Shown here one piece after another: positions 1 to 64,000 of a stretch of 64,000 nucleotides of DNA. The DNA is from Candidatus Dojkabacteria bacterium (GTDB lineage Bacteria; Patescibacteriota; Dojkabacteria; JAOAGR01): contig AP026679.1 of assembly GCA_025999155.1 (NCBI GenBank), positions 666,561 to 730,560 on the forward strand, in the 5' to 3' direction. The position numbers and the translations under genes are program-made. The notes below the pieces were generated by a model. That model was not told the DNA's origin and searched no databases. It saw only the letters and a program-made list of their open reading frames with translations. How positions within the stretch are numbered: the first letter of the stretch is position 1; each line of letters opens with the position of its first letter.

Positions 1-608
1 TAAGGTATGAAATGGTTAAACTAGCGGATGAGGGTTTGATTTCGAAAGCTCATTCTTCATCTGGTCGTATTCCCACCCTATTAGGATATAAGGTTTTTAT
101 CAAAGAATTGATGCAACCAGAAGATGTGAGTTATCTAACAGAAATAAGATTAAAGAGAGAACTAGATAAATTGAGACTTGAGCTCGACCGTATTCGATTG
201 ATCAAAGGTATTGCAAATTTATTAGCTGATGTAACAAAATATACTGGTGTAGTGTTTACTGAAGAAAGTATTTATTATTCTGGTTTGTATAATCTACTTG
301 ATTATCCTGAATTTGCAGATAAAAATAGTTTTAAGAATATTTTGATTGCCATAGATGATATTAACACACTTGCTAACGTTTTTCGGCGGACATATACAGA
401 TGGTAGAGTAAAGGTGCTGATTGGAAATGAACTGGATGAAGAGATTCTTCATGAATGTTCAATTGTGTTTACCGAAGCAAATATATACAATGGTGAGAGA
501 GTTGTACTGGCTATCATAGGTCCAAGAAGGCTAAATTTCCCTAGAGTCATTCCTATAGTTAAACTAGTCAGAGATATTATAAAAAGACTAGTAGGCTGGG
601 AAGGTTAG
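1..608 (+). CDS. hrcA: Heat-inducible transcription repressor HrcA, truncated at the 5' end by the window edge
   Basis: Translation 'LADEGLISKAHSSSGRIPTLLGYKVF' matches the conserved HrcA 'TSAGRIPT..GYR.YV' segment that follows the winged-helix domain. The ORF runs into the window start, so the N-terminus is missing. Confidence 0.7.
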   Translation, partial: RYEMVKLADEGLISKAHSSSGRIPTLLGYKVFIKELMQPEDVSYLTEIRLKRELDKLRLELDRIRLIKGIANLLADVTKYTGVVFTEESIYYSGLYNLLDYPEFADKNSFKNILIAIDDINTLANVFRRTYTDGRVKVLIGNELDEEILHECSIVFTEANIYNGERVVLAIIGPRRLNFPRVIPIVKLVRDIIKRLVGWEG

Positions 609-1411
609 CGTCCGATCATTTCTTCGATTTGCGGTTTCATGGTCGTCTCGTAGTTTGCATTACCTACTATGCGTCCTAATTGCGTGTAAAATTTTTGTAT
701 TTGTTTTGTATTATCCGGATTTATTACTTCTTTTTCTTCAATCTTAAAGATTGTGAATGTGGGAGTGCTTGTTGCTTGTAGTTGGTTGGAATTAAAGTTG
801 CTAAGATTCTTAATACGGTCTAGATATTTTTGTGATCTAAAGCACTCCACAAACTTATTTGTATCCAGTCTTACCAAGGCTGCATATGTTGTTGCTCTTG
901 CTTCATCGAAATTTTCATCAAAATTTTTATACATGAGCTCCTTATATTCAAAAAAGCTTTTAGGATTTTGTTCGCCAGCACAGTAGGCAGCTATGTGTTT
1001 TTCTGGCCCCTTTAAAAACTGTAAATCTATGAAAATATAGTCCATTACCCCAGGCCTTACGAAATCTTCAAACATTTTTTCAAAAGAAGATTTTACTGGT
1101 GATTGGTATCCGTGGAATCTTGCGCAATTAGGACAATCAAAATCACTGCTCTCTACGATAACAAATTTGGCTTTTGAATTATAAGAGAGAGAAGGCTGAG
1201 ATGACAGCACATTTTCGATTTTTGAGTAGTCTGATATCTCTTTAATCGAGCCGTAGTATGGAAATTTCGGCAGCAAAGAATCAATCTTTCTTCCTAAGTC
1301 TTGAAAACCCCCACCTACAGCAAGCACCGCCGAACTGATGAAAACACCAATTAATAATATTGATATTGATAGCAAAAAGTTTTTATTGTGAATTATCGCT
1401 TTCTTTCTCAT
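605..1411 (-). CDS. DsbA/BdbD-family thiol:disulfide oxidoreductase, membrane-anchored thioredoxin fold
   Basis: 268 aa with an N-terminal hydrophobic anchor. Contains a thioredoxin-type CxxC motif, 'DFDCPNCARFHG', in a DsbA-like context. Confidence 0.6.
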   Translation of the reverse strand: MRKKAIIHNKNFLLSISILLIGVFISSAVLAVGGGFQDLGRKIDSLLPKFPYYGSIKEISDYSKIENVLSSQPSLSYNSKAKFVIVESSDFDCPNCARFHGYQSPVKSSFEKMFEDFVRPGVMDYIFIDLQFLKGPEKHIAAYCAGEQNPKSFFEYKELMYKNFDENFDEARATTYAALVRLDTNKFVECFRSQKYLDRIKNLSNFNSNQLQATSTPTFTIFKIEEKEVINPDNTKQIQKFYTQLGRIVGNANYETTMKPQIEEMIGR

Positions 1412-1619
1412 AAAATAAATCCTTAGTAGTATAAAACTCCTTTAAAGTTTGTTCATCGTATCGGTTTGGTATCACAGTCTCTGAAGCGGAGCTTAATATC
1501 GGGTCAATATCGACATCATTTTGTCTAGCATATAGCTCTATAAACAACCATGCCACAATGGTAATAACAATTACGCTAAGATACACAATAGTATTGATTT
1601 TAAATTTAAATATATTCAT
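1383..1619 (-). CDS. Small hypothetical membrane protein
   Basis: 78 aa with one strongly hydrophobic helix. Overlaps the start of the DsbA-like gene by a few codons and may be co-transcribed. No recognisable family. Confidence 0.3.
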   Translation of the reverse strand: MNIFKFKINTIVYLSVIVITIVAWLFIELYARQNDVDIDPILSSASETVIPNRYDEQTLKEFYTTKDLFYEKESDNSQ

Positions 1620-1826
1620 CTTCTTTCCAGTATTTAACTAAAATGAACGAAGTCTAACTTAAAATACTAACCCAGAGCCAAATTGTCACAATTAACCATA
1701 TGATGCCGAAGACAAAAACACCTAATATTGAGACTTTTGATTCCTTCATCTTAAGAGAATTCATTATACAAATTAATTTACTCTTTTTCATGTTATCAAA
1801 AGACAAGTATTATTCAAATAGACTGT

Positions 1827-3128
1827 TTATATAAATCTTACATTGACATCTAACAGTTTTAAACCGATCTGTCCGTCAATATATTCTACCAATTCGACTC
1901 TGTTGTTTTGTATCAGATCTATGAGATTTATTAGCACACATGGTTTGCCAACAGCATGTTTTTTCCCTGTAGGAGTGTAAGCTATTGAATAGTTACCAAA
2001 AATCAGTTTACTAACACGGGACTGGTTAGTAGACCTAATGAAATCAGGCATGTATATTACGGTTTTTGTGTCTTTTAATGCATCTGTGAACGTCTTACGT
2101 TTGATACCTTCTATTTTTAGATTACTAGTGTGTTGGATTTCTACTGTCGGAGATTTGTAATTAAGTTGCGAATATGTATACGCATCAAGTACAGGCGTAT
2201 CTAATTTACCGAACCTAATAAAGTATTGTTTTGCGGGTTTCAATCCGTAGGTCGTAAATTTATAAGAACCAGGTTTTAAGTTGATTAATGGATCATAACT
2301 GAGAGACAAAGTGCCCAACACTTTTGATTTTTGCTCAAAGTTCTCTTTTTTAAAAATACTGCGTCCCTGGAGTATGGTCTTACCGTTAATATTTTGAAGA
2401 ACCTGTTCCTCAAAAATATGATTAAATACATGTGGTGGGAGAATAAGGTGATATGCGTCGTCCTTTAGCTTATGTGCCTTCTCGGAGTTAATTAGATTGT
2501 ATATGTCTCCTAGGAAACTGAATATTTCCTGGAACTGATCTAGAGAATAGATATCAGAGGATTCGATAGTCCATGAGAATTTATTCTTAAACACTTTATG
2601 TAGACGAAAAAGGCTGTAATTGTAATACTCATCCAGATAGCGGGATGAATAAGCATATTTTGCTCCCTCCTGAATTTCTATGTCCGCGTAGCCATTCTTG
2701 CATCGTAGCATTTGGTCAAGTTCTGATAATAGGTCAGAGATTTTCAGTGCGTATTCTGGGATATCAATTATGTCTGCTAATGTTTTGGAATAAGCCCTGA
2801 CAATAGGGTATATGCCTCTTTCTGGAATAAAAATGGGATAGTGAAATGCGTGAGACGTCCGAAAAGCATTTTTGATGAATTCCTCAAAATTATTTAAGTC
2901 TGTATTACTAATTTCTCCATGAGCAAACCTGTTATTAGCAAAAATAATCGTGAAATATCCATTATTGTACTCTGAATAACTAGTAGGGTTCTGGTATTTA
3001 CCGACAGCATTATCTTCGACTCTTATATTTAGTGACCTAGACTCATTGAAGAATAGAAAATAGTCTATGATTTCACCTTTAGATTTGAGATTACTAAACT
3101 TTTGAGCTAATTTTTCTGCAATAATCAT
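1827..3128 (-). CDS. TldD/PmbA-family protein (putative peptidase-modulator fold), operon member 3
   Basis: 433 aa. The C-terminal 'GNYSIAYTPTGKKHAVGKPCVLINLIDLIQNN' resembles the conserved PmbA/TldD C-terminal 'GDYS....G......I.GNL.D...NI' block. The size is typical for TldD/TldE. Its start overlaps the upstream gene's stop by 4 bp (ATGA). Confidence 0.4.
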   Translation of the reverse strand: MIIAEKLAQKFSNLKSKGEIIDYFLFFNESRSLNIRVEDNAVGKYQNPTSYSEYNNGYFTIIFANNRFAHGEISNTDLNNFEEFIKNAFRTSHAFHYPIFIPERGIYPIVRAYSKTLADIIDIPEYALKISDLLSELDQMLRCKNGYADIEIQEGAKYAYSSRYLDEYYNYSLFRLHKVFKNKFSWTIESSDIYSLDQFQEIFSFLGDIYNLINSEKAHKLKDDAYHLILPPHVFNHIFEEQVLQNINGKTILQGRSIFKKENFEQKSKVLGTLSLSYDPLINLKPGSYKFTTYGLKPAKQYFIRFGKLDTPVLDAYTYSQLNYKSPTVEIQHTSNLKIEGIKRKTFTDALKDTKTVIYMPDFIRSTNQSRVSKLIFGNYSIAYTPTGKKHAVGKPCVLINLIDLIQNNRVELVEYIDGQIGLKLLDVNVRFI

Positions 3129-4462
3129 ATCAAAGTAATATTTTCTGTATTCGTGATAAGACCATAAGAGAATCCGTAAATTCCTACATAGGTCTGGTAT
3201 ACAGGGAGTTCTACAAGTTTATATTTATTACCTTTAATGAGCTTTAATTGAGATGCTTGGGGTATTTCAATATAATTAAAATCAATTAAAATCATATCTC
3301 TTCCATTTGGGCTATATATACCATGTAACGGGTTTAATACTATATTTTCGTGAGTACTCTCTTTTATATATTGTGCATCATAATGTTCTCCGTATAGAAG
3401 TAAGATATGTTGAGACTGAAAATGTTTCGATAGTGTCATAATTAAATTCTCTAAGTCTTTGTCTAGAAGGTCAATGTCTACACTATCTTTAAACATCAAG
3501 CATCTATGTACGAAAGATGGTTTCTGGTAAAATAACGTTTGCCTTAGTGTGATATTGCTGCTTGATGATGCAAAATTGTATCTACCAAATTTGTCATGAC
3601 GTTCGGGGTAGTACTCAGCGTCTAGGAGAGATTCCGTGTATTCAGATATACTGGGGATTATATTGTGTGACGCTTGTTGATATAGTTTTATCAGTATTGA
3701 TGCAGTAATGTGTTCGTCAAGTACAATAAGTGAAGGTGATACATGATTTTCTACACCATATCTATTCGTAAGACTAGCAATAGGTGTTGGGTTGCCAAAT
3801 TGGTTGATTTCCTTAATTATGGCCTCAACATTTACATTTTTGTTTTTGATTTCATTCTGTTGTAGTGGAATGACTTTTTCGAGCAGATTCCCCGTATGTC
3901 TATCCTCCAATTTACAAATAAGATATGATGTACATTCAGAAAATTGTTGGTTTGTATTTTCGTAAGATATTTGCCAGATACTAGATAAGGCATTGACATT
4001 TATGTAAACGAAATATTTTTGCTTGATATAATCATTTAGGGATTCATATATTTGAGTAGTAATATCGCGAATGTAACCAGTATCTAATTCACATATGTCC
4101 ACTTCGGTTATTGAACATTTAGAATCCAACTCAGTTTCAATCTTTATTGGTGTTGTATGCACTTTATGTCCTTTATACGACTTTATAATATTATCTAGCT
4201 CCTGGTACAAACGGGTAGCAACATCTTGTAAATGCATTCTATCGGATGATGCGAAGAGTGTAAAACCATGCTTCGAGAACTTATGTAAATTGATACCCTC
4301 AAACAATTTTATAAATTCTCTCTCAATAATCCCATTAAATGTCAAAAGAGAATAAATGTTACCCTTTTGCAACCTTACAAAAATTTGGCTGTGTTCTTTA
4401 CTGGATCTTTTAAATAATAGCCGTATATGATCTGCATAATTTTCAAAAAAGTCATTTTGCAT
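3125..4462 (-). CDS. TldD/PmbA-like protein (divergent), operon member 2
   Basis: 445 aa. The C-terminal 'HGIYSPNGRDMILIDFNYIE' resembles the TldD/PmbA 'TG(D/x)FS..G.gf.IENG' region. It is paired head-to-tail with a second TldD/PmbA-like gene, as in TldD/TldE heterodimer operons. No HExxxH motif was seen. Confidence 0.3.
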   Translation of the reverse strand: MQNDFFENYADHIRLLFKRSSKEHSQIFVRLQKGNIYSLLTFNGIIEREFIKLFEGINLHKFSKHGFTLFASSDRMHLQDVATRLYQELDNIIKSYKGHKVHTTPIKIETELDSKCSITEVDICELDTGYIRDITTQIYESLNDYIKQKYFVYINVNALSSIWQISYENTNQQFSECTSYLICKLEDRHTGNLLEKVIPLQQNEIKNKNVNVEAIIKEINQFGNPTPIASLTNRYGVENHVSPSLIVLDEHITASILIKLYQQASHNIIPSISEYTESLLDAEYYPERHDKFGRYNFASSSSNITLRQTLFYQKPSFVHRCLMFKDSVDIDLLDKDLENLIMTLSKHFQSQHILLLYGEHYDAQYIKESTHENIVLNPLHGIYSPNGRDMILIDFNYIEIPQASQLKLIKGNKYKLVELPVYQTYVGIYGFSYGLITNTENITLI

Positions 4463-4583
4463 TTGGCGCTGCCTCTAAAGGTAGTCCTACTGAATTTAAT
4501 AATATGCCTATGATACTACGCTTTATCTATCCTTGTAAACACATTACCTAGAATTGTTCTTTTAACAGATTATTTTGATGTTG

Positions 4584-7469
4584 TTATCTGTTGAGTTGGG
4601 ACGTTTCTAAATCTCTGATGTATTGTTTGACTTGGTTTGCAACTGCAAGCTCACATACTATTCCCCAGAATCCACAGCTTGAAACATGTTGTACGACTTT
4701 TTTTAGATTATTGAAACAACTAATATCCAACAGACTTTTGTGTTTGCTTCTTAATGTTTCGCTAATGTACTCGACTAAGTTTCTCATGCCTTTTAGGTAC
4801 TTGGTAGACGCAGTTTGTTTTTCTATACCAAGCATATTCATCTTTATCCGAAATAAATCTATATATACCCCATCTATTATATCTGGATGTAATTCATATA
4901 ATCGGAAAACATTAATCGTTCTTGAGACATTTGCATATATTCTAAAGGATGTCGATCGTGTTAATCCAGCTGCTGCTATTCTCTTTTTGATTGCTATTAT
5001 GGAAGATTTATTTCGATAATCTGGAGTAATCAGTGAAAGATTTTTGTATCCTTGATTGCGTAAACGATATATTTGTTGCAGTAAATAATCTAATGCACTA
5101 GTTTCATATGGAGGCAAGATCAACAAAACTTCTTTTTCTCTGACTCTTTCTAGAATCGTCTCCAACATTGTAATGATAACTTCTGGCTCCTTCGTCGACG
5201 AAAACACGATGCCATCATAGTTTTGTTTTTCTGTGGGTATTAATTCATCTATGAGATGTATATACACTTTCGTTGCTGTAGGAATGAACTCTTCTGGTTG
5301 AGAGGATTTTTTATGTCGATGGTGCATTTTCTGGGATATATAATCTTGTTCGCGGTCAAACTCTAATTCTTTTGACGTTTGTTGAATTCCACTAGCCTCT
5401 TCTATGGTGCTTTCGAGTACTTCTAAGGCTACGTTTTCAGGTAATTCCTTCGAAGAATTAATAATTTGCTCCAGCGACCTCCCCCACATTTTCATTTGAT
5501 CCTTTGTTGAGACTCCTTCTACTATTGAGAGTTGTGGATTTTCCTGGTTTACATCATATAAATCAAAGTCTTCTTCTATTAAATTTAGGATCTGAGATAA
5601 ATCTTTTTTCCGGGGGGAAGATGACTTTACGTGGTGAGAGTATTGTAAGGGAAATTTTCTTTCAATTCGAACTTTTGAATCTTCATATAGAACAGCATGG
5701 GAAGATTCTTTATTGGTATCTAAATGTTGTTGCCCGTGTCGCTTACTGTCGAACGACCAATTTGCTTTATCTTTCTGACTCAAACTAACGTCATTTTCAA
5801 AATGATGTGGGTTTGTAGTAGTTACGTCACCAATCTCTTGGGACTCTGGTTTTTGCTGAATCTGAGCTGAGGTCAAATTTTTATTTGTCCGATATAGGTC
5901 AGCATGATGGTCATCGGGTATATCCGTCGCAAACTTCATTTGCGAGGATTCCTCCTCTGGCTCAATCTTTGGCTCAATGTTCTTTTCAGCTGACTGATAA
6001 TTAGTCTTGAGATAATCACTTCGAATGAATTCAAATATCTGTCCTGTTATTGGATCTATAGCTATTTTTTCTCCTTCCTTAATAATTTTATGAACTAGAG
6101 GAACTCCTGTAATCACAGGAGCCTTAAAATATTCATATAGTCTTTGAGCTAATATGTCAGAATCTTCTTCTATGATTAATCCAGCTACTTTTAGATTAGA
6201 TAAGATATTCTCATCTCCGTGTAAGATCAATATATTATGGGGGCCAGCATTCTCATGAGAAAATGTAGCAATTCCCTCTGCCTCCTGCATTCCTGCATAA
6301 TGTTTGCCTTCAAGTAGGACGGCTTTCCTTTCATGAGTGACATTTGTATTTTTTTGATAGTTATTTAAATGTTCTTGTTTTTCTTTTGTTGTGTCGTTCA
6401 TATCTTTATCATTGAATACAAAATTCACTAATACATCTTTACGTTCTTCTTTAGTAACTGGCATCTTGAAGTTGTTTGGGTTCTCTGGGGCATTATTTGT
6501 TAAAACGACTCGCTTTTGGATAGAATCTGATGTTTCAATTGAATGTTTTTTATTTATACTTTGTACAAAATGTATCCATATTTTTCCCGCTTCGTAGGAC
6601 CATATTACGTGCTGTGGGTTTCCTAATTCTTCCTCAATGATTTTTCCTGTTTTGGCTAATATTATGATATGTTTATCATCCAATTTTTGCTTTTTTTTCC
6701 AGGAAGGAGATATTACGACTTTCTGAATAGGTTCAGAAACACTCTGGTGTCGCAAAAACATATGTTCCTGGTATGAAACATATTTTTCTTCTATTTTGTC
6801 TACTGTTTTATCGTAAATATAAAGGTCTGGTTGTATACCAAGCTTTTCTGCTTCTTCGTAAAGTCCAAAATATGCTTCTATGTGCAATTTTGTATTATCA
6901 TGTGTAACCATGTCGCTTGTGTAGACATGACCGGATATTTCACACTGAATTGATTTCTGGACTATTACAACGATTTTATAAACATTGTCAAAGAAGAAAT
7001 TCAATTTTGTTTGTTGGTCTTCTAGAATTTGTACATAAATATCATGAATAGATTTAACTAAGTCTTCGATTCCTTTGACACCATAAACTTCATAAGGCTT
7101 ATGTTCCAACTCTTCAGATTGATTATTTAGTATCAATGCTCTTATATTGACTGTAGCATCTGAAAATCCAGATATTTTAGAATATAATGCGGAAATATTA
7201 TTGTGTATCGTTTTAGGAAATGATGTGTTTTTAATTACTTGGATGATATGAGATGAATCTTCTTCTAAACGTGCCTTTTGATAATATAGCCTTATTTCGG
7301 TCAGATCAAAGTAGTTTTGTAATACAAGATAGCTTAAAACAAAACCAGCAGGAATCGGTAATTTTTCCCTTGCGAGATGCCCTAATAGTGCTACTGAGTC
7401 GCCGACATATTGTGAGTCTTCGATTATGATATTTTGTAACAGATCTGCAATGTTAGTATTCGATATCAT
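4584..7469 (-). CDS. PEP synthase/pyruvate phosphate dikinase-like protein with a degenerate (histidine-less) swivel domain and a long low-complexity insert
   Basis: N-terminal match to the PPDK_N nucleotide-binding domain: 'LPIPAGFVLSYLVLQNYF' (compare 'G.PVPPGF.IT..AY..F') and 'GNPQHVIWSYEAGKIWIHFVQS' (compare 'G.PQDIEW....GKLY.LQSRP'). The central PEP-utilizer mobile-domain-like block 'GLIIEEDSDILAQRLYEYFKAPVITGV....GEKIAIDPITGQIF' has the phospho-His position substituted. A ~290-aa charged/low-complexity region follows. The C-terminal block 'DGVYIDLFRIKMNMLGIEKQ ... CGFWGIVCE' resembles the PEP-utilizers_C TIM-barrel ('DGFSIGSNDLTQLTLGLDRD ... GICGQ'). Confidence 0.5.
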   Translation of the reverse strand: MISNTNIADLLQNIIIEDSQYVGDSVALLGHLAREKLPIPAGFVLSYLVLQNYFDLTEIRLYYQKARLEEDSSHIIQVIKNTSFPKTIHNNISALYSKISGFSDATVNIRALILNNQSEELEHKPYEVYGVKGIEDLVKSIHDIYVQILEDQQTKLNFFFDNVYKIVVIVQKSIQCEISGHVYTSDMVTHDNTKLHIEAYFGLYEEAEKLGIQPDLYIYDKTVDKIEEKYVSYQEHMFLRHQSVSEPIQKVVISPSWKKKQKLDDKHIIILAKTGKIIEEELGNPQHVIWSYEAGKIWIHFVQSINKKHSIETSDSIQKRVVLTNNAPENPNNFKMPVTKEERKDVLVNFVFNDKDMNDTTKEKQEHLNNYQKNTNVTHERKAVLLEGKHYAGMQEAEGIATFSHENAGPHNILILHGDENILSNLKVAGLIIEEDSDILAQRLYEYFKAPVITGVPLVHKIIKEGEKIAIDPITGQIFEFIRSDYLKTNYQSAEKNIEPKIEPEEESSQMKFATDIPDDHHADLYRTNKNLTSAQIQQKPESQEIGDVTTTNPHHFENDVSLSQKDKANWSFDSKRHGQQHLDTNKESSHAVLYEDSKVRIERKFPLQYSHHVKSSSPRKKDLSQILNLIEEDFDLYDVNQENPQLSIVEGVSTKDQMKMWGRSLEQIINSSKELPENVALEVLESTIEEASGIQQTSKELEFDREQDYISQKMHHRHKKSSQPEEFIPTATKVYIHLIDELIPTEKQNYDGIVFSSTKEPEVIITMLETILERVREKEVLLILPPYETSALDYLLQQIYRLRNQGYKNLSLITPDYRNKSSIIAIKKRIAAAGLTRSTSFRIYANVSRTINVFRLYELHPDIIDGVYIDLFRIKMNMLGIEKQTASTKYLKGMRNLVEYISETLRSKHKSLLDISCFNNLKKVVQHVSSCGFWGIVCELAVANQVKQYIRDLETSQLNR

Positions 7470-7590
7470 ATCTCTTTACATTACATTCTATATTTTTTAA
7501 TTAATTTTGAAAGTCATGCCATTAATGAGTGTGAAGAGAAAAGATACACGGTTGTTTGGCAGTCGAAGATAAAATTTGCTAAAATAAACT

Positions 7591-10014
7591 ATGGACCAGT
7601 ATTTTACAAACAGTGCAAAAAATACTCTACAAAAAGCTGCAGAATATGCATTTACTACGGGAACTACTTATATTGATACGGAGCATCTGCTAAGAGCTCT
7701 AATCGATGATGATGTAGCAAGTAGAGTATTGGATAAACTTTCTGTTGATATACAGAGTCTAAAAAACGATATGGAAGGTTATTTGCCTTATCGTCGTAGT
7801 ATCTCGGGTCTTAGCAGTGCTGATCTGACACCAAGAGCCAAGCAATCTCTTAACCTTGCTTTTACTGAGGCACAAAATTTAGGACATTCTTACGTAGGAA
7901 GTGAACATTTACTATTAGGTTTGATTCGTGAGGGGGAAGGTTTAGGTTATCAACTTTTGACACGGTATGGTGTAGATTACGATAAGGCAAAAAAGGCCGT
8001 TATTGATGTTGTTGGTGAGGGTTCAAGGGATGCGACTAAATCTTCTACACCAACATTAGATAAATACTCCAGAGATTTGACTAAATTAGCAAAAGAAGGA
8101 AAGATCGATCCAGTAATTGGTAGATCCAACGAAATAACAAGAGTAATACAGATACTATCACGTAGGCGTAAAAATAATCCCGTTTTGATTGGTGATCCTG
8201 GTGTTGGTAAAACAGCAATTGTGGAAGGACTTGCTTTACGTATTGTTTCTGGGAATGTTCCAGATGTGCTGTTAAATAAGCGTGTTTTAGCACTTGATAT
8301 GGGAAGTTTAATTGCCGGTACAAAATATCAAGGTGAGTTTGAAGAGAGAGTAACAAATATTATTAAAGAAGTTGCTAAAGCCGCAGGGAGTGTAATTTTA
8401 TTTATTGATGAGCTTCATACTATTGTTGGAAGTGGGGCAGCCGAAGGTAAAACTGATTTATCCAATCTTATTAAACCAGCTTTGGCACGTGGAGAACTTC
8501 AGACTATTGGAGCAACAACTCTGACAGAATACAAAAAGTATATCGAAAAAGATCCTGCTCTAGAAAGACGTTTTCAACCTGTTTTAGTTAACGAGCCTAC
8601 TATAGAACAGTCGATTGAAATTCTTAAAGGACTACGTGATAAATATGAAGCCCACCATAAAATAAAAATCAGCGATGATGCAATAATCGCGGCAGTCGAA
8701 TTATCAGAAAAATATATTAATGATCGTTTTTTACCTGATAAAGCCATTGATGTATTAGATGAGGCCGCTTCTATGTTGAGATTACGTACATCTAGTGAGC
8801 CGGATAATATTCGCGAATTAAAATTGAAAATTTCTAATTTAGAAAAGGAAAGGGAAGCTTTGACAAGAGCCCAAAAACATGAGCAGGCGGCAATGGTTAA
8901 ACAAGAGATCGAATTATTAAAAGAGGAATTAATGCCATTAGAGGTAGAGTGGCGTAAAGCAGTAGGAACTGGCACTCCTACATTAGGTGTAGCTGAGATT
9001 GCTGAGGTGATTTCAAACATGACAGGTATTCCTGCAAATAAGATTAATGTAAAAGAGAGGGAGATGTTATTAAATCTTGAAAATATTATTCACCAGCGTG
9101 TCATTGGTCAGGAGAAGGCTGTATCTGCAATATCTGAAGCTATTCGAAGGTCGAGACTGGGACTGGCAGATGAAAGTAGACCTATTGCATCATTTATTTT
9201 TCTTGGGCCTACGGGGGTTGGAAAGACAGAGCTAGCTAAAACCATTGCAGAAGTAATTTTTGGTTCAGAGCAAAACATGATCAGGCTCGATATGAGTGAA
9301 TATATGGAAAAGCACTCCATTGCAAGGCTAATCGGAGCACCGCCAGGTTATGTTGGATATGAAGAAGGAGGACAATTAACTGAGAAAGTCAGACGTAAGC
9401 CATATTCGTTAGTTTTATTAGATGAGATAGAAAAAGCCCATCCTGATGTAACCAATGTCCTATTACAAATTCTTGAAGATGGTAGACTGACTGATGGTCA
9501 AGGGCGTGTTGTCAACTTTAAAAATACTATTATCATCGCAACTTCTAATATAGGCTCAAATTTGATTTCTCAATTTTATGATAGGAAAAAGGAACAGCCC
9601 CAAAGTAAATTAATTAAGTTTCAGGAAGAGAAAATAGATACTGAAGATTTAAAGAAATTAGTAATGAATGAGCTGAAAAAATTCTTTAGAGTTGAGCTTT
9701 TGAATAGATTTGATGAAATTATTATTTTTGAACCATTAAGGCATGATCAGTTAAGAGATATTGCAAGACTACATTTACAAAAACTTATAGCTAAACTCAG
9801 TAAGACTGGTATTCAGCTACAATATACGGATGAATTACTAGATTTGATTGTGGAGAAAGCCTACAACCCACAGATGGGAGCAAGAGAGATTCGTAGATTT
9901 ATTCAAAAAGAAGTAGAGAATAAGATTTCTTCTACTATACTGCGTGCCGCTAATACGAAGCAACTTAATTTGGTCATTAAAGATGGACAAATCGAAATAA
10001 TTAGCCAGGAGTGA
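7591..10014 (+). CDS. clpC: ATP-dependent Clp protease ATP-binding subunit ClpC (class III AAA+ chaperone)
   Basis: 807 aa with N-terminal Clp_N repeats. Two AAA+ modules carry Walker A motifs 'GDPGVGKTA' and 'GPTGVGKTE'. The short middle linker domain and overall length are typical of ClpC rather than ClpB. Confidence 0.85.
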
Positions 10015-10062
10015 TAATGATTCACGATTGACGTTAGAACTGATAAGTCAGATAATTACTAA

Positions 10063-11544
10063 ATGTTTACGCCAATCATAGGTCTTGAAATACATTTGCA
10101 ATTAAAGACAAAATCTAAGGTCTTTTGCTCCTGTCCGACTAGTGAAGCAGATCCTAATACTAATATTTGCCCTATTTGTTTGGGATATCCTGGAGCAATG
10201 CCTAATCTTAACAAAGAAGCTGTGCTACAAGCGATACGTATGGGTTTAGCATTAAATCTAACTATTGCTAGAAAAACTAGTTGGGATCGTAAGAATTATA
10301 TGTATCCTGATTTGTTCAAAGGTTATCAAATTAGTCAATTGTATGAACCTATTTGTGGAGAAGGATCGGTAGAGGTAATAGTTAGAGACCGTAATAATTA
10401 TCATTCAAAAAATTTTTATACGAAAAGTATTGGTATTTTCCGGGCCCATTTAGAGGAAGATACTGCCAAATCAATACATCAGGATGATAAGACTTTATTG
10501 GACGGAAATAAGGCGGGTTTACCATTACTTGAAATAGTATCGAAACCGGAAATGTACTCTGTGGATGAGGCTGTATCTTTTGCAAAAACTATTAGAAATC
10601 TTGCACGGTGGTTTAATGTATCGGAATGTAATCTTGAAATGGGTCACATGCGATTTGATGCTAATGTTTCATTGTGTATTGATGATGTAGACATTCAAAA
10701 TAAAACATATGAACAATGGAAAAATACGATTAGATTTACTCCTATAGTAGAGATCAAAAATTTAAATTCTTTTGGTAATTTACAGTCCGCCCTGGAGTAT
10801 GAAATTAATCGACAGATCGACGAGTATAATCGCACAAAAAAGATTTACTCGGTTGGTAGCAAAGAAACACGAGGGTGGAATGAGCAACTGCAAATTACAT
10901 ATTCTCAAAGACAAAAAGAAGAAGTCAATGAATACCGTTATATTCCTGAGCCTGATATACCTGAATTACATATATCTGACGATGACTTGGAAAGTATTAG
11001 AAATGAAATGCCAAAACATCCTAATACAGTGAGGCAAGAATTGTCACTACAAAATATTCCTTTACAAGCGATTGATGTATTAACTGAAGAAAGAATCTTT
11101 TACGATATATTTGTCAAAATTACTCAAGGTGATGGATCCATCAGTCAAAAAGTTGCCAATACGCTCACCAATGACTTAGCATCAGAGGTACGAAGTTTGC
11201 ATGGTTCTCAAACACTCGACGAATGGATCGAAGGATTAAGAAAAGTATTTGAAGCCTTGAATAATAACACGATTTCTTCGACGGAATTTAAGACTATTTT
11301 AAGAAATCACAAATCCGGAGAGAATGATTGGTTGACGTTATTAGATGAAATAGGTAAAGCAGAGTCTATTGATGTTAAAGAAATTTTAAGAGATGCATTT
11401 CAGAAGCATGCTCATGTAGTCGAACAGATCAAAGCAGGTAAAGAAAGCGCGAAAATGTTTTTTGTGGGTATAGTTATGCGTGAGACGAAAGGGAAAGCTG
11501 ATCCTAATCAAGTCAAAAAATTACTTGAAGAAATGTTGTCCTAA
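10063..11544 (+). CDS. gatB: Asp-tRNA(Asn)/Glu-tRNA(Gln) amidotransferase subunit B
   Basis: 493 aa. The N-terminus 'PIIGLEIHLQLKTKSKVFCSC' is the canonical GatB start. A C-terminal GatB/YqeY-like domain is present. Confidence 0.9.
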   Translation: MFTPIIGLEIHLQLKTKSKVFCSCPTSEADPNTNICPICLGYPGAMPNLNKEAVLQAIRMGLALNLTIARKTSWDRKNYMYPDLFKGYQISQLYEPICGEGSVEVIVRDRNNYHSKNFYTKSIGIFRAHLEEDTAKSIHQDDKTLLDGNKAGLPLLEIVSKPEMYSVDEAVSFAKTIRNLARWFNVSECNLEMGHMRFDANVSLCIDDVDIQNKTYEQWKNTIRFTPIVEIKNLNSFGNLQSALEYEINRQIDEYNRTKKIYSVGSKETRGWNEQLQITYSQRQKEEVNEYRYIPEPDIPELHISDDDLESIRNEMPKHPNTVRQELSLQNIPLQAIDVLTEERIFYDIFVKITQGDGSISQKVANTLTNDLASEVRSLHGSQTLDEWIEGLRKVFEALNNNTISSTEFKTILRNHKSGENDWLTLLDEIGKAESIDVKEILRDAFQKHAHVVEQIKAGKESAKMFFVGIVMRETKGKADPNQVKKLLEEMLS

Positions 11545-11615
11545 TAATATTTTTTTTTGGTATCTCGATTTCGTCTGACTTTATAAATTAGGATTATCTC
11601 AATATAATTGTCAAT

Positions 11616-13490
11616 ATGGAGCAAAATTACATCAGAAATTTTTGCATAATTGCTCATATAGATCATGGTAAATCGACGCTAGCTGATAGATTACTTGAGA
11701 TAACAAATACTATAGATAAACGTAAGTTACATGATCAATATCTTGATACTTTAGAGTTGGAGCAAGAAAGAGGTATTACCATTAAATTACAAACTGCACG
11801 TATGCATTACAATTTGGATGGGCAGGAATATATTTTAAATTTAATTGATACCCCAGGACATGTTGATTTTGCTTATGAAGTTTCACGTTCGCTTGCCGCT
11901 TGTGAAGGGGCTGTATTACTAGTAGATGCAACTCAAGGTGTAGAAGCTCAAACTATATCAAATGCTTTTAAAGCTTTAGAACACGACCTTACAATTATAC
12001 CTGTAGTAAACAAGATTGATTTACCAAACGCGGAACCAGAGAAAAGAGCACAAGAAATGTGTGATTTACTGGGTTTTCGCATGGATGAAATCATTTACAC
12101 TTCTGGTAAGACCGGCATTGGAGTCGATGAATTAATTAGAGCTATTATACAAAGAGTACCTCCACCTAAAGGTAGTAAAGATAATCGTTTGCAATGCTTG
12201 ATTTTTGATTCGTTTTTCGATGAACATAAAGGAGTTATTGCTCAGGTAAAGGTTGTCAATGGAGAAATTAAACCTGAGGATTTAGCAAGAAAAAGAAAAT
12301 TAAGGTTCATTGCTACGCAAAACGATATAGCACCGTTAGAGATCGGCTATGTTACACCTATTTTTATAAAAAGTGATGGTTTGAAAGTAGGTGAGGTAGG
12401 ATATATAGCTACCGCCCAAAAAGATATACAACAAATTAGTGTAGGAGATACGGTGACGTTTGCGGATGAGCCGGCTGATGCTTTGGTGGGTTATCAAAAG
12501 CCAAAGGCAATGCTTTTTGCCAGTTTGTATCCGACAGACGCTGATCGATACTCTGATTTTCGGGATGCTCTGGAAAAACTTGCTTTAAATGACGCATCTT
12601 TAAGTTATGTTCCAGAAGTCTCTACTGCTTTGGGTGCTGGTTTTAGGTGCGGTTTTTTGGGGCTTTTACATATGGAAATAGTTCAAGAAAGACTTGAACG
12701 AGAATACAATGTAGATCTAGTAGTTACAGCACCGTCAGTAGAGTATAAGGTCAAACTGTATAAAGATAAGGTGGCTCGTAATAAAGATAAATATCATATT
12801 TTTGAAGAAAATGGAGAATATTATGTTAAGATTACATCAGCAGCGGAGTTACCGGAAGAAGCTTTAATTGAGGAAATTCAAGAACCTTGGTGCGAAGTCG
12901 AAATTATCACACCACAACAGTATATCGGCGACATAATGCAATTATGTCAAGAAAAACGAGCGATATATAAAGATACTGTCTATGTACACACTTCGAGTAA
13001 TGTATTAGCAAGTAATAGAGTGATTATAAAGTATGAAATGCCTTTTCATGAAATTATTACAGATTTTTTTGATAGATTGAAATCTATATCGCATGGTTAC
13101 GCTTCTTTGGATTATAGATTCAAGGGTTTTATTGCTTCAGACATTGTTAAATTAAGTATATTGATCAATGGGCAAGTAATTGATGCCTTATCGATGCTCA
13201 TTGAACGCAAGAAAGCTTTATATGAAGGTAAAAGATTAGTAGAAAAACTTAAAACTTTAATACCTCGCCATCAGTTTAAGATTCCTATTCAGGCCGCTAT
13301 CGGGTCAAAAGTAATTGCTCGAGAAGATATACCCCCTTATCGTAAAGATGTGCTCAAAGGTTTATATGGTGGAGATCATCGTCGTAAAATGAAGCATCTT
13401 GAACGACAAAAAGAGGGTAAGAAAAGGTTAAAACAATTTGGTTCTGTGACCATACCGCAGCAAGCATTTCTTGCTGTATTAAGACAATGA
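11616..13490 (+). CDS. lepA: Elongation factor 4 (LepA)
   Basis: 624 aa. N-terminal GTPase 'IRNFCIIAHIDHGKSTLADRLLE', 'DTPGHVDF' and 'NKIDL' motifs. Conserved LepA C-terminal domain. Confidence 0.95.
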   Translation: MEQNYIRNFCIIAHIDHGKSTLADRLLEITNTIDKRKLHDQYLDTLELEQERGITIKLQTARMHYNLDGQEYILNLIDTPGHVDFAYEVSRSLAACEGAVLLVDATQGVEAQTISNAFKALEHDLTIIPVVNKIDLPNAEPEKRAQEMCDLLGFRMDEIIYTSGKTGIGVDELIRAIIQRVPPPKGSKDNRLQCLIFDSFFDEHKGVIAQVKVVNGEIKPEDLARKRKLRFIATQNDIAPLEIGYVTPIFIKSDGLKVGEVGYIATAQKDIQQISVGDTVTFADEPADALVGYQKPKAMLFASLYPTDADRYSDFRDALEKLALNDASLSYVPEVSTALGAGFRCGFLGLLHMEIVQERLEREYNVDLVVTAPSVEYKVKLYKDKVARNKDKYHIFEENGEYYVKITSAAELPEEALIEEIQEPWCEVEIITPQQYIGDIMQLCQEKRAIYKDTVYVHTSSNVLASNRVIIKYEMPFHEIITDFFDRLKSISHGYASLDYRFKGFIASDIVKLSILINGQVIDALSMLIERKKALYEGKRLVEKLKTLIPRHQFKIPIQAAIGSKVIAREDIPPYRKDVLKGLYGGDHRRKMKHLERQKEGKKRLKQFGSVTIPQQAFLAVLRQ

Positions 13491-13901
13491 TACACGCCGT
13501 ACATGTATTTGCATACCTATAGGTCCGTCTTTGCAACGTAAATTGTAAGTCCCGGTTTGGGAAATACGTAAAGGTATTTTTTCAAGTTGGTTATTTATTT
13601 TTGTGTTAATGTTCAATGTCTCGATTTCTATCTCGTCACATTGAACAAATAATCCTTTTCTAATAATAAGTACATATTCTTTAATTGGTTCTATTTGTAT
13701 CGAATTTGGTTGAAATCCAAACAGATTGATGTTGATGTTTATTTCATTAGTTTTTGAATAATCTATTGGGGAATTGTCTGTCCAAATTAGACCTCCCGCA
13801 TAGGCTAAGAAAGCTATACTCAAAGCAACAAATAAAAAATAAAATAGATATATCTTGAAGATAGTTTTTTTTATAAATTTTAATTTTTTTGGTAATCTCA
13901 A
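13479..13901 (-). CDS. Hypothetical membrane-anchored/secreted protein
   Basis: 140 aa with an N-terminal hydrophobic segment. No recognisable family. Convergent with lepA, overlapping its last codons. Confidence 0.3.
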   Translation of the reverse strand: MRLPKKLKFIKKTIFKIYLFYFLFVALSIAFLAYAGGLIWTDNSPIDYSKTNEINININLFGFQPNSIQIEPIKEYVLIIRKGLFVQCDEIEIETLNINTKINNQLEKIPLRISQTGTYNLRCKDGPIGMQIHVRRVSLS

Positions 13902-13952
13902 GATGTAAATATACTAAGTAAAACTCTAAATAGAATCAATCTGAAGACAATT

Positions 13953-14615
13953 ATGGACGTGAAAATTCATCCGAGCTGGAAATCTGTTTTGGTTGAAGAG
14001 TTTAATAAGCCTTATTTCAAGAACCTTGTAGAATTCGTCAAATCGGAATATGCTACGAAGACAATTTTTCCCCCAGGAAAATTGATATTTAATGCATTTG
14101 AACAAACTCCTTTTGATGATGTCAAAGTTGTTATTATCGGACAGGATCCGTATCATGGACCAAATCAAGCTATGGGGTTATGTTTTTCTGTACCTGAAGG
14201 TATTCCTTTACCTCCATCTTTAAAAAATATTTATAAAGAAATCCTTGATGATCTTGGTAGACCTTCAATTACACATGGAGATTTGACTCCATGGGCTAGA
14301 CAGGGAGTATTTTTATTAAACTCTGTACTTACCGTAGAAGCAGGTAAACCTGGCTCACATCAGGGTCACGGTTGGGAAATATTTACTGATGCAGTAATAC
14401 GTATTTTATCAGATCAAAAAGAGAATTTAGTTTTCATACTTTGGGGAGCGTATGCACAAAAAAAAGGTATTCTAATTAATAAATCGAGACATTTTGTAAT
14501 AAGCTCAGCCCATCCCTCGCCTTTATCTGCACATAATGGTTTTTTTGGTTCGAGACCTTTTTCTAAGACTAATGAGTATTTGGTAAGAATAGGAAAGAAC
14601 GAAATATCTTGGTAA
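13953..14615 (+). CDS. ung: Uracil-DNA glycosylase (family 1)
   Basis: 220 aa. Hallmark motif 'VVIIGQDPYHGPNQAMGLCFSV' (water-activating loop) plus the C-terminal 'HPSPLSA' leucine-loop region. Confidence 0.9.
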   Translation: MDVKIHPSWKSVLVEEFNKPYFKNLVEFVKSEYATKTIFPPGKLIFNAFEQTPFDDVKVVIIGQDPYHGPNQAMGLCFSVPEGIPLPPSLKNIYKEILDDLGRPSITHGDLTPWARQGVFLLNSVLTVEAGKPGSHQGHGWEIFTDAVIRILSDQKENLVFILWGAYAQKKGILINKSRHFVISSAHPSPLSAHNGFFGSRPFSKTNEYLVRIGKNEISW

Positions 14616-14642
14616 AATCTAATGCAACAAAGCCTGGCAAAA

Positions 14643-14662
14643 GCTACCATAAATATGGTAGC
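14643..14662. terminator. Short hairpin (8-bp stem GCTACCAT/ATGGTAGC, 4-nt loop) between convergent genes; possible bidirectional terminator
   Basis: Perfect inverted repeat seen directly downstream of ung and of the convergent minus-strand gene. There is no strong T-tract, so strength is uncertain. Confidence 0.25.
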
Positions 14663-14672
14663 ACCTTGACGT

Positions 14673-15110
14673 TTACGTGCTATCCTTCGCAGAACCACCA
14701 TTTGTATAATAATAGTTTTGATATTGAAAAAGCTTAACTAGGAAGTAGATCGATATAGGAAGCAGGAATATTATGGAGACACCTAATGACAGAGATGTCA
14801 TCAATGTAAACACTACCTGTAACAGCCATACTCTTTTACTCAATTTTTTGTTAATAAAACTAAGATAGAATCCTATACCAAATAGTGATCCAAATATTAT
14901 TATACCAGCACTAAATAAAATAATCGCCGAAAAAAGTATAGCGTTAGTAGCGAAATCACTCGTGACCGAGTTATCTGAACCACCTAATAAAGCAACCGTT
15001 AAGGTAGTTAATAAGCATACATCGACTAATAGGAATAATAAAAGTAATATTGTAGAAGAGATGTTAAATATACGTAATCTTTCAAAAAATTTTATATCAT
15101 TCGAATCCAT
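14673..15110 (-). CDS. Hypothetical multi-pass membrane protein
   Basis: 145 aa with about four hydrophobic helices. No conserved motif recognised. Confidence 0.3.
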   Translation of the reverse strand: MDSNDIKFFERLRIFNISSTILLLLFLLVDVCLLTTLTVALLGGSDNSVTSDFATNAILFSAIILFSAGIIIFGSLFGIGFYLSFINKKLSKRVWLLQVVFTLMTSLSLGVSIIFLLPISIYFLVKLFQYQNYYYTNGGSAKDST

Positions 15111-15377
15111 TTCACACTCTTCATAGCTATTTTACCTTAATTGCGTTCAAAGTGAAAGAATTTTCATGTACAGTATTTTGCAGATATAGGAAAGGATTTG
15201 GATATACATAGACTATGGAGTTATATTTAAGACGAATTATGTGAATAAAATATCTTATTTTCTTGCCTAAACTAGCGAACAGAGTGTTTGGTAAATGTGA
15301 TGGAAAAACTAAGTTATATTGTTATTATATCAAATTTATTAAACTATCTTGGCTAGAGATCTATCTGTACTTTGAGC

Positions 15378-17156
15378 TTATGTTAAATGTTGAATTTTAT
15401 TAAATAATGGTTGTGTGTTTTCGGATAAGCTTATGGAGTGAAACTCGTTTAAATCAAGTAAAAAATAATTTTTAACTTGTGTTTTTGTCGAATCTAATTT
15501 TTGTAAACCTAGAGCATCGCTTATACGATCGCTTGCGTCCGGTAGAAAAGGATTTATAAGTATTCGTAGTACGTAGACTAACAACAAACTATTATAAATA
15601 GTTTTCTCGCATTCATCGGGATGTTCTGATTGTAATTTCCAGGGAGCCTTACGGTCAAAATAAACATTACTTATCTTACTTAGTAGAAGGACTAATTGTA
15701 GTGCGTGTTTAAAATTCATGTTTTCTAAGTTTTCTGAAAATAACCTAAAAATATTTTGATTTTCAGAGTCACCGAGTAACAATCGTTTGATATTAAGCAC
15801 ATTCCCAATTGTTTTGTTATCGGTAGAGATTTCAAAAGGAGATTCATCAATTATTCGATTTTCTGGTTTGATTTGGTTTATAGATTTAATTCGCAATTTG
15901 TTTTGAGCAAATGTAGTAGTCCTATGAATAAAATTACCTATATTACTTACCAAATCATTATTATAGACAGAGAGGAAGTCGTCCCATTTCCAATTAGCAT
16001 CACTGTTTTCTGGCATTATTGAGGTAAGATAAAAGCGTACTGCATCCAGCCCATATTTTTTCACTATTTCTTTGGCATTTATATAGATTCCACGACTTTT
16101 TGAGAATTTTTGCCCTTCTAAATTTAAAAATTGGTTTACAGGTACATTATCTGGTAGTTTAAGATTTTCATTTTGGCCTATAAGTAGACTCTGCCACCAG
16201 ATAGTATGGAAAAATAAATTATCTTTGCCAACAAATATATAGTGTTTTAAGAGAGCATCATCATTATTCCACCATTCTTTTATGAAATCTTCATAGTTTT
16301 TCCCTATAGATTCAGCAAAAGCTATTGATCCACTAAAGTATCCGATAACTGCGTCAAACCAGACATAAAACCTTTTATTATCTACATTGTCTAATATTGA
16401 TTCTTCTGCAATATTTTCTTGAGGAATTTCTACACCCCAATCTAAATCCCTAGTGATTGAACGAGGTTGCAGATCTTCTAGCCATGAATATGCTTCTTTC
16501 CAGACCCATTCCCGCCATACTTGTGATTTGTCACGTATATACTTTTCTAGAAAAGATTTAAATTTCGGTAAATCTACAAAATAATGTTCAGTTTCTTTAA
16601 GCGTAACGGGATTTTTTGTAAGTTTAGCATAAGGATTTATTAACTCTCCCACTTGTAAGCTACGGCCGCATGCTTCACATTGATCGCCTCTTTGTTCTTT
16701 TGCATGGCAATAAGGACATTCTCCTTCCACGTATCGATCAGGTAGAAATCTATCATCAATTTCGGAATAATATTGATATGTCTTTTGCTTTATTATATAG
16801 CCATTGTTAAGTAAATTTGTAAAAAATTGTTGAGTGACTTTACGGTGTATGTCAGTATCAGTTTTCGTAAAAAGATCAAAAGATATCTTATAGACGTCAA
16901 GAAGTAATGAAGTTGTACGAGGTCCATACTTTTCTACGATATCCCTAGGTGTGAGACCTTCTTTATCCGCTTGTATGGTGATCGGTGTGCCGAAGCAGTC
17001 GTTTCCGCTTACCATAATGACATCTTCGCCACGGAGTCTTTTGTACCTAGCGAATATATCAGCTGGTAAATAACATCCTGCGATATGTCCGGGATGTAAT
17101 TCACCATTCACATAAGGCCACGCTACACCAATAAAGTTTTTTTGCCCTCCCATCAT
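15378..17156 (-). CDS. metG: Methionyl-tRNA synthetase
   Basis: 592 aa. Class I HIGH-region 'PYVNGELHPGHIAGCYLPADIFARYKRLRG', KMSKS variant 'KFSKSRG', and the MetRS zinc knuckle 'CPYCHAKEQRGDQCEACG'. Confidence 0.85.
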   Translation of the reverse strand: MMGGQKNFIGVAWPYVNGELHPGHIAGCYLPADIFARYKRLRGEDVIMVSGNDCFGTPITIQADKEGLTPRDIVEKYGPRTTSLLLDVYKISFDLFTKTDTDIHRKVTQQFFTNLLNNGYIIKQKTYQYYSEIDDRFLPDRYVEGECPYCHAKEQRGDQCEACGRSLQVGELINPYAKLTKNPVTLKETEHYFVDLPKFKSFLEKYIRDKSQVWREWVWKEAYSWLEDLQPRSITRDLDWGVEIPQENIAEESILDNVDNKRFYVWFDAVIGYFSGSIAFAESIGKNYEDFIKEWWNNDDALLKHYIFVGKDNLFFHTIWWQSLLIGQNENLKLPDNVPVNQFLNLEGQKFSKSRGIYINAKEIVKKYGLDAVRFYLTSIMPENSDANWKWDDFLSVYNNDLVSNIGNFIHRTTTFAQNKLRIKSINQIKPENRIIDESPFEISTDNKTIGNVLNIKRLLLGDSENQNIFRLFSENLENMNFKHALQLVLLLSKISNVYFDRKAPWKLQSEHPDECEKTIYNSLLLVYVLRILINPFLPDASDRISDALGLQKLDSTKTQVKNYFLLDLNEFHSISLSENTQPLFNKIQHLT

Positions 17157-17295
17157 TGTTGAGAATTAAGATAGAAAAACGCTTATTTGAGTATATTATC
17201 ATATCGTTTACAAATATTATAGTGTGGTAACAACTCAAACCGGCGAGAAAGACAAAAAGCACTTATACGACTTATCAATTTTCACATTAATCACA

Positions 17296-18444
17296 TTATT
17301 TTTTATCTTGTTCTATAAAGCTTGAAGCTATGTCGTATACCAATGGTATTTTATGTTTGTTTCCTAGATAAGCTTGAGCTCCAGCATAAATCAAGTTTGT
17401 AATACATATGACGTTCCATAGTGTTGCCAAAGTAAATCCATTACCTGCTATTAATGGTGCTCCCGTACTATTGAGAATATATAGCACTAATAACCAAAAT
17501 ATTTGGGCAATGACGCTTTGTCTTGCATGCCACAGGACTTCTTCAGAATTAGGAGCCTTAAATATAATTATGAATACAGCAATTACAGGTAGAACGTATA
17601 ACACTAATTTTAAAATTTCATAAGTATCAATCTCAAGTTTAGTATTTTGTTTTTGTAATTTATTGTACTGTTCTTTGTAGACTTCTGTCGCTTGTGTAGG
17701 TAATGGTTGATCGTTTTCTATAGCTTGTGTTTTTAGATCTGCGTAACTTTCGGGTCTATGAGGGATTTTAATATTATTTGGATTAATATACTCGATTTTT
17801 GGTAAGGTACTTTGTGTGTTTTGCGTATGGGGCGTGTTTTGCACAGCAGATTGAATATTCAAAGATGATGGATTTTGTGTTCCTTGCTGAGTGGTATTTG
17901 CTTGAGCAACGTTATCAGAAATCGGGTTTGCGGCAATGCGAGAATTTGTATTTGTTGATGATCCTGCTCTGTTGGATACATTATCGAAATAGCGTGCATA
18001 GTTGTTATTGTTTTGCTTTGTATGATTGACGAGATGATTGACTGTGGGGTTAGGCTGTATTGATGGCGAAATAGAGGCATTCGTGTTAGAAGTATTGATC
18101 GTAGAGTTGTGTGGCTGTTGTAGTGTGTTAGATACGGCAGTATACTGTGGCGATGTGGTTGAAGCAGGTTGATACACACTTTGTGAACTAATATTTTGCC
18201 CTGGTATTGGGTGCGTTTGATTGCTTGTTGCAGTAAAATTCGTACTTTGGTTACTTAAATAACTGTGAATTGGTAGTGAGTTGTTCGGTGCTGGTTGTGG
18301 CATCTGGTGGGGTTGCGAATTATTTATGTTTACTTGTCCAGGAGAACTTACTCCAATTTGCCTGCTTTGTACTACGTTATTATTGCTACTAGAATACCGA
18401 TAATTAGCCTGGTTATCATTCACGTTTTGTGTTTGATTGGGCAT
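17296..18444 (-). CDS. Membrane protein with a long Asn/Gln/Ser/Thr-rich low-complexity N-terminal region and a C-terminal multi-TM domain
   Basis: 382 aa. The first ~270 aa are Q/N/S/T/P-rich (prion-like composition). The last ~110 aa contain hydrophobic helices. The stop/start abuts the downstream PilM-like gene at 18444. Confidence 0.4.
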   Translation of the reverse strand: MPNQTQNVNDNQANYRYSSSNNNVVQSRQIGVSSPGQVNINNSQPHQMPQPAPNNSLPIHSYLSNQSTNFTATSNQTHPIPGQNISSQSVYQPASTTSPQYTAVSNTLQQPHNSTINTSNTNASISPSIQPNPTVNHLVNHTKQNNNNYARYFDNVSNRAGSSTNTNSRIAANPISDNVAQANTTQQGTQNPSSLNIQSAVQNTPHTQNTQSTLPKIEYINPNNIKIPHRPESYADLKTQAIENDQPLPTQATEVYKEQYNKLQKQNTKLEIDTYEILKLVLYVLPVIAVFIIIFKAPNSEEVLWHARQSVIAQIFWLLVLYILNSTGAPLIAGNGFTLATLWNVICITNLIYAGAQAYLGNKHKIPLVYDIASSFIEQDKK

Positions 18445-20066
18445 TATCGTATGCCTAATACAACAAGAATATCTTCATTAATATTCGGGTCATATACCGC
18501 CTTTGCTGATGGATAACGGTTTTCTATAAGTTTGACTATTTCTTCCGCTAGATTTTTTGACCTTTGATCTTTAAAACTGACGGTCGTGGTAGGGACATTT
18601 CGTTCCTGAGCATTATCAGGAGCTTTCGTGATAAAACCGTTCGATTGAAGTATTCCTGTAACAAGACTAGCCTCGCCAGGTCTATTATTACCATTTAAAA
18701 CCAAAACTTTTACATCGGACTTGGTAAACATTGGAGTAGGTGTTGCTGTCGGAGTAACCGTTTGTGTCGGAGTAGGTGTCGGTGTATTAGTTTGAGTTGC
18801 TGTGATAGAAACATTTGTTGTGGGTGTTGTGCTACTGATTATTGGTAATTGGTTTCCGTTACTTTCTGACCTTTGTGCTACTCGTTCTGCTATACGCCAA
18901 CCTGCGTAGGCTATTGAGCCTAATAGTACAATACTTAAAAGTATTGATATAAAAGTGGTTTTCAGATTCCAACGATTTTCCATCATGGAAAGATTTTTAT
19001 ACTGTGTGTATCTGTTAGACATTGTCGTTAATGTATTTGCAAAAGTACTTGAATGCATTGAATTTTCAAGTTGAGATTTGTTTTTAATCTGGGATAAGAC
19101 GCCTGGTGCGGACTGTTGTTGTTCGATAATTCGTGTTTGGAGAAAACCTTTGTTGAAATCTGTTCTCATGGAGCATTTAATGAGTCCTTTTAAAACAATT
19201 AGTGAGATGTAATCATGTTCTGGGACTACAGGAGCGTCAGAGGGTATCCATGCAAAATCCAAACCCGTTCTACGTAAGTACATTTGTAAATTTTCAGAAT
19301 CATGATTTGGAGACTCTAGTACGAGAACTTTTTTTACACCTAATGCTATATCTCTGGATTTCTTCGCAAATTCAACGATCTCAAGAATCGCTTTGTCAAG
19401 ATTCGAGTCTGGTTCTATCAAATTATGGCCCCATATCGAATCTAAATAAACTCCATTTTGATCTGCAATAAAGAATTTATAACTTTTCCCTGAGGGATAA
19501 AGTAGTAGGGTAGGAGCTACAAATTGATCTCTTAATTCTTCCCATATGCATTGAAATGTTGGAAAAATAGCTGTAATAGGAATTTCCAGAGGTTCTAATA
19601 ACTTCAAGAATGGATCCAGATGTTCAGTCCTGATGGCATTAGCTAGATAAAATACTCGTTGATTCAAATCATGGATGGGTCTGTTAATAAGATATAGTTT
19701 CGATATTGGACTATTAAATTTATCCTCGATAATTTTTTGGAGTTCATACTCGTTGGTATGATTTTTTTCTTTTATAATGTCAAAGTTTGTAATTTTAATT
19801 TTATTATCTGGGATAGCAAACCAGGCTGCATCTATTTTGCTTTGATTTCTCGAGACCGAAGTGATAAGGTTCTTAACAATCTTTTGTAAATGTTCTATAT
19901 CGTAGATAATACCTTCCTCCAAAATACCACTTTCAACGCTTATCTCATCAAATGCGAGTATGTCCACTCTGCGCCCTGTGATTTTTGAAAGCGCACAAAA
20001 CACCCTGGTTCTTGTAAATTGCAAGCACGCTATTATTCTAGGTGTAGAGAACATAGTTTGAATCAA
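18444..20066 (-). CDS. PilM-like actin-fold domain fused through a TM segment and Thr/Pro linker to a LytR_C (LytR/CpsA/Psr C-terminal) domain
   Basis: 540 aa. The N-terminal ~330 aa resembles type IV pilus PilM/FtsA-like ATPases. The central part has a hydrophobic helix and a 'TPTPTPTQTVTPTATPTP' linker. The C-terminal 'VKVLVLNGNNRPGEASLVTGILQSNGF...ILVVLG' is a typical LytR_C domain. Confidence 0.5.
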   Translation of the reverse strand: MIQTMFSTPRIIACLQFTRTRVFCALSKITGRRVDILAFDEISVESGILEEGIIYDIEHLQKIVKNLITSVSRNQSKIDAAWFAIPDNKIKITNFDIIKEKNHTNEYELQKIIEDKFNSPISKLYLINRPIHDLNQRVFYLANAIRTEHLDPFLKLLEPLEIPITAIFPTFQCIWEELRDQFVAPTLLLYPSGKSYKFFIADQNGVYLDSIWGHNLIEPDSNLDKAILEIVEFAKKSRDIALGVKKVLVLESPNHDSENLQMYLRRTGLDFAWIPSDAPVVPEHDYISLIVLKGLIKCSMRTDFNKGFLQTRIIEQQQSAPGVLSQIKNKSQLENSMHSSTFANTLTTMSNRYTQYKNLSMMENRWNLKTTFISILLSIVLLGSIAYAGWRIAERVAQRSESNGNQLPIISSTTPTTNVSITATQTNTPTPTPTQTVTPTATPTPMFTKSDVKVLVLNGNNRPGEASLVTGILQSNGFITKAPDNAQERNVPTTTVSFKDQRSKNLAEEIVKLIENRYPSAKAVYDPNINEDILVVLGIR

Positions 20067-20110
20067 TATATTTTTTTAGATAGACTTTGTCAATTCATTT
20101 TTATGACACA

Positions 20111-20845
20111 TTACTTAACAGATGAAATCAAATGTCTTGTGAAATCAAGTACATTGGTTTTCATGAATTCTATAGGACTTTCATCGTGTCTACAATAAAT
20201 CGATAATTCTGTGTTATGAACAAAATAGTTTGCTATAGATGGGGCGTCGTCTATTTCCTGTTGTGCAATTTGCATTCGTTGATCTAAATTGTTTCTCTGG
20301 GAGTCAAACCTATTCATCAAGGACTGAATACTATCAGGTAGTATAAATAAAATAATGACGTTGGCTATACTGTTACATTGCTGCTTAAGCGCTCTAGCGC
20401 CATTATTCTCTACACTGATTATAGAATTACCTTTTTGTAGGGACTCTACAATGTTTTTTCGAGGAGTGCCATATACATTACCTGCAAAAATATTGTATTC
20501 CAATAAGTCGTATTGCTTTTGAATTCTATGCGCGTAGGATGATATATCCTCATTTGGCAAGGGTTTTTCTGTTATCCATGTATATTCGCTTATATTTTCA
20601 TTGTCACGGGGAGATCTGGATGTTGCTGTGATAACTCTATGATAATATGACTCTAGATGGGTTAAAAATGTGGTTTTTCCACTGCGGGTGGGTCCGGTAA
20701 TGACAAACAAAAAAGGCAAGTTAGCGTTTAATACCAGGTTTTTCTTTCTATTTTTATAAATGCCTGGAAATTCTGTTTCCTCACAAGTTTGTAGAAGATG
20801 CAAGATCTTTTCGTCGATATTACTTAATAATGCCGAAGTTAGCAT
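20111..20845 (-). CDS. gmk: Guanylate kinase-like P-loop kinase
   Basis: 244 aa. P-loop 'GPTRSGKTT', 'TATSRSPR' (GMP-binding TTR.PR motif) and 'GNVYGTPR'. Confidence 0.65.
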   Translation of the reverse strand: MLTSALLSNIDEKILHLLQTCEETEFPGIYKNRKKNLVLNANLPFLFVITGPTRSGKTTFLTHLESYYHRVITATSRSPRDNENISEYTWITEKPLPNEDISSYAHRIQKQYDLLEYNIFAGNVYGTPRKNIVESLQKGNSIISVENNGARALKQQCNSIANVIILFILPDSIQSLMNRFDSQRNNLDQRMQIAQQEIDDAPSIANYFVHNTELSIYCRHDESPIEFMKTNVLDFTRHLISSVK

Positions 20846-20913
20846 GTGCTTTACCTGTAATTTCCTTTTGGATTTTACATTTTAATTATTCAAAAATTTT
20901 TTTACAATAAACC

Positions 20914-22272
20914 ATGTTAGTCAGTATCAATCCAGCAAACGGACAGAAAAGAGCAGAATTTCCCGAATTGTCAGACGAAGAATTGTCATCTAAGCTAGAT
21001 TTAGCAGCTCAGGCCTTTTCAAAATGGAGATTTTCAAGTCTTGATACTCGCAAGGATTTGATGAATAAACTCATACGGAATTTAGATATACACAAAGATT
21101 ACTATTCCAAATTAATTACGACAGAAATGGGCAAACCCATTAGGCAGTCGATTGCTGAGATCGATAAGTGTATAACTATGGCAGAGGTTTACACTAACGA
21201 TATTGATCGTTTCTTACAAGATGAATATGTAAATACGGCCCATAAGGAAAGCTTTATCACATTTGAACCTCTCGGAGCAATACTTGCAGTGATGCCTTGG
21301 AATTTTCCGTTTTGGCAGGTTCTGCGATTTGCCGTGCCAAATGTCCTTTTAGGTAATGTTTGTCTTTTGAAACATGCCTCGAATGTTCAAGGTTGTGCCA
21401 GAGAGTTAGAAAAGCTTTTTGTAGAATCAGGTTTTCCATTAGGCGTATTTCAAAATTTACCAATTACTGCCGCTAAAGTCGAAAAGGTAATAAGGAATCC
21501 TCATGTAAAGGCCGTTACTCTTACAGGAAGTGAAGCTGCTGGAGCAAGTGTTGCTGCGATTGCTGGAAGTGAGATTAAAAAGACCGTTTTGGAGTTAGGT
21601 GGTAGTGATCCTTTTATCGTTCTAGCTGATGCGGATTTAATGCCTGTGTGTCAGAATGCTGTACATGCACGACTCCGAAATGCAGGACAAGCATGTACAT
21701 CAGCAAAAAGGTTTATTGTGGTAAAAGATGTTGTTGAGGAGTTTGCGCTTAATTATGCTAATTACTTCAGAAACGTTGTAGTTGGTGATCCCATGGGTGA
21801 TGTGGATGTTGGACCTTTGGCCTCGGAAGCTGCTTTAAGAGAAGTAGAATTAAAAGTACAGAAAAGTGTAGAAATGGGAGCAAATGTTTTGGTTGGAGGT
21901 AAAAGAATCCAAAGAGAAGGGTTTTACTTCGAGCCAACTATTCTGACTAATGTACGTAAAGGCATGCCTGTGTATGAAGAGGAAATTTTTGGGCCCGTTG
22001 CCTCAATCATTGTTGCAGAAGATGAAGATGATGCAATAAGAATTGCTAATGATACTAAATATGGTTTAGCAGCATCTATCTGGACAAAAGATATTCAAAA
22101 GGCGAAAAATTTAGCACGAAAAATCGAAGCAGGTAGTGTGTATATAAATGCTGTAGTTTCTTCTGATGTACGAATGCCTTTTGGCGGGATAAAAAAATCT
22201 GGTTATGGAAGAGAATTATCTTTATATGGTTTAAGGGAATTTGTGAATATAAAAACTATAATAGTAGAGTAG
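20914..22272 (+). CDS. NAD(P)+-dependent aldehyde dehydrogenase (succinate-semialdehyde dehydrogenase-like)
   Basis: 452 aa. ALDH catalytic Glu motif '[10 protein letters not shown]', catalytic Cys '[12 protein letters not shown]' and a Rossmann 'TLTGSEAAG'. Confidence 0.85.
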
Positions 22273-22279
22273 TAAGTAT

Positions 22280-22909
22280 TTAAACTGAGTATTGTTTAGC
22301 CAGGTTTGTTAACATGTCATATTTTTTTTGAGGATTTTTTGTATTTGATAGGTAAGATCCCACGTTCAACACTTTGGGTTTATATTCCATAATATGATGG
22401 ATAGTATCGGTTCCTACGTGTCCATCAATGTGGATGGCGACATTACCTAATAACTTTTTGATTTCGGGTATGTATTTTAGATTTGTATCGTCAAATTTAT
22501 TTCCTTGTTTGCCTATTTTTACCGTCATAATCTGAAGATGGCTATACATTTTGAGTATTTCAATATAATCTAAAGGATTCTGATGAATTTGGATGACAGG
22601 TACAATTTTCGGTGAATATTGTTCCAATAGGGAAATAAATTCTACGTGTACATATATCCAATTAATATTACTAAGTTCAACTAATTTTTGTACTTCAAGT
22701 AAGGGGTTTTCACACATGAGATGGATATTTTTAATAATACTTGAGCCGGTTTCATATATAACCTGTTTTAGAGGTGGTGTTTTGGTAGTAGCGTATATAC
22801 CGTCCGATACGTCAATATGCAAGGTATCACAGAAAGTCGAGAACTGCCGTGCTAATCTGGCGTAATCTTCAAGGTTTGTGGAAAAGATTGCTGGTATAAT
22901 TTTGACCAT
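22280..22909 (-). CDS. rpe: Ribulose-phosphate 3-epimerase-like TIM-barrel protein
   Basis: 209 aa. 'IIPAIFSTNLEDYARL....LHIDVSDGIY' matches the Rpe 'I.PSIL.AD...L......D.IH.DVMDG.F' N-terminal signature. Confidence 0.55.
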   Translation of the reverse strand: MVKIIPAIFSTNLEDYARLARQFSTFCDTLHIDVSDGIYATTKTPPLKQVIYETGSSIIKNIHLMCENPLLEVQKLVELSNINWIYVHVEFISLLEQYSPKIVPVIQIHQNPLDYIEILKMYSHLQIMTVKIGKQGNKFDDTNLKYIPEIKKLLGNVAIHIDGHVGTDTIHHIMEYKPKVLNVGSYLSNTKNPQKKYDMLTNLAKQYSV

Positions 22910-23006
22910 TTGTACAATTATCTAAAATCTAAAAGAAAAGAAAATATTTAGCCGGAATTTGTATTGCATCAGCTATAACTAAAAACTAAACTGATATATC
23001 AAAACC

Positions 23007-25346
23007 ATGGCCGATCCTAACATAGAGAAAATTCGTAAATATGTCAGAGCTGCTAACTATATTGCAGCGGCTCAAATTTATTTACAAGCAAATTTTGAGT
23101 TAAAAGAGAGATTGTCGTTTGAACATATTAAACCAAGACTACTTGGGCATTGGGGCACATGTCCTGGTATTAATTTTGTTTACGCGCACTTACAATATTT
23201 TGTCAAGAAGACTCGAGAACATGTTTTATTTGTCAATGGTGTTGGTCATGGATTTCCTGCATTACAAGCAAATTTATTTATAGAAGGTAGTCTTACACAT
23301 TTTTATCCTCATATTTCGCGCGATGCCGTAGGACTTGCTTATATAATACGGAATTTTAGTTGGCCTTATGGTTTTCCAAGTCATTCGAATCCTGCTGCAC
23401 CAGGAGTGATACTTGAAGGCGGTGAATTAGGTTATTCGTTAGCAACAGCATATGGAGCAGCTTTGGATAATCCCGATTTGATTGTTGTTTGCCTTGTTGG
23501 GGATGGAGAAGCTGAGACTGGACCTTTGGCGACATCGTGGCATCTAAATAAATTTGTACATCCGAGAACTAACGGTATTGTTTTACCGATTTTGCATCTA
23601 AATGGTTATAAAATTTCGGGACCTACTATCTTTGGTCGAATGTCTACATCTGAATTACTTTCTTTATTTCAAGGTTATGGTTATGATCCAATATTTGTTG
23701 AAGACATTCCGGGTGATGACATTTACGTTCGCATGATTGAAGCTCTGGATAGGTCTTACTCTAAAATCAAACAAATACGCGAACGTGCTCGATCAGGTCA
23801 AAATGTCGTTGCACCAACTTTTCCGATGATCATACTTAAAACTCCAAAAGGCTGGAGTGGCATTCGATACATAGGTAGTAATAGAATAGAAGGAAATTGT
23901 TTGTCTCATCAGGTAGTTGTCAATAATGCAAAGACCGATATTCAGGAGCTGGAATTGTTAGAGGAATGGTTAGGCGCTTATAGATTTTCAGAATTATTTG
24001 ACTCTGAAAAAGGCTTTATACAAGATATTTTAGATATAATTCCAGATGATGATTTGAAAATTGGTTTGAGCAAGTATGCTCATTTTGATCGGCAGAAAAT
24101 CAAGCTCATGGTCCCTAAAGCTGTGGTATTTAGCGAGGATGCTGCTCAACCAGGGACATTAGGATCTAGTTCTATGCGTCGTACAGGAGAATATTTAAAT
24201 GAAGTAATCAAATTAAATGAATTTAATAGGAATTTTCGTATTTTTTCTCCTGATGAAACGTATTCAAACAAGATAGATAAAGTTTTTGACTTTACGACAA
24301 GAGCTTTTGTGTGGCCAATAATGCCTTGGGATAAAGACATAAGTCAAGATGGCCGTGTAATTGAAATGCTAAGTGAACATGCTTTATTTGGGCTTTTGCA
24401 GGGGTATGTGTTAACAGGTAGGTATGGCGTCTTCATATCGTATGAAGCTTTCGTACAGATTATAAGCAGCATGGCTGATCAATATCTTAAATTTGTTAAA
24501 ATCGCGCGTGAAATACCCTGGCGCCCGTCTTATGCATCTTTGAATATAATCCTGACTTCTTCGGGTTGGCGACAGGATCATAACGGTTTTTCTCATCAGA
24601 ATCCGGGTTTTATCAGCGGCTTATTGGAAAAAAATGATCCTTGTGTGAAATTTTACTTCCCTCCGGATGGAAATACTACGTTACAAGTTCTTGAAAAAGC
24701 TTTAAATCTTGAAAATGGCATCAATGTTATTGTAGCAGGTAAGACTCTTGAGCCGAGATGGCTTACTCCGGAGCTTGCCTATAGACAAGTAGAAGAGGGG
24801 GTGATGATTTGGGATTTTGCTAGTGACGATGATCCTCATTTGGTTTTCTGTGCTATCGGTGATTACATGACAAAAGAAATGATGGCTGCAATTGATTTGA
24901 TCAAGCAAGATTTGCCTTTTGTTCGTATTAGATTTGTGAATATCACTGACTTAACTGTAATAAGACAAAAAAACTTAGACGATTATTTTACGCATGATAA
25001 GCCTGTAATAATAAATTTTCATGGTTATCCTGATAGCATTAAAAAACTTTTGTTCGACTATAAGACGAGTAATAGGTTTGATATTAGAGGATTTGTAGAA
25101 AATGGATCAACGACAACTCCTTTTGACATGCAGGTAAGAAATATGACTTCTCGTTGGCACATAGTCTTATCTGCAGTGGAGAGACTTAGAGATATGCAAA
25201 TTATTTCAGCCAATGAGTTTCAATACATCACCAGCAAATATCATCAGAAGTTGAATTTACATAGGGAGTATATAATCCAAAATGGAGTAGATTTACCAGA
25301 AATCAATGAATGGGAGTGGAGGAAAGATCATGTGGGGTCAGTCTAG
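23007..25346 (+). CDS. xfp: Xylulose-5-phosphate/fructose-6-phosphate phosphoketolase (ThDP-dependent)
   Basis: 779 aa. Conserved 'GHWGTCPGINFVYAHL' and 'EGGELGYSLATAYGA' phosphoketolase signatures. The length is typical. Confidence 0.9.
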   Translation: MADPNIEKIRKYVRAANYIAAAQIYLQANFELKERLSFEHIKPRLLGHWGTCPGINFVYAHLQYFVKKTREHVLFVNGVGHGFPALQANLFIEGSLTHFYPHISRDAVGLAYIIRNFSWPYGFPSHSNPAAPGVILEGGELGYSLATAYGAALDNPDLIVVCLVGDGEAETGPLATSWHLNKFVHPRTNGIVLPILHLNGYKISGPTIFGRMSTSELLSLFQGYGYDPIFVEDIPGDDIYVRMIEALDRSYSKIKQIRERARSGQNVVAPTFPMIILKTPKGWSGIRYIGSNRIEGNCLSHQVVVNNAKTDIQELELLEEWLGAYRFSELFDSEKGFIQDILDIIPDDDLKIGLSKYAHFDRQKIKLMVPKAVVFSEDAAQPGTLGSSSMRRTGEYLNEVIKLNEFNRNFRIFSPDETYSNKIDKVFDFTTRAFVWPIMPWDKDISQDGRVIEMLSEHALFGLLQGYVLTGRYGVFISYEAFVQIISSMADQYLKFVKIAREIPWRPSYASLNIILTSSGWRQDHNGFSHQNPGFISGLLEKNDPCVKFYFPPDGNTTLQVLEKALNLENGINVIVAGKTLEPRWLTPELAYRQVEEGVMIWDFASDDDPHLVFCAIGDYMTKEMMAAIDLIKQDLPFVRIRFVNITDLTVIRQKNLDDYFTHDKPVIINFHGYPDSIKKLLFDYKTSNRFDIRGFVENGSTTTPFDMQVRNMTSRWHIVLSAVERLRDMQIISANEFQYITSKYHQKLNLHREYIIQNGVDLPEINEWEWRKDHVGSV

Positions 25347-25401
25347 GTGATATGGACTAAATGTGAAGCATGTACTTTTCTTATATTCTTGCTTGCAATA
25401 A

Positions 25402-25983
25402 TTAAATTGTGATTAGTGAAGGATTGTGGTTTTGAATTACTATGACTTGATTGTGATTAATGCGTAGGTCATTGAGGGCGTCATTCTTTGGTTTAAAAAA
25501 GTATTTATAGGCAGCAATCATTATTCCGTGATGTGCGATGATACAAATATCTTGTCTAGAATTTTCAATTTCCATAAATAATGGCTTGACCGTGCAATAC
25601 AGCTCTTGATATGAACCTCCTTTTTTGCCTTGATACGTACCTGGGTGTTTGAATTTAAAACGATTTTTTTCTCTTTGTTCTAGTAGTGTTTTCTCAATCT
25701 CGCTTCGATACTTACCTTCCCATGATCCATAGCATACTTCCTGTAATCTATAGTCAATAATTGCTGGTTTTTGTAAGTTTGTGTTGAGAATTTTGAATGT
25801 CTGAAGGACACGTGGCGCTGGGCTAATATAAAACAACTTGATATCAAAGCTTTTCTCTATAAAATCTCTTAATTTTTTAGTTTGTTTGACACCTTTGTCT
25901 GTCAGAGGACTGTTAGAAACTCCTTGAAATCTATCTTCTTTATTATAGACAGTTTGTCCGTGTCTACATATTACAATAGCCAT
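25402..25983 (-). CDS. Histidine phosphatase family protein (phosphoglycerate mutase-like)
   Basis: 193 aa. N-terminal 'IVICRHGQTVYN' RHG catalytic motif. Confidence 0.7.
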   Translation of the reverse strand: MAIVICRHGQTVYNKEDRFQGVSNSPLTDKGVKQTKKLRDFIEKSFDIKLFYISPAPRVLQTFKILNTNLQKPAIIDYRLQEVCYGSWEGKYRSEIEKTLLEQREKNRFKFKHPGTYQGKKGGSYQELYCTVKPLFMEIENSRQDICIIAHHGIMIAAYKYFFKPKNDALNDLRINHNQVIVIQNHNPSLITI

Positions 25984-26063
25984 ATTTGATTATTACAAAA
26001 TAATCACAAAATAAGAATTGATGGGAGAACAAGAATTGTATATATTGGATTGATGTAATTTTT

Positions 26064-27383
26064 TTGAGTATGGCTAAAGTAATGTTTTTTGGATTGGGGG
26101 CTGTTGCTTCGGTAATGGCTACAGCTTGGTATGAACTTTGTGAGAAATACGGTCTAGATAAACCTACTTTTATCTTCATTGTTCGTAATAAAACAAAATC
26201 TATAGAGTACTTGTGGAAATCTCTCAAAGTACTTGAAAGATCGGTTTTTATAGAAATCAGGGATTTTAATAATTTAGAAGCAGAAATATTAGAAAATAAA
26301 GATGCATTTACAGATGTAGACTTATGTATCAATGCATCCTTACCTGATTTCAATGCAACTATCCAAAGAATATCACTAGCTATAGGAGCAAATTATTGTG
26401 ACCTAGCTTCCGACATGTACAATCGTGAGACCTTAGAAACATTGAGTTTCTTGCAATTTCAATATGATGATGAATTTCGTACTAAGAGAATTTTCAGTTT
26501 AATTAATCTTGGCGTATCTCCTGGACTGACAAATTTCTTAGTAGGAGAAAAAATTCTTGCTTGGCAAAAGCTTTCGCCAGCTGTCGATATTAGAAGTGTT
26601 GATATATTTTTACTTGAGGATATAGTTTCCGAAAAAATTATATTTTCCTGGTCGCCTAAAGTTGCTATTGAGGAACTAAAGCAACAACCTCGATATCTAG
26701 AAAAGGGTAATTTATCCTCAATTGAGCCTTTCTCACAATCACAAGATTACCAGTTTTTGTTTAGAAATATTTTGACAACGGAATATCCAATTTTTCAGGA
26801 AGAGGTTTTGTCTTTACACAGGTCATTTCCTAATATTCCGAATATAAAAATATATACAGGAGGAGGTGAGATAGAAATTATAAAAACTTTGTATCAATTG
26901 AATTTATTATCCGAGGCAAATGTGGATTGTGCAGGAAACCAAGCAAGTATTGCTAGAATATTAGACTCTATTTTACCCGGGATTTTGTCTCCTAAACAGG
27001 TGCATGAGATTGTGATGCAAAATCTTATCAAACATGCTCAATTTGCAGCATCAATAGAGCTAGTATTTAGTATTTCAGAAAAAGGTTTCAGTGATAAAGA
27101 TGGATTGATAGTAGAAAAGTTAGGAGTTTATTTTAATGATTATATGCAATTGAAAGATACAAACTACGCAGGTGCGACTTATATATCCTATCCGACTGGA
27201 GTGAGTGCTGCAGTTCTACTTTTTCACACTTATCTTAGTTGGCTAAATTCTAATCACAAGATAGTTGGAGTTATGACATCTGAGGTTATACCTTCCTTGC
27301 TAAATCCAGATTCTATAGAGAATATCAAGAAAGATTTAGTTAGCTACAGATTGATTTTTACTACAGAATTATCTAAAAAATAA
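26064..27383 (+). CDS. Saccharopine dehydrogenase-like NAD(P)-binding oxidoreductase
   Basis: 439 aa. N-terminal Rossmann 'VMFFGLGAVASVMA' and 'NLGVSPGLTNFLV' (the G..PG..N motif of the saccharopine/carboxynorspermidine dehydrogenase family). Confidence 0.45.
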   Translation: MSMAKVMFFGLGAVASVMATAWYELCEKYGLDKPTFIFIVRNKTKSIEYLWKSLKVLERSVFIEIRDFNNLEAEILENKDAFTDVDLCINASLPDFNATIQRISLAIGANYCDLASDMYNRETLETLSFLQFQYDDEFRTKRIFSLINLGVSPGLTNFLVGEKILAWQKLSPAVDIRSVDIFLLEDIVSEKIIFSWSPKVAIEELKQQPRYLEKGNLSSIEPFSQSQDYQFLFRNILTTEYPIFQEEVLSLHRSFPNIPNIKIYTGGGEIEIIKTLYQLNLLSEANVDCAGNQASIARILDSILPGILSPKQVHEIVMQNLIKHAQFAASIELVFSISEKGFSDKDGLIVEKLGVYFNDYMQLKDTNYAGATYISYPTGVSAAVLLFHTYLSWLNSNHKIVGVMTSEVIPSLLNPDSIENIKKDLVSYRLIFTTELSKK

Positions 27384-27417
27384 GTACTTAATTAATTGAC
27401 GAAGGTCAGAATTTGCT

Positions 27418-28374
27418 ATGGATTTTATAGTAAATATATTTTTTATTGCTGTTGGCTTTATTGTTATATGGATTGCTTCTGGTTTTGTGATTAAGGCGAT
27501 AGAGTTCATTTCAGCTAGAAGTAAGATTTCTTCTTTTGCTATCTCATTTTTTGTTTTAGGGCTACTTACCACTGTACCAGAAATAGGAATAATATTTAGT
27601 TCTATAAACGCTGGGAGTCATAGTATAGCCATAGGTAATTTGATTGGAGGAATACTTATCCTACTTTTTATTGTAATTCCTGTATATGCTATTTTATCTA
27701 ATGGTATCGCTCTAAATGAGAATGAGGAAGGAAAAATTTTTAATAGTATTGTATTGGTCATCTTACTGCCTTTCGTCCTAATATACGATAAAGTAGTGAA
27801 TAGTTTTGATGCTTTGATTTTAATTGGAGGTTATGGATTCTTGGTCTATCGTGCTTATGTAAGGCGAGATAAATCTTTGGATGCAGAAATACGTAGATTA
27901 ATGAAGGATAGAGTATCTATATGGGACTATTTAAAGCAAACTCTTTCTATACTTATTGGTATTGCTGTAGTCTTGATCAGTAGTGATTTTCTTATCAATC
28001 ATGCGATAGAACTTGCTGATAATCTTGGTTTTTCAACTTTTTTGTCAGGACTATTGATTTTAGCAATAGGAACTAACCTTCCTGAATTATCGATGATGTT
28101 TCGGGCGATTTTGGATAAGAGACAAGATATAGCTTTAGGGGATTATTTAGGTTCGGCTGTTGTTAATGTTATTCTAATCGCGATGACTGTATTCTTTGGG
28201 GGAGAGGCGAGGTTAGACGGGAATGTAAATGTATTAATAAGCTTTTTTACAATAGCCATCTTAACATTTTTCTTAACTTTTAGGTTAAATAATAAATTAA
28301 GCCGTTTTGAAGGAGTGATTCTAGTTGGGATGTATATTATGTTTCTTACTCTTGAAGTATTTTCTATACGTTGA
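27418..28374 (+). CDS. CaCA-family sodium/calcium exchanger membrane protein
   Basis: 318 aa polytopic. Two alpha-repeat signatures: 'GNLIGGILILLFIV' and 'GTNLPELSMMF....GDYLGSAVVNVILI'. Confidence 0.7.
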   Translation: MDFIVNIFFIAVGFIVIWIASGFVIKAIEFISARSKISSFAISFFVLGLLTTVPEIGIIFSSINAGSHSIAIGNLIGGILILLFIVIPVYAILSNGIALNENEEGKIFNSIVLVILLPFVLIYDKVVNSFDALILIGGYGFLVYRAYVRRDKSLDAEIRRLMKDRVSIWDYLKQTLSILIGIAVVLISSDFLINHAIELADNLGFSTFLSGLLILAIGTNLPELSMMFRAILDKRQDIALGDYLGSAVVNVILIAMTVFFGGEARLDGNVNVLISFFTIAILTFFLTFRLNNKLSRFEGVILVGMYIMFLTLEVFSIR

Positions 28375-28406
28375 GTTGTATTGTCCGTATATGATAAGAT
28401 CTTTGG

Positions 28407-28856
28407 ATGAGTAAGCGTAAGGGACAAAAATCACAACCGAAGAAAAAAACAAATATACAGTTTATATTTGTAGCTATTAGTGGGGCTCTAATACTGTTCT
28501 TGCTTATTGGAATTTTTATTTTGCTTTTCCCAAAAAGTGAAACAAGAGAAATAGTTGTCGTGGATAGTTCGGTAGTGCAAATTGAGAATGGCGTACAAAT
28601 AATAAATATGAAGGCAAAGAATGGTTTTACTCCAAGCGATATTGTCGCATATGCGAATATGCCTACTATACTTCGAGTTCAGACTTCTAATACTATTGAT
28701 TGTTCAAACACTGTTAGAATTCCGAAGCTTGGTATCTCACAGCCTCTGACTTTCAATGGTACAACCGATATAAATATACCACCTGCAGAGAAAGGGCAGG
28801 AGTTAGTCGGGACATGTGGTATGGCGCATTATGTTTTTAAAATTAGATTTATTTAG
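28407..28856 (+). CDS. Hypothetical membrane-anchored protein, possibly a metal-binding partner of the downstream HMA-permease
   Basis: 149 aa. N-terminal basic stretch plus a TM helix. The C-terminal 'GTCGMAHYVFKI' has Cys/Met/His residues clustered. Immediately upstream of, and co-oriented with, the HMA-domain permease. Confidence 0.3.
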   Translation: MSKRKGQKSQPKKKTNIQFIFVAISGALILFLLIGIFILLFPKSETREIVVVDSSVVQIENGVQIINMKAKNGFTPSDIVAYANMPTILRVQTSNTIDCSNTVRIPKLGISQPLTFNGTTDINIPPAEKGQELVGTCGMAHYVFKIRFI

Positions 28857-28871
28857 TACATATTTCACACA

Positions 28872-30122
28872 ATGGGAACTAAATCAATTAATCATAAGAG
28901 CAATACAAAGTGCTATGAGTTTAAAGTACATGGTATGCATTGTGCTTCATGTGAATTAACTGTCGAAAGAGCCATCAAGAAGTTTGAAGGAGTAAGTAAA
29001 GTAGATGCAAATTTGGAAGACCAGACTGTCAAGGTTTATGGATATTTCAATGATGACAGGGCTCATGTAGCTCAAAAATTAACACGATTGTTAGAAGAAT
29101 ATGGGTATTCTCTCGAATCAGCCGGCTCTATACATCATCAGAAATTAAACAAGTTTCAGAATTGGAAGGAATATGTCCTGGCAGGTGGTATTGTTGCTAT
29201 TTTAATGTTCTTGTATTTGGTGTTAGAAAATGCTGGTTTATTTCGTTTAGATCTTGCTACGTTAAATTATACGTATTATTTTGTGATAGGAGTTATCGCT
29301 TCTTTATCTTCATGTGCTGCATTAATTGGTGGTGTTTTGCTGTCCATGTCCGCAAACGAAGTTAAAGAGAATGTACCTATAAGCAACTTACGCTTACAAC
29401 AATTAGTTTTTCATGTTAGTAGGCTTCTCAGTTTTTTTATTCTAGGGGGGGTACTAGGTTTTGTAGGGAGTATTTTGCCTTTTGAGTATATTGTGACGAC
29501 TATTTTGGCTTTACTTATGTCTTCTCTTGCTCATCGTTTTATCCTACGACGAATTAAGAAACTGAAAGATTGGTATTCTGCAGCATTGTACTTTGTTATG
29601 ATTGGTTTATTCTGGTTTGTAAGTATAGGCTTTTTCAACTTGCTTGCTATCGGAATGAATTTGCCTGTTTCAGTTATTGCACAGGCTATCATGATGGTAT
29701 TAATTGCTGGATTTATTGGGATTATGGCGATGAATTTATTAGATTTCTTCGATATAACGAACTACTTTCAGTTAAAATTACCAAAGAGTGTAACAAGAGT
29801 TTTTTTAAAGTCTGAAGAAGTGAATAATCTTGCGGGTCCTGCTCTTTTTGGATTTTTCAGTTTCTTTTTCCCATGTGGTTATACTTTGACTGTGCAGGGT
29901 TTAGCTTTAGAATCAAAATCTTTTCTAGAAGGTGCTATCATGATGTTTATTTTTGCACTAGGGACTTTGCCAGTATTGGCAATAATCAGTTTTTCATCTC
30001 TTAATCTGGGAAGGAATAATAGATATGCTGGGGTGTTTTTCAAAGCTTCCGGGATATTTTTGATAGTATTAGCAGTTACAAATCTTGTTGCTGCTTTTAG
30101 GCTGCTTGGGATATTTTTATGA
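28872..30122 (+). CDS. Heavy-metal-associated (HMA) domain fused to a multi-pass permease (TauE/SafE- or CcdA-like)
   Basis: 416 aa. N-terminal HMA fold with 'GMHCASCELTVERAI' (GMxCxxC). Followed by ~8 hydrophobic helices, including the 'FFFPCGYTL' motif. Confidence 0.55.
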   Translation: MGTKSINHKSNTKCYEFKVHGMHCASCELTVERAIKKFEGVSKVDANLEDQTVKVYGYFNDDRAHVAQKLTRLLEEYGYSLESAGSIHHQKLNKFQNWKEYVLAGGIVAILMFLYLVLENAGLFRLDLATLNYTYYFVIGVIASLSSCAALIGGVLLSMSANEVKENVPISNLRLQQLVFHVSRLLSFFILGGVLGFVGSILPFEYIVTTILALLMSSLAHRFILRRIKKLKDWYSAALYFVMIGLFWFVSIGFFNLLAIGMNLPVSVIAQAIMMVLIAGFIGIMAMNLLDFFDITNYFQLKLPKSVTRVFLKSEEVNNLAGPALFGFFSFFFPCGYTLTVQGLALESKSFLEGAIMMFIFALGTLPVLAIISFSSLNLGRNNRYAGVFFKASGIFLIVLAVTNLVAAFRLLGIFL

Positions 30123-30167
30123 AATAATCAATATTTGCAATCATTCAACTTTTAGAACGAGATAGAA

Positions 30168-30203
30168 ACATTTATCTGTCCTGAAGCCTTTAAAGATAAA
30201 TGT
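30168..30203. promoter_or_regulatory. 10-bp perfect inverted repeat ACATTTATCT-N16-AGATAAATGT downstream of the HMA-permease gene
   Basis: Directly seen in the sequence. Could be a terminator stem or a dimeric regulator operator. It sits between the metal-transport cluster and tRNA-Asn. Confidence 0.25.
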
Positions 30204-30259
30204 ATGTGAAGGCCATTATCTATTAATCAATCGACTGTATTGGTAGATAGTTAATTAAG

Positions 30260-30336
30260 TGGCTCGAGAGGTGGGACTTGAACCCACGACCCAGCGGTTA
30301 ACAGCCGCTCGCTCTACCGACTGAGCTACTCTCGAA
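30260..30336 (-). tRNA. tRNA-Asn (anticodon GTT), CCA encoded
   Basis: The reverse complement folds as a cloverleaf. Acceptor stem TCGAGAG/CTCTCGA. D arm GCTC-AGTCGGT-AGAGC. Anticodon stem AGCGG/CCGCT with loop CTGTTAA. T arm GGGTC-GTGGGTTCAAGTCCCAC. Ends in GCCA. Confidence 0.85.
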
Positions 30337-30926
30337 TAACTTAAATAAATACCTATTATGATATATTGAGTTTATGTTTTTTGCAACAATGATTACACCT
30401 AAATATTATTGTTTTTATTATTTTACATGATTAGAAAGTTTGAATGGAGATTGTACCTTTGTTACTATGAAGATGTGTAATTGTGCATTGTTAGTTATAT
30501 GCATGCATTAGATGGTAAATTTGCCGCTGCTAATTCGTACTCACATTCAAGGGCTGTTAGTTCTGCAAAATCCGCATAGAGCGCATATAAGAAACCCGTA
30601 GAGGGGCGACTAAGTCTCGCTGCTTCATCTCGTGAAAAGGCAAATACTTAGACACAAGAATGTCTAAATCAGACACCAGTTGAGGATACTAGACCTGTCG
30701 AGTCATTTTCATACACAATGATGTAGTAATGTATTGACTTTCTAGATTCGTTCAGTAGGTAACGAAATTGATATCGAAATAACCTTGTGATAATAATCCC
30801 CGTAGGGATACAAATTTTCGGTTATGTGGCATTATCCTAATCATTAGGATTAGAAAGTATTTTTTGTAATCCGCATATTGATCAATATGCTACTTTTGTC
30901 TATAGTCGTGCCATATTACTTACATA

Positions 30927-31643
30927 ATGCAGGACTTTGCTCATCTAGCTATGCTGTACACAACAGTAATTTTGTTACTCATATTGGGAGTGTTGATTAC
31001 ATTTTTTGGATTGCGTTTGGTTAGAGTTTTCTCTGTATTATTAGGTTTTATTATTGGTTTTACGCTGGGAACCTCGTTGACTGGGACAGATTGGATATTT
31101 CTAACAAATAGTGACAAGGACTTAGTACAAATCGCTATTGCAATCACTGTACCTTTAGCTTTAGGCGTTGTGGCAATGCTAGTGGCGATTTTGTTCTTAA
31201 GATTTGGTGTAGCCTTAGTCGGTGCAAATCTGGTTTTCACTTTGCTTACCAATTTGGCTGTTATTATGGGGTTTTCTTCAGATGGTGTCAACTTCCTGAT
31301 AGTTCTGATTTCAATTCTAGTTTTTATTGGGGTATTTGTTTCACACTTTTACAATACTGTGGTGATATTAATCACTTCGGTATATGGTGCTCTATACATC
31401 GTAATAGCTATATTTTTGATTTTAGTACAAGATATGAATATTTTAAATGTTCTTGTTGCAAATCACTACATCGATATCCTAAAAAACAATAATGAGATTA
31501 ATCGTTGGTACCTGGTCGTGTGGCTTGGTACATGGGGAGTATTTAGTTTACTGGGAGCACGGTATCAACTCCTATCTAGTAGGTACAAATCACATAACTC
31601 GCATAACTCGCATAACAAAAATTCATCAAATCCTTTGAGATAA
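30927..31643 (+). CDS. Hypothetical polytopic membrane protein with a C-terminal (SHN)n repeat
   Basis: 238 aa with ~7 hydrophobic helices. C-terminal 'KSHNSHNSHNKNSS'. Lies inside the tRNA-bracketed islet. Confidence 0.4.
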   Translation: MQDFAHLAMLYTTVILLLILGVLITFFGLRLVRVFSVLLGFIIGFTLGTSLTGTDWIFLTNSDKDLVQIAIAITVPLALGVVAMLVAILFLRFGVALVGANLVFTLLTNLAVIMGFSSDGVNFLIVLISILVFIGVFVSHFYNTVVILITSVYGALYIVIAIFLILVQDMNILNVLVANHYIDILKNNNEINRWYLVVWLGTWGVFSLLGARYQLLSSRYKSHNSHNSHNKNSSNPLR

Positions 31644-31904
31644 ATCTCGCTTCTGATTCAACTCCTTGCACTAAATAACTCTTCTCGGTAATATTGTTAT
31701 ATAAGACGGACACATACGATTCAGGAGATTTGAGAAGTGCGTACGGGCATATTGAGCTGACAGCAGAGGAAGCCCTAATCACATCTCGGTTTATAGACCT
31801 CTTTTTTTATAATACTCAATACAGATAAATTAAATCCCATGGTGTGATCTGTCAAAAAAGACCCAGCCCTCGAGAGTGTTTAGAGGGCTAGGCATCTATA
31901 TACG

Positions 31905-34900
31905 TCATATGATGGCCCCGTACCTTCTCAGTAGCATATTTGCAGCACCACTTAATATCAAAGTCAGAGTAGGTATTATGAGGTTGAGAGTCATATCTGC
32001 CCCTGTATTTGGAGCTTCTGATATTGTTATCTCTGCACAAGCCTGTGCTTCATTCGACCTTCCCCCCTCATTACGACCGTCTTCTATATTAGCATAAACG
32101 GTATCACATGTTCGACCACTAGATATTGGTCTAAACACGATTTCTAGAGTGTAACTCTGTCTACTAGCCAAAGACCCTAATGGCTCAGATTCAGTACATG
32201 GGGTGCGCGCATTTGTTCCTCCGGCACATAGGTTTTGAATATCTGGTATCGATATGACCCCATTATTACCGAGGTTATTCACCGTTGCACTCCTGCCTGC
32301 TGGGTTCGTGATCTCAACTCTCACAGGCGTCAATACACGAGCATCGTACAGATCTGTGAAATCAATGTCCGTATATGTTCGATTCTCAGGATCCGTGTTT
32401 CGAATGACAGCTCTAAATCTGACCTCATTCGGTGATACAACAGAAGGAGTCAAAGCGCTCTTTTCTACGGTAACTTGCAGTGGTCTTCGGGTTTCAGTAT
32501 TGAATTCAACACAACTACTTCGCGGAGGATTGAGTGAGTCTTCTCTTTGTTGACCTAGATTATCTCGGTAACTTATTGTGGTAACTACTCCACAATTATC
32601 ATTTTCACGTGCTAATTGAGGTGTGACTTCGCGTAATATTCTGAAAGTCAAAGTTAATGTAAATACTTCACCGTTATTGTTAGGTCCAGCAAGAAGCACT
32701 CCATCTTCTCCATTGATACGATTGGGCTTAGGTGGCATATTTGACCAAGTAAGTCTTCTTCGTCCTTCACTTATCGGTATACCTGTAAGAATATCAGGAT
32801 CTAACCTCTGGCCTCGATAAGATGCAGATACAAATTCAAGATAGTTAGGATCATATTCATCACTTAAAGTAAAGTTGTTAATATCAACGTTTCCAGTATT
32901 TTGAACATCGATATTGAATGTAATGGTATTATTTACAGGTTGATAATTTGGACTGACCAGAGTCTTAGTTATGTTTATATTGGGTCTGCTGTCTGGTGTC
33001 CTAGAAGGTGTTGGAGTAGGTGTTGGAGTGGGTGTTGTGGTAGTAGTGTCTCGCGTTATGAATGTAACACATCTCGCATCGTAACGTGGTTCAACCGTTC
33101 TCGTACCTATGAGGCCATCGACAGCACCGTTGAGTTGGACATTTACAAGAGGACTTCCCGTGTTTGCATCGATAATCGGGTTATTTGGATCTCCGTATAA
33201 ATCAGCATATGACACTTCCCAAGTGTATGTCATAATGTTGTTTGCTGTATCAGTTAGATTACCATTCACGTAAAAGTATCTTCTGTCGCCTCCATCTAAT
33301 CTAATTCTTTCGTTAGTTCGTATAGCTGCAGGACAAGGAATTCCACCTCCATTACATGTAGCATTATCGCGATTATATATGTATAGGTTACCATTATTAT
33401 TTCTTGGGTTTTGGATTCTCATTGTAATAGTAGTGGATTCTCCGGGTCTAAGAGTAGATCTCGTAGACGAAATATCCACACATGCTGATTCTGGTTCTCT
33501 TGATGGAGTAGGTGTTGGGGTGGGTGTCGGGGTAGTAGTAGTAGTGTCTCGCGTTATGAATGTAACACATCTCGCATCGTAACGTGGTTCAACCGTTCTC
33601 GTACCTATGAGGCCATCGACAGCACCGTTGAGTTGGACATTTACAAGAGGACTTCCCGTGTTTGCATCGATAATCGGGTTATTTGGATCTCCATATAAAT
33701 CAGCATATGACACTTCCCAAGTGTATGTCATAATGTTGTTTGCTGTATCAGTTAGATTACCATTCACATAAAAATATCTTCTGTCACCTCCATCTAATCT
33801 AATTCTTGCATTAGTTGGTATGGCTGCAGGACAAGGAATTCCCCCTCCATTACATGTAGCATTACCACGATTATATATGTATAAGTTTCCGTTACTATTT
33901 CTTGGGTTTCGGATTCTCATCGTAATAGTAGTAGATTCTCCGGGTCTAAGAATATATCTAGTAGAAGAGATATCCACACATTCTGGTTCTGGTGCCCTTG
34001 ATGGAGTAGGGGTAGTAGTTGGTGTGGTTGTGATTGTGATTGTAGTTGTGATCGTTGTGGTTATACCAGGGCACCTATAGTCCCATGGATTTCTGCATAG
34101 AGTAGCAGTTGGCATACCGCGAAGTATTTCACTTACTAGGCGGCCAGCATTAGCCGGGTTATTACATACGCTTAGATCTACACCACAGTCCCTGTAGTTA
34201 TCTATTGATCGATGTTCCGTATCTCCATAAGTCCAACCATCTACACCTTGTATTTGTGCTCCTGCACATACGCAAATTTGCCCTGGCTGTGGGTTACAGC
34301 CACTGTAAAAAGTTGCTTTAGCACATTTACCACCACCAGTAGCATATCGGCAGCTTTTATTTGGGTATAGTCTGGGATCTCGGTCATCTGCACCTGGGTA
34401 GTCTCGATTATTTCGAGACGTACATACAAAAATGTTATTTGGATCACATACAGGATTATCTATATAACACACATTACCACCACATTGACATTGTCCTCTT
34501 CCATAATTCCCATCGTTACAGGAAGGTAATTGGGGTGTTTGTTGGTTACACCTGCTTTCTGCTTCTCTTACACATCCGGGGACATCTTGAGGTAGACATA
34601 TTCCACCTTCTCCAGGGTTATTTCCACTTCCAGGGCGGCCTGCGCGTGTATTGATCGCTAAGCAGCATTGGGCATATTCGCGATCTATACATGACTGTGC
34701 TTGAGCTGAGTCAGGTTCGGGGAGTACTTGGTTGTTTCCCACTTTCATAAATAGGAAAACTAGTGCCCCTGATACGATAAATAATGTGAGAAGGAGAATC
34801 TTAGTGACTAAAGAGGGCGTTCTTGTCTGTACTCTCATTATACTTGTATTGTTGTGTTGTCTTATGCCTACCATGATTTTTGATAGTTTTATAGTATTAC

Positions 34901-34913
34901 TACATTTTATCAC
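31905..34913 (-). CDS. Large secreted/cell-surface protein: Cys-rich N-terminal domain, two ~165-aa tandem repeats separated by Thr/Pro linkers, C-terminal sorting-signal-like tail
   Basis: 1002 aa. N-terminal hydrophobic signal/anchor, many Cys, (TP)n linkers. Two near-identical repeats ('SREPESACVDISSTRSTLRPGESTTITMRIQNPRN...YDARCVTFITRD'). C-terminal 'EAPNTGADMTLNLIIPTLTLILSGAANMLLRRYGAII' is a motif, then a hydrophobic helix, then a basic tail. The last ~130 aa are homologous to the C-terminal domain of the 35499..37058 protein. Confidence 0.6.
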   Translation of the reverse strand: MIKCSNTIKLSKIMVGIRQHNNTSIMRVQTRTPSLVTKILLLTLFIVSGALVFLFMKVGNNQVLPEPDSAQAQSCIDREYAQCCLAINTRAGRPGSGNNPGEGGICLPQDVPGCVREAESRCNQQTPQLPSCNDGNYGRGQCQCGGNVCYIDNPVCDPNNIFVCTSRNNRDYPGADDRDPRLYPNKSCRYATGGGKCAKATFYSGCNPQPGQICVCAGAQIQGVDGWTYGDTEHRSIDNYRDCGVDLSVCNNPANAGRLVSEILRGMPTATLCRNPWDYRCPGITTTITTTITITTTPTTTPTPSRAPEPECVDISSTRYILRPGESTTITMRIRNPRNSNGNLYIYNRGNATCNGGGIPCPAAIPTNARIRLDGGDRRYFYVNGNLTDTANNIMTYTWEVSYADLYGDPNNPIIDANTGSPLVNVQLNGAVDGLIGTRTVEPRYDARCVTFITRDTTTTTPTPTPTPTPSREPESACVDISSTRSTLRPGESTTITMRIQNPRNNNGNLYIYNRDNATCNGGGIPCPAAIRTNERIRLDGGDRRYFYVNGNLTDTANNIMTYTWEVSYADLYGDPNNPIIDANTGSPLVNVQLNGAVDGLIGTRTVEPRYDARCVTFITRDTTTTTPTPTPTPTPSRTPDSRPNINITKTLVSPNYQPVNNTITFNIDVQNTGNVDINNFTLSDEYDPNYLEFVSASYRGQRLDPDILTGIPISEGRRRLTWSNMPPKPNRINGEDGVLLAGPNNNGEVFTLTLTFRILREVTPQLARENDNCGVVTTISYRDNLGQQREDSLNPPRSSCVEFNTETRRPLQVTVEKSALTPSVVSPNEVRFRAVIRNTDPENRTYTDIDFTDLYDARVLTPVRVEITNPAGRSATVNNLGNNGVISIPDIQNLCAGGTNARTPCTESEPLGSLASRQSYTLEIVFRPISSGRTCDTVYANIEDGRNEGGRSNEAQACAEITISEAPNTGADMTLNLIIPTLTLILSGAANMLLRRYGAII
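33005..34070. repeat. Direct tandem repeat, two copies of ~495 bp (>90% identical), inside the 31905..34913 CDS
   Basis: The DNA string 'gtagtagtgtctcgcgttatgaatgtaacacatctcgcatcgtaacgtggttcaaccgttctcgtacctatgaggccatcgacagcaccgttgag...' recurs at ~33043 and ~33537. Each copy is flanked by (ggtgtx)n segments that encode the TP linkers on the other strand. Confidence 0.75.
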
Positions 34914-35255
34914 TTAGGTATAACTTTGGTCAACAGTTTATAGGATAAATTATTCCGTGCATAATTTTTACGAAAGACTACGCTGGCTTTCTTTTTTTTT
35001 GAATTAAGATATATTGGTCAGTACGTAACAAAAACTGTTTTCAGATCCTTACGATATGAGCAAATCCGTGGGTTGTTTGTACCATCGAGATTTCTGGTAC
35101 TGATGTTTGTAATCCAAGAGTAATCTACTCAAGATGGAAAATATTCAATCTACGTGCAGTTGAAGATCTATTCTTTCATTTCTCGGTTACTTAGTCTGCG
35201 TGAATAAATTGCCATCCCAGTGTAAAAGAGAGTGATATCTCAGTTTATAGAACCA

Positions 35256-35341
35256 TGGCGGAGAGTGTGAGATTCGAACTCACGAGGGTTTCCCCAACTG
35301 CCTTTCCAGAGCAGCGCCATAGACCACTAGGCGAACTCTCC
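35256..35341 (-). tRNA. tRNA-Ser (anticodon GGA), class II with long variable arm, CCA encoded
   Basis: Reverse complement: acceptor GGAGAGT/ACTCTCC, a 3-bp D stem, anticodon loop CTGGAAA, a long variable arm TTGGGGAAACCCTC, T arm GTGAG-TTCGAAT-CTCAC, and a GCCA end. Confidence 0.8.
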
Positions 35342-35498
35342 GTCCGCTTACAATTTTAGAGATAACAAAGTAGTTTAGTCAAATACTGTCTTGACTTGTT
35401 TATTGTTTGACCATGTAGTCTCTAGACATAAGTTTGATGCTTGAAATAAAAAAATCCTCTGATACAACAGGGGATTTACCAGTATTCGTTTATTTAAA

Positions 35499-37058
35499 TT
35501 AAGGTAACGAGAATCTACTACGCAGAACTGCTAGCGCCACAGCAACTGCTCCACCCAGTGTGATAGCTGATAATCCTGGAAGTAGCGGTCCTAACGCTTC
35601 TAAATTTAACAGGACTGGAGTGTCAATGTATACACATTGTTCTCCATTCGCCGTTGCATTCTGTGATTCATTTTGTCCTGTAACAAATACGGAAGTCGAT
35701 TCACAAACTCTGCCACGTTCTTTTGTAGCAAATGATACTTCAATAGTATAGCTATCTTCGTATTTTAAGCTCCCTAAAGTGTCTGACTCATTACAATCCG
35801 GAGCGCGCAAATTAACCATTCCATCACATAAGTTCTGTATATTTTCTATAGAAATCGATCCACTATTCGCTATATCGTCAATAGTTGCACTTCTTCCTGT
35901 CTGTTCATGCTTAATAAACAGTCTTTGTGGTATCAATTTTGAAGAGTCGTACACGTTTAGAAAATCTATCGATTGATAAATCTCATCAGGACTATTATTT
36001 GTAATTTTAGTAGTAATTTTTACATCATTACCTAAGTATACAGAAGAAGTCGTGGTGCTTTTTTCTATCACAGGCGACAGATGTGTACCCCCACCCCCTC
36101 CCGTATCTGTAGGTGTTGAAGTGTCCTCTAATGTAGGTGTTGATGTCGGTGTCGACGTCGGTGTTTGGGTTGGCGTTGAAGTTTGTGTTTGTCTTGATGT
36201 TGGGGTTGGCGTTGGTGTTGAAGTTGGACTTGATGTTGGGGTTGTACTCACTATTGGAACGAAAAAGTCTGTTCCAAAGTACGGAGTTCGAATGACACAA
36301 ACATTAGGTTTCTGACATCGAAAACGTAAATCATATGCACCTAAATGTAACGAACTATCTTTCGGTGTCGGTCCTACATTACGGCACCACAACCCACCCC
36401 ATCTGTCGGGATCTTGCATATAATCAGCTCCAAATACTACACCTTTTGAGTAATCAGCGAAGCAATCACCACAATAGTATCGCTGATTATCTATCGTTAT
36501 GTAACCGTTATTATCTAAATCATTTCGTTGAAGAGCTTCCATATTTTCCGGCAGTGTGAAGAACCAATTAGGATTACCCCCAACCCAGAAATTAGAATCT
36601 ACCCCTTGAGTATATCGAGGATATGGATTGAAAATGTAAAAAGAGCAGACAAATTCACGTGTCCCTTTTTGATTGACTGGATGATTAGGATCAGGTATGT
36701 AGGGCCTCATCCCGTATGTTCGAAAACTTGCTAGAGGACCAGTGGAACCCGATTCAAACTTTATGACTGTTGTTGGAAAAGGGCCCGGTAGATATGTTCG
36801 ATCAATTTTTAGAACGTAACCAGCCCTATCGAGAGCGTACCCAGGAGAATCGTCATCGCTGTTATTAAGACTATTGCTATCGACCTCCGCTGTAATGTAA
36901 TTAGGACTAGGGTCGGAAACTGTTTTAACAGACACTTTCATGCGAGCACAAGTATCAACTACAGAAGATTCCTGATACTCTGCCTTGACTGTAGCTACAT
37001 CTAAAGCAGTTTCGGTGTTTTTGATAGCTGTATAACGAGTACCAATAGAGATCCGCAT
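35499..37058 (-). CDS. Secreted/cell-surface protein paralogous (C-terminal domain) to the 1002-aa protein; Cys-rich N-terminal domain, Thr/Pro/Ser linker, sorting-signal-like tail
   Basis: 519 aa. Linker 'TPTSSPTSTPTPTPTSRQTQTSTPTQTPTSTPTSTPT...GGGGGT'. C-terminal domain 'GRSATIDDIANSGSISIENIQNLCDG...C.ESDTLGSL..SYT.E' aligns with 'GRSATVNNLGNNGVISIPDIQNLCAG...CTESEPLGSL..SYTLE' of the neighbour. Ends with a hydrophobic helix plus 'LRSRFSLP'. Confidence 0.55.
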   Translation of the reverse strand: MRISIGTRYTAIKNTETALDVATVKAEYQESSVVDTCARMKVSVKTVSDPSPNYITAEVDSNSLNNSDDDSPGYALDRAGYVLKIDRTYLPGPFPTTVIKFESGSTGPLASFRTYGMRPYIPDPNHPVNQKGTREFVCSFYIFNPYPRYTQGVDSNFWVGGNPNWFFTLPENMEALQRNDLDNNGYITIDNQRYYCGDCFADYSKGVVFGADYMQDPDRWGGLWCRNVGPTPKDSSLHLGAYDLRFRCQKPNVCVIRTPYFGTDFFVPIVSTTPTSSPTSTPTPTPTSRQTQTSTPTQTPTSTPTSTPTLEDTSTPTDTGGGGGTHLSPVIEKSTTTSSVYLGNDVKITTKITNNSPDEIYQSIDFLNVYDSSKLIPQRLFIKHEQTGRSATIDDIANSGSISIENIQNLCDGMVNLRAPDCNESDTLGSLKYEDSYTIEVSFATKERGRVCESTSVFVTGQNESQNATANGEQCVYIDTPVLLNLEALGPLLPGLSAITLGGAVAVALAVLRSRFSLP

Positions 37059-37465
37059 GTTATAAGAAGCGTGAGTACAAAAATTTGAATGGATTTATGT
37101 ACAGCATAGTATTCATTTTGTGTTTGTGGTGTCATATGATTTATACTAGAGACTATTATAAAAATCAGCACTAGTCCATATGTTTTGATTAGATTTAAAT
37201 GTGTCTAAGTAAGATTGATTTCTAAACTTTTTTGATAACTTTACACTCAACTCGGTTCATCTATAAAAAAACTACGGATTTGTGTAGTTGAGATGCTGCG
37301 ATGAAAATGCCATTGGTGGATTATGGAACTCTTGTATAGTTACACTAACCAGAGTCTGTATTGTTATCTATATTACATCTTTTTATATATATTTTATATT
37401 TTGAACAATTTGAATTTTTTTAAATTTGTGTTAATATTCGATAGCTTGCCCGATTATAAACATAC

Positions 37466-37540
37466 CGCGGGATGGAGCAGTGGCAGCTCGTCAGGCTCAT
37501 AACCTGAAGGTCGCTGGTTCGAATCCAGCTCCCGCAACCA
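37466..37540 (+). tRNA. tRNA-Met (anticodon CAT), possibly initiator-type (C1·A72 mismatch), CCA encoded
   Basis: Acceptor CGCGGGA/TCCCGCA with position 1 unpaired. D arm GAGC-AGTGGCA-GCTC. Anticodon stem TCAGG/CCTGA with loop CTCATAA. T arm GCTGG-TTCGAAT-CCAGC. Discriminator A, then CCA. Confidence 0.8.
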
Positions 37541-37730
37541 ATATTGATAATTATTGGGTTTCTCGTGCTTATTATTATAATCAGGATTATATGAATCCAA
37601 ATGCTCACATGCTTTTCTGTTGTTGATTGTCGTGAATCCGGTCTTGATAAAATGTGTGTATGTAGTAAATAGTATCATGGTGTATCCAAACGTCATATAA
37701 CCAATAGAATTGTGTATAATGCAACTGTAA

Positions 37731-39122
37731 ATGCAGGTAAGTCGGCAACAACGTAGAGATCTCTCTTTTTCTATGAAGGCATCCCCTTATTATCAAAAGA
37801 CTTCTAGGATAACGACTGTATTACGATGGATAACGATAATACTGATTATTTTTGCAATAGTATGTGGAGCCGGTGCATCTTTTTATTTGACACAGCACCG
37901 TAAGTGGGATTGGATCTTTGTAGGAGATGTTGCTGATGCAATCGTATATCACGCAAATTCATTACTTGATCGGGAAGACTTGTTTGATGTTTCATTACAG
38001 TCGTCAAGTAGTATACGAGAGTTCAATGAAACTAATCTCAGTTATTTTTCCAACGAGGAACTCGCCAAGTTAGGGATCTTAAATCTACCAGAAAATTTTC
38101 AAATTCAAGATACATATAAAGGTATACGTTTTGTAAGGACAGCACAAAAAAGTTTTAGTGAGATTCAATTAGGCTTACTAAAATACTTTATAGATATAAC
38201 ACCCACAAGATTACTTAATCCAGGACCGACTGCTATAGTGACCTATGCTCCCGGTGAGATCGCTAATGTAGCGAATTTAAATGATCGTACAGCAGCTTTT
38301 GCGAGTGGTAGTTATATGTTTTTTAATGATCACTCATTTAATCCGGTATATCCCCTAGCAGATACTTCCGTAGATGCCGCATTTAGAACATTTATTCATG
38401 AGTTAGTTCATGTTGCTCAATTTAACTACATTGTAGATAGGTTAGATCCTGCAAGTATAGATGAATTTTATAAAGAGGGTTTGAGTTGGATTGATCTTGT
38501 GGTAAATTCCCAATTGATAGCAGAATTTGCACTATATGCAGGTTGGCAAGTTTATTCCGAAGGGTCGAAATTATTATATAAGTTACCTAATTCTGTACTA
38601 GCGCAGACTTCGGAATATGGAAAATCAAAAATCTATGAAGATATGGCAGAATCCGTAGCGGCATTTGTGACTACCAATACTGTAGGGTTTTCAGGTGATC
38701 GTCTAAAATGGTGTGTACAGTTTTTAGGAGATTCGGATATTCAAGTCAAACTTCACAAATTTCCTGTGCCTTTCAATATGCAATCTGTGAACATAACTAA
38801 TCCAAGTTACGACAAAAATAAGGAATCATCGATGAAGCAGAGATATAAATATTTAGATATACAGTACTTTATCACTGAAGATGTCAATGTAATAAATGAT
38901 ATCCAGTATTTTTTATCGGAGGAACTCAGTCAGAGAGGTTGGAAAGGAACTTTTACTAGGTATCGGGACCAGAATGGGGTAGTATATATAAAAGGTGATT
39001 TTGACGGCACATATAGAGATTTGTATCTTGAGTTATACACTTACGACCATGCGCATGGCTTTCTAGTAAAACCTCGTGGTACAATTATGGTAGTGATGAG
39101 TGGTTATTTATTGAAAGACTGA
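37731..39122 (+). CDS. Membrane-anchored hypothetical protein with an HExxH zinc-metallopeptidase-like motif
   Basis: 463 aa. N-terminal TM helix. 'FIHELVHVAQFNY' (HExxH), followed ~70 residues later by 'EDMAESVAAF' (a possible third ligand Glu). No confident family assignment. Confidence 0.35.
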   Translation: MQVSRQQRRDLSFSMKASPYYQKTSRITTVLRWITIILIIFAIVCGAGASFYLTQHRKWDWIFVGDVADAIVYHANSLLDREDLFDVSLQSSSSIREFNETNLSYFSNEELAKLGILNLPENFQIQDTYKGIRFVRTAQKSFSEIQLGLLKYFIDITPTRLLNPGPTAIVTYAPGEIANVANLNDRTAAFASGSYMFFNDHSFNPVYPLADTSVDAAFRTFIHELVHVAQFNYIVDRLDPASIDEFYKEGLSWIDLVVNSQLIAEFALYAGWQVYSEGSKLLYKLPNSVLAQTSEYGKSKIYEDMAESVAAFVTTNTVGFSGDRLKWCVQFLGDSDIQVKLHKFPVPFNMQSVNITNPSYDKNKESSMKQRYKYLDIQYFITEDVNVINDIQYFLSEELSQRGWKGTFTRYRDQNGVVYIKGDFDGTYRDLYLELYTYDHAHGFLVKPRGTIMVVMSGYLLKD

Positions 39123-39127
39123 AAGAT

Positions 39128-40597
39128 TTGTCAAATACGATCATGCTTGTATCAAAACGTATTCATACAGAAGCTCAGGGTTCTAACACAAGTCTTCCAA
39201 TAGGGAAGCACGTAGCTCTTTCTTTTTTTCTAACCATATTAGGATTTTTTGTGGCTTTTGGGATTTTTCTAATATATCAAGATGATCAGCAAAACAAGTA
39301 CAAGCGTGAATTAATACCTAGAGCTCGTCTTGCCTATTTGCAAAAAGATTATAGTCAAGCTATTCAGTTATTTTCTGAAGCTGATAAAGAATTCCCCGAC
39401 AATCTGGAAGTCAAAAAATCCTTAGCAGATTTGTATTTTTTAAAAGGCTTTTATGGTGATGCAGTGAAGTATTATGCTGCTGCTTATAATTTAGATCGTA
39501 ATTTTACAACACAGGAGATTTCTAATTATGGTGTAGCTCTACTAAAAACTAACAATATAGATGCTCTCGTGGAGTTATGGAGTAATCAGCAACTCAGTCC
39601 GGAAGATTCCTATCGGCTTGCCGAGGTTTATTTGCAGAAAAAGGAGTTCGACAAATATAAATTGGAACTCGAAAAGATCAAAGGCTTTTTTGAACCTTTG
39701 ATAGCATTGCAGGTGTTTAATAAGGATCTAGAGGAAACTTATAATATGCTTAATACTATCGAACACGCTCCTAAGCTTGGTCTTAAAAGCTACAATTTTG
39801 AACTTTTTAAAAATCAAATTATTGAGGCAAAAAAACAGTTTGATCTAGGGAAAATCGAATATTCAGAATTAATTACATTAGCAGCCTTTGCTAATATTGA
39901 ACAGTGCCAATTCATTCAGTTACGGATCGAGAATCTCAAAGAAAAATTAATTAAACAAAATATACCGATATATCAAGTAGAATTCCTTGAAGGAAAATGT
40001 TTAAACCAACTTGGGGATCCTGATGCTGCGATTAACTTAATTAATAAAGCAATTGAAGCTGATAAATCTAATATTGATTATCTCGAAGAATTGGCTAATA
40101 GTTACTTTTTAAAGGGGGATTTAAATACTTTGCATAAGATCTATAACGAAATTTTCTTAATCTCTCGTAATTTCAATGTTCTTAATAACTATGCAGGATT
40201 CGTGTACAAACTTGGAAAAAAATACGATGCCGTGAAATATTATCTTGAGGCGTTTGATGTTGGAGGAACGAGTTTGCAAAAAAAGTCGGTTGCCAGAACT
40301 ATCTTACAAATTCATTTTATTGATCTTAAAGATCTTGAGGTGTGTAATAACGCCAATTTATTAGAAGCTCTCAATGAAGATGATTTTGACGATTATTTCT
40401 TACTGAGTCATTGTAGAATTTATAAAAACATACCTATCAGTGAAGTCACTAGTATAAATCACGAAAATCTAGCATATAAGTACTTGAATGCATTATCTCG
40501 AAAGGATAAGGCAGAAATAGAAAAATTACTAGACCAAGATCCTGATGGTCTTATAACGACCTATTATTTATCAATAGGACAAAAATTATTTGAGTAA
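39128..40597 (+). CDS. Tetratricopeptide-repeat (TPR) protein with an N-terminal membrane anchor
   Basis: 489 aa. TM helix near the N-terminus. Repeated 34-residue TPR-like units, e.g. 'AYLQKDYSQAIQLFSEADKEFPDNLEV', 'LADLYFLKGFYGDAVKYYAAAYNLD', 'LANSYFLKGDLNTLHKIYNE'. Confidence 0.55.
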   Translation: MSNTIMLVSKRIHTEAQGSNTSLPIGKHVALSFFLTILGFFVAFGIFLIYQDDQQNKYKRELIPRARLAYLQKDYSQAIQLFSEADKEFPDNLEVKKSLADLYFLKGFYGDAVKYYAAAYNLDRNFTTQEISNYGVALLKTNNIDALVELWSNQQLSPEDSYRLAEVYLQKKEFDKYKLELEKIKGFFEPLIALQVFNKDLEETYNMLNTIEHAPKLGLKSYNFELFKNQIIEAKKQFDLGKIEYSELITLAAFANIEQCQFIQLRIENLKEKLIKQNIPIYQVEFLEGKCLNQLGDPDAAINLINKAIEADKSNIDYLEELANSYFLKGDLNTLHKIYNEIFLISRNFNVLNNYAGFVYKLGKKYDAVKYYLEAFDVGGTSLQKKSVARTILQIHFIDLKDLEVCNNANLLEALNEDDFDDYFLLSHCRIYKNIPISEVTSINHENLAYKYLNALSRKDKAEIEKLLDQDPDGLITTYYLSIGQKLFE

Positions 40598-41251
40598 CAA
40601 TCTGTTTTTCAATTCATGTAGATCTGTTTTCCACTGGTTAACTTTTTCATCAAACCATTCGATACCTCTAAATTGTAGTTTGTATCTAGCTTTTTGATCG
40701 TGACAACTTCCAAGATAGATATATCTATAGCCTAATGCCTGGAAGTATGTCACAGCAAGTGTCATCATAAACATGCCAAAGTTAGAATTTGCTTTTTGTA
40801 ATTTATAGAACGGGTATGCGTAATGTATTATTCTAGTACCTTCGTATTCCGCTTGTAGACTGATGCAGAAACCATCTGATTCGTTGGAATCGATATATTT
40901 TAACAGTAGATTAAAGTTAAATTGCGTCGTTAATATCTCTTTAATCTTATTTGCACTAAATATATCTTTTCCGAACTTGTTTTCGTAAAACTCTTTTCCG
41001 ATCTTATGGATATGCCAATCATATTCTTGTAAGGGGACAGGTTCAAGAAATAATAAATGATTAAATTTTTTTAAAATACGTTTATTTTCGGAGCTTTGGT
41101 TATACTGACTTAAATCTACTCGAATACTGCGGACCTTTTCCATATGCCCTAAACTTACTCGAGTCATGACAAAACCATTATTGTAGGCATCCAATATAGA
41201 CTTAGAATCGTGGATATCTACATTTTGTGCACCAAAGTTTAAATATTTCAT
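40586..41251 (-). CDS. Arginyl-/leucyl-tRNA--protein transferase (ATE1/Bpt family, ATE_C domain)
   Basis: 221 aa. 'NFGMFMMTLAVTYFQALGYRYIYLGSCHDQKARYKLQFRGIEWF' matches the ATE_C core 'G.YS....I..A..LGL.YYYLGYYIH.C.KMRYKA.F.P.ELL'. Confidence 0.5.
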   Translation of the reverse strand: MKYLNFGAQNVDIHDSKSILDAYNNGFVMTRVSLGHMEKVRSIRVDLSQYNQSSENKRILKKFNHLLFLEPVPLQEYDWHIHKIGKEFYENKFGKDIFSANKIKEILTTQFNFNLLLKYIDSNESDGFCISLQAEYEGTRIIHYAYPFYKLQKANSNFGMFMMTLAVTYFQALGYRYIYLGSCHDQKARYKLQFRGIEWFDEKVNQWKTDLHELKNRLLLK

Positions 41252-41274
41252 ATATTATGCTATGTATATGTTAA

Positions 41275-41916
41275 TTGTATATGAAAAGAATTCTAATTTT
41301 AATCATATTTGGTGTATTGTTGAGTATTTTTCTGTCCCCAATTTTGTTCACATGGGTATATTCAGGTCGTGAAGAAACAGAAGGTGTTAGTATATTCAAA
41401 TTTGTTTCCCTAGCAGGTGATTACAATATTTTCATTGATGATGTTTTTCTTGGTACTGTACAACATCAGAAGGAGAAGGTTTTTACAGGGATTAAACCAG
41501 GTAAACGTATGTTAAGAGTGTATCGGTTGAGCGAAGTAGATAATTTCTACTTTTCATTTGTGCGAGAAGTGAGTTTTATGCCTTTTACTCAAGTCGAGCT
41601 TGAATGGGAGGCAGGGCCGACTTTAGAGTCATCGAATGGTGTCTTGAAGTATTTTACGGAGGCTTTTCATTCTAATAACGCTGAATTATTGATTGATCCG
41701 TTCCCACAGGATGCAACAATATCTATCAATAACATAAGTATTCAAAACAGGTTAGTAGAAATAACTGATACTCAAGAAAAAATAATAAGAGTGAGTCATA
41801 GTGACAGATATGTTCCAAAGGATGTCAAGATTTTATTGATCAATCCGAATACAAATGCTGTTCCACAAAATGTAAGGCTGAATATAGAAGTGTATCTTTA
41901 TAAACGACCGATCTGA
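41275..41916 (+). CDS. Hypothetical membrane-anchored protein (beta-rich, PEGA-like C-terminal segment)
   Basis: 213 aa with an N-terminal TM. 'DATISINNISIQNRLVEITDTQEKIIRV' is PEGA-like. Low confidence. Confidence 0.3.
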   Translation: MYMKRILILIIFGVLLSIFLSPILFTWVYSGREETEGVSIFKFVSLAGDYNIFIDDVFLGTVQHQKEKVFTGIKPGKRMLRVYRLSEVDNFYFSFVREVSFMPFTQVELEWEAGPTLESSNGVLKYFTEAFHSNNAELLIDPFPQDATISINNISIQNRLVEITDTQEKIIRVSHSDRYVPKDVKILLINPNTNAVPQNVRLNIEVYLYKRPI

Positions 41917-41974
41917 GACCTTCTTGCAAGAAGATTAACATTTGACCGATTATCAAGTATATTAGTCTAAGTAA

Positions 41975-43717
41975 ATGTTAGTGGGTACTCCGACAATTCT
42001 AATAATTAATGGTGCAAGGACCTTAGGCTCGGCTTTGGTGCAGGTGCTGATCCAGAATGGTGCAAAAACAGTCGTTGTAGATAACTTTAATGAGAACACT
42101 GTAAGATTTATTAAAAGGTTTTCGGGAATACCTAATTTTACGTTTATAGATAGGTCAAAAATCGAGTCAATTAATGAGACCTTTAGGGATATAAAATATG
42201 TAATATATTTAGCAAATGACTTTAATCAAGAAGATAATGAGGTATCGAGTAAGCTTTTTCTCTTAGAAACTAAGTTTATAGACTACGTGCTAACTTTAGC
42301 TTTAGAGAAGAAAAGCCATTTTATTCTGGTGACTAGCATGCATCTACATAAAGATTTTATTCTGAAAAGGAATCATATTCGTAATGAGCATGTTGCATAT
42401 ACTGAATCAGACTTACAGAATTATTGTGAAAGAATAGTGTTAGAGTATTATCATAAAGTCGGTTTAAAGGCTAGAATCGCTCGACTCGCTACAGTTTATG
42501 GCCCCGAGATGGACTTAGACCAAGACATTGTCTTAAAGTCCTTGTTATTTGACGCTTTTAATAATAATCACATTCGAATTAAAGGAGATGGTTTAGAGTA
42601 TAAATACTATATATATGTTTCTGATGCTGTGAGAGGTATTTTGTATGCATTATTCACACCAAATGTGACAGGACAAATCTTCTCGATTGCAAATCCTGAG
42701 GAAATTTCGGTTTTGTCACTAGCTCATAAGATATTAAGTTGTAATGTGCAGGCTAAATCAATTAAATTTATTGCTACAGGTCAAGAATCGGAGCCACTAT
42801 ATGAACATGCCTATATTCCTGACCCGAATTTGAGTGAAATAGGTTGGAAGCCTCTAGTGCCTTTTGAGAAAGGTTTGGTGGAGCTAATCGAGTTTTACCG
42901 GCCAGCGTTTACTCAATATAATAAAGATAACGAACAATTAGACTCCTGGTATAAGGGTAATTCTTGGATTTCTGATCTCAAGATGAATTTAGATTTTAAT
43001 GATACTTTGAATCTTGCAGATAGCATATACGGCTATGAAATTGATAAGAAATATGTGCATCGAGATATTGATAGACATTTAAGACAACCCTTAGAGATGT
43101 CAGAACCTCCAATTTATCGTAATCGTAATGATGTGGCTTCAACGGCTAGTATCGAAGAACAATCGAAATACAGCCCATCTGGAATTGTGCAATTTGCGAT
43201 CAAACTTATTTGTATTATTTCTGTCATAGCCTTTTTTATTATTCCCCTAGTCAGAGTGGGTTTAATATATTATCGATTAGAAGGCATCTTGGACAAATTC
43301 GCAATGAATTCATCTAATTACAAGGAGTCCATACTAGAAGATCGGTTTAGTGAAGATTTCGATCAGAGTTTAAATACGGTTCGTTGGGCCTTATCAATGA
43401 CGGGCTATGAAAAAGACAATCAAAAAATAATTACAGGTTTGCGAGGGATTGAAGATGCTATTATGCTTTATAATAAGATCCGGCAGGACGATTTGTATAA
43501 TCTACTGAACTCGATAGGATACGTTTCTGAGAATGAGTATCTGCAATTGAAGGATATTTCGCAGCGTTCTACAGAAGCTTTAGATAAAATCAAAAATCTT
43601 GATAGTGTTCCCTTGCCTGATTCCTTAAAGACACGTATAAATATGATCAAAAGCTGGTTAGAAAGCAATATTACCTTAGCAAATGCAAAAATAGAAGCAA
43701 GGAATGACTTGTACTAA
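41975..43717 (+). CDS. NAD-dependent epimerase/dehydratase (extended SDR) domain fused to a TM helix and a ~180-aa C-terminal domain of unknown function
   Basis: 580 aa. N-terminal Rossmann 'ILIINGARTLGSALVQVLIQNGAKTVVVDNF', catalytic-type 'YTESDLQNYCERIV', a hydrophobic helix 'IVQFAIKLICIISVIAFFIIPLV' near residue 400, then a hydrophilic helical C-terminal region. Confidence 0.5.
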   Translation: MLVGTPTILIINGARTLGSALVQVLIQNGAKTVVVDNFNENTVRFIKRFSGIPNFTFIDRSKIESINETFRDIKYVIYLANDFNQEDNEVSSKLFLLETKFIDYVLTLALEKKSHFILVTSMHLHKDFILKRNHIRNEHVAYTESDLQNYCERIVLEYYHKVGLKARIARLATVYGPEMDLDQDIVLKSLLFDAFNNNHIRIKGDGLEYKYYIYVSDAVRGILYALFTPNVTGQIFSIANPEEISVLSLAHKILSCNVQAKSIKFIATGQESEPLYEHAYIPDPNLSEIGWKPLVPFEKGLVELIEFYRPAFTQYNKDNEQLDSWYKGNSWISDLKMNLDFNDTLNLADSIYGYEIDKKYVHRDIDRHLRQPLEMSEPPIYRNRNDVASTASIEEQSKYSPSGIVQFAIKLICIISVIAFFIIPLVRVGLIYYRLEGILDKFAMNSSNYKESILEDRFSEDFDQSLNTVRWALSMTGYEKDNQKIITGLRGIEDAIMLYNKIRQDDLYNLLNSIGYVSENEYLQLKDISQRSTEALDKIKNLDSVPLPDSLKTRINMIKSWLESNITLANAKIEARNDLY

Positions 43718-43756
43718 ATATATTTACAAACATAGTATATAATTGTATCTTTTTTC

Positions 43757-45466
43757 GTGTCGATAAACGCGTTTGTTGAATTTAGTGTAATTTTAACAGT
43801 AGCAGCATTATTAGGATCGATAGCAGTAAAGTTTAAGCAGCCACCTATACTTGGCTATATTTTAGCAGGTTTGTTATTAGGACCTCTGACAAGCTATTTT
43901 GATCCGAGAAGTGATTTAATAGAATTACTTGCTAGTATTGGTGTTACTTTCCTATTATTTACATTAGGACTTGAGTTAAATTTTTCAGAATTAAAACACG
44001 TAGGAAAAGTAGCTTTTGTGACTGGTATTGGGCAAATAGTTTTTACTTCTGTTATAGGTTATATTATTGCAATTTGGTTGGGCTTTTCTTCAATAGCGTC
44101 TTTTTTCATAGCGATTGGTCTGACTTTTAGTTCTACAATCATTATTGTCAAATTATTAGCAGCAAAAAATCAGCTAGATACCTTATATGGTCGAATTAGT
44201 GTAGGTTTTCTTTTGGTTCAGGATTTCATTGCGATATTAATTTTGATAGGAATTTCTGCAATTAAAAACGTTGACGCGTCATCGATAGTCAATGTTGGTG
44301 TTAGTTTATTTTTAGCTTTAGTGAAAGCTATAATCGTTTTGGCTATAGCTTTTGTACTTACAAGATATCTTTTAAATCCTTTATTAGATTCTTTAAAGAA
44401 TGAAAAAGAAGTAATTTTTTTAATAACACTTGCTTGGGCGTTATTTTTAGCTGCTGTATATAATTCTGAGCACATTGGTTTTACTAAAGAAGTTGGAGGT
44501 TTAATTGCAGGAATTTTATTATCAAATAGATTTGAGCAACTACAATTAGAAAGTTGGACAAGACCATTACGCGATTTTTTTCTTGCATTGTTTTTCGTTT
44601 TATTAGGAGCAAATATTCATGTGTCATCATTATCTGATGCGTTACTACCCACTATAATCTTTTCTATATTTGTTTTAATAGGGAATCCGCTTATTGTTAT
44701 GATATTAATGGGATGGTTAGGTTATACGAAGAAAACCAGCTTTCTGACAAGTCTTGCCGTTGCTCAGATATCGGAGTTTAGTTTGATTCTCGTCGGTTAT
44801 GCTTATACCTCGTTAGGTGTCGTTGATAATGTGACTTTGGCTATAATGGCACTTGTAGGTGGTATAACAATGACGCTTTCTTCATATATGATCTATTACA
44901 ATGAGAAATTGTATTCGGTTTTATCAAAATACTTAGGACTTTTTGAATTTAAAAAAACACTCATATCAGCAGATAGCGATTTGAAAAATACAAATTTATC
45001 AAAGAAAATAGTACTTTTTGGATGTCATAGAATGGGACGTCATTTTCTTCTAAACCTTGACCATCATAAAAGCGACATTTTAATTGTTGATATTGATCCT
45101 CAAAATGTTCACGAATTAAAAGAAATGGGTTATGACGTGATTTACGCTGATATGTCAGACAGCATGATGTACCCTTTTTTTCATTTGGATAATGCTGAAA
45201 TTGTCATTTCTACAGTACCAAGTATAAAAGAAAATCTAAAGCTTTTGGACTTCATAAGGGATTTACAGAATAAACCTATAATAATAGTTACCGCAAATAA
45301 TAATCATGATGTTGTTAAATTGTATGATGCCGGAGCAGATTTTGTAGTGTATCCGCATTTAGTTAGCAGTGAGTTATTGGCTAAAATTGCGAAAAAAGGT
45401 AAGCTCGATAAGAAACTTGTAAAGTCTAGAACAATGCATATGGAAAAATTATCAAAGATTGTCTAG
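43757..45466 (+). CDS. CPA2-family cation:proton antiporter (KefB/KefC-like) with a C-terminal RCK/TrkA-N domain
   Basis: 569 aa. ~12 TM helices (Na_H_exchanger fold). C-terminal Rossmann 'IVLFGCHRMGRHF....DILIVDIDPQNVHELKEMGYDVIYAD'. Confidence 0.8.
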   Translation: MSINAFVEFSVILTVAALLGSIAVKFKQPPILGYILAGLLLGPLTSYFDPRSDLIELLASIGVTFLLFTLGLELNFSELKHVGKVAFVTGIGQIVFTSVIGYIIAIWLGFSSIASFFIAIGLTFSSTIIIVKLLAAKNQLDTLYGRISVGFLLVQDFIAILILIGISAIKNVDASSIVNVGVSLFLALVKAIIVLAIAFVLTRYLLNPLLDSLKNEKEVIFLITLAWALFLAAVYNSEHIGFTKEVGGLIAGILLSNRFEQLQLESWTRPLRDFFLALFFVLLGANIHVSSLSDALLPTIIFSIFVLIGNPLIVMILMGWLGYTKKTSFLTSLAVAQISEFSLILVGYAYTSLGVVDNVTLAIMALVGGITMTLSSYMIYYNEKLYSVLSKYLGLFEFKKTLISADSDLKNTNLSKKIVLFGCHRMGRHFLLNLDHHKSDILIVDIDPQNVHELKEMGYDVIYADMSDSMMYPFFHLDNAEIVISTVPSIKENLKLLDFIRDLQNKPIIIVTANNNHDVVKLYDAGADFVVYPHLVSSELLAKIAKKGKLDKKLVKSRTMHMEKLSKIV

Positions 45467-45982
45467 ATACTCTTGTAATAAAATTCTAGCACTTTCACTG
45501 TCGACATTCTTTGTTATGTTTTTTTTGGATATATTCATACTTTTAAGGTTGTGGATAGCTATTTGTGATGTTAAAGTCTCATCTACATATTCTATTGGGC
45601 AGAATATTTTTTTTGACACAAGAAATTTATTAAATGATTCAAAAAAACGACGTATAACCTTGGCTTGTCTACCTTCGGTAATTTGTTTTGTTTGGGGATC
45701 AATAATTTTAGGAATCCCTACAATTATTTTTTCTGGGTAATAATAGTTTATGTAATGAAGCATTTTATTGAAGAGTTTTTGTTTTTCTAATTTAGCTGTG
45801 GATCGGAAAGACCGAGTAGTTTGTGTTGTTGTGTTGCTAACCTGAATATTTTTTTTGTTACGATTTGGCGATTTTGATGGTATATTGTTACTAATGTATT
45901 TTAAAGCAATTGCGTACCTTTGAGTTTCATTACTCACTGCCACTCCTATTCTTTTTTCACCATAATCAAATGCGATTATCAT
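45452..45982 (-). CDS. ruvX: Putative pre-16S rRNA nuclease / Holliday-junction resolvase-like YqgF (RuvX) with a low-complexity insertion
   Basis: 176 aa. 'MIIAFDYGEKRIGVAVSN' N-terminus and 'KIIVGIPK......T.EG.QA' and 'E.VDETLTS..A' YqgF motifs. Contains an S/T/K/N-rich insertion. Confidence 0.65.
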   Translation of the reverse strand: MIIAFDYGEKRIGVAVSNETQRYAIALKYISNNIPSKSPNRNKKNIQVSNTTTQTTRSFRSTAKLEKQKLFNKMLHYINYYYPEKIIVGIPKIIDPQTKQITEGRQAKVIRRFFESFNKFLVSKKIFCPIEYVDETLTSQIAIHNLKSMNISKKNITKNVDSESARILLQEYLDNL

Positions 45983-45990
45983 ATCTATAA

Positions 45991-47796
45991 TTATATCTTT
46001 CTCAGTTTTCGCGCTAGATTTTCGGCTTCATTTAATAAATCCTCAACTTCGGTAAGTCCTTCGTCCCAGAATCGTTTATCGGATATATCTATCCCTATAT
46101 CATTAAATATTGCTTTTGGTGATTTTGAAGACCCAGCAGATAAAAACGCTTTAACTTTATTTATTTCTTTTGGATTGTTTTTCACACGGCGTTGTAGAGC
46201 CTTAGAAATTAAGCGTCCAATTGCGTATGAGTAGTATTTGTAAACATAAAAATAATACCCTTTGAGCCAGTATAACCACCAATTCTGACTATACTTATCA
46301 AACAAAACAGCATCTCCCATATAATCTCGCATGTTTTTGACAAACAGTTCTCCTATTCTTTGAGAAGACAGGTAACCTTCTTTTCTAAATGCGTTATGTA
46401 AATCTTGTTCAAGTGTGTAGTATGCGACTCGTGGGAATATCGTACTAATTTCATCGTTTAGTTTGGACATTATAATAGCGAGGCGTTCTTCATTATTTGC
46501 TTCTTTTAATATAGCTGGGAATACGAAATCTTCCATGAATGTACTTGCCACTTCAGAAGTCGAAGTAGGAGTTTCAAAAATTAAAGCATTTTGTGTTTTT
46601 TTGCTTAACTCATTATGAATTCCGTGACCTAACTCATGAGCAAATGTAAGAACATCGTTTAATCTGTTGTTATGGTTCAAAAGTATGTATGTAGGATCAT
46701 TTAAAAGATTGTGCACGCAGAAAGCCCCGTAATTTTTGTCTTTTTTTGGGTATACGTCAATCTGACCGTTCTGATTGTACATTTCCAAGATATCACCAAA
46801 CTCTTCATCAAGGTTCTGTAGTACATTCTTAACAAGAGTAAAGGATTGTTCATATGTGTATTTAGTCTCTTTAGATCCGTACTCTACGTTACATTCGGCA
46901 AAAGTAATTTTTTCCACTCCTAGTAACCTTGCTTTTAGTTCATAGTAACGCCGAGATATGTAATATTTGCGACGGACTGATTCAAGTAGTGTGTCAATAA
47001 CGTCGGTTTCTATGTCACCAGCAAGGAGTCTACCTCTGTCGGGACGGTCAAAACCTCTTAGTTCATCATTAATTTTTGCATACTGGAGTATAGCGTTTAC
47101 TACCCTTTCAGCAATATCGACGTATTTTTGCTGAATTTTATTAAGAGCCTTAGCAGCTGACTCTCTGGTAGCTTTGTCATTATCTGATAGTAAGATTACT
47201 ATTTGAGACAGTGGTAGCTTCCTTTTGCCATCCGTTGTTACAACATAACGCTCTTCTTGGTCTAAGAGAGCCTCCATCATATCAACCCAATCGAAGTAGC
47301 TAGATTTCTTAAATAGATTAATAATCTGTTCTTCTTTTTCGGACAGTATATAATCTGCCTGAGTAAATAACTTCTCAAGGTAGTGCTTATAAGGTTTTAG
47401 CGTTTCTGATTGTAAAAATTCATTCCGTTTATCTTTAGGAATTTTGCTTATCGATAATTGAAAAAACACTAAAGCGTCACGTTGATCTTCGTTGATAACC
47501 TTATTTTCTAATGCTTTGAGCGTGGGATTGCTCCGATCTAAAGCCCTGCTAAGTAGCACAAAATAATTAGCCTTTCCTGCTGTGCCATAGTATCGCATTA
47601 ATTTTTCATAATCATCTAATGCTACTCTAAGAATATGAGGATTCTCTAGATAATCAGATCGATTTTTCCACTTTTCTACAAACGCATTTACGTTCTCAGA
47701 GACTTCTTTTAGGTGAGTTAATATATTGTTTTCGTCAATATCTTTAAATAGGTGTGATAAATCCCACTGTGTGCGAATTTGAATTTGTTGATGCAT
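45991..47796 (-). CDS. pepF: Oligoendopeptidase F (M3B family zinc metallopeptidase), copy 1
   Basis: 601 aa. 'AHELGHGIHNELSKK' HExxH. M3-type N-terminal helical domain. About 70% identical to the 48466..50277 protein. Confidence 0.85.
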   Translation of the reverse strand: MHQQIQIRTQWDLSHLFKDIDENNILTHLKEVSENVNAFVEKWKNRSDYLENPHILRVALDDYEKLMRYYGTAGKANYFVLLSRALDRSNPTLKALENKVINEDQRDALVFFQLSISKIPKDKRNEFLQSETLKPYKHYLEKLFTQADYILSEKEEQIINLFKKSSYFDWVDMMEALLDQEERYVVTTDGKRKLPLSQIVILLSDNDKATRESAAKALNKIQQKYVDIAERVVNAILQYAKINDELRGFDRPDRGRLLAGDIETDVIDTLLESVRRKYYISRRYYELKARLLGVEKITFAECNVEYGSKETKYTYEQSFTLVKNVLQNLDEEFGDILEMYNQNGQIDVYPKKDKNYGAFCVHNLLNDPTYILLNHNNRLNDVLTFAHELGHGIHNELSKKTQNALIFETPTSTSEVASTFMEDFVFPAILKEANNEERLAIIMSKLNDEISTIFPRVAYYTLEQDLHNAFRKEGYLSSQRIGELFVKNMRDYMGDAVLFDKYSQNWWLYWLKGYYFYVYKYYSYAIGRLISKALQRRVKNNPKEINKVKAFLSAGSSKSPKAIFNDIGIDISDKRFWDEGLTEVEDLLNEAENLARKLRKI

Positions 47797-47967
47797 ACTT
47801 TTTCTAGTCTAACATGTTAATTGTTATATTAACAACATCTGTATTGACATTATGACATTAGAAACTATTATTTAGCTTACTTGTTATTTACATGCAATAA
47901 AGTAAACGATTTTTGGTTCATGTAAGTTCTGATTTTTTGTACAGCATTTATAAAATTGCTTCGATGC

Positions 47968-48456
47968 TTATATGAGTACATCTTTTATTATGTTTTTTCT
48001 GGATAGATTCATACTTTTAATATCGCGGATAGCTATTTCTGATGTTAAAGTTTCATCCACGTATTCTATTGGACAGTTTACGCTTTTTGATAAAAGAAAT
48101 TTGTGAAATAAGTTAAAAAATCTGCGTATCGTTTTTGCTTGTCTACCTTCAGTGATTTGTCCTGTGCGAATATCCCAGACTTTAGGTATTCCTATAATAA
48201 TTTTTTCCGGATAGTAATAGTTGATATAGTAAAGCATTCTATTGAGTAACTTCTGTCTTTCTATTCTTATTTGAGCTCTCAGGGATTATGTAATTTGTGC
48301 TGTTGTGCTACCACCTTGAAACTTTCTTACGCTATACTCTTTAGACGTTACTAGTATCTTGTTGGACATGTATTTTAAAACAATCGCATATTTACCTGTT
48401 TAATCACTTCCCGCTACACCCATTTTCCTTTCACCATAGTCAAATGCTATTATCAT
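47968..48456 (-). pseudogene. Degraded second copy of ruvX/yqgF (premature stop after ~20 codons; C-terminal half retained as a separate ORF)
   Basis: Minus-strand reading from 48456 gives 'MIIAFDYGERKMGVAGSD*' (TAA). The ORF 47968..48237 encodes the YqgF C-terminal half ('IIGIPK...EGRQAKTIRRF...EYVDETLTSEIA'). It occupies the same position relative to pepF copy 2 as the intact ruvX does relative to pepF copy 1. Confidence 0.55.
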
Positions 48457-48465
48457 TATTTATGT

Positions 48466-50277
48466 CTATATCTTTTTTAATTTTATCGCTAATTGTTCAG
48501 CTTCACCTAGTAAATCTTCTATCTCGGCAAGTCCTTCATACCAGAATTTTTTATCTGATATGTTGATACCGATATCGTTAAATATATCTTTAGGCGACTT
48601 TGATGATCCTGCAGATAAAAAGTATTTGACTTTATTTATTTCTTCAGGATTATTTTTTACTCGGCGTTGGAGAGCCTTGGAGATTAATAGTCCGCTAGCG
48701 TATGAATACACGTAAAAATAGTATCTTATATGAGACCAATACAACCACCAATTTTCACTTCCAGCATCAAATGAAACTGCATCACCCATATAGTCTCTCA
48801 TATTTTTAATAAATAACTCTCCAATTCTTTTATAGGATACATAACCCTCTTTTCTAAATGTTTGATGCAAATCTTGTTCAAAAGTATAGCAAGCTATTTG
48901 TCGAAATATAGTACTAACTTCATCATTAAGTTTTGACATGAGGAGAGCAAGACGTTCTTCATAATTTGCACCTCTTAGTATTGATTGAAGTACAAAATCT
49001 TCCATGAACGTACTGGCTACCTCTGCAGTAGAAGTAGGTGTTGAAAAATTTAAAGCATTCTGGGTCTTTTTGATTAATTCATTATTTATTCCATGGCCTA
49101 CTTCATGAGCCAAAGTTAAAACATCGTTCAATCGGTTATTATGGTTTAAAAGTATATATGTTGGATCAGTTAACAGATTGTGAGAACAGAAAGCACCATG
49201 CGTCTTTCCTTTTTTTGAATATGCATCAATCTGACCATTCTCATTATACATTTGTATTATATCTCCAAATTCTGGATCAAGGTTATGAAGTACGTTTCTG
49301 ACCATATCATAAGCTTGTTCATAAGTGTATTGAGTTTCTAAAGTACCATATTCGACATTCCGCTCTGCGTAACTTATTTTGCTCACTCCTAATAATTTAG
49401 CTTTGAGTGCATAATATCTTTGAGAGATAGAATATTTTTTTGTTACTGCATCTATTAGAGCATCTACGACTTCGCTTTCAATATCGTCATTCAAATGTCT
49501 ATTTTTGTCGGGGCGTTCTAATCCTCTTATTTCATCCTCAATTTTTGCATACTCAAGTACAGCATTCAGTTCTCTCTCTGCAATATGAACATATTTTTGA
49601 AGAATATCATTCAAAGCTTTAGCCGCAGAATCTCTGACGGTTTTATTTCTGTCTGATAAGAGACTTGTTATTTTAGAAAAGGGCAATTTCTTTTTGCCAT
49701 TTTCTGTAAACACATAACGTTGTTCTTGTGCCAACAGGCTTTCAATCATATCGACCCAATCCGAATAGCTAGTTTTTTCAAAGAGGTTTACGATCTGCTC
49801 TTCTTTTTCAGAAAGCATATAAGCAGCCTTTGCGAATATTTTCTCGAGATAATGTTTATAATTTTCTAAGGCTTGCGATTGTAAAAATTTATTTTGTTTA
49901 TCTTTTTGAATTGTACTTATAGCTAGTGTAAAAAAGACTAAAGCGTTTGCATTTCGTTGACTTTCATAGACGACTTTATTTTCTAATGCCTTTAGTGCAG
50001 GATTATTTTGATCTAAAGCCCGACTCAGATGTATAAAATACGCCGCTTTCCCTGCCGTACCATAATAATGCATCAATTTCTCATAATCATCCAGTGCTTC
50101 TCGAAGAATCATTGGATCCTCCAGAAAATCAGTACGATTTTTCCATTTTGCTACAAATGCTTCTACATTTTGTGTCACTTCTTTCATGTGAGCTAATATG
50201 CTTTTCTCATCGATATCTTCAAACAGTTGTGATAAATCCCATTGTGCCCTGATTTGTCGTTCTTGCCTCATGTTCAA
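48466..50277 (-). CDS. pepF: Oligoendopeptidase F (M3B family zinc metallopeptidase), copy 2
   Basis: 603 aa. 'AHEVGHGINNELIKK' HExxH. Collinear with, and ~70% identical to, copy 1. About 75% nucleotide identity. Confidence 0.85.
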   Translation of the reverse strand: MNMRQERQIRAQWDLSQLFEDIDEKSILAHMKEVTQNVEAFVAKWKNRTDFLEDPMILREALDDYEKLMHYYGTAGKAAYFIHLSRALDQNNPALKALENKVVYESQRNANALVFFTLAISTIQKDKQNKFLQSQALENYKHYLEKIFAKAAYMLSEKEEQIVNLFEKTSYSDWVDMIESLLAQEQRYVFTENGKKKLPFSKITSLLSDRNKTVRDSAAKALNDILQKYVHIAERELNAVLEYAKIEDEIRGLERPDKNRHLNDDIESEVVDALIDAVTKKYSISQRYYALKAKLLGVSKISYAERNVEYGTLETQYTYEQAYDMVRNVLHNLDPEFGDIIQMYNENGQIDAYSKKGKTHGAFCSHNLLTDPTYILLNHNNRLNDVLTLAHEVGHGINNELIKKTQNALNFSTPTSTAEVASTFMEDFVLQSILRGANYEERLALLMSKLNDEVSTIFRQIACYTFEQDLHQTFRKEGYVSYKRIGELFIKNMRDYMGDAVSFDAGSENWWLYWSHIRYYFYVYSYASGLLISKALQRRVKNNPEEINKVKYFLSAGSSKSPKDIFNDIGINISDKKFWYEGLAEIEDLLGEAEQLAIKLKKI

Positions 50278-50420
50278 AATCTAACATTTATATGAAAGTC
50301 TGTAAACTGATTCGAATTTTATGAAAATCTTTGCATCGCAATATATAGGTTTCTTAGCTGATGAAATTTCTCTTTTTATAATAAAATTAATAAAATTAAT
50401 AAAATAAAAAGCCATTTCTG

Positions 50421-51071
50421 ATGAATACTAAAATCAGTAAAATTCATGGCATAATTTTGAATAAAGTTCCTTTTGGAGAAAAAGATATGATTTTTAATTT
50501 ATTGGACGAAGATGGTGATCGCAAAGCTTTTTTTGTGAGAGGAGTGCAGAATCTCAAAAGTAAGTTTGTCGGATACATACAAATTGGATATGTTTTACAC
50601 ATAGTCTGTACGAAAGGAAAAAATTTTTTCTATCCTCAGGAAATGCATTTAGATCTAGGGAACATATTTGATTTTTATAAAAAAAGTATCGATCATCTCA
50701 ATTGTTATTTAGACTTGGTGAATATAGCAGCATCCATTAGCCGGGATATACATTCGAAAGATTTGTATCAGAAATTATTATCATCGTTATCAGCTCTGCA
50801 ACAAAGTACAGATAGTTTAGAAAAAATATATAATGATTACATTGAATTCTGCATCAAATCATATGGTATAAAATTAACAGAATTAGAATTAATTGAGCAA
50901 CAGGGAGGATATTTTTACTATCATTTTGCCTCTAATAATGTTTTTTTGCATACTCATAAGCCAGCATCAATAGATGTTCAGTTAATCCGCTTTGATTTGA
51001 AATTTAAGAAATTCTATTTACAAAAATGTTTTTATAACTACATAGATAATCATATCAAATTAAAATTTTAG
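50421..51071 (+). CDS. recO: RecO-like recombination mediator (divergent)
   Basis: 216 aa. N-terminal OB-fold pattern 'HGIILNKVPFGEKDMIFNLLDEDGDRKAFFVRGVQNLKSKF' resembles RecO 'EGIVLR...YGE.d.IvtLLT.ehG......KGA.k..S.l'. No zinc-finger cysteines were seen, so the call is tentative. Confidence 0.4.
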   Translation: MNTKISKIHGIILNKVPFGEKDMIFNLLDEDGDRKAFFVRGVQNLKSKFVGYIQIGYVLHIVCTKGKNFFYPQEMHLDLGNIFDFYKKSIDHLNCYLDLVNIAASISRDIHSKDLYQKLLSSLSALQQSTDSLEKIYNDYIEFCIKSYGIKLTELELIEQQGGYFYYHFASNNVFLHTHKPASIDVQLIRFDLKFKKFYLQKCFYNYIDNHIKLKF

Positions 51072-51099
51072 TTTAGAATTTATAATCTGCTATAATTAG

Positions 51100-52338
51100 A
51101 TGTCGATGAGTATACGAACTATTGGATTAAGTGGATTCATTATTTTGGTCGGCGTATCTGTGTTATATCTCATACCACCATTCAGTATAGATTTTGCTGG
51201 TCGGAGATATTTCTATGAAGGTTTACCAAGTCTGTTTGATCCACGCTCTTTGCAGTTAAATATTGATTCTTCTGGTAATACAAATAGCTACAAATATGTA
51301 GTAAAGTCAGTGTCAATTCCTGATTCGAAAAATGATGTGCATCGACTGGTTGCAAGAGATTTGCATATATTTGAAGAAAGACTGCGTAATTATGTAGGTA
51401 ATAATTTTGAAATAAGGACTGATATAGGAAGAAATGAGGTGACTCTGACTTTTTTATTGAATAAGAGTTTGGAGCAGTCAACAAATTTGTTAACTTCTAC
51501 TAATGCAGATTTTGAGATTCGTACATTAAAAACAATTACTGCTTCAGAATCACAAGATGAAGGTTCTGCTCCTCAATATGAAACGTTCAATTTACAAAGA
51601 AATGATTTTGGTTTTGCTGAGTTATTAGAGCAGCAATCTGCAAGTAATTTATCAAAGTATGACATTGCATTACCATTAAGTCTTTTTATTACTCCAGAAA
51701 AGATTAATTTGATTCGTAATCAATTGAATAAACCTTTGCAAGTGTCTGTTGCAGGGTCGGAGTGGCAAGCATACTTTGATTACAATCAAAATTATGTACC
51801 TACAAGGCTCATATTAACTAGTATACCAAACCGTGCTCAGGCTACTTTAATAAAAGGTTTTTTAAATACTGAACCCACTAACTTAGCTTATAATTTAGAG
51901 GCTGTCTATTATGTAGAGTATAAGTGGTATCAATCGTTGATCCCCTATGTTGTAATGATAATTGTTGTGATTTTAGCTGTCTTACTTGACTATTGGCGAT
52001 ATAAAAGTATATCCAAAACACGTATTTTCTCGATCCTAGGTTTGACATTAATATGTTTGGCTTCAGTAAAGTTTCTCAACCAGACGTTTTCTGTAACGAC
52101 ATCTCTAATTTTGTGCATTCCTCTTATTTTTGTCATTTTATCTACTCATTACACATATATCTTTTCTTTCATTGGTTTATTATCATTTATTAAATTACTT
52201 ACCTTATTGAAGGGATTTGATATATCGATGGCGAGTATGGTCTTGATGGTTGTATTTACTATATTTTTATATCTAGCGAATTATATAAATTTTGTTAGAA
52301 GACATGTTTCGTCTAAAATCAATCCGACAACGATTTAA
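51100..52338 (+). CDS. Hypothetical membrane protein (N-terminal anchor, large extracytoplasmic region, C-terminal multi-TM)
   Basis: 412 aa. Hydrophobic segments near residues 5-30 and 290-400. No known motif. Confidence 0.3.
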   Translation: MSMSIRTIGLSGFIILVGVSVLYLIPPFSIDFAGRRYFYEGLPSLFDPRSLQLNIDSSGNTNSYKYVVKSVSIPDSKNDVHRLVARDLHIFEERLRNYVGNNFEIRTDIGRNEVTLTFLLNKSLEQSTNLLTSTNADFEIRTLKTITASESQDEGSAPQYETFNLQRNDFGFAELLEQQSASNLSKYDIALPLSLFITPEKINLIRNQLNKPLQVSVAGSEWQAYFDYNQNYVPTRLILTSIPNRAQATLIKGFLNTEPTNLAYNLEAVYYVEYKWYQSLIPYVVMIIVVILAVLLDYWRYKSISKTRIFSILGLTLICLASVKFLNQTFSVTTSLILCIPLIFVILSTHYTYIFSFIGLLSFIKLLTLLKGFDISMASMVLMVVFTIFLYLANYINFVRRHVSSKINPTTI

Positions 52339-52939
52339 AGTTTATACTAATATTAAGTTAAGTTTACGCAAATTTGACTATTTTTTAATTTTTGTATTTG
52401 TGTTACTTAACTCTCTTATAATATTTTTATCTATTTTCTATCAATTGTATGAATACATATGGCAATTTGCACGAGCTAATTTATTTACATTAATTTTTAT
52501 TATCATTGCGGGTATAACGTTATTCTATTTCTCGTATCGGCAGTTTGTACGCAAAAAGCCTAATTTCATCAGCTTACTTATTTATTTCTTTGTTTTATCT
52601 CTTTTTATTTATTGTGTAATAGGTATTAATTTTTTGTTAAATAATGTTTTAGAAAAAGCGTCTTTTACTAATGGTATTAATATTTTTATATTTACTACTT
52701 TGTTTTTATGTGTGACAATGTTGTCAAAGTATGATTTCCCTCAAATATTTAAGTTGGTTGAGCTGTATAAAGCATCTCAAAATTATTTTTATGCTAATTT
52801 AGGAGTATTTTTAGCTTTTGCTCTAGTTATATCTGTCATTGGTTATATGAATGTAACTTTTGTATATGTTATTGCATTTTTTGTTGTGCTAATAATGTTG
52901 TTTACAGCAAAAGCTTTACTTGCAAATATAAGAAGTTAG
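52292..52939 (+). CDS. Hypothetical polytopic membrane protein
   Basis: 215 aa with ~6 hydrophobic helices. Overlaps the upstream gene end, so it is probably co-transcribed. Confidence 0.3.
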   Translation: MLEDMFRLKSIRQRFKVYTNIKLSLRKFDYFLIFVFVLLNSLIIFLSIFYQLYEYIWQFARANLFTLIFIIIAGITLFYFSYRQFVRKKPNFISLLIYFFVLSLFIYCVIGINFLLNNVLEKASFTNGINIFIFTTLFLCVTMLSKYDFPQIFKLVELYKASQNYFYANLGVFLAFALVISVIGYMNVTFVYVIAFFVVLIMLFTAKALLANIRS

Positions 52940-52980
52940 TTTTTGTAGAATATATGCGAAGTTAATCTATATAAATATAA

Positions 52981-54264
52981 ATGTCAAAATTAGTTATTAA
53001 AGGGAGTACACCGATAAACGGTACTGTATATCCCGAACCAAATAAAAATTCTATATTGAAGCTCATTCCTGCAACTATTTTGTGTGAAGAACCAGTAACG
53101 ATTAGAAATGTACCAATGAGTTCGTCTGTGTTAGTTTTTATAGATGTTTATAAATCTCTAGGTGGAACAGTAGAATTTTGTGGGCCAGGTGTGGTACGTT
53201 TTGATCCGAGAACAATAAATTCATACGTTATTCACGAGGATTTAGCATTAAAAGAAAGAGCAACTTTCGTATTCTTAGGCCCTTTATTAGCGAGGTTTGG
53301 CAAGGCCGAAATTTCAGATCCAGGAGGATGTAAATTAGGAAATAGACCTTTAGATGCTTTGTTTCAAGGACTGTCGGAGTTAGGAGTAAAGATTGATAAG
53401 GATAATGGTTATAAAATGTCGGTTGATAATTTGAAGGGAAAGGACTTAATTTGGTTGATAGAGGCTTCTGTAACTGGGACAGAAAATTTGATTCTTGCTG
53501 CCGTAAAAGCAAAAGGCAAGACTGTAATTTATAATGCTGCTTGTGAGCCACATACGCAGGATTTGTGTAACTTTTTAGTATCTGTAGGAGCAAAAATCGA
53601 GGGTATTGGTTCTAACTTACTAACTATCGAAGGGGTAGATTATTTGGCGGGTGGCGAATGGACTGTCATTTCTGATCATATAGACATTGGAGGATGGATT
53701 GTTGCTGCTGCAATAACAAATGGAGAGCTTTGGATAAAAAATGCAATTCCTCATCACATGCAACAGATATTGAATTACTTTAGAAAATTAAATCTTTATG
53801 TAGAGGTTAGGGGTGATGATTTATTTGTACCTAATGGTCAAATTTTAAAGTGTCTTAGAAATGTACGTGGCGATATAGATAAAGTACCAGATCAGCCTTG
53901 GCCTGGTTTTCCTGTAGATCTTATCCCTCAAATTTTGGTTTTAGCACTTTTAGCAGAGGGTAGCATAAAGATTTTTTCAAACATGTATGAAACGCAGCTG
54001 TTTTTCATTGAAGAATTACAGAGGATGGGGGCTTCCGTGATTATGGCAAATCCTCACCAAGTTATAACTTTTGGGCCTTCGCGATTTCATGGAGCAATAG
54101 TAACTGCTCCTAGTATACTGCAATGTGCTCACGCTCTTGTGCTGGCGGCTTTAGCCGCGGAAGGATCTACGACCATTTTAAATGCCGAATCTATTTTTCG
54201 TAGATATCCAAATATAGTAAGAAATCTACAGCAATTCGGTGTTGATGTCTGCATGGTCGAGTAA
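52981..54264 (+). CDS. murA: UDP-N-acetylglucosamine 1-carboxyvinyltransferase
   Basis: 427 aa EPSP-synthase fold. Active-site loop 'DPGGCKLGNRPLD' (the catalytic Cys of MurA). 'GATENLILAAV'-type motif 'TGTENLILAAVKAKG'. Confidence 0.9.
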   Translation: MSKLVIKGSTPINGTVYPEPNKNSILKLIPATILCEEPVTIRNVPMSSSVLVFIDVYKSLGGTVEFCGPGVVRFDPRTINSYVIHEDLALKERATFVFLGPLLARFGKAEISDPGGCKLGNRPLDALFQGLSELGVKIDKDNGYKMSVDNLKGKDLIWLIEASVTGTENLILAAVKAKGKTVIYNAACEPHTQDLCNFLVSVGAKIEGIGSNLLTIEGVDYLAGGEWTVISDHIDIGGWIVAAAITNGELWIKNAIPHHMQQILNYFRKLNLYVEVRGDDLFVPNGQILKCLRNVRGDIDKVPDQPWPGFPVDLIPQILVLALLAEGSIKIFSNMYETQLFFIEELQRMGASVIMANPHQVITFGPSRFHGAIVTAPSILQCAHALVLAALAAEGSTTILNAESIFRRYPNIVRNLQQFGVDVCMVE

Positions 54265-54296
54265 TAAAATATTTAAAAATTGTAAAAATAGCACTT

Positions 54297-54713
54297 ATGA
54301 AATCTGTAAATAAAGTGATACTAATAGGTAATATCGTACAAGATCCAGAGGTTGTACAAATAAGCCAGGATACCGAGTTGGCAAAGTTTACTATCGCAAT
54401 TAATGAGTCTTATAAAAAACCTGATGGAGAAGTTAGTGAGGTTACCACATATATTGATTGCGAAGCTTGGTCTGGTATTGCAAAAGTTGTGAAAACTTAT
54501 TTAAGAAAAGGTTCGAGAGTTTATATAGAAGGCAATCTGAGATCTGATAAATGGACCGATGCCGATACTGGCAAATCTCGAACTAAACATAAAATTCGTG
54601 TTTTAGATTTAGTCATGCTAGATACACGGAAAGATGCTAATAGTGTAGATTCTTCCAAATCCATAGACGATGCGAATGTACGCGTAAATGTCGACGATGA
54701 GCTACCATTTTAA
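54297..54713 (+). CDS. ssb: Single-stranded DNA-binding protein
   Basis: 138 aa. N-terminal OB-fold 'MKSVNKVILIGNIVQDPEV'. Acidic C-terminal tail ending 'DDELPF' (SSB protein-interaction tip). Confidence 0.85.
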   Translation: MKSVNKVILIGNIVQDPEVVQISQDTELAKFTIAINESYKKPDGEVSEVTTYIDCEAWSGIAKVVKTYLRKGSRVYIEGNLRSDKWTDADTGKSRTKHKIRVLDLVMLDTRKDANSVDSSKSIDDANVRVNVDDELPF

Positions 54714-54737
54714 TTTTAAGTTTTGATCAGAAGTAAG

Positions 54738-54765
54738 AAAACCTGGTATGTTATACCAGGTTTTT
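54738..54765. terminator. Bidirectional rho-independent terminator between convergent ssb and leuS
   Basis: Perfect hairpin AAAACCTGGTAT-gtt-ATACCAGGTTTT flanked by A-run and T-run (aaaacctggtatgttataccaggttttt). It is symmetric, so it can terminate both strands. Confidence 0.65.
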
Positions 54766-54800
54766 AATTTTAGTGGGTGTAAAAAAATTTTATTAAAAAG

Positions 54801-57326
54801 CTACTTTACTACTATATTGACTATCTTATTTTTAACATAGATGAAATTTTCAATTTGTTTGTCTTTTATCCATTTTTGAACTGCAGGTAAATTGAGTGTC
54901 TTCTCTCTTACGCTGGATTCTGCTTCATCACGCTCAATCTCTACTGTAGCTCTTAATTTCCCATTTACTTGTACTCCAATTGTAATAGTCTGATCTATAA
55001 CCATGGCTGGATCGTAATCAGGCCAGGGCTGCACATGTATAGATTTATCTTTTGTGAATTCTTCAAATCGGTAATTATGTAATGTTTGCCATAATTCTTC
55101 TGCAATAAACGGAGCAAACGGAGCTATAACCTTTAAGAAACCAGACCATTCATCTTTGCCTATATACTCTTCTTTCTGAGCAATATTCACAAAGATCATT
55201 ATTTCACTCACAGCTGTATTAGTCTTTAGGTTATCAATCATATCACCTACGTTTTTAACCATTTTGTTATATGCAACCTTTAGAGGTCGACTTGACTCTT
55301 TATCTGAAACCTTTGAAGAGAGAATATATATATCATCTATAAGTTTTCTACATGCTTTGAGTCCTCCTTCTTGCCAAACTATCGTTGCATCATATGGTCC
55401 CATAAAATTAATGTATAAACGTAATGCATCTGCTCCATAAATTTCTATTTTTTCGTCTGGATTGATTACATTTCCCCGTGATTTGGACATTTTTTCGCCA
55501 TCAGGTCCTAATAGTATTCCCCCGTTCATGCGCCATGCATATGGTTCTTCTGTAGGAACTAGGCCAAGATCGAATAAAAATCTATGCCAAAACCTGGAAT
55601 AAAGTAAATGTAAATACGTATGCTCAGCTCCACCAAAATACATATCCACTGGCAGCCAATACTTCATCTTTTCCATATCAGCGAAGGTTTGAGAATTATG
55701 GGGATCTATATATCTTAGATAGTACCAGCAAGAACCAGCCCAATTAGGCATGGTATTAGTTTCTCGTTTGGCTGGAGTACCATCTTTCGCAACTGTATTA
55801 ACCCATTCAGTGTTTTTCGCAAGAGGAGATGTCGCATCAGAAGATGGAGTATAGTCAGGTACATCAGGCAGTAGAAGAGGAAGCACTTTGTTATATTCGT
55901 CAGGATTTTCAGTACTGCATATGGCTTCAACTTCGCCATTTGCTTTGTGAATCAGCGGTATAGGTTCCCCCCAATATCGTTGACGCGAAAATAGCCAATC
56001 TCTTATTTTATAGTAGACTTTCTTTGCACCAAATCCTTCTCTTTCTGCTTTTGTTATTAGTTGATTTGTAGCTTCCTCGATAGTTAAATTGGAATACTCT
56101 TCTGAATTTATTAAATATCCACTTTTTTGTGTGTATGGTAATTGAATTTCTATAGGTTCATTTGGCTTAATGACTTGAATAACTTCAATATTAAATTTTT
56201 TAGCAAATTCGTAATCTCGTGCATCATGTGCCGGTACCACCATTATTGCCCCCGTTCCATAGTTCATTAATACAAAATCCGAAATCCATATAGGTACTTT
56301 TTTCTGATTAAACGGATTAATAGCATAAGATCCAGTAAACACTCCAGTTTTTTCTTTAGTGTCTGCTAACCGCTCGAACTCGGTTCTTTGCTGAGTTTTT
56401 GCCAAATATTCTTCAACTTGTATTTTATATTCTTGTGTCGTTAATTTTGTTACTAGCTGGTGTTCTGGAGCTATAATCAGGCATGTTGCACCATAGATAG
56501 TATCTATCCTAGTCGTAAAAATTTTGATTTTGTCTTTCTCTGGATTATCTACTGTAAAATATATTTCTACACCTTCGCTTCGACCAATCCAGTTAATTTG
56601 CGCAGCCTTGACTGATTCTGGAAAGTCTACTTTGTTTAAACCTTCGAGCAATTTATCAGCATAAAGTGGCATCTTTAACACCCACTGTTTGAGCATACGT
56701 CTTTCAACAGGACTCTTACCATCACGTTCAGCAACAAGGTTACCATTTGCATCTTTAATCACTTCTTCATTTGCTAGTACTGTTTTTAAACTTTCGCACC
56801 ACCACACTGGTTCTTCTTTTAATTCAGCAAGTCCGTGTTCATAAAATTTCAAAAAAAACCATTGAGTCCATTTGTAATATTCAGGATCCGTCGTATTAAT
56901 TTCTCTTTCCCAATCAAAACCATAACCAGCTTCTGCAAGCACTCTTCTATATGCATCTGTGGCCTCTTTTACTATTTGAGCCGGGTGCACATTCGTTTTA
57001 ATAGCAGCATTTTCTGCTGGAAGTCCAAAAGCATCCCAACCAATGGGAAATAACACATTATATCCAGACATTCTCATTTTACGAGCAAGAACATCTGGTA
57101 GAGTGTATCGCATCATGTGTCCGACGTGCAAACTCTTTCCAGAAGGATATGGAAATTCTGCGAGAATATATTTTTTTGGTTTCTTGCTGAAATCTTCAGC
57201 CGCATACACTTTGTGCTCCCGCCATGCCTGTGCCCATTTGCGTTGCATTTGTTTGAAATCTCTGTGTTTCATCTTTCTTATTGATGAATAGGTATATTTT
57301 AATACAAAATTAACATTCATCAACAA
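54801..57326 (-). CDS. leuS: Leucyl-tRNA synthetase
   Basis: 841 aa. HIGH-region 'PYPSGKSLHVGHMMRYTLPDVLARKMRMSGYNVLFPIGWDAFGLPAE', KMSKS 'KMSKSRGN', and a CP1 editing domain. Confidence 0.95.
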   Translation of the reverse strand: MLMNVNFVLKYTYSSIRKMKHRDFKQMQRKWAQAWREHKVYAAEDFSKKPKKYILAEFPYPSGKSLHVGHMMRYTLPDVLARKMRMSGYNVLFPIGWDAFGLPAENAAIKTNVHPAQIVKEATDAYRRVLAEAGYGFDWEREINTTDPEYYKWTQWFFLKFYEHGLAELKEEPVWWCESLKTVLANEEVIKDANGNLVAERDGKSPVERRMLKQWVLKMPLYADKLLEGLNKVDFPESVKAAQINWIGRSEGVEIYFTVDNPEKDKIKIFTTRIDTIYGATCLIIAPEHQLVTKLTTQEYKIQVEEYLAKTQQRTEFERLADTKEKTGVFTGSYAINPFNQKKVPIWISDFVLMNYGTGAIMVVPAHDARDYEFAKKFNIEVIQVIKPNEPIEIQLPYTQKSGYLINSEEYSNLTIEEATNQLITKAEREGFGAKKVYYKIRDWLFSRQRYWGEPIPLIHKANGEVEAICSTENPDEYNKVLPLLLPDVPDYTPSSDATSPLAKNTEWVNTVAKDGTPAKRETNTMPNWAGSCWYYLRYIDPHNSQTFADMEKMKYWLPVDMYFGGAEHTYLHLLYSRFWHRFLFDLGLVPTEEPYAWRMNGGILLGPDGEKMSKSRGNVINPDEKIEIYGADALRLYINFMGPYDATIVWQEGGLKACRKLIDDIYILSSKVSDKESSRPLKVAYNKMVKNVGDMIDNLKTNTAVSEIMIFVNIAQKEEYIGKDEWSGFLKVIAPFAPFIAEELWQTLHNYRFEEFTKDKSIHVQPWPDYDPAMVIDQTITIGVQVNGKLRATVEIERDEAESSVREKTLNLPAVQKWIKDKQIENFIYVKNKIVNIVVK

Positions 57327-57422
57327 AAGTGAATAGAAATATTCTTAAAGAGAAAGAAATCCGACACCCGTCAAAAAAGATAAGCAAACAAAGCTATATT
57401 TTAATTGAGGATTTATTACTAT

Positions 57423-57953
57423 TTAGAACCTTCCGGCCATGTATTGATTAGTAAATCCATTCATGTATGTATCGAGAATTACACGAATGTTAGGGATATT
57501 AGCTAATACAAAATCTTGGATTCTTTTTATTGCTTCTTGTTGCTGACTAGGATCGTTGCCTGACTGTTCGGCTAAAGCGTTTAACTCGTTTCTTTTATCT
57601 TCAGGTAAAAGAGACAAAGCCATATCGTATATTTCAGCCTCCAACTTATTATATACTCTTGCAACTTCAAAATTTACCACATCTTCAGATACATCTGGGC
57701 CTTGGGATTTAATACTATTTATGGTCTGAGGGTCAAGAGGAGGATACATATTTGGATCTGTTGCAGAGAGTTGCGAATAATGAGCCAAAAAATAGTTCGG
57801 TCTGTACTTACGATTCACTAATTCGAGTATATACTCTCTGAGCTTCACATCATAATCTCTCGGTAAGTTTGCTGGGTAAGCAGCAAATGGCACAACATTT
57901 TTTGTGTTGCTATTTGGTTGCATGTTTTGATTTACGTTGTGTTGATTGTTCAT
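57423..57953 (-). CDS. Hypothetical protein
   Basis: 176 aa, hydrophilic, N/Q-rich N-terminus. No motif recognised. Confidence 0.3.
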   Translation of the reverse strand: MNNQHNVNQNMQPNSNTKNVVPFAAYPANLPRDYDVKLREYILELVNRKYRPNYFLAHYSQLSATDPNMYPPLDPQTINSIKSQGPDVSEDVVNFEVARVYNKLEAEIYDMALSLLPEDKRNELNALAEQSGNDPSQQQEAIKRIQDFVLANIPNIRVILDTYMNGFTNQYMAGRF

Positions 57954-57986
57954 GGTATTTTAAATATAAATATTATTTGATAAATG

Positions 57987-58889
57987 TCAAGCTGTAATTA
58001 CGCGCTCTAATGTAGCAATGCGTTCTTCTATAGGAGGGTGTGTTGAAAACATTTTACGTAGAAAAGACCCTGATTCTTTTAGAGGAAAGTCAATGAACAT
58101 GTGAGCATTACCTTCGGTTGCGTGTATCACTGGTGTGTCATCTGCTGCCAATTTTTTTAATGCGCTAATTAAACCTTGTGGATATCGAGTGATTTCCACT
58201 GCTGACATATCAGCTAGGAACTCTCTACGTCGTGAAATGGCCATCTGGATCATTAGAGATATAATAGGAGCAAGTATTAGTAATAACAATGCAATGATTA
58301 CCATAACAATATTTGCACCCTCATTTCTTCTATTTTTGTTATTATGAAGAGTGCCTCGTAAAATTGCATCTGTCGCATAAGTTAAAACACCAGCCAATAC
58401 CGAGACTATCAACATTAATCTTATATCATAATTTCTAATATGAGCTATTTCATGTGCTATAACTCCGTCAAGTTCTTCTGTATTTAGTTTTTGTAAGAGG
58501 CCCAGTGTAATAGCTATGTGTGAATGTTTAGGATCACGTCCTGTTGCATAAGCATTAAGGGCATCTTCTGGTAGTATATGTACTCTTGGCTTAGGAATAC
58601 CCGCCTTTATAGCTATGATTTCAACTCTGTCATTTAAATATTTAAATTCAGGGTTATCTGTCACATCAATGGCACCTGTCATCTTTAAAACCATTTCGTC
58701 CCCAAAATAGTAAGTAGATAGTGTGCCAATTAGTGAGATTGCAAGAGATAACAATCCATAAAATATACCTACTGACCAGCTTTGTGTCAGAGCATAACTT
58801 AGAAGCATGACGCTGGTCACAATATATACAATAAATACTACCATTAAGATAAAACTAAGCCGTTTGTTTTTATCAATTTGGGAGTACAT
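57987..58889 (-). CDS. htpX: Zinc metalloprotease HtpX homolog (M48 family), catalytically intact copy
   Basis: 300 aa. Two N-terminal TM helices, 'GVIAHEIAHIRNYD' (HExxH), two further TM helices, and the third-ligand region 'RRREFLADMSAVEITRYP'. C-terminal 'FSTHPPIEERI'. Confidence 0.8.
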   Translation of the reverse strand: MYSQIDKNKRLSFILMVVFIVYIVTSVMLLSYALTQSWSVGIFYGLLSLAISLIGTLSTYYFGDEMVLKMTGAIDVTDNPEFKYLNDRVEIIAIKAGIPKPRVHILPEDALNAYATGRDPKHSHIAITLGLLQKLNTEELDGVIAHEIAHIRNYDIRLMLIVSVLAGVLTYATDAILRGTLHNNKNRRNEGANIVMVIIALLLLILAPIISLMIQMAISRRREFLADMSAVEITRYPQGLISALKKLAADDTPVIHATEGNAHMFIDFPLKESGSFLRKMFSTHPPIEERIATLERVITA

Positions 58890-59153
58890 AAAACATCAAT
58901 TTATTAATTTTATCACATTTACCAATCGCAAAATTTCCACATTTAAACATCATTTAGGGAAATATTACTATCAGTAAAAGATGTCATGTAGAAACGTTAT
59001 TGTTTTTGTAGATAATCAAATCTATTAGTTAACATTATCGCAAAGAGTATCAGTAAGGGTAAGTAAAAGCCGGCATATGCACTTATTTAGGTCTAGAGTT
59101 AGCATTTGAATCTGTATTTTAATATTTCAAAGTAAACTCGTTTTTGTTTGAGA

Positions 59154-59462
59154 TCAAGAATCTTTACCACAAATTGTATCTATTTTAAACGTTTGGTTAA
59201 GATATATGTTACCTATTCGTTTTTTATGGTTTGGATACTGATGAATGTAAAAGTTTTGATCGGTGTGTTCTGAATATATTGGTAGGCTGTAGTTGAATAT
59301 TGATAAAACGATTAGGTTGATATTATTCCTTGCGTATTTCTGGCTGTCATCCCCACTGTGGAGCAATATCATATTTAGCATGTGAGCCCCGTTTGCTGGC
59401 GCACTCGTATTTGTATTTTGATCTTGTCCGATTATTTGATTCGGGTCGTTTTGTGGATACAT
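59154..59462 (-). pseudogene. Chimeric ORF containing a remnant of the lemA 3' end (duplicated fragment)
   Basis: DNA 59321..59380 ('attattccttgcgtatttctggctgtcatccccactgtggagcaatatcatatttagcat') is ~80% identical to the lemA 3' end at 60601..60660. The encoded N-terminus '...AHMLNMILLHSGDDSQKYARN' parallels the LemA C-terminus 'AKYDIEPRWGGQYEIRKE'. Confidence 0.4.
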
Positions 59463-59501
59463 AATCTAACAATGACAAATATAGAATATCGTATTAAAAT
59501 G

Positions 59502-60497
59502 TCAGCCATCCGTTAAACGGTTGAGAGCAGTGATACGTTCTTCGATTGGAGGATGTGTTGAAGATAATTCATCTATTTTATCGAAAAAACCGGATATCTG
59601 TTTAGATATTCGTTTAGATATGGATATTCGTTTAGATGCTTGTTCAGATGTTTGCTTGGATTTTAGTTTAGATCTTCGTTTAGGAAAAACAATAAACACA
59701 TGCGCGATATTGCCTCCAGCACGAGTAACCGGAACTGTGCTTGCTTGCAATTTCTTCAAAGCATTAATCAGACCCTGCGGATGTCTCGTAATTTCTACTG
59801 CAGTCATATCCGCTAAAAATTTTCGACGTCGCAAAATAGTATTTTTAATTATCGTTGACAAAGTCGTAGCAAGGATAATAAGTACGATAGTTATCAAGAG
59901 CAGTATACATCCACCTTCAATTATATAATGTCGTCCCTCTCTACTGTTAATAAGCGCCGCCCAAAAGATAAACATGGTGTAAGCTAAAACGCCTTCTGTC
60001 GCATCGACAATCGACATCAGTCTGGTGTCATAGTTTTTTATATAAGCCATTCCGTGGGCGATTACACCATCTAGTTCTTCAGTATTTAATTCTTGTAAAA
60101 GACCCAATGTGACAGCTATATGCGCATGCTTAGGATCACGTCCTATCGCATAAGCATTTAAAGCTTTTTCTTGTAGTATATAGACTCTGGGTTTAGGTAT
60201 ACCTGCCTTAAGAGCTATGATCTCCACTCGGTCATTCAAATATTTGAATTCAGGCTTATCTGTCACATCGACAGCTTTCGTCTTCTTTAAAATCCTTTTA
60301 TCCAGAGAAAAGTAAGCACGTAGTACGTTAATTAGCGAAGTTACAAAAGCTATCACTCCAACAATTATGCTTAGCCACTTGTTTCTTGTGAAACTATAAC
60401 TGATAACCGCTACACTAGCCGCAATAAACATCATAAAGACTATCAATAAGATAAAGGTACGCAAGTTGTCTTTATCAATCTGAGAGTACATAAGCAC
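59502..60497 (-). CDS. HtpX-like M48 paralog with all three zinc ligands substituted (HExxH to HGMAY; ExxAD to KFLAD): predicted inactive pseudo-protease
   Basis: 331 aa, collinear with htpX. 'GVIAHGMAYIKNYD' versus 'GVIAHEIAHIRNYD'. 'RRRKFLADMTAVEITRHP' versus 'RRREFLADMSAVEITRYP'. It retains the TM topology and 'STHPPIEERI'. Carries an inserted basic repeat 'KRISISKRISKQIS'. Confidence 0.7.
   Translation of the reverse strand: MLMYSQIDKDNLRTFILLIVFMMFIAASVAVISYSFTRNKWLSIIVGVIAFVTSLINVLRAYFSLDKRILKKTKAVDVTDKPEFKYLNDRVEIIALKAGIPKPRVYILQEKALNAYAIGRDPKHAHIAVTLGLLQELNTEELDGVIAHGMAYIKNYDTRLMSIVDATEGVLAYTMFIFWAALINSREGRHYIIEGGCILLLITIVLIILATTLSTIIKNTILRRRKFLADMTAVEITRHPQGLINALKKLQASTVPVTRAGGNIAHVFIVFPKRRSKLKSKQTSEQASKRISISKRISKQISGFFDKIDELSSTHPPIEERITALNRLTDG
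59594..59686. repeat. About 7 imperfect tandem copies of a 12-bp unit (tcgtttagatat-like) inside the htpX-like paralog CDS
   Basis: Sequence 'ctgtttagatat tcgtttagatat ggatat tcgtttagatgc ttgttcagatgt ttgcttggattt tagtttagatct tcgtttagg'. It is in-frame (12 bp = 4 codons) and encodes the K/R-I-S repeat in the C-terminal tail. Confidence 0.6.
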
Positions 60498-60607
60498 CCT
60501 AATACATTTCTATCCGGCTATCCGAATATTTCGGAGTCAAAACGACATATGGCATTATAAACCGACGCACAAGTCGAAATGAGATGTATGCAGAAACAAG
60601 GCCGATA

Positions 60608-61309
60608 TTACTCCTTGCGTATTTCATACTGCCCGCCCCATCGTGGCTCAATATCATATTTAGCATTTTCTGATGCCTCGAAATAGCTTACTGGCTTATA
60701 GCCCATCAATGAAGCGAGTATATTATTTGGAATTATAGAGATTTTCTCATTATATTCACGTGCGGTAGTATTGTAAATCTGGCGTGCTGCAGCTATTTTC
60801 TCTTCAATAACAGCATCTTGATCCATGAAATTCTTAATTGCTTCCTGGCTTTTTAACTCAGGATAAGCCTCCAATGTAACTCTTAAAGCCTGTATCGCGC
60901 TAGTCAAAGTATGCTCTGCAAGAGCTTTTTGATTAGCATGGGAAGCATCTGATTGTGTAGTTCTTGCTACGTCAGCAGCACTACGGAGTTCTGCAATTTT
61001 TGTTTGAATTTCTTTATCTGTTGAGATTGCTTTTTCAACAGCCTGTATTAAATCAGGTAATAGATCATAACGGTTTTGAAGTCGTACATCTATTTGTCGC
61101 CAAGTCTCGTCTACACGAGTTTTCGCCTTTACTAAAGAGTTGTAAATAAATATAACTATTAAGATAACTAGCCCTAGAATACATATGACTAGAACTGGTA
61201 TCGATATTGAGTTGAGCACATCAGACATACACCATTCTAACACATTAAAGGCCAAACTCAAACATTCAGAGATGCGATCATAATTATGCTGGTATACTGG
61301 CATTACCAT
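60608..61309 (-). CDS. lemA: LemA family protein
   Basis: 233 aa with an N-terminal TM helix. 'YNSLVKAKTRVDETWRQIDVRLQNRYDLLPDLIQAV' is the LemA core signature. Confidence 0.8.
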   Translation of the reverse strand: MVMPVYQHNYDRISECLSLAFNVLEWCMSDVLNSISIPVLVICILGLVILIVIFIYNSLVKAKTRVDETWRQIDVRLQNRYDLLPDLIQAVEKAISTDKEIQTKIAELRSAADVARTTQSDASHANQKALAEHTLTSAIQALRVTLEAYPELKSQEAIKNFMDQDAVIEEKIAAARQIYNTTAREYNEKISIIPNNILASLMGYKPVSYFEASENAKYDIEPRWGGQYEIRKE

Positions 61310-61394
61310 GGTGTTGACCGCTGACGGCTAACTTTTTTGAGTCTGTGTCATAAATTTAGATTTGGAATACTAGAAGAAACTGCTAGAATGAGTC

Positions 61395-62264
61395 ATGGCA
61401 GATGATGGAAATAATACACTAGAGCAGGGTGATGGGAAAAATAAGGCATCGCAAAATAGAGCATCTGGGAAGAAATCAGGTAAAGATGTTTATGATGCAG
61501 GAACTGATTCTGTTGAGACGCTAAGGTCAGATGTAAACACCAGCCATGATTTTTCAGATAATGAATCAGGGATTGAGCCAAAAATAAGCGAGAAAGAAGT
61601 AGATAATGCAAATACAGGGCAGGTTTTTCAGGACGAAGAGCAAAATGGAAAAAGAAGAGTTTGGTTAGTCAAACTAACACTATTTATAATTGTAATTGTT
61701 TTCCTAGCAATGTTGTCATTTATGACTTATTCGTACTATCGCGAAACTATTTTTTTAAAGAACTTATCTTCCGTAAAACAAGATAACATAGTTTTCTATT
61801 TTCCGAAGGAATTTAAACATAACCCCTATAGCGATGTGTATATAGATTACAGAAGTCAAAATCTAAATCAGAAAGGTTTTTATAATAGTATACGTCTTTT
61901 TTCCTTCGAATCTTTGAATAAAGCGACAAAAATTACGGATAAAGAAACCTGCAGATTATTTGTTGAGGATAAAATTGATGATGAACCGAAAGATGCGAAT
62001 GACGCAGAGGATAAAGGTTACATATTAGAGAAGCTTGAGTTTAATAATTTCTTCGGGAAAAAGACTTGTTATTTTGTTATCAAATACGATCTGGCTAAAC
62101 TCGTGAATGATAGTACTCTTGAAGGTCAATATGTTATAGCTGAAGGAAAAGTAATTGTGAGGGGGGGGACTGCATTAGGGGTGTTTGCAAACTACGATGA
62201 TGGCACGTCTGTGGAAGAAAGAGATAGAATTCATCGGTCTGTCATTTTTTTTGATGTAAAGTAG
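61395..62264 (+). CDS. Hypothetical membrane-anchored protein
   Basis: 289 aa. Hydrophilic N-terminal ~90 aa, a single TM 'LVKLTLFIIVIVFLAMLSFM', then a C-terminal extracytoplasmic domain. No family recognised. Confidence 0.3.
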   Translation: MADDGNNTLEQGDGKNKASQNRASGKKSGKDVYDAGTDSVETLRSDVNTSHDFSDNESGIEPKISEKEVDNANTGQVFQDEEQNGKRRVWLVKLTLFIIVIVFLAMLSFMTYSYYRETIFLKNLSSVKQDNIVFYFPKEFKHNPYSDVYIDYRSQNLNQKGFYNSIRLFSFESLNKATKITDKETCRLFVEDKIDDEPKDANDAEDKGYILEKLEFNNFFGKKTCYFVIKYDLAKLVNDSTLEGQYVIAEGKVIVRGGTALGVFANYDDGTSVEERDRIHRSVIFFDVK

Positions 62265-62383
62265 CATCATTTCTGAAATACGATTGGTAAACATTTTCAC
62301 ACATGCGTTCGTATTTAATAAAAGTTAGTCAAAATATAAAATTTGGAGCAAAAACCGCAATCTACTATATTCAATAATTCGGG

Positions 62384-63358
62384 TTAATAATCACGAGTGA
62401 TGAGCTGTCTTAAAGAAATCATGTTATTTGACTGGCTTACTCGGATTGGGCTGTCGTATAGATTGGAATTTTCTATTGTATCAAGGTTCTTTTGGGTGGG
62501 TTGTAAGTGATCATGTTCTATATATTTATTAAATGACGTAGTAAAATTACTGTAAATGACATTCGTGTGTTTTTGGTGGCTTCGCCAGACTGTAGATATT
62601 GGACGAATATGATTGATTCCGAATTTGTTCATTATCATACGTCCTAAAAATGTAATGTGAAATATAAGTAGAGATAGATTTATTGGTATAGATCTAATAT
62701 TGTCAAGTTTAGCCTCGCCAATCATTAAAATTATCAAACCTAAGATCAAGAAATGTGATACAATTATGACTTTACCGATTTTAGCTTCTATCTTCTGATA
62801 ATATGTATAGTAAATTATTGATATCAGAAAGCCTAGAGATGGCAAGAGTATAGTAAATAGTTCTTGTATCTCTCGTACAGGTTGGGAAATTTCTAGGACG
62901 GCATAGAAAAAAAATACATGTGTAATCCCCAAGTGGATTAACATATCCGCAATGTTTTGATAATGTGCAATAGATGAGACAAATATAATGTTTTGTTTAA
63001 TATGTGTTGCTTCTTGTACTAAATTTAGAATCAATTTTGTGGCTAAGGCAAATCCAACAAGAAAAGTTAATACATAAAATGCAAGAAAAATTAGTTCACT
63101 AGAAATGATAAAAGAAATATTTCTATCTATATTGATATATTGGTGATTTAATATATAAATCAATACAGTACCAATAATGAGTATTTCAATCATTATTATT
63201 CTTGTGGTCGACAGTTTCTCCAGCAAGAACAGTCTGATGCGAGACTGGTCCCATACTGATAAGCGTAATATTGCTGGTAAGAGAAGTCTTATTAGTATAT
63301 ATAAATACAGCAATGAAATAAGGAAATAATGCATGATTCTTTCTATAAAAAATAACAA
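62384..63358 (-). CDS. Hypothetical polytopic membrane protein
   Basis: 324 aa with ~8 hydrophobic helices. No recognisable motif. Confidence 0.3.
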   Translation of the reverse strand: MLFFIERIMHYFLISLLYLYILIRLLLPAILRLSVWDQSRIRLFLLEKLSTTRIIMIEILIIGTVLIYILNHQYINIDRNISFIISSELIFLAFYVLTFLVGFALATKLILNLVQEATHIKQNIIFVSSIAHYQNIADMLIHLGITHVFFFYAVLEISQPVREIQELFTILLPSLGFLISIIYYTYYQKIEAKIGKVIIVSHFLILGLIILMIGEAKLDNIRSIPINLSLLIFHITFLGRMIMNKFGINHIRPISTVWRSHQKHTNVIYSNFTTSFNKYIEHDHLQPTQKNLDTIENSNLYDSPIRVSQSNNMISLRQLITRDY

Positions 63359-63383
63359 AATATAACTTTTTAAACAAATGCCG

Positions 63384-63998
63384 TTAATTATTGTCTACAG
63401 TGCTATTTTGTTCGCTATCTAGTCCCAATAAATCGATTTTCTGGTGAGGGCGTTTTGAAAATTGTGTTGTAGGGAAAAGATGCTCATCATCTACTTGGCT
63501 AGAAAACAGGCTGTTGACTGTCAATGAATCAAATTTAATATCTGATGCTTTTGTCCTTCTTTTTTTACTTTTATACAAAATATACAAAATAATGCTTACT
63601 ATGATTACTAGAATACTCATTGCCACAATTAATAAGATTGTTGTCAAAGGATTAATGGGCATCGATATGGTGGTTTGTTCGTTAGAAACTTCCGTAGGTG
63701 TGGTTTCGGCTTGTTCGGTAGATTTCACAATAATAACTTTAGAATAACTCTGATCATTATGAATTGTGGCGGTTATCTCAACTTGTAATGATGGCTGGTC
63801 CAATTGAATAGGTATAGTAAATTCGCCACTATCTAAATCAATTACGAAGATCTTATTCTCTTCAGAATTCGGATTTATTTTATACGTGACTTTAGCACTT
63901 GGATCCGACACATAAGCTTTGATTTCGATATTTTGTTCAGTGGTTTCATAAATAGATTTATCTGTTTTAATATCTGGAATCAGTAAGGCCGATTTCAT
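63384..63998 (-). CDS. Hypothetical single-pass membrane protein
   Basis: 204 aa. N-terminal extracytoplasmic beta-rich region, a TM 'ILLIVAMSILVIIVSIILYILY', then a basic stop-transfer 'KSKKRR'. Confidence 0.3.
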   Translation of the reverse strand: MKSALLIPDIKTDKSIYETTEQNIEIKAYVSDPSAKVTYKINPNSEENKIFVIDLDSGEFTIPIQLDQPSLQVEITATIHNDQSYSKVIIVKSTEQAETTPTEVSNEQTTISMPINPLTTILLIVAMSILVIIVSIILYILYKSKKRRTKASDIKFDSLTVNSLFSSQVDDEHLFPTTQFSKRPHQKIDLLGLDSEQNSTVDNN

Positions 63999-64000
63999 TT

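Follow-up and report, generated by a model that had tools for sequence, protein, structure and literature searches.

The window, that is the whole stretch of 64,000 nt that was analysed, comes from Candidatus Dojkabacteria bacterium (GCA_025999155.1, contig AP026679.1, 666,561 to 730,560, forward strand). It carries three minus-strand ORFs, g1, g2 and g3, and a divergent clpC-type gene (Table 1). The same three ORFs had been recognised in a first-pass annotation, and all the strings it quoted from g1 were found (LPIPAGFVLSYL, GNPQHVIWSYEAGKIW, EDSDILAQRLYEYF, DGVYIDLF...LGIEKQ and CGFWGIVCE). These ORFs go beyond chance, because they span 433-961 codons in a genome of 34% GC and have orthologs in other loci.

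Table 1. Features of the locus, in window coordinates.
Feature	Position	Strand	Description
g3	1827..3128	-	433 aa, divergent PmbA/TldE-type, without metal site
g2 stop / g3 start	3125..3128	-	ATGA overlap, read directly from the sequence
g2	3125..4462	-	445 aa, fast-evolving, TldD/PmbA fold, without metal site
g1-g2 spacer	4463..4583	-	121 bp, from the sequence
g1	4584..7469	-	961-aa PpsA/PPDK-derived protein, all three catalytic sites lost
g1 residues 725-961	4587..5297	-	PEP-utilizers_C-type TIM barrel, pocket remodelled but invariant
g1 residues 654-724	5298..5510	-	conserved helical hairpin before the barrel, predicted helices 655-674 and 678-716
g1 residues 486-653	5511..6014	-	long polar/charged insert, predicted disordered, pLDDT 25-47
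g1 residues 380-485	6015..6332	-	swivel (PEP-utilizers mobile) domain, phospho-histidine absent, pLDDT 82-89
g1 residues 311-379	6333..6539	-	insert separating ATP-grasp from swivel; poorly conserved, gappy and variable in the alignment; predicted disordered, pLDDT 25-32
g1 residues 1-310	6540..7469	-	ATP-grasp (PPDK_N) fold, nucleotide/Mg site decayed
g1/clpC control region	7470..7590	.	divergent; CIRCE-like inverted repeat at 7556-7582
clpC	7591..10014	+	clpC-type AAA+ unfoldase; Clp_N, AAA, AAA_lid_9, AAA_2 and ClpB_D2-small domains

Gene layout, synteny and neighbourhood

The previously reported 4-bp overlap of the last two genes was confirmed: on the minus strand the junction reads GATATGATT, with the ATG of g3 at 3128-3126 and the TGA of g2 at 3127-3125. 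This overlap couples the translation of g3 to that of g2. The description of the three genes as tightly packed holds for this overlap but not for the g1/g2 junction, where relatives have a spacer of 76-232 bp. When the spacer of the window was scanned, no terminator-like site was detected, and its single promoter-like site is at chance level. As about 100 bp always lie between g1 and g2, g1 may be transcribed separately from g2/g3.

At least 12 other loci have orthologs of these genes, with identities of 18-75%. We identified 11 complete trios in Dojkabacteria-type MAGs, with the g1-g2-g3 order and a divergent clpC, down to 36% g1 identity; the recurrence of the trio elsewhere, proposed as a check in the first-pass annotation, is therefore established. 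One locus (L001) is rearranged, with g1 apart from g2-g3. The g2/g3 overlap is present in 10/12 loci, and clpC is divergent from g1 in every locus extending far enough. In this clade, the syntenic block is lepA-gatB-clpC/g1-g2-g3-trx-hrcA-mutS (the slash marks the divergent junction), and the most divergent members (L006, L008, L009) have an intact trio with different downstream neighbours. The g1 alignment contains 130+ invariant columns across 37-68% identity. The trio diverges much faster than clpC or gatB, which is also compatible with weak constraint. Of the 1.84 billion representatives, no more than 13 clusters have the remodelled barrel of g1, and the closest database member is annotated ‘hypothetical protein’. 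Literature searches retrieved neither a description of the trio nor a pairing of TldD with PEP-utilizing enzymes, in line with the earlier remark that no such described system was known. Altogether, the trio is real, as judged from its conservation across the Dojkabacteria lineage, and undescribed.

An inverted repeat, TTGGCA-N15-TGCTAA, overlaps the predicted clpC promoter. The corresponding position of L001, L003, L004, L006 and L008 has this repeat as well, and L007 and L009 have part of it; its conserved form is TTAGCA-N15-TGCTAA. The HrcA/CIRCE consensus is TTAGCACTC-N9-GAGTGCTAA. A strict search of the window with this consensus gave no match, the outer hexamers alone fitting; these hexamers and the 15-nt spacing are kept in at least 6 loci, while the inner CTC/GAG is not. 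The hrcA gene is itself close to the trio, in a gene context that is otherwise housekeeping. The only small ORFs nearby encode two conserved single-TM proteins adjoining the thioredoxin-like gene, and no precursor-like peptide or modifying enzyme was found near the trio. PADLOC anti-phage defence models gave no match and PHROGs phage models a single insignificant one (E=0.0076).

Domains and former catalytic sites of g1

The proposal that g1 is a three-domain PpsA/PPDK homolog was borne out. Indeed, Pfam detects PPDK_N (the swivel and the barrel are no longer recognised), and hhalign aligns g1 with PpsA at 100% over its whole length, at 86% (E=5e-6) for the swivel alone and at 91-93% for the barrel alone. 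The swivel also has a weak NCBIfam match to the pyruvate kinase C-terminal PEP-utilizer domain (E=0.0036). With its PPDK_N, swivel and PEP-utilizers_C barrel domains in place, g1 derives from a three-domain PEP synthase. The charged insertion noted earlier between swivel and barrel does exist, but it covers ~240 rather than 290 aa and ~170 aa of it are predicted to be disordered. This part (~484-653) is poorly conserved and consists of 30% D/E/K/R and 30% S/T/N/Q; it nonetheless includes two short conserved motifs, LYEDxKVxIE and KDxSxLLxLVEED. The remainder is the conserved hairpin, with the motif VWGKSLExIIsaSK ... SKEFxFDxEExYI, in which W662, G663, S665, L666, S673, K674, E701, F704 and D705 are invariant.

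The replacement of the phospho-carrier histidine, already suspected, proved correct: H421 of canonical PpsA stands opposite L440 of g1 (TCH opposite IL440 in the profile-profile alignment), and the histidine of GGxT(C/S)H is absent from the swivel of all 17 sequences checked. L440 is invariant in 17/17 sequences within the motif EDESxILA, and S437, A441, L444, Y447 and F448 are invariant as well. However, by limiting catalytic degeneration to the swivel, the first-pass annotation underestimated its extent, since the sites of the ATP-grasp domain and of the barrel have disappeared as well. In the family alignment, the nucleotide/Mg ligands of the ATP-grasp domain (the GGK lysine, D-x-E, and Q/R of QxRP) are not kept: the lysine position is D/N/K/E/H, and in the D-x-E of PQDIEW the D is replaced by H/I/Q/E/L/M and the E by I/T/N/S/F. 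The alignment is ambiguous near the VRSS arginine, and R/K110 is possibly retained. Aligned to canonical PpsA, the barrel has likewise not kept the PEP/pyruvate site, namely the Mg-binding Glu (now S849), the Asn-Asp of GxNDLxQ (now F873-R874) and the catalytic Cys (now S/T917). The string GIVCE should not be taken for the catalytic-Cys motif: it forms the last barrel strand, and the Cys position aligns to S/T917. In the per-position table, g1 retains 28/85, 10/38 and 7/37 canonical invariant positions. With decayed ATP/Mg ligands, a leucine for the histidine and replaced PEP/Mg barrel residues, g1 is, on the evidence of its sequence, incapable of PEP synthase phosphotransfer chemistry.

The former catalytic positions have had different fates: those of the ATP-grasp domain vary, and those of the swivel and the barrel have become fixed as new residues. 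No other part of g1 is as well conserved as the barrel. The new invariant set of the barrel comprises S849, F873, R874, K876 and N878, and its remodelled invariant pocket comprises K734, D752, Y788/E789, D817-Y-R-N-K821, N847, S849, D871, R874, K876 and N878.

g2 and g3, a TldD/PmbA-fold pair

The assignment of g2 and g3 to the TldD/PmbA family holds at the level of the fold, and for g3 also by Pfam. Indeed, PmbA_TldD_3rd is the only Pfam domain matched by g3 (E=1e-14) and is matched by 8/8 orthologs, and the g3 family profile retrieves PmbA from the PDB (1vpb, E=0.0016). By contrast, profile searches gave no significant match for g2, whose identity rests on a predicted fold of modest confidence (pLDDT 59.5). 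The hhalign probability between g2 and g3 is 2%.

The catalytic subunit TldD is defined by HExxxH on a central helix and a C-terminal Cys (or Asp) as third metal ligand, while TldE is inactive; together, TldD/E processes microcin B17 and CcdA (PMC5810440). Such a heterodimeric peptidase had been suggested for g2/g3, with retention of the metal site as the point to verify. This suggestion fails: HExxxH and the Cys are missing in both proteins, and no conserved HExxxH or HExxH was found in either alignment of all orthologs. In the g3 alignment, neither His nor Cys reaches 70% in any column. g2 has two semi-conserved His, which both lie in its N-terminal domain and are missing from L008/L009. Having the TldD/PmbA fold without the metal site, both g2 and g3 are TldE-like, and no TldD-type catalytic partner is encoded within the trio module.

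Possible functions and comparison with known systems

What can be said with considerable confidence is that the locus encodes a conserved pseudoenzyme trio that is neither a dikinase nor a TldD peptidase. Within the CPR, Dojkabacteria are among the lineages whose metabolic repertoires are most reduced (PMC7304191). That their genomes, near 0.74 Mb in size, still devote about 5.6 kb of coding sequence to three proteins unable to carry out the chemistry of their families suggests a non-enzymatic role under selection. Among the options initially listed, a repurposed pseudoenzyme fits best, and we give an even chance to the trio being a non-catalytic module that is specific to this lineage and maintained by selection, with a possible tie to ClpC/HrcA proteostasis.

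A peptide-maturation machine of the RiPP type, or a regulated-proteolysis system, combining a TldD/TldE protease with a dikinase-like scaffold, was among the original options. The fold of g2 and g3 and the known TldD/E substrates (PMC5810440) speak for it, but it would be a machine without its protease: the metal site is missing from both subunits in all orthologs, which largely refutes it, and the housekeeping context, devoid of precursor or modifying enzyme, and the literature offer nothing in its favour. We regard it as highly improbable. New enzymatic functions, with the g1 barrel pocket as active site and/or peptide hydrolysis by a non-canonical site in g2/g3, are somewhat easier to accept, though still quite unlikely. 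The fixation of the barrel and swivel positions while those of the ATP-grasp domain drift, together with the conservation of the barrel, argues for them; the fixed polar residues of the pocket are equally compatible with a new catalytic activity and with mere binding. On the other hand, g1 has neither a phospho-carrier residue nor conserved ATP/Mg ligands from which energy or phosphate could come, conserved His or Cys are wanting in g3 and only semi-conserved in g2, and Pfam, NCBIfam and the PDB show no sequence similarity to another enzyme class. The more serious alternative, unlikely but not negligible, is that g1 and g2/g3 are unlinked relics with unrelated roles, their adjacency being an order inherited in a narrow, slowly rearranging clade. 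Indeed, synteny extends over the whole block and takes in housekeeping genes that are evidently unrelated (lepA, gatB, mutS), g1 stands alone in L001, and g1 is always spaced from g2 while g2 and g3 overlap. Against this, the trio is intact in L006, L008 and L009 despite their different downstream neighbours, and all three proteins have lost their catalytic residues and diverge at a similarly raised rate.

Within the non-catalytic module that we favour, the translational coupling of g2 and g3 suggests a 1:1 complex, which could be a hollow-shell heterodimer comparable to TldD/E or TldE2 that would bind an extended polypeptide without cutting it. g1 would contribute its remodelled barrel pocket, swivel and linker motifs, serving as scaffold or as ligand-binding partner, and the assembly might serve protein quality control with the divergent ClpC, whose promoter carries a candidate HrcA (CIRCE-like) operator. 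Such a binding complex linked to ClpC proteostasis is a tentative proposal that we consider rather unlikely as it stands. More speculative still, and improbable in all its details, the TldE-type cage would hold unfolded polypeptide by beta-strand augmentation, g1 would sense a ligand or dock via its barrel pocket or swivel, possibly threading its own linker motifs into the cage, and the assembly would feed or regulate HrcA-controlled ClpC, taking over the function of MecA/McsB-type adaptors that this minimal CPR genome lacks.

g1 offers a clean natural example of whole-protein repurposing, in which three dikinase sites were lost and two re-fixed to new residues, and g2/g3 as a ‘TldE-only’ heteropair that bears on a long-standing question, the role of catalytically silent PmbA/TldE shells. 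If automated annotation gave g1 the JGI names (‘phosphoenolpyruvate synthase/PPDK’, ‘phosphohistidine swiveling domain protein’), metabolic reconstructions would ascribe gluconeogenic PEP synthesis to these genomes in error.

Compared with PpsA/PPDK, and especially the multimeric archaeal PpsA (PDB 8a8e, 9dae), g1 has a leucine for the phospho-histidine, replaced ATP/Mg and PEP/Mg/Cys residues, and two additional long predicted-disordered inserts and a helical hairpin. Rifampin phosphotransferase (5hv1/5hv6) and the prodigiosin ligases PigC/RedH are also PPDK_N and swivel enzymes acting on other substrates, but they keep the catalytic histidine and the ATP site and have another C-terminal domain, whereas g1 has the PpsA barrel and no histidine. 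Other Dojkabacteria have PpsA-like proteins of the P0020 type (829-853 aa, ‘PEP-utilizing enzyme’ at NCBI), which share with g1 the C-terminal module (GLRRTTSF..., DGIILD...) and a swivel without histidine (GGATSD). More of the ATP-grasp motifs (VRSS, DIEW) is preserved in them than in g1, and Pfam PF00391 still gives them a score. They have no long inserts, and their genes (L010, L011) are not located beside g2/g3 or clpC. E. coli TldD/TldE (PDB 5nj5) resemble g2/g3 as adjacent paralogs of ~440 aa with the same fold; however, TldD has the HExxxH and Cys454 metal site that neither g2 nor g3 possesses, and the sequence divergence is extreme, g3 matching one of three Pfam domains. Finally, the PDB contains PmbA/TldE homodimers of unknown function (3qtd, 1vl4, 1vpb, 6j6a), whereas the coupled genes g2 and g3 code for strongly dissimilar paralogs and lie next to a PpsA-derived pseudoenzyme and clpC.

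Gene order and conservation of the trio

In the window, whose GC content is about 34%, the gene of a protein derived from PEP synthase (PpsA) or pyruvate phosphate dikinase (PPDK), g1, is followed by two genes for TldD/PmbA-fold proteins, g2 and g3. This trio is flanked by housekeeping genes, with gatB and lepA in addition to those in the table. At the g2/g3 junction, read directly on the minus strand (...GATATGATT...), the g3 ATG (3128-3126) overlaps the g2 TGA (3127-3125), while 121 bp separate g1 from g2. Two small single-transmembrane ORFs lie between g3 and trx, of which sORF78 overlaps the start of trx by 29 nt. Both have orthologs at L003 and L021-L024 (L numbers denote loci from relatives), and the same-strand array may run g1-g2-g3-sORF50-sORF78-trx. 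An Rfam search over positions 1-12000 returned no match.

Features of the window discussed in the text
Feature	Coordinates	Strand	Remark
hrcA	12-608	+	housekeeping flank
trx (membrane-anchored Thioredoxin_4 protein)	605-1411	-	housekeeping flank
sORF78	1383-1619	-	78 aa, N-terminal TM
sORF50	1654-1806	-	50 aa, C-terminal TM
g3	1827..3128	-	ORF, 433 aa
g2	3125..4462	-	ORF, 445 aa
g1	4584..7469	-	ORF, 961 aa
CIRCE-like repeat	7556-7582		clpC-g1 intergenic
clpC (ClpC-type AAA+ unfoldase)	7591-10014	+	housekeeping flank, divergent from g1
Aldehyde dehydrogenase	20914-22272		adjoins XFP gene
Phosphoketolase (XFP)	23007-25346	+	
tRNA genes	30263-30335, 35259-35341, 37466-37537		interspersed in raised-GC stretch
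Long ORF	31905-34913	-	1002 aa, no Pfam match
Long ORF	35499-37058	-	519 aa, no Pfam match
Oligoendopeptidase F (Peptidase_M3)	45991-47796 and 48466-50277	-	two paralogs, close together

Loci were collected from a genome collection, exact-protein look-ups and one metagenome scan, and mapped with family HMMs. The trio, which the first-pass annotation had put forward from the window alone, recurs in related genomes: it is intact, with order and strand unchanged, at 11 loci (the window, L003, L004, L006, L007, L008, L009, L021, L022, L023 and L024), at g1 identities down to 36-38%, and is cut by contig ends in L005 and L025. The exception is L001 (JGI Ga0500594_0000002, a 916-kb contig), the sole locus with g1 apart from g2-g3. 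There, the pair lies about 6.5 kb from g1, across clpC/gatB, and is accompanied by an inverted trx/sORF78 on the far side of gatB-clpC; the rearrangement demonstrates that g2-g3 travels as one unit and without g1. The g2/g3 overlap is 4 bp in 10/12 loci (+6 and +22 bp in the remaining two), the g1-g2 spacer always measures 76-232 bp, and on every contig long enough to include clpC this gene is divergent from g1. That the three could be spurious ORFs was rejected on the conservation of their orthologs.

The distribution of the trio is narrow. Full-length g1 relatives are found only in Dojkabacteria-type MAGs, of 1.84 billion clusters at 50% identity no more than 13 contain the remodelled g1 C-domain at E<1e-30, and when metagenomes were scanned reciprocally with the profile of g3, only two loci came back, one of them a duplicate. 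A 98% identical cluster mate of g1 is deposited as 'hypothetical protein [Candidatus Dojkabacteria bacterium]' (GenBank BDQ05091.1). The trio also diverges faster than neighbouring genes: identity to the window is 67-95% for clpC and 53-92% for gatB orthologs, as against 36-67% for g1, 31-75% for g3 and under 30 to 50% for g2.

Domains and catalytic sites of g1, g2 and g3

Each of the three domains of g1 derives from PEP synthase. In Pfam, PPDK_N is the sole domain to pass (residues 22-314, E=1e-23), and swivel and barrel are undetected by Pfam and NCBIfam, aside from a weak NCBIfam match between residues 410-480 and the pyruvate kinase PEP-utilizer tail. Partial NCBIfam matches to PpsA, PigC/RedH and Rph are confined to the N-domain, as are the matches of a PDB sequence search. 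When an alignment of 19 full-length homologs (A1; 37-98% identity), found among 5.8 billion proteins, was compared with a canonical PpsA profile (A6), the profile-profile probability was 100% across residues 15-953; it was 86% for the swivel region alone (E=5e-6) and 91-93% for the C-terminal region alone (E about 1e-6 to 2e-7), the latter onto PpsA residues 617-713. A phmmer search of the C-terminal 322 residues against 1.84 billion representatives also reaches canonical three-domain PpsA, with weak E-values. The AlphaFold model (pLDDT 69) contains confident folded blocks at 1-310, 380-485 and 725-961, a helical hairpin at 655-716 and predicted disorder at 311-379 and 484-653. Most orthologs (e.g. 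P0006, P0012, P0016) end in a short K/R-rich tail in A1 (...KKKGRR, ...RRRRAD-IK, ...KLKRRA); the g1 of the window and its homolog P0002 stop directly after the last helix.

The alignments show that g1 has lost each of its three catalytic sites, by two different routes. As canonical PpsA reference we used P0021, which has GGK, VRSS, DIEW, QARP, GGRTCH, MIEIP, GSNDLTQ and GICGQ. In the ATP-grasp domain, where 28/85 aligned canonical invariant positions are retained, GGK has become VG(K/D/N/E/H)S, with D in the g1 of the window, and the Mg ligands of PQDIEW are lost in PQxVxW, D being replaced by H/I/Q/E/L/M and E by I/T/N/S/F. From one family member to another these ex-catalytic positions vary, a pattern that resembles decay. 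The arginine of VRSS may survive: MAFFT pairs it with R/K110, and hhalign offsets it by three residues. In the swivel (10/38 retained), the phospho-histidine of GGRTCH aligns with L440 of EDESxIL (17/17 sequences), and the replacement claimed by the first-pass annotation is thus borne out. In the barrel (7/37 retained), the best-conserved part of g1 in A1, the Mg-ligand Glu of MIE is S849, the N-D of GxNDLTQ is F873-R874 and the catalytic Cys is S/T917. The new residues of swivel and barrel are themselves invariant, and this looks like remodelling under constraint. All peptide strings that the first-pass annotation quoted are present in g1; however, 'CGFWGIVCE', which it cited for the PEP-binding barrel, is the last barrel strand rather than the catalytic-Cys motif.

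Both g3 and its 8 orthologs match PmbA_TldD_3rd (E=1e-14 for g3), and the g3 family profile finds PmbA in the PDB (1vpb, E=0.0016), where g3 as a single sequence has no match. For g2, there is no sequence match in Pfam, NCBIfam or PDB and nothing meaningful from its profile against the PDB; its structure model, built on 5 sequences, is of modest quality, and a profile search for further homologs added one protein. By hhalign, the relationship of g2 to g3 goes undetected (probability 2%). The catalytic site of E. coli TldD consists of H262-E263-xxx-H267 and C454, whereas TldE conserves none of these residues and forms homodimers without catalytic site or activity (PMC5810440). Across 11 g2 and 8 g3 orthologs we found no conserved HExxxH or HExxH. 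No alignment column of the 8 g3 orthologs reaches 70% His or Cys, and g2 has two semi-conserved His, both in the N-terminal domain and missing from the most divergent members. On these grounds g2 and g3 are TldE-like, a pair without a protease subunit. Of the TldD/PmbA-like pair described earlier, the fold stands and the TldD catalytic identity does not. With two Peptidase_M3 genes, bona fide metallopeptidases are therefore encoded elsewhere in the window.

GC is raised (0.39-0.41 vs about 0.33) in the stretch around the 1002-aa and 519-aa ORFs, which is not rRNA; the stretch could encode large proteins specific to the lineage or be an acquired island.

Control region and possible roles

Between 1300 and 7700 there are no intrinsic terminator-like sites and promoter-like sites occur at chance density; g1 may be co-transcribed with g2/g3. 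The clpC-g1 intergenic region contains TTGGCA-N15-TGCTAA, overlapping the predicted clpC promoter (TTGGCA-18-TAAAAT). We take its outer hexamers and its spacing to be those of CIRCE, the HrcA operator, the inner CTC/GAG of canonical CIRCE being absent. A TTAGCA-N15-TGCTAA-type repeat occupies the orthologous site in L001, L003, L004, L006 and L008, and a partial one in L007 and L009. A search with the strict CIRCE consensus gave no match, the outer-hexamer pattern relaxed to 2 mismatches gave chance-level intragenic matches only, and the window offered no chaperone gene at which to check a second site. In Dojkabacteria, the repeat points to possible HrcA control of clpC, and perhaps of the divergent g1 too.

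Altogether, we show that three proteins, conserved as a set and specific to this lineage, have the folds of PpsA and TldD without the catalytic residues of either; very probably they are a pseudoenzyme trio that is neither dikinase nor TldD peptidase. Its function we infer entirely. Tentatively, and with considerable doubt, we propose a non-catalytic binding complex linked to ClpC: g2/g3 would form a TldE-type heterodimeric shell that binds extended peptides and cannot cleave them, g1 would serve as scaffold or ligand-binding protein through its fixed barrel pocket, swivel domain and the conserved linker motifs LYEDxKVxIE and KDxSxLLxLVEED, and the trio would work in ClpC/HrcA-linked protein quality control.

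The three could also be unlinked relics kept adjacent by synteny, a reading that is possible if rather doubtful. In most members synteny extends over the whole block lepA-gatB-clpC|g1-g2-g3-trx-hrcA-mutS, so that adjacency by itself supports a functional link only weakly; the trio nonetheless stays intact in L006, L008 and L009 despite different downstream neighbours. It is unlikely that the proteins are neo-functionalised enzymes exploiting the fixed pocket, a reading that the invariant barrel residues would suit. The peptide-processing or proteolysis machine of the first-pass annotation is highly improbable, as the metal site is missing, precursor peptide and modifying enzymes are absent, and the context is housekeeping. 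A RiPP/peptide-maturation cluster, for which protease site and precursor are lacking and the context is again housekeeping, was likewise rejected, as were a defence system and a phage affiliation: PADLOC and PHROGs gave no match, and the synteny is that of the core genome.

Comparison with known systems

Our literature search found no description of TldD together with Patescibacteria or PEP-utilizing enzymes or of Dojkabacteria with PEP synthase, and no paper on the coupling of PpsA-like with TldE-like proteins or on any TldE/TldE-like heteropair that is catalytically silent. The trio is real, conserved, unannotated and conceptually neat, a minimal genome having kept three retired enzymes, and labelling g1 as PEP synthase/PPDK, as JGI names do, would mislead metabolic reconstructions. 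The XFP and aldehyde dehydrogenase genes belong to the small central-metabolism complement, which bears on whether a functional PEP synthase is expected.

A second PpsA-like class of 829-853 aa occurs in other Dojkabacteria-type MAGs (P0020; L010 5676-7290; L011 9950-12511). It has the C-terminal module in common with g1, 'GGATSD' in place of 'GGxTSH' and a more intact ATP-grasp domain, but, unlike g1, adjoins neither g2/g3 nor clpC. This class, a less degenerate paralog, looks like an evolutionary intermediate; with g1 it shows that PpsA derivatives lacking the histidine form a graded series. Compared with functional PpsA/PPDK, g1 keeps the architecture and lacks the three defining features tested; g2 and g3 differ from TldD in their metal site and fit the description of TldE/PmbA.

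Follow-up and report, generated by a model that had tools for sequence, protein, structure and literature searches.

A conserved locus for predicted surface proteins, interleaved with tRNA genes, in a Candidatus Dojkabacteria genome

Introduction

Members of the CPR/Patescibacteria are thought to live attached to other cells. To our knowledge, the surface molecules that mediate this contact are largely unknown apart from the type IV pili of Saccharibacteria, and we know of no cultured model of Dojkabacteria. In Saccharibacteria, type IV pili mediate close contact (PMC11623550). The stretch of 64 kb analyzed here, referred to as the window, belongs to the MAG of a Candidatus Dojkabacteria bacterium (WS6, CPR/Patescibacteria) with a tiny genome, and contains two genes for putative surface proteins, P1 and P2, next to tRNA genes. 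Is this an accessory islet or a fixed part of the chromosome, and what would its two proteins do?

We find that two genes for predicted surface proteins and two tRNA genes interleaved with them, at about 31.9–37.5 kb of the window, make up a locus that is fixed in the chromosome. The reading that we prefer, with a probability of roughly 0.75, is that of a conserved, fast-changing surface locus in which P1 is an intact wall-anchored stalk protein, probably used for attachment, and P2 is a paralog without an export signal.

Results and Discussion

Layout of the locus

An earlier note on this DNA had described three tRNA genes, unusually large spacers, a polytopic membrane protein with an (SHN)n tail and two large open reading frames, and all of these are present (Table 1). 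Besides the tRNA genes for Asn, Ser and Met, the 64 kb contain no others, and we estimate the chance of finding all three within 7.3 kb at about 0.04. The spacers in the region measure 591, 261, 342, 157 and 407 nt, as compared to a median of 48 nt in the rest of the window, where only 5 of 43 are 150 nt or longer; the 342-nt spacer extends to 417 nt if P1 starts at M26. The membrane protein is TM7S3/TM198-like, consists of 238 aa and ends in SHNSHNSHN.

Table 1. Positions of the features in the window
Feature	Position	Strand	Remarks
tRNA-Asn	30260-30335	-	
P1, longest ORF	31905-34913	-	1002 aa
P1	31905-34838	-	977 aa from likely start M26; intact modular surface protein
P1 predicted N-terminal signal anchor or long signal peptide	34734-34838	-	MRVQTRTPSLVTK + ILLLTLFIVSGALVFLFM
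P1 Cys-rich head	34059-34691	-	21 Cys in 211 aa; alignment A5
P1 tandem 166-aa beta modules with TP linker	33027-34022	-	copy 1 33525-34022; copy 2 33027-33524; direct repeat D1
P1 CLIPPER/DUF11-type Ig-like stalk domain	32496-32984	-	K650, D685, N771/N773 invariant
P1 membrane-proximal CLIPPER-like domain	32034-32495	-	common to P2
P1 predicted C-terminal sorting signal	31905-32015	-	APNTG 32001-32015, hydrophobic segment, RR tail, stop codon
tRNA-Ser(GGA)	35256-35341	-	between P1 and P2; position same in L015, L016 and L007
P2 body	35499-37058	-	519-codon ORF; no PxTG motif
P2 TM segment with RSR tail	35499-35618	-	helix ITLGGAVAVALAVL
P2 CLIPPER-like domain	35619-36080	-	
P2 S/T/P linker	36081-36248	-	
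P2 YWMRPY head module	36249-36956	-	
P2 out-of-frame 5' fragment	37001-37135	-	encodes signal anchor; MTPQTQNEYYAVHKSIQIFVLTLLITCGSLLVLVIQLSK
tRNA-Met(CAT)	37466-37540	+	initiator-type, C1:A72 mismatch

Conservation of the locus among relatives

The order P1, tRNA-Ser, P2, tRNA-fMet and a 463-aa gene recurs outside the window. The 463-aa protein itself shows 100% identity to an NCBI protein from a Candidatus Dojkabacteria MAG. In two related Dojkabacteria genomes, L015 and L016, the gene order to the right of the locus matches that of the window (60–95% amino acid identity of the flanking proteins). In both, the P2 ortholog, tRNA-Ser and tRNA-Met are also arranged and oriented as they are here. 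The P1 ortholog is complete in L015, and in L016 only its start is present, at the end of the contig. The same order is found in a sister strain, L007. The tRNA-fMet gene is a conserved neighbour of the P1/P2 gene family. Among more distant relatives, four loci (L001, L003, L004 and L014) have a P1 homolog next after it, and the tRNA copies from the window, L001, L003 and L004 have a mean column identity of 96%. In seven loci (L001, L003, L004, L014, L012, L013 and the P0002 contig) the homolog is followed within a few genes by DivIC, and in L001, L003 and L014 a sortase gene is located two genes upstream of the homolog, before the tRNA. The conserved block is narrower than the region between the three tRNA genes that had been delimited before, in that tRNA-Asn, the SHN-tail membrane protein and a DsbD/HMA gene fall outside it.

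P1 is an intact modular protein

The 5' extension of the longest P1 ORF contains a promoter-like site, and the true start is likely to be M26. From there, a basic n-region precedes an 18-residue hydrophobic core (residues 39–56, hydropathy 2.85), which is conserved across the family. K38 is invariant in the family alignment A1, and an AxA at residues 70–72 is also conserved, with A72 retained in at least 90%. By its hydropathy profile P1 thus carries an N-terminal Sec-export signal or anchor, through which it would be exported; P2 as encoded does not. Of the two secreted proteins proposed previously, only P1 therefore fits the description.

The Cys-rich head is rare, with only 28 clusters among 1.84 billion representatives, and no Pfam family matched it in any of 32 members. 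Its AF2 model (pLDDT 60) gave no match among PDB folds and no confident fold. We envisage it as a disulfide-rich domain at the tip of the protein, carried by a stalk of two duplicated 166-aa beta modules, two CLIPPER/DUF11-type Ig-like domains and Thr/Pro linkers. Such linkers occur in both proteins, as the earlier note had stated.

The two 166-aa copies are all-beta (AF2 pLDDT about 60–80) and share 94% of their amino acids and 91% of their nucleotides. Their codons differ by 34 synonymous and 12 non-synonymous changes which, together with an omega of 0.14 in the comparison with L007, indicates that P1 is under purifying selection.

The first Ig-like domain was recognized at residues 644–699 by PF24346 (DUF7507; 28.4 bits, cut-off 27), PF01345 (DUF11; 24.6 bits, cut-off 24.6) and TIGR01451 (28.2 bits, cut-off 24). 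Among 32 family proteins, DUF11 matched 20 and DUF7507 matched 19. The all-beta AF2 model of this domain (pLDDT 85–93) has the CnaA-like Ig beta-sandwich fold expected of CLIPPER/DUF11 domains. K650, D685 and N771/N773 are invariant in eight family members and spaced like K715, D748 and N806 of the solved domain, suggesting that a Lys-Asn isopeptide bond with a catalytic Asp may form here.

The second, membrane-proximal domain is the only part common to P1 and P2, whose heads differ. That the two proteins share a C-terminal domain was borne out by BLASTP, with 38% identity over 183 aa (E 3e-26). It has no match in Pfam, although hhalign relates it to the CLIPPER domain with a probability of 96.2% (E 2.6e-9), and its AF2 model is all-beta with a pLDDT of 85–95. 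K818 and D854 are conserved, and the Asn is absent from its expected place. A sequence search of the PDB gave no match, including to the solved CLIPPER domain.

The C-terminal end of P1 consists of APNTGA, a hydrophobic helix (LNLIIPTLTLILSGAANMLL) and RR, with APNTG located 36 residues from the end. An xPxTG motif occurs within the last 70 residues in 23 of 29 other family proteins (30 less the 228-aa P0017, which ends long before any possible C-terminal signal); in most of these, a hydrophobic helix and then a basic tail come next. The relatives' motifs are PPxTG, TPPTG, APVTG, LPPTG, IPNTG, TPNTG and QPNTG. Several proteins have a canonical LPPTG or IPNTG; across the family, the position and the TG are conserved and the first residues are non-canonical. 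APNTG and PPxTG are absent from the commonly listed sortase motifs (regex list, 10.1101/2025.04.25.650565). P1 could be held in the membrane by a signal composed of A/P-P-x-T-G-A, the helix and the basic tail, until a sortase cuts at the TG motif and joins the protein to the wall. No sortase gene was found in the 64-kb window by tblastn with the relatives' sortases, nor in further searches that covered 26 of its ORFs. The C-termini had been likened to those of sortase substrates; this agrees with P1, and for P2 with the helix and the positively charged RSR tail only, since a PxTG-type motif is missing there.

Modules are exchanged between relatives

Although the position of the locus is constant, its protein modules are not. 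In the P1 ortholog of L015, one YWMRPY module stands where the window has both 166-aa modules. The P2 of L015 has two YWMRPY modules, and that of L016 has one together with two extra CLIPPER-like domains. The head module of P2 in the window is 38% identical to P0029 (E 5e-38) and 63% identical to the P2 of L015. Relatives thus differ by the swapping, duplication or loss of modules, both inside each gene and between the two. The suggestion that the locus is variable applies to the module composition inside the two genes, but not to their presence or position.

A more far-reaching proposal, which we regard as speculative, is that the Cys-rich head and YWMRPY serve Dojkabacteria and related CPR as partner-recognition domains of a kind not described before, and that P1 and P2 form a module-exchange system. 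Recombination would then carry heads and middle modules from one of the two genes to the other and from strain to strain, with the invariant tRNA-Ser and tRNA-fMet genes serving as conserved homology anchors. If so, attachment specificity would be diversified in an organism with a very small genome.

The likely role of P1

The earlier description of a surface-protein locus is upheld. P1 would most likely serve to attach the cell to a substrate or to another cell, be it a partner or a host. The closest parallel is provided by the sortase-anchored (LPXTG) fibrillar adhesins with CLIPPER stalks (DUF11 PF01345/CLIPPER_2 PF24346), for which a crystal structure is given under PDB code 9IFR (Costa et al. 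2025, bioRxiv 10.1101/2025.04.25.650565). P1 resembles them in that its first domain has conserved Lys, Asp and Asn residues where they would be expected. It differs in its motif, [A/P]PxTGA instead of LPXTG, in the low number of CLIPPER-type domains (two, of which the second has diverged strongly and is missed by Pfam), in the P1 and P2 heads without a Pfam family, and in its CPR host; CPR are not named in the main text of the CLIPPER survey (10.1101/2025.04.25.650565).

The best PDB fold matches of the P1 stalk model are tandem Ig-like parts of PrgB, C-terminal domains of antigen I/II and integrin legs. The antigen I/II adhesins (SspB, SpaP, AspA and BspA) and PrgB, which occupy ranks 1 and 28–39, are wall-anchored adhesins with tandem, isopeptide-stabilised, membrane-proximal Ig-like domains. 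The likeness is at the fold level only, with 8–14% identity to the P1 stalk and TM-scores that are low (0.17–0.29) due to the multi-domain geometry. Unlike antigen I/II, P1 has no alanine-rich or proline-rich repeats and no V-domain. Within the CPR, Sieber et al. (2019, PMC6851277) describe a hypervariable PTD-repeat surface protein of a Gracilibacterium, with a single N-terminal TM helix, Pro/Thr-rich repeats and a body predicted to be extracellular. Its nucleotides diverge while the amino acids are kept, which is also seen in the 166-aa repeats of P1. However, its repeat units are 9 nt long, CLIPPER domains and a sorting signal are not reported, and there is no sequence relation to P1.

Alternatively, P1 might be a structural envelope or S-layer-like component, or a wall protein associated with cell division, rather than an adhesin. 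The fixed block beside DivIC in seven relatives, the sortase gene next to it where upstream sequence exists, the purifying selection on P1 and an S-layer protein among the lower PDB fold matches would all agree with this. However, close relatives have swapped head and middle modules, a pattern typical of proteins that face a ligand and not of those that form a lattice. The family is also very rare, stalks of wall-anchored adhesins are among the top fold matches, and in the window genome the gene is not beside DivIC. We therefore consider a structural function improbable and attachment the better explanation.

The locus provides a concrete, clonable candidate: a predicted wall-anchored stalk protein with a rare disulfide-rich head, whose variant sorting motif, [A/P]PxTGA, lends itself to tests with the sortase that relatives encode nearby. 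The window, L015, L016 and L007 form a natural comparison set, in which head modules are swapped or the paralog is inactivated.

P2 is a paralog with a displaced export signal

The 519-aa ORF has no in-frame hydrophobic N-terminus (maximum hydropathy of the first 70 residues 0.45); in most family members the N-terminal maximum is 2.2–3.3. A signal peptide of this protein, as assumed previously, is thus absent as encoded, and the anchor codons are found out of frame. Frame translations and the alignment to L007 show that a 1-nt deletion at about 37023 splits the anchor fragment from the body. Restoring one base yields an N-terminus that can be aligned with the intact ones of the L015 and L016 orthologs. 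In L007, P2 has a different 1-nt deletion in the anchor region, a nonsense change at codon 215 (CAA to TAA) and a deletion of 27 nt. Omega is 0.62 for P2 versus 0.14 for P1 (Fisher p 0.017). P2 thus combines a disabling lesion relative to intact orthologs, known from the assembly sequence, with relaxed constraint, as is characteristic of pseudogenes. Judging from these sequences, P2 appears to be undergoing loss in the window species under relaxed selection. The missing TG motif is no sign of decay but a lineage trait, since P2-type orthologs conserve PV[TL]LN instead of PxTG.

It could be argued that P2 is functional, as a second exported surface protein held by its C-terminal helix, and that the apparent frameshift results from misassembly, acts as a phase-variation switch or is bypassed by -1 ribosomal slippage on an A-run (TCA AAA ACA). 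The frameshift is seen only in the window assembly and in L005, a 100% identical contig from the same sample and read set. The body is an uninterrupted ORF of 519 codons followed by a terminator-like hairpin, the L015 and L016 orthologs are intact, and P2 is read in frame -1 relative to the anchor ORF, with the junction adjoining an A5 run. However, A5 is short for slippage and the heptamer does not appear to be a canonical X XXY YYZ. The independent set of lesions in L007 and the difference in omega also argue against function, which we consider a minor possibility for P2.

Origin of the locus

Base composition provides further information on the history of the locus. GC2 is 0.51 in P1 and 0.48 in P2 versus a window mean of 0.315, whereas GC3 (0.276 and 0.283) is indistinguishable from the window mean of 0.280 +/- 0.034 and synonymous codon usage is typical for the window. 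The GC excess is therefore entirely due to GC2, that is, to amino acid composition. The ORF list and a domain search revealed no integrase or transposase in the window, and no tRNA-derived direct repeats or att-like repeats were found anywhere in it (ends with up to 4 mismatches in 22 nt; 3' halves with up to 9 in 40 nt), in agreement with the previous view that this is not a recently integrated element. The proposal of an accessory islet is rejected, since the comparison chosen beforehand to decide on it revealed the same arrangement in L015 and L016, GC3 and codon usage are native and att-like repeats are lacking.

A horizontally acquired island that integrated at a tRNA gene with adhesins as cargo is thus largely refuted and highly improbable: the three clustered tRNA genes, the large spacers, the surface-protein genes and a GC content of 41–42% versus 34% in the flanks resemble tRNA-linked integrative islands, but integrase, att duplication and codon-usage deviation are absent, the gene and tRNA order is the same in two related genomes and one sister strain, and the adjacency to tRNA-fMet persists in more distant relatives. 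The locus illustrates that tRNA adjacency, GC richness and long spacers can all arise without horizontal transfer.

Gene content, composition and position of the locus

Exactly three tRNA genes were found, by ARAGORN across the 64 kb and by an Rfam search of 29.8–38.0 kb, which returned no other RNA family. The earlier note had described these genes as bracketing large spacers, a polytopic protein with an (SHN)n tail and two ORFs of 1002 and 519 aa (here P1 and P2), and all of these were recovered. The spacers of the locus measure 591, 261, 342, 157 and 407 nt, compared with a median of 48 nt elsewhere in the window, where only 5 of 43 spacers reach 150 nt or more. Promoter and terminator scans gave scores not exceeding those expected from shuffled sequence. 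The 591-nt spacer (30336–30926), located between tRNA-Asn and the TM7S3-like gene, contained no Rfam match, no ORF longer than 48 aa and no likeness to the proteins of the P1 family, and its predicted RNA folding was unremarkable (z −0.46 and −0.73).

Features of the locus and position of the conserved block in distant relatives
Feature	Position (nt)	Strand	Basis
tRNA-Asn(GTT)	30260-30335	-	ARAGORN, Rfam
238-aa polytopic protein, SHNSHNSHN at C-terminus	30927-31643	+	ORF; Pfam TM7S3/TM198 match
P1, 1002-aa ORF	31905-34913	-	ORF call
Two tandem 166-residue modules of P1, after Thr/Pro linker	33525-34022, 33027-33524	-	repeat search
tRNA-Ser(GGA)	35256-35341	-	ARAGORN, Rfam
P2, 519-aa ORF	35499-37058	-	ORF call
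tRNA-Met(CAT)	37466-37540	+	ARAGORN, Rfam
Distant block, locus L001	6789-14187
Distant block, locus L003	4444-14291
Distant block, locus L014	5354-13472

The proposal that this is an accessory islet was examined by synteny and by composition. The gene to the right of tRNA-Met encodes a 463-aa protein that matches, at 100% identity, an NCBI entry assigned to a Candidatus Dojkabacteria MAG, on a contig of 738 kb. Homologs of this protein (60–61% identity) led to two loci in other genomes of Dojkabacteria, a group once known as candidate division WS6. L015 lies on a 723-kb contig of GCA_017880035.1, and L016 comes from GCA_026004335.1, where the contig end falls within the P1 ortholog. To the right of the locus, gene order in both follows that of the window at 60–95% amino acid identity, including a TPR protein, two small proteins, an epimerase, a Na/H exchanger, RuvX and PepF, joined by RecO in L016. 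Both also display the order of the window itself: P1 ortholog (−), tRNA-Ser(GGA) (−), P2 ortholog (−), tRNA-Met (+) and a 462-aa gene (+). The order is likewise unchanged across the available 3.4 kb of a sister strain (L007) with about 96.6% nucleotide identity to the window. To the left of P1 the synteny stops: L015 lacks equivalents of the SHN-tail protein, tRNA-Asn and the DsbD/HMA gene.

The GC content of the locus is 41–42% versus 34%, and this excess lies entirely at second codon positions (GC2 of 0.51 in P1 and 0.48 in P2, against 0.315 ± 0.038 in the window), because of the Thr, Pro, Gly, Cys and Arg content of the proteins. GC3 (0.276 in P1, 0.283 in P2, window mean 0.280) and synonymous codon usage are native. 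The window contains neither an integrase nor a transposase, and no copy of a tRNA end (up to 4 mismatches in 22 nt) or of a tRNA 3' half (up to 9 in 40 nt), in agreement with the earlier view that the locus was not recently integrated. Taken together, the retained synteny and the native composition indicate that the locus is old, fixed in position and not accessory.

P1 has the features of a wall-sorted stalk protein

From the likely start at M26, P1 displays a basic n-region and an 18-residue hydrophobic core, followed by an AxA motif whose last Ala is at least 90% conserved among 32 relatives. The head comprises 211 residues with 21 cysteines, and its core, CRY.TGGG.CA..F..GCNP..GQ.C.C...W.YG...C...C.NP..C, is found in every family member. 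None of the 32 family proteins matched Pfam in this region. The AlphaFold (AF2) model of the head was poor (pLDDT 60) with no PDB match, and its Foldseek matches were noise.

The two 166-residue modules that follow, modelled as all-beta, are 94% identical in protein and 91% in DNA, with 34 synonymous and 12 non-synonymous codon differences. This synonymous excess indicates that both copies are kept by strong purifying selection. Since the proteins are identical over more than 100 residues despite the 34 synonymous differences, the duplication is old and gene conversion has not homogenised it. Short-read assemblies break at these repeats, and a contig from the window's own read set ends at 33738. 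Compared with the sister strain, P1 as a whole shows 18 synonymous and 9 non-synonymous changes (omega 0.14), which indicates purifying selection.

Residues 644–806 match DUF7507/CLIPPER_2, DUF11/CLIPPER and TIGR01451 at or above the cut-offs. DUF11, to which the name CLIPPER was recently given, has been shown to form a CnaA-like stalk domain that carries an Asp-catalysed Lys-Asn isopeptide bond (10.1101/2025.04.25.650565). Residues K650, D685 and N771/N773 of P1 are invariant across the family. The following domain (807–960), which is shared with P2, has no Pfam match and is related to CLIPPER by profile-profile comparison (probability 96.2%, E 2.6e-9). An AlphaFold model of residues 462–972 was all-beta with pLDDT 85–95 in both stalk domains, and among its top PDB matches were Ig-like domains from PrgB, C-terminal domains from antigen I/II adhesins, and integrin leg domains. 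PDB sequence searches with both CLIPPER-type profiles returned nothing meaningful.

The C-terminus of P1 consists of APNTGA, a hydrophobic segment and RR. In 23 of 29 further members of the family (30 were listed, and the 228-aa P0017 was set aside because it stops well short of any C-terminal signal), an xPxTG motif occurs within the last 70 residues, mostly followed by a hydrophobic helix and a basic tail. The motif takes the forms PPxTG, TPPTG, APVTG, LPPTG, IPNTG, TPNTG, QPNTG and TPATG.

Distant relatives and rarity of the family

Distant P1 homologs, with 35–57% identity, occupy a second conserved block in the order tRNA-Arg, sortase, a protein of about 500 aa, an EVE-domain protein, tRNA-Met, P1 homolog, a small membrane protein of 121–125 aa, DivIC, RidA and an RNase-H-like exonuclease. 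In three relatives (L001, L003 and L014), the sortase is encoded two genes upstream of the P1 homolog. In seven loci (L001, L003, L004, L012, L013, L014 and the contig of the family protein P0002) the P1 homolog is followed by DivIC within a few genes; downstream gene order and content differ in L012 and L013. The protein of about 500 aa is membrane-anchored without a Pfam match and that of 121–125 aa is polytopic; both are uncharacterised and constant partners of the adhesin-like gene in distant CPR relatives.

The tRNA-Met genes from the window, L001, L003 and L004 align at a mean column identity of 96% and have a C1:A72 mismatch. This mismatch is a mark of bacterial initiator tRNA, which we take these genes to encode.

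In tblastn searches of the 64-kb window with the relatives' sortases, EVE, DivIC, RidA and other neighbours from the distant block, none of these was found, and the sole strong match was an aldehyde dehydrogenase far from the locus. A 145-aa ORF at 14673–15110 (−) weakly resembles the 121-aa membrane protein (29% over 83 aa, E 0.037), and may be a displaced ortholog or a chance match. P0001 of L003, the closest of the distant homologs, is broken close to its C-terminus (9807–10097), with the sorting signal (PPITGS, TM and RRK) in a separate overlapping frame; the cause is either a frameshift or a mistake in assembling the metagenome contig.

The family is rare. An exhaustive profile search of 1.84 billion representatives found the Cys-rich head in 28 clusters only, always near the N-terminus of large proteins, and a scan with an alignment of the closer homologs identified one true family member among 185,579 species genomes, in a Saccharibacteria. 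An exact-sequence look-up of the 1002-aa ORF gave no match, probably because its start had been annotated elsewhere. Scanning metagenomes with P2 was equally negative.

P2 is best read as a recently inactivated paralog

The homologous C-terminal domain that the earlier note had seen in P1 and P2 is evident at BLAST level (38% identity over 183 residues, E 3e-26), and Thr/Pro-rich linkers are present in both proteins. The homology is limited to the membrane-proximal CLIPPER-like domain, in which P2 carries a two-cysteine insertion (LC.G....R.P.C) otherwise found only in the P1/P0001 lineage. The N-terminal 270 residues of P2 are a different module, named YWMRPY after its motif.

Both proteins had been thought to be secreted and to end in a motif, helix and basic tail. 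P1 carries a putative export signal and this C-terminal arrangement, whereas P2 as encoded has no in-frame hydrophobic N-terminus, and its helix and basic tail are present without a PxTG-like motif. The P2 orthologs are longer (786 and 916 residues) and begin with a clear signal anchor, (K)xIQIFVLTLxIxFGFLxxLIxxxxKN...ATVKA. In the window, 37001–37135 encodes an anchor peptide, MTPQTQNEYYAVHKSIQIFVLTLLITCGSLLVLVIQLSK, out of the P2 frame, with a stop five codons past the junction. Restoring one base at about 37023 (G in the sister strain) joins the anchor to the P2 body, and the product aligns with both orthologs. The sister strain has lesions of its own: a 1-nt deletion at 37078, CAA to TAA at codon 215, and a 27-nt deletion. 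The P2 sequences of window and sister strain differ by 12 synonymous and 24 non-synonymous changes (omega 0.62), in contrast to P1 (Fisher p 0.017, using single-step codon counts of 12:24 for P2 and 16:8 for P1). Based on the frameshift, the sister-strain lesions and the omega value, P2 is best read as a paralog recently inactivated in the species of the window. We had considered the absent PxTG as part of this decay and dropped the idea: PV[TL]LN occupies that position in all three P2-type proteins, the intact orthologs included.

Module content varies at a fixed position

The YWMRPY module lies mid-protein in larger family members (P0029, with 38% identity over 229 residues, E 5e-38, and P0014), and also occurs in the L015 P1 ortholog and both P2 orthologs.

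Domain order of P1 and P2 in the window and in related Dojkabacteria
Protein	Domain order
Window P1	Cys-rich head, 2 x 166-aa module, CLIPPER, C-terminal domain
L015 P1	Cys-rich head (76% identical), (TTPP)n linker, YWMRPY module, CLIPPER (85%), C-terminal domain (75%)
Window P2	1 YWMRPY module, C-terminal domain
L015 P2	2 YWMRPY modules, C-terminal domain
L016 P2	1 YWMRPY module, 2 CLIPPER-like domains, C-terminal domain

The presence of the YWMRPY module in either gene points to exchange of modules between the paralogs. The idea of a variable surface locus thus applies to module content and not to position.

Proposed mechanism and role of P1

According to PMC6851277, sortases are common among CPR genomes. 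The most likely mechanism is that P1 would be exported via Sec, retained after export by its C-terminal signal, and then cleaved at TG by a sortase acting on a non-canonical motif and linked to peptidoglycan. The product would be a stalk of Ig-like domains, possibly cross-linked by an isopeptide bond, presenting the disulfide-rich head for attachment. A structural role in the envelope is a less likely alternative. Wall-sorted modular surface proteins with CLIPPER/DUF11 stalks are a known kind, to which P1 would belong. What this locus adds is a pair of head modules that fall in no assigned family, the motif variant [A/P]PxTGA, a conserved pairing with the initiator tRNA gene, and a decaying paralog. 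We consider the locus of moderate interest, mainly for the biology of cell contact in CPR bacteria.

Flanking genes

The genes immediately to the left of tRNA-Asn, at 28407–30122 (+), encode a cupredoxin-like membrane protein of 149 aa and, after it, a fusion protein in which an HMA metal-binding domain is joined to a DsbD_2/CcdA-type thiol-transfer membrane domain. Candidate roles of these genes are disulfide handling for Cys-rich exported proteins, or metal resistance; a contig scan with the fusion protein found no relative. In L015 the region left of the P1 ortholog (1–1128, +) encodes a 911-aa protein, the visible part of which has acidic repeats (GEGVSDQ / EEVSNQEDLG); nothing like it is present in the window, and it marks the synteny break at the P1 end.

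A second RuvX copy at 47977–48447 (−), 62% identical over 157 aa to the RuvX gene at 45452–45982, lies inside an apparent 669-nt spacer between the PepF genes 45991–47796 and 48466–50277. It is absent from the ORFs of at least 100 aa, and is therefore probably disrupted. The arrangement looks like a tandem duplication of RuvX-PepF with one RuvX decaying, and L015 has RuvX-like fragments at the equivalent place.

Follow-up and report, generated by a model that had tools for sequence, protein, structure and literature searches.

LemA is widely paired with HtpX. In S. pneumoniae D39 the lemA-htpX genes SPD_1139 and SPD_1138 are adjacent and co-regulated (PMC8546594), and in eight other CPR loci we found one htpX only, co-oriented with lemA and immediately downstream of it, which bears out, as adjacency in relatives, the pairing put forward in the initial annotation of the locus described here. 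In other peptidase families, membrane protease homologues without catalytic residues have been retained in binding or scaffolding roles, as is the case for FtsHi1-5 (M41), EGY3 (S2P family) and the iRhoms (PMC11266112, PMC9355673, PMC6451368). M48, HtpX and Ste24 have no occurrences in the pseudopeptidase review that we consulted.

Layout of a lemA locus with two htpX genes

The window, a stretch of 64,000 nucleotides from a Candidatus Dojkabacteria genome (contig AP026679.1), carries two htpX genes next to one lemA. The minus strand carries all genes of the locus: lemA (intact) comes first, followed by htpX-B (predicted to be inactive), a relic of the lemA 3' end of 63-65 nt, htpX-A (intact), orf176 and leuS, so that in the direction of transcription lemA is upstream of htpX-B and the relic is upstream of htpX-A. 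Unlike the pairs described above, it is the inactive copy that follows lemA here, and the active htpX is found about 1.7 kb downstream of the lemA stop codon, past a scar and a 430-nt spacer. The features of the locus are the following:

60608..61309, minus strand: lemA, intact 233-aa ORF (PF04011, 133.3 bits)
60492..60607, minus strand: lemA to htpX-B spacer, ~110 nt, unlike the other spacers
59502..60491, minus strand: htpX-B, 329 aa, M48/HtpX homologue without catalytic residues (PF01435, 88.4 bits)
60042..60056, minus strand: HGMAY at the HExxH position of htpX-B (His146 unchanged, Gly for Glu147 and Tyr for His150)
59820..59822, minus strand: Lys224 (AAA) of htpX-B, within RRKFLAD, replacing the third zinc ligand Glu according to family alignments
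59600..59683, minus strand: 12-nt tandem repeat of about 7.5 copies inside htpX-B, coding for the Lys/Ser-rich insert RRSKLKSK...KRISISKRISKQIS, B-specific
59317..59381, minus strand: lemA 3'-end relic, made up of the last 19 codons, the stop and a few further nt and carrying a TGA in frame
58890..59316, minus strand: relic to htpX-A spacer, ~430 nt, aligning only patchily with the 718-nt spacer of sister strain L001
57987..58889, minus strand: htpX-A, intact, 300 aa (PF01435, 115.8 bits), with HEIAH at 58454..58440 and Glu223 (RREFLAD) at 58223..58221
57423..57953, minus strand: orf176, the downstream htpX neighbour conserved in Dojkabacteria, without a family match
57463..60676, unstranded: L005/L003-type recombinant patch, flanked by backbone sequence that matches L001 at 99-100% identity

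The two genes annotated at the outset as intact stand as described. The htpX-A product lies well above the gathering cut-off of PF01435 (20.3 bits) and retains all 43 invariant columns of the family, including HEIAH and the downstream Glu ligand, and the lemA product exceeds that of PF04011 (26.2 bits). Translation of lemA probably begins at Met28 (61228), the start annotated in the second strain, L005. The start of htpX-B could be placed at 60497 instead of 60491 if an upstream GTG is used. A 102-aa ORF at 59154..59462 was rejected as a real gene, having no family match and no conservation in L001 or in strain L003. Analysis of the locus spacers with Rfam, tRNA and RNA-fold tools gave no RNA family, no tRNA and no significant fold, and a promoter/terminator scan stayed near background (26 sites versus 18 expected). 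Inspection of ribosome-binding sites was uninformative since most genes of this genome do not carry SD motifs, and a PADLOC search for defence systems gave no meaningful match.

Loss of the catalytic site in htpX-B

In zincins, the HExxH motif provides two His ligands and the Glu base, and a further Glu ligand is located downstream. We aligned both copies to HtpX/M48 sequences, and in the alignment of htpX-B with 119 homologues and the solved HtpX domain 3CQB, HGMAY was positioned exactly on HExxH and Lys224 on the Glu ligand; htpX-B thus lacks both the HExxH motif and the third-ligand Glu (Glu/ExxAD). Gly takes the place of the catalytic Glu147, and among the zinc ligands His150 has become Tyr and Glu224 has become Lys. 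The loss of the motif proposed initially is therefore confirmed, but not the replacement of all three zinc ligands, as two of the three are lost (His150 and Glu224) and His146 is retained. By the zincin rule, htpX-B is predicted to be catalytically dead, and as an enzyme-family homologue without the catalytic residues it corresponds to what is termed a pseudopeptidase. HExxH is missing in none of the other HtpX homologues that we inspected (0/119 and 0/149, 0/268 in total). The 119 homologues define 43 columns with a conservation of at least 97%; of these, htpX-B keeps 36 and loses seven, as compared to losses of zero to three in the other sequences, and its losses affect three of the four catalytic positions versus four of the 39 other invariant columns (Fisher p = 0.0105). 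The two database entries BDQ05132.1 and GIW57075.1 are both titled 'protease HtpX' despite the missing catalytic site.

Retention of His146 and of most non-catalytic conserved residues could be taken to mean that B is still an active protease that operates through non-canonical residues. We consider this extremely improbable, given that the general-base Glu is a Gly, that Tyr and Lys occupy two of the three metal-ligand positions, that no compensating HExxH or Glu is seen elsewhere in the alignment, and that not one of the 268 homologues employs such residues.

In other respects both copies are similar to HtpX (M48B), as represented by E. coli HtpX and the Vibrio HtpX domain (PDB 3CQB). They match PF01435, B with a score more modest than that of A but likewise above the cut-off, their best NCBIfam matches are HtpX equivalog models, and they display a length of ~300 aa, two N-terminal TM helices plus an internal hairpin, and the conserved NAxATG and THPP motifs. 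The scores of both copies are below the 355-bit cut-off of the HtpX equivalog NF003425 (289.7 bits for A and 218.5 bits for B). The AF2 model of htpX-B, which is driven by the family alignment, has an M48 fold (pLDDT 86.6, pTM 0.82), and in Foldseek it matched Ste24/ZMPSTE24 (E down to 7e-5), the HtpX domain 3CQB, BlaR1 and BepA. htpX-B thus retains the M48 sequence signature and the predicted fold. It differs from HtpX, beyond the catalytic replacements, in a weakened TM3 and a basic insert. TM1, TM2 and TM4 are strongly hydrophobic, and the membrane topology suggested at first may be conserved for the most part, but TM3 has acquired Asp and Glu and its best Kyte-Doolittle window reaches 1.43 versus 1.9 in A, a weakening that could disturb the four-TM topology of HtpX. 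The Lys/Ser-rich insert, 26 aa long and found in B only, derives from the 12-nt tandem repeat, and all indels in htpX-B are in frame.

A recombination mosaic with a lemA relic

The relic aligns to 60604..60666 with 82.5% identity and to the lemA 3' end of L001 with 92% identity, and its local alignment has a z-score of 20 versus 1000 shuffles; the remnant of about 60 bp noted in the initial annotation is thus real. Read in the lemA frame it gives HAKYDIAPQWG*QPEIRKE*. It begins with an 18-mer that is perfectly conserved across all lemA alleles and that occurs only twice in the window. Shuffle tests on either side of the relic, including the 120 nt between the htpX-B stop codon and the relic, detected no lemA homology, and apart from these 63 nt no degraded htpX or lemA sequence turned up when the long spacers of the window, L001 and L003 were searched. 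Being sharply bounded, the relic has the appearance of a duplication or recombination scar, and it fits a segmental duplication or unequal recombination with its endpoint inside the final 60 nt of lemA. On this view there is no need to assume that a second full-length lemA ever existed.

A and B share 52% identity at the protein level and 73.8% at the DNA level over the 5' 488 nt. In a neighbor-joining tree, B groups not with A but with X_L001, the sole intact htpX of L001 (96% bootstrap). Synonymous divergence follows the same pattern (dS of 0.64 from B to X_L001 versus 1.3-2.1 from B to A), as does GC3 (0.316 for B, 0.327 for X_L001 and 0.253 for A). By these measures B shares an allele lineage with the intact htpX of L001 and is not a recent in-place copy of A. 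htpX-A is itself recombinant, its first ~190 nt not being L003-like and the remainder being 93-100% identical to L003.

B, the relic and A are carried on a 3.2-kb patch, while the surrounding backbone is 99-100% identical to L001, which does not have B. Positions 60676 to ~58450 of the patch (~2.2 kb) are 100% identical to L005, its right part diverges from L005 by 2-8%, and its left junction falls in a 28-nt stretch common to both allele types. The lemA gene is 99% identical to L001 up to 60649 and identical to L005 beyond, so that the allele type of its final ~45 nt differs from that of the remainder of the gene. The locus is, by these comparisons, a recombination mosaic, and the cassette formed by the lemA 3' end, B, the relic, A and orf176 is present in two different genomic backgrounds. 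B itself was found only in the window genome, in the second strain (GCA_026004335.1) and in one Logan contig, as an identical allele in all three; these assemblies probably stem from one sampling project. The arrangement is absent from L001, in spite of flanks 99-100% identical to the window, and from L003, and all other sampled relatives have one lemA-htpX pair each; it is therefore not a fixed trait of the organism, contrary to what had been implied. Searches for orthologues of B gave nothing above 57% identity in a 5.8-billion-protein set and none in a DNA scan of JGI metagenomes, and the best match among 1.84 billion representatives was 45% identical, every match carrying HExxH.

These data bear on two other accounts of the tandem. 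Duplication of a complete lemA-htpX module, followed by loss of one gene in each copy (the second lemA eroded to 60 nt and the first htpX inactivated), would predict the observed pairing of an intact lemA with a dead htpX and of a relic with an active htpX, and a sharp edge could result if the lemA 5' part had been removed in one deletion. This scenario, in which A and B had been viewed as simple in-place sisters undergoing reciprocal decay, is nonetheless distinctly unlikely, as A and B come from different allele lineages, the flanks of the relic hold no detectable lemA homology, and the relic starts at the conserved 18-mer, as a recombination junction would. We consider it still far less probable that the tandem, or the mosaic patch of the window, represents mis-joined reads of co-occurring strains. 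The window genome and L005 apparently do co-occur, the Logan contig breaks exactly at their point of divergence, and the left junction lies in sequence common to both allele types. However, three assemblies, among them a 2339-nt Logan contig, contain the lemA 3' end, B, the relic and the A 5' end without interruption; the sole internal repeat spans 63 nt, is 82% identical and matches exactly over no more than 18 nt; the divergence of the right part from L005 means that the patch is not simply made of L005 reads; and some 43% or more of the residues of B differ from those of any other sequence, which is beyond sequencing error.

Constraint on htpX-B and its possible role

We counted 58 amino-acid changes specific to B versus 15 in its sister, the htpX of L001, and B has evolved about 3-4 times faster than this sister; a likelihood ratio test of an omega_B equal to the background gave p = 4e-22. 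The changes are strongly non-uniform over four regions (17/6/22/13 in B versus 7/3/2/3 in the sister). NG86 bootstrap values of omega for the B branch were lowest in aa 73-146 (0.11, range 0.04-0.26), intermediate in aa 226-329 (0.38) and highest, at 1.2-1.4, in aa 1-72 and 147-225. Maximum likelihood, with B and its sister constrained to the same synonymous branch length, gave comparable values: omega_B was 0.085 in aa 73-146 (p = 2e-9 versus 1), 0.38 in aa 226-329 (p = 0.014), about 1.9 in the TM/catalytic parts and 0.57 over the gene as a whole (p = 0.003). Outgroups are saturated at synonymous sites, and the unconstrained model provides no test because it cannot apportion synonymous change between B and its sister; in this model omega_B was about 1.7, indistinguishable from 1, and aa 73-146 were also not significant.

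Recent gene conversion from A was rejected as the source of the conserved stretch. Within aa 73-146, dS amounts to 1.31 from B to A and 0.77 from B to X_L001, and recent conversion from either one thus fails to explain the conservation, but as the locus recombines heavily, an unsampled functional allele could have recently donated this segment. In a neutral simulation, the probability of encountering no stop codon was about 1% at K = 0.13 and about 1-4% at matching divergence, frameshifts being uncounted. Given equal synonymous branch lengths, and for the one allele known, there is evidence that part of B is still preserved by selection. The suggestion that the dead paralogue is kept as an ORF thus holds as far as the intact reading frame is concerned, while partial constraint holds only under that assumption.

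Alternatively, B could be a redundant, non-functional gene in the process of being lost, whose residues have drifted and whose ORF is open by chance or through recent inactivation. This is a tentative reading, rather unlikely in our judgement, but several observations agree with it: depending on the clock assumption the whole-gene omega_B is 0.57-1.7, and without a clock not distinguishable from 1; seven of the 43 invariant positions are gone; TM3 is weakened; the insert is of the slippage-repeat type; and B is missing from its nearest relatives, L001 and L003, and has no orthologue in the databases searched. Speaking against it are the uneven distribution of the B-specific changes, the low omega of aa 73-146 under equal synonymous branch lengths, the low probability of an open frame even before frameshifts are considered, and the 36 invariant columns that are still in place.

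We thus favor, with modest confidence, the reading of htpX-B as a catalytically inactive HtpX (M48) paralogue, that is, a pseudopeptidase. The tandem would have originated when a segment starting in the final ~60 nt of lemA and extending through htpX was duplicated or unequally recombined, with the relic as the junction scar. The upstream htpX copy, now directly behind lemA, would then have lost catalysis, and the downstream copy would have stayed active and later been partly overwritten by an L003-type allele. B would be kept as a translated protein, in which selection may have preserved aa 73-146, the soluble subdomain ahead of the HExxH helix, and to a lesser degree the C-terminal subdomain, while the TM hairpins and the catalytic helix/TM3-4 region may have been freed or diversified. 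The former subdomain includes the NAYAxGRD strand, which in zincins docks the substrate backbone. Speculatively, B would most likely be a membrane-anchored, non-cleaving binder co-expressed with LemA. It would dock LemA, unfolded segments of membrane proteins or both, leave them uncut, and could thereby buffer or modulate what HtpX-A sees. A more ambitious version, which we regard as doubtful, would have B as a selected non-catalytic HtpX derivative behind LemA, the first M48 pseudopeptidase and a LemA-linked substrate-holding or regulatory partner of the active HtpX; the fast TM hairpins (omega > 1) and the spread of an identical cassette between strains would then be signs of diversifying selection acting at the cell envelope in an episymbiotic CPR bacterium.

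For FtsHi1-5, EGY3 and the iRhoms, functions have been demonstrated and conservation extends over large clades of eukaryotes, whereas B is one bacterial allele known from its sequence, and its importance is limited for now. If B is functional, M48/HtpX would join the metallopeptidase families that have spawned pseudopeptidases, with B as possibly the first in M48. A natural variant that couples LemA to a putative binding-only HtpX could help to work out the function of LemA, and the locus illustrates how homologous recombination shuffles envelope-related cassettes among CPR strains that are ~90% identical.

Layout of the lemA–htpX locus

The window, AT-rich at 34.7% G+C, is part of the genome of a Candidatus Dojkabacteria bacterium (CPR); the proteins of interest, BDQ05132.1 and BDQ05130.1, are encoded on a 738,054-bp contig. 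All genes concerned lie on the minus strand.

Features of the locus, in order of transcription
61309..60608, minus strand, lemA (PF04011, 133 bits)
spacer of ~110 nt
60491..59502, minus strand, htpX-B, the copy with replaced catalytic residues, 329 aa (PF01435, 88 bits)
spacer of ~120 nt
59381..59317, minus strand, relic of the lemA 3' end
spacer of ~430 nt
58889..57987, minus strand, htpX-A, the intact M48 protease copy, 300 aa (PF01435, 116 bits)
57953..57423, minus strand, orf176, next after htpX-A
leuS, minus strand, last, after orf176

The two htpX products are 52% identical, and the genes 73.8% identical over their first 488 nt. In eight other Dojkabacteria/Saccharibacteria loci, a single lemA lies directly upstream of a single htpX, with a gap mostly of 0–30 nt, and in many of them orf176 and leuS follow.

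The initial annotation observed this locus essentially correctly, with corrections. Relic and intact lemA share 82.5% identity over the final 63 nt of the gene (local-alignment z-score of 20 versus shuffles); the relic reads HAKYDIAPQWG*QPEIRKE* in the lemA frame, and matches the lemA end of the sister strain L001 (60/65 nt) better than that of the window (52/63 nt). Because lemA homology is absent on either side, the relic looks like a junction scar; a second full lemA need not have existed, and the 'reciprocal decay' of a duplicated module is not supported in that form.

Two alternative-frame ORFs on the minus strand share the same shifted frame (MLNMIL...): one of 102 aa (59154..59462) crosses the relic, the other, of 55 aa (60499..60666), the lemA 3' end. 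Public annotations call the former a gene, but it is probably spurious, since it has no family match and is not conserved in L001 or the relative L003. Upstream of most long ORFs of this genome the sequence is A/T-rich and has no Shine-Dalgarno motif, and RBS-based expression arguments are therefore unusable here. Upstream of lemA, a hypervariable block (61200..63500; 40–65% identity to the related L005 versus 99% to L001) carries orf289, a multi-TM ORF of 324 aa and a membrane ORF rich in Ser/Thr, predicted membrane/surface proteins without Pfam matches.

The active site of htpX-B

HtpX-B was aligned against 14, then 119 homologues, and against the HtpX domain of Vibrio, whose structure is solved (3CQB). 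In every alignment, AHGMAYI occupies the position of AHExxHI and RRKFLAD that of RREFLAD. The catalytic Glu147 is replaced by Gly, and the ligands His150 and Glu224 by Tyr and Lys, each through one nucleotide change; His146 is retained, and the earlier view that all three zinc ligands were replaced is thus slightly off. By what is established for HExxH enzymes, htpX-B still cannot be a zincin protease.

Of the 43 invariant columns, defined by a conservation of 97% or more across the family, htpX-A keeps all, htpX-B has lost seven (N8D, E147G, H150Y, P209T, S220L, E224K and F310S) and other members zero to three. These losses affect 3/4 catalytic versus 4/39 other invariant positions (Fisher p = 0.0105). 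HExxH is missing from none of the 119 close homologues other than htpX-B, and from none of 149 representatives at 50% identity. HtpX-B also carries a Lys/Ser-rich insert of 26 aa, generated by a 12-nt tandem repeat, and a weakened TM3; AlphaFold, run on the family alignment, gives a confident model of it (pLDDT 86.6), which matches Ste24/ZMPSTE24, HtpX 3CQB, BlaR1 and BepA. Both public records of the dead copy (59502..60491), BDQ05132.1 and GIW57075.1, are named 'protease HtpX', a name carried over from homology despite the missing catalytic motif.

A mosaic cassette and its proposed origin

Two stretches of the window follow L001 (JGI 3300038964): 64000 to 60649 at 99% identity, and from 57462 towards lower coordinates at ~100%. 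Of the tandem, L001 has just lemA, a 718-nt spacer and one intact htpX (P0002), and it thus provides a near-identical backbone lacking the htpX-B cassette. Positions 60676..57463 form a 3.2-kb patch of L005/L003 type, in which 60676..~58450 (~2.2 kb) is 100% identical to L005 (GCA_026004335.1); the latter diverges from the window by 10–15% in the flanking lemA 5' part and leuS. The left junction falls in a 28-nt stretch common to all three sequences, including the 18-mer ATGCTAAATATGATATTG, which is also the start of the relic's homology. The htpX-A gene is a chimera too, L003-like (93–100% identity) except over its first ~190 nt. With L001-like flanks around a patch of another strain type, the sequences indicate that CPR strains ~90% identical to each other have recently exchanged an envelope-related cassette by homologous recombination, and that the cassette bearing htpX-B moves between such strains in this way.

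The tandem is known from three places only: the window, L005 (htpX-B protein GIW57075.1) and a 2339-nt Logan contig from DRR290133. No other htpX-B-like sequence was found among 5.8 billion proteins (the next best being 57% identical and intact), 1.84 billion representatives or JGI metagenome contigs. In L003 (GCA_008362845.1), and also in L004 and L015, a poly-A run of lemA (L003:1060-1080) has 7 A rather than 5–6, and the resulting +1 frameshift splits the gene into ORFs of 79 and 72 aa. A true pseudogene, phase variation and a homopolymer error are all possible explanations; the two assemblies may share reads.

In a neighbor-joining tree, htpX-A, its L005 counterpart, the L003 and L001 genes and htpX-B form a 100% clade, within which htpX-B and the L001 gene are sisters (96% bootstrap), the htpX-B branch being ~3x longer. 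Synonymous divergence (dS 0.64 for htpX-B–L001, 1.3–2.1 for htpX-B–htpX-A and 1.3–2.6 for L001–htpX-A) and GC3 agree with this pairing, and the reading of htpX-B as an in-place duplicate is not supported in that form; over the first 72 codons, htpX-A, htpX-B and the L001 gene are equidistant (dS ~0.45). We infer that a segmental duplication or unequal recombination in an L001-type ancestor would have reached from the terminal ~60 nt of lemA across htpX. Catalysis would then have been lost in the upstream copy, an L003-type allele would have partly overwritten the downstream copy and orf176, and the whole cassette would recently have been transferred into the window's backbone.

Possible retention and role of htpX-B

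HtpX-B has 58 lineage-specific amino-acid changes versus 15 in its sister, the L001 gene; omega on its branch (omega_B) is far above background (p = 4e-22), and the changes are distributed unevenly.

Lineage-specific changes and omega_B by region (ML values assume equal synonymous branch lengths for htpX-B and sister)
aa 1-72: htpX-B 17, sister 7; NG86 1.4; ML 1.82
aa 73-146: htpX-B 6, sister 3; NG86 0.11 (0.04-0.26); ML 0.085
aa 147-225: htpX-B 22, sister 2; NG86 1.2; ML 1.69
aa 226-329: htpX-B 13, sister 3; NG86 0.38; ML 0.38 (p = 0.014 vs 1)

With equal synonymous branches, whole-gene omega_B is 0.57 (p = 0.003 vs 1), and aa 1-72 and 147-225 fitted jointly give 1.87 (p = 0.035 vs 1). The TM1-TM2 hairpin (aa 1-72) is fast-evolving in every htpX allele of this clade (omega 0.5–0.6 in intact copies versus 1.4–1.8 in htpX-B), and its coding part in htpX-A (58700..58889) is the part unlike L003; diversifying selection or a recombination hotspot may be responsible.

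We lean towards htpX-B being a retained non-catalytic protein; that it is a decaying gene is less likely. In aa 73-146, omega_B under equal synonymous branches is well below 1 (p = 2e-9) and not different from background, and a stop-free frame at matching divergence has a chance of ~1% in neutral simulations that ignore frameshifts. When the equal-branch assumption is lifted, however, the ML model moves synonymous change to the sister branch and yields an omega_B of ~1.7, not different from 1 even for aa 73-146. An unsampled donor of the conserved stretch is also conceivable at this recombinogenic locus. The proposal that the dead paralogue was kept for a non-catalytic role is therefore plausible, but depends on that assumption and on the one htpX-B allele known.

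The preserved aa 73-146 form the subdomain ahead of the catalytic helix and include the NAYAxGRD strand, with which zincins bind the substrate backbone. HtpX-B is also the copy directly behind lemA. As a retained protein, it would most likely be a membrane-anchored, non-cleaving binder of LemA and/or unfolded membrane-protein segments, and would modulate, or act as a buffer for, the active HtpX-A. Its nearest analogues are the pseudoproteases FtsHi, EGY3 and iRhom. M48 is not mentioned in a review of metallo-pseudopeptidases; htpX-B would belong with the pseudoenzymes.
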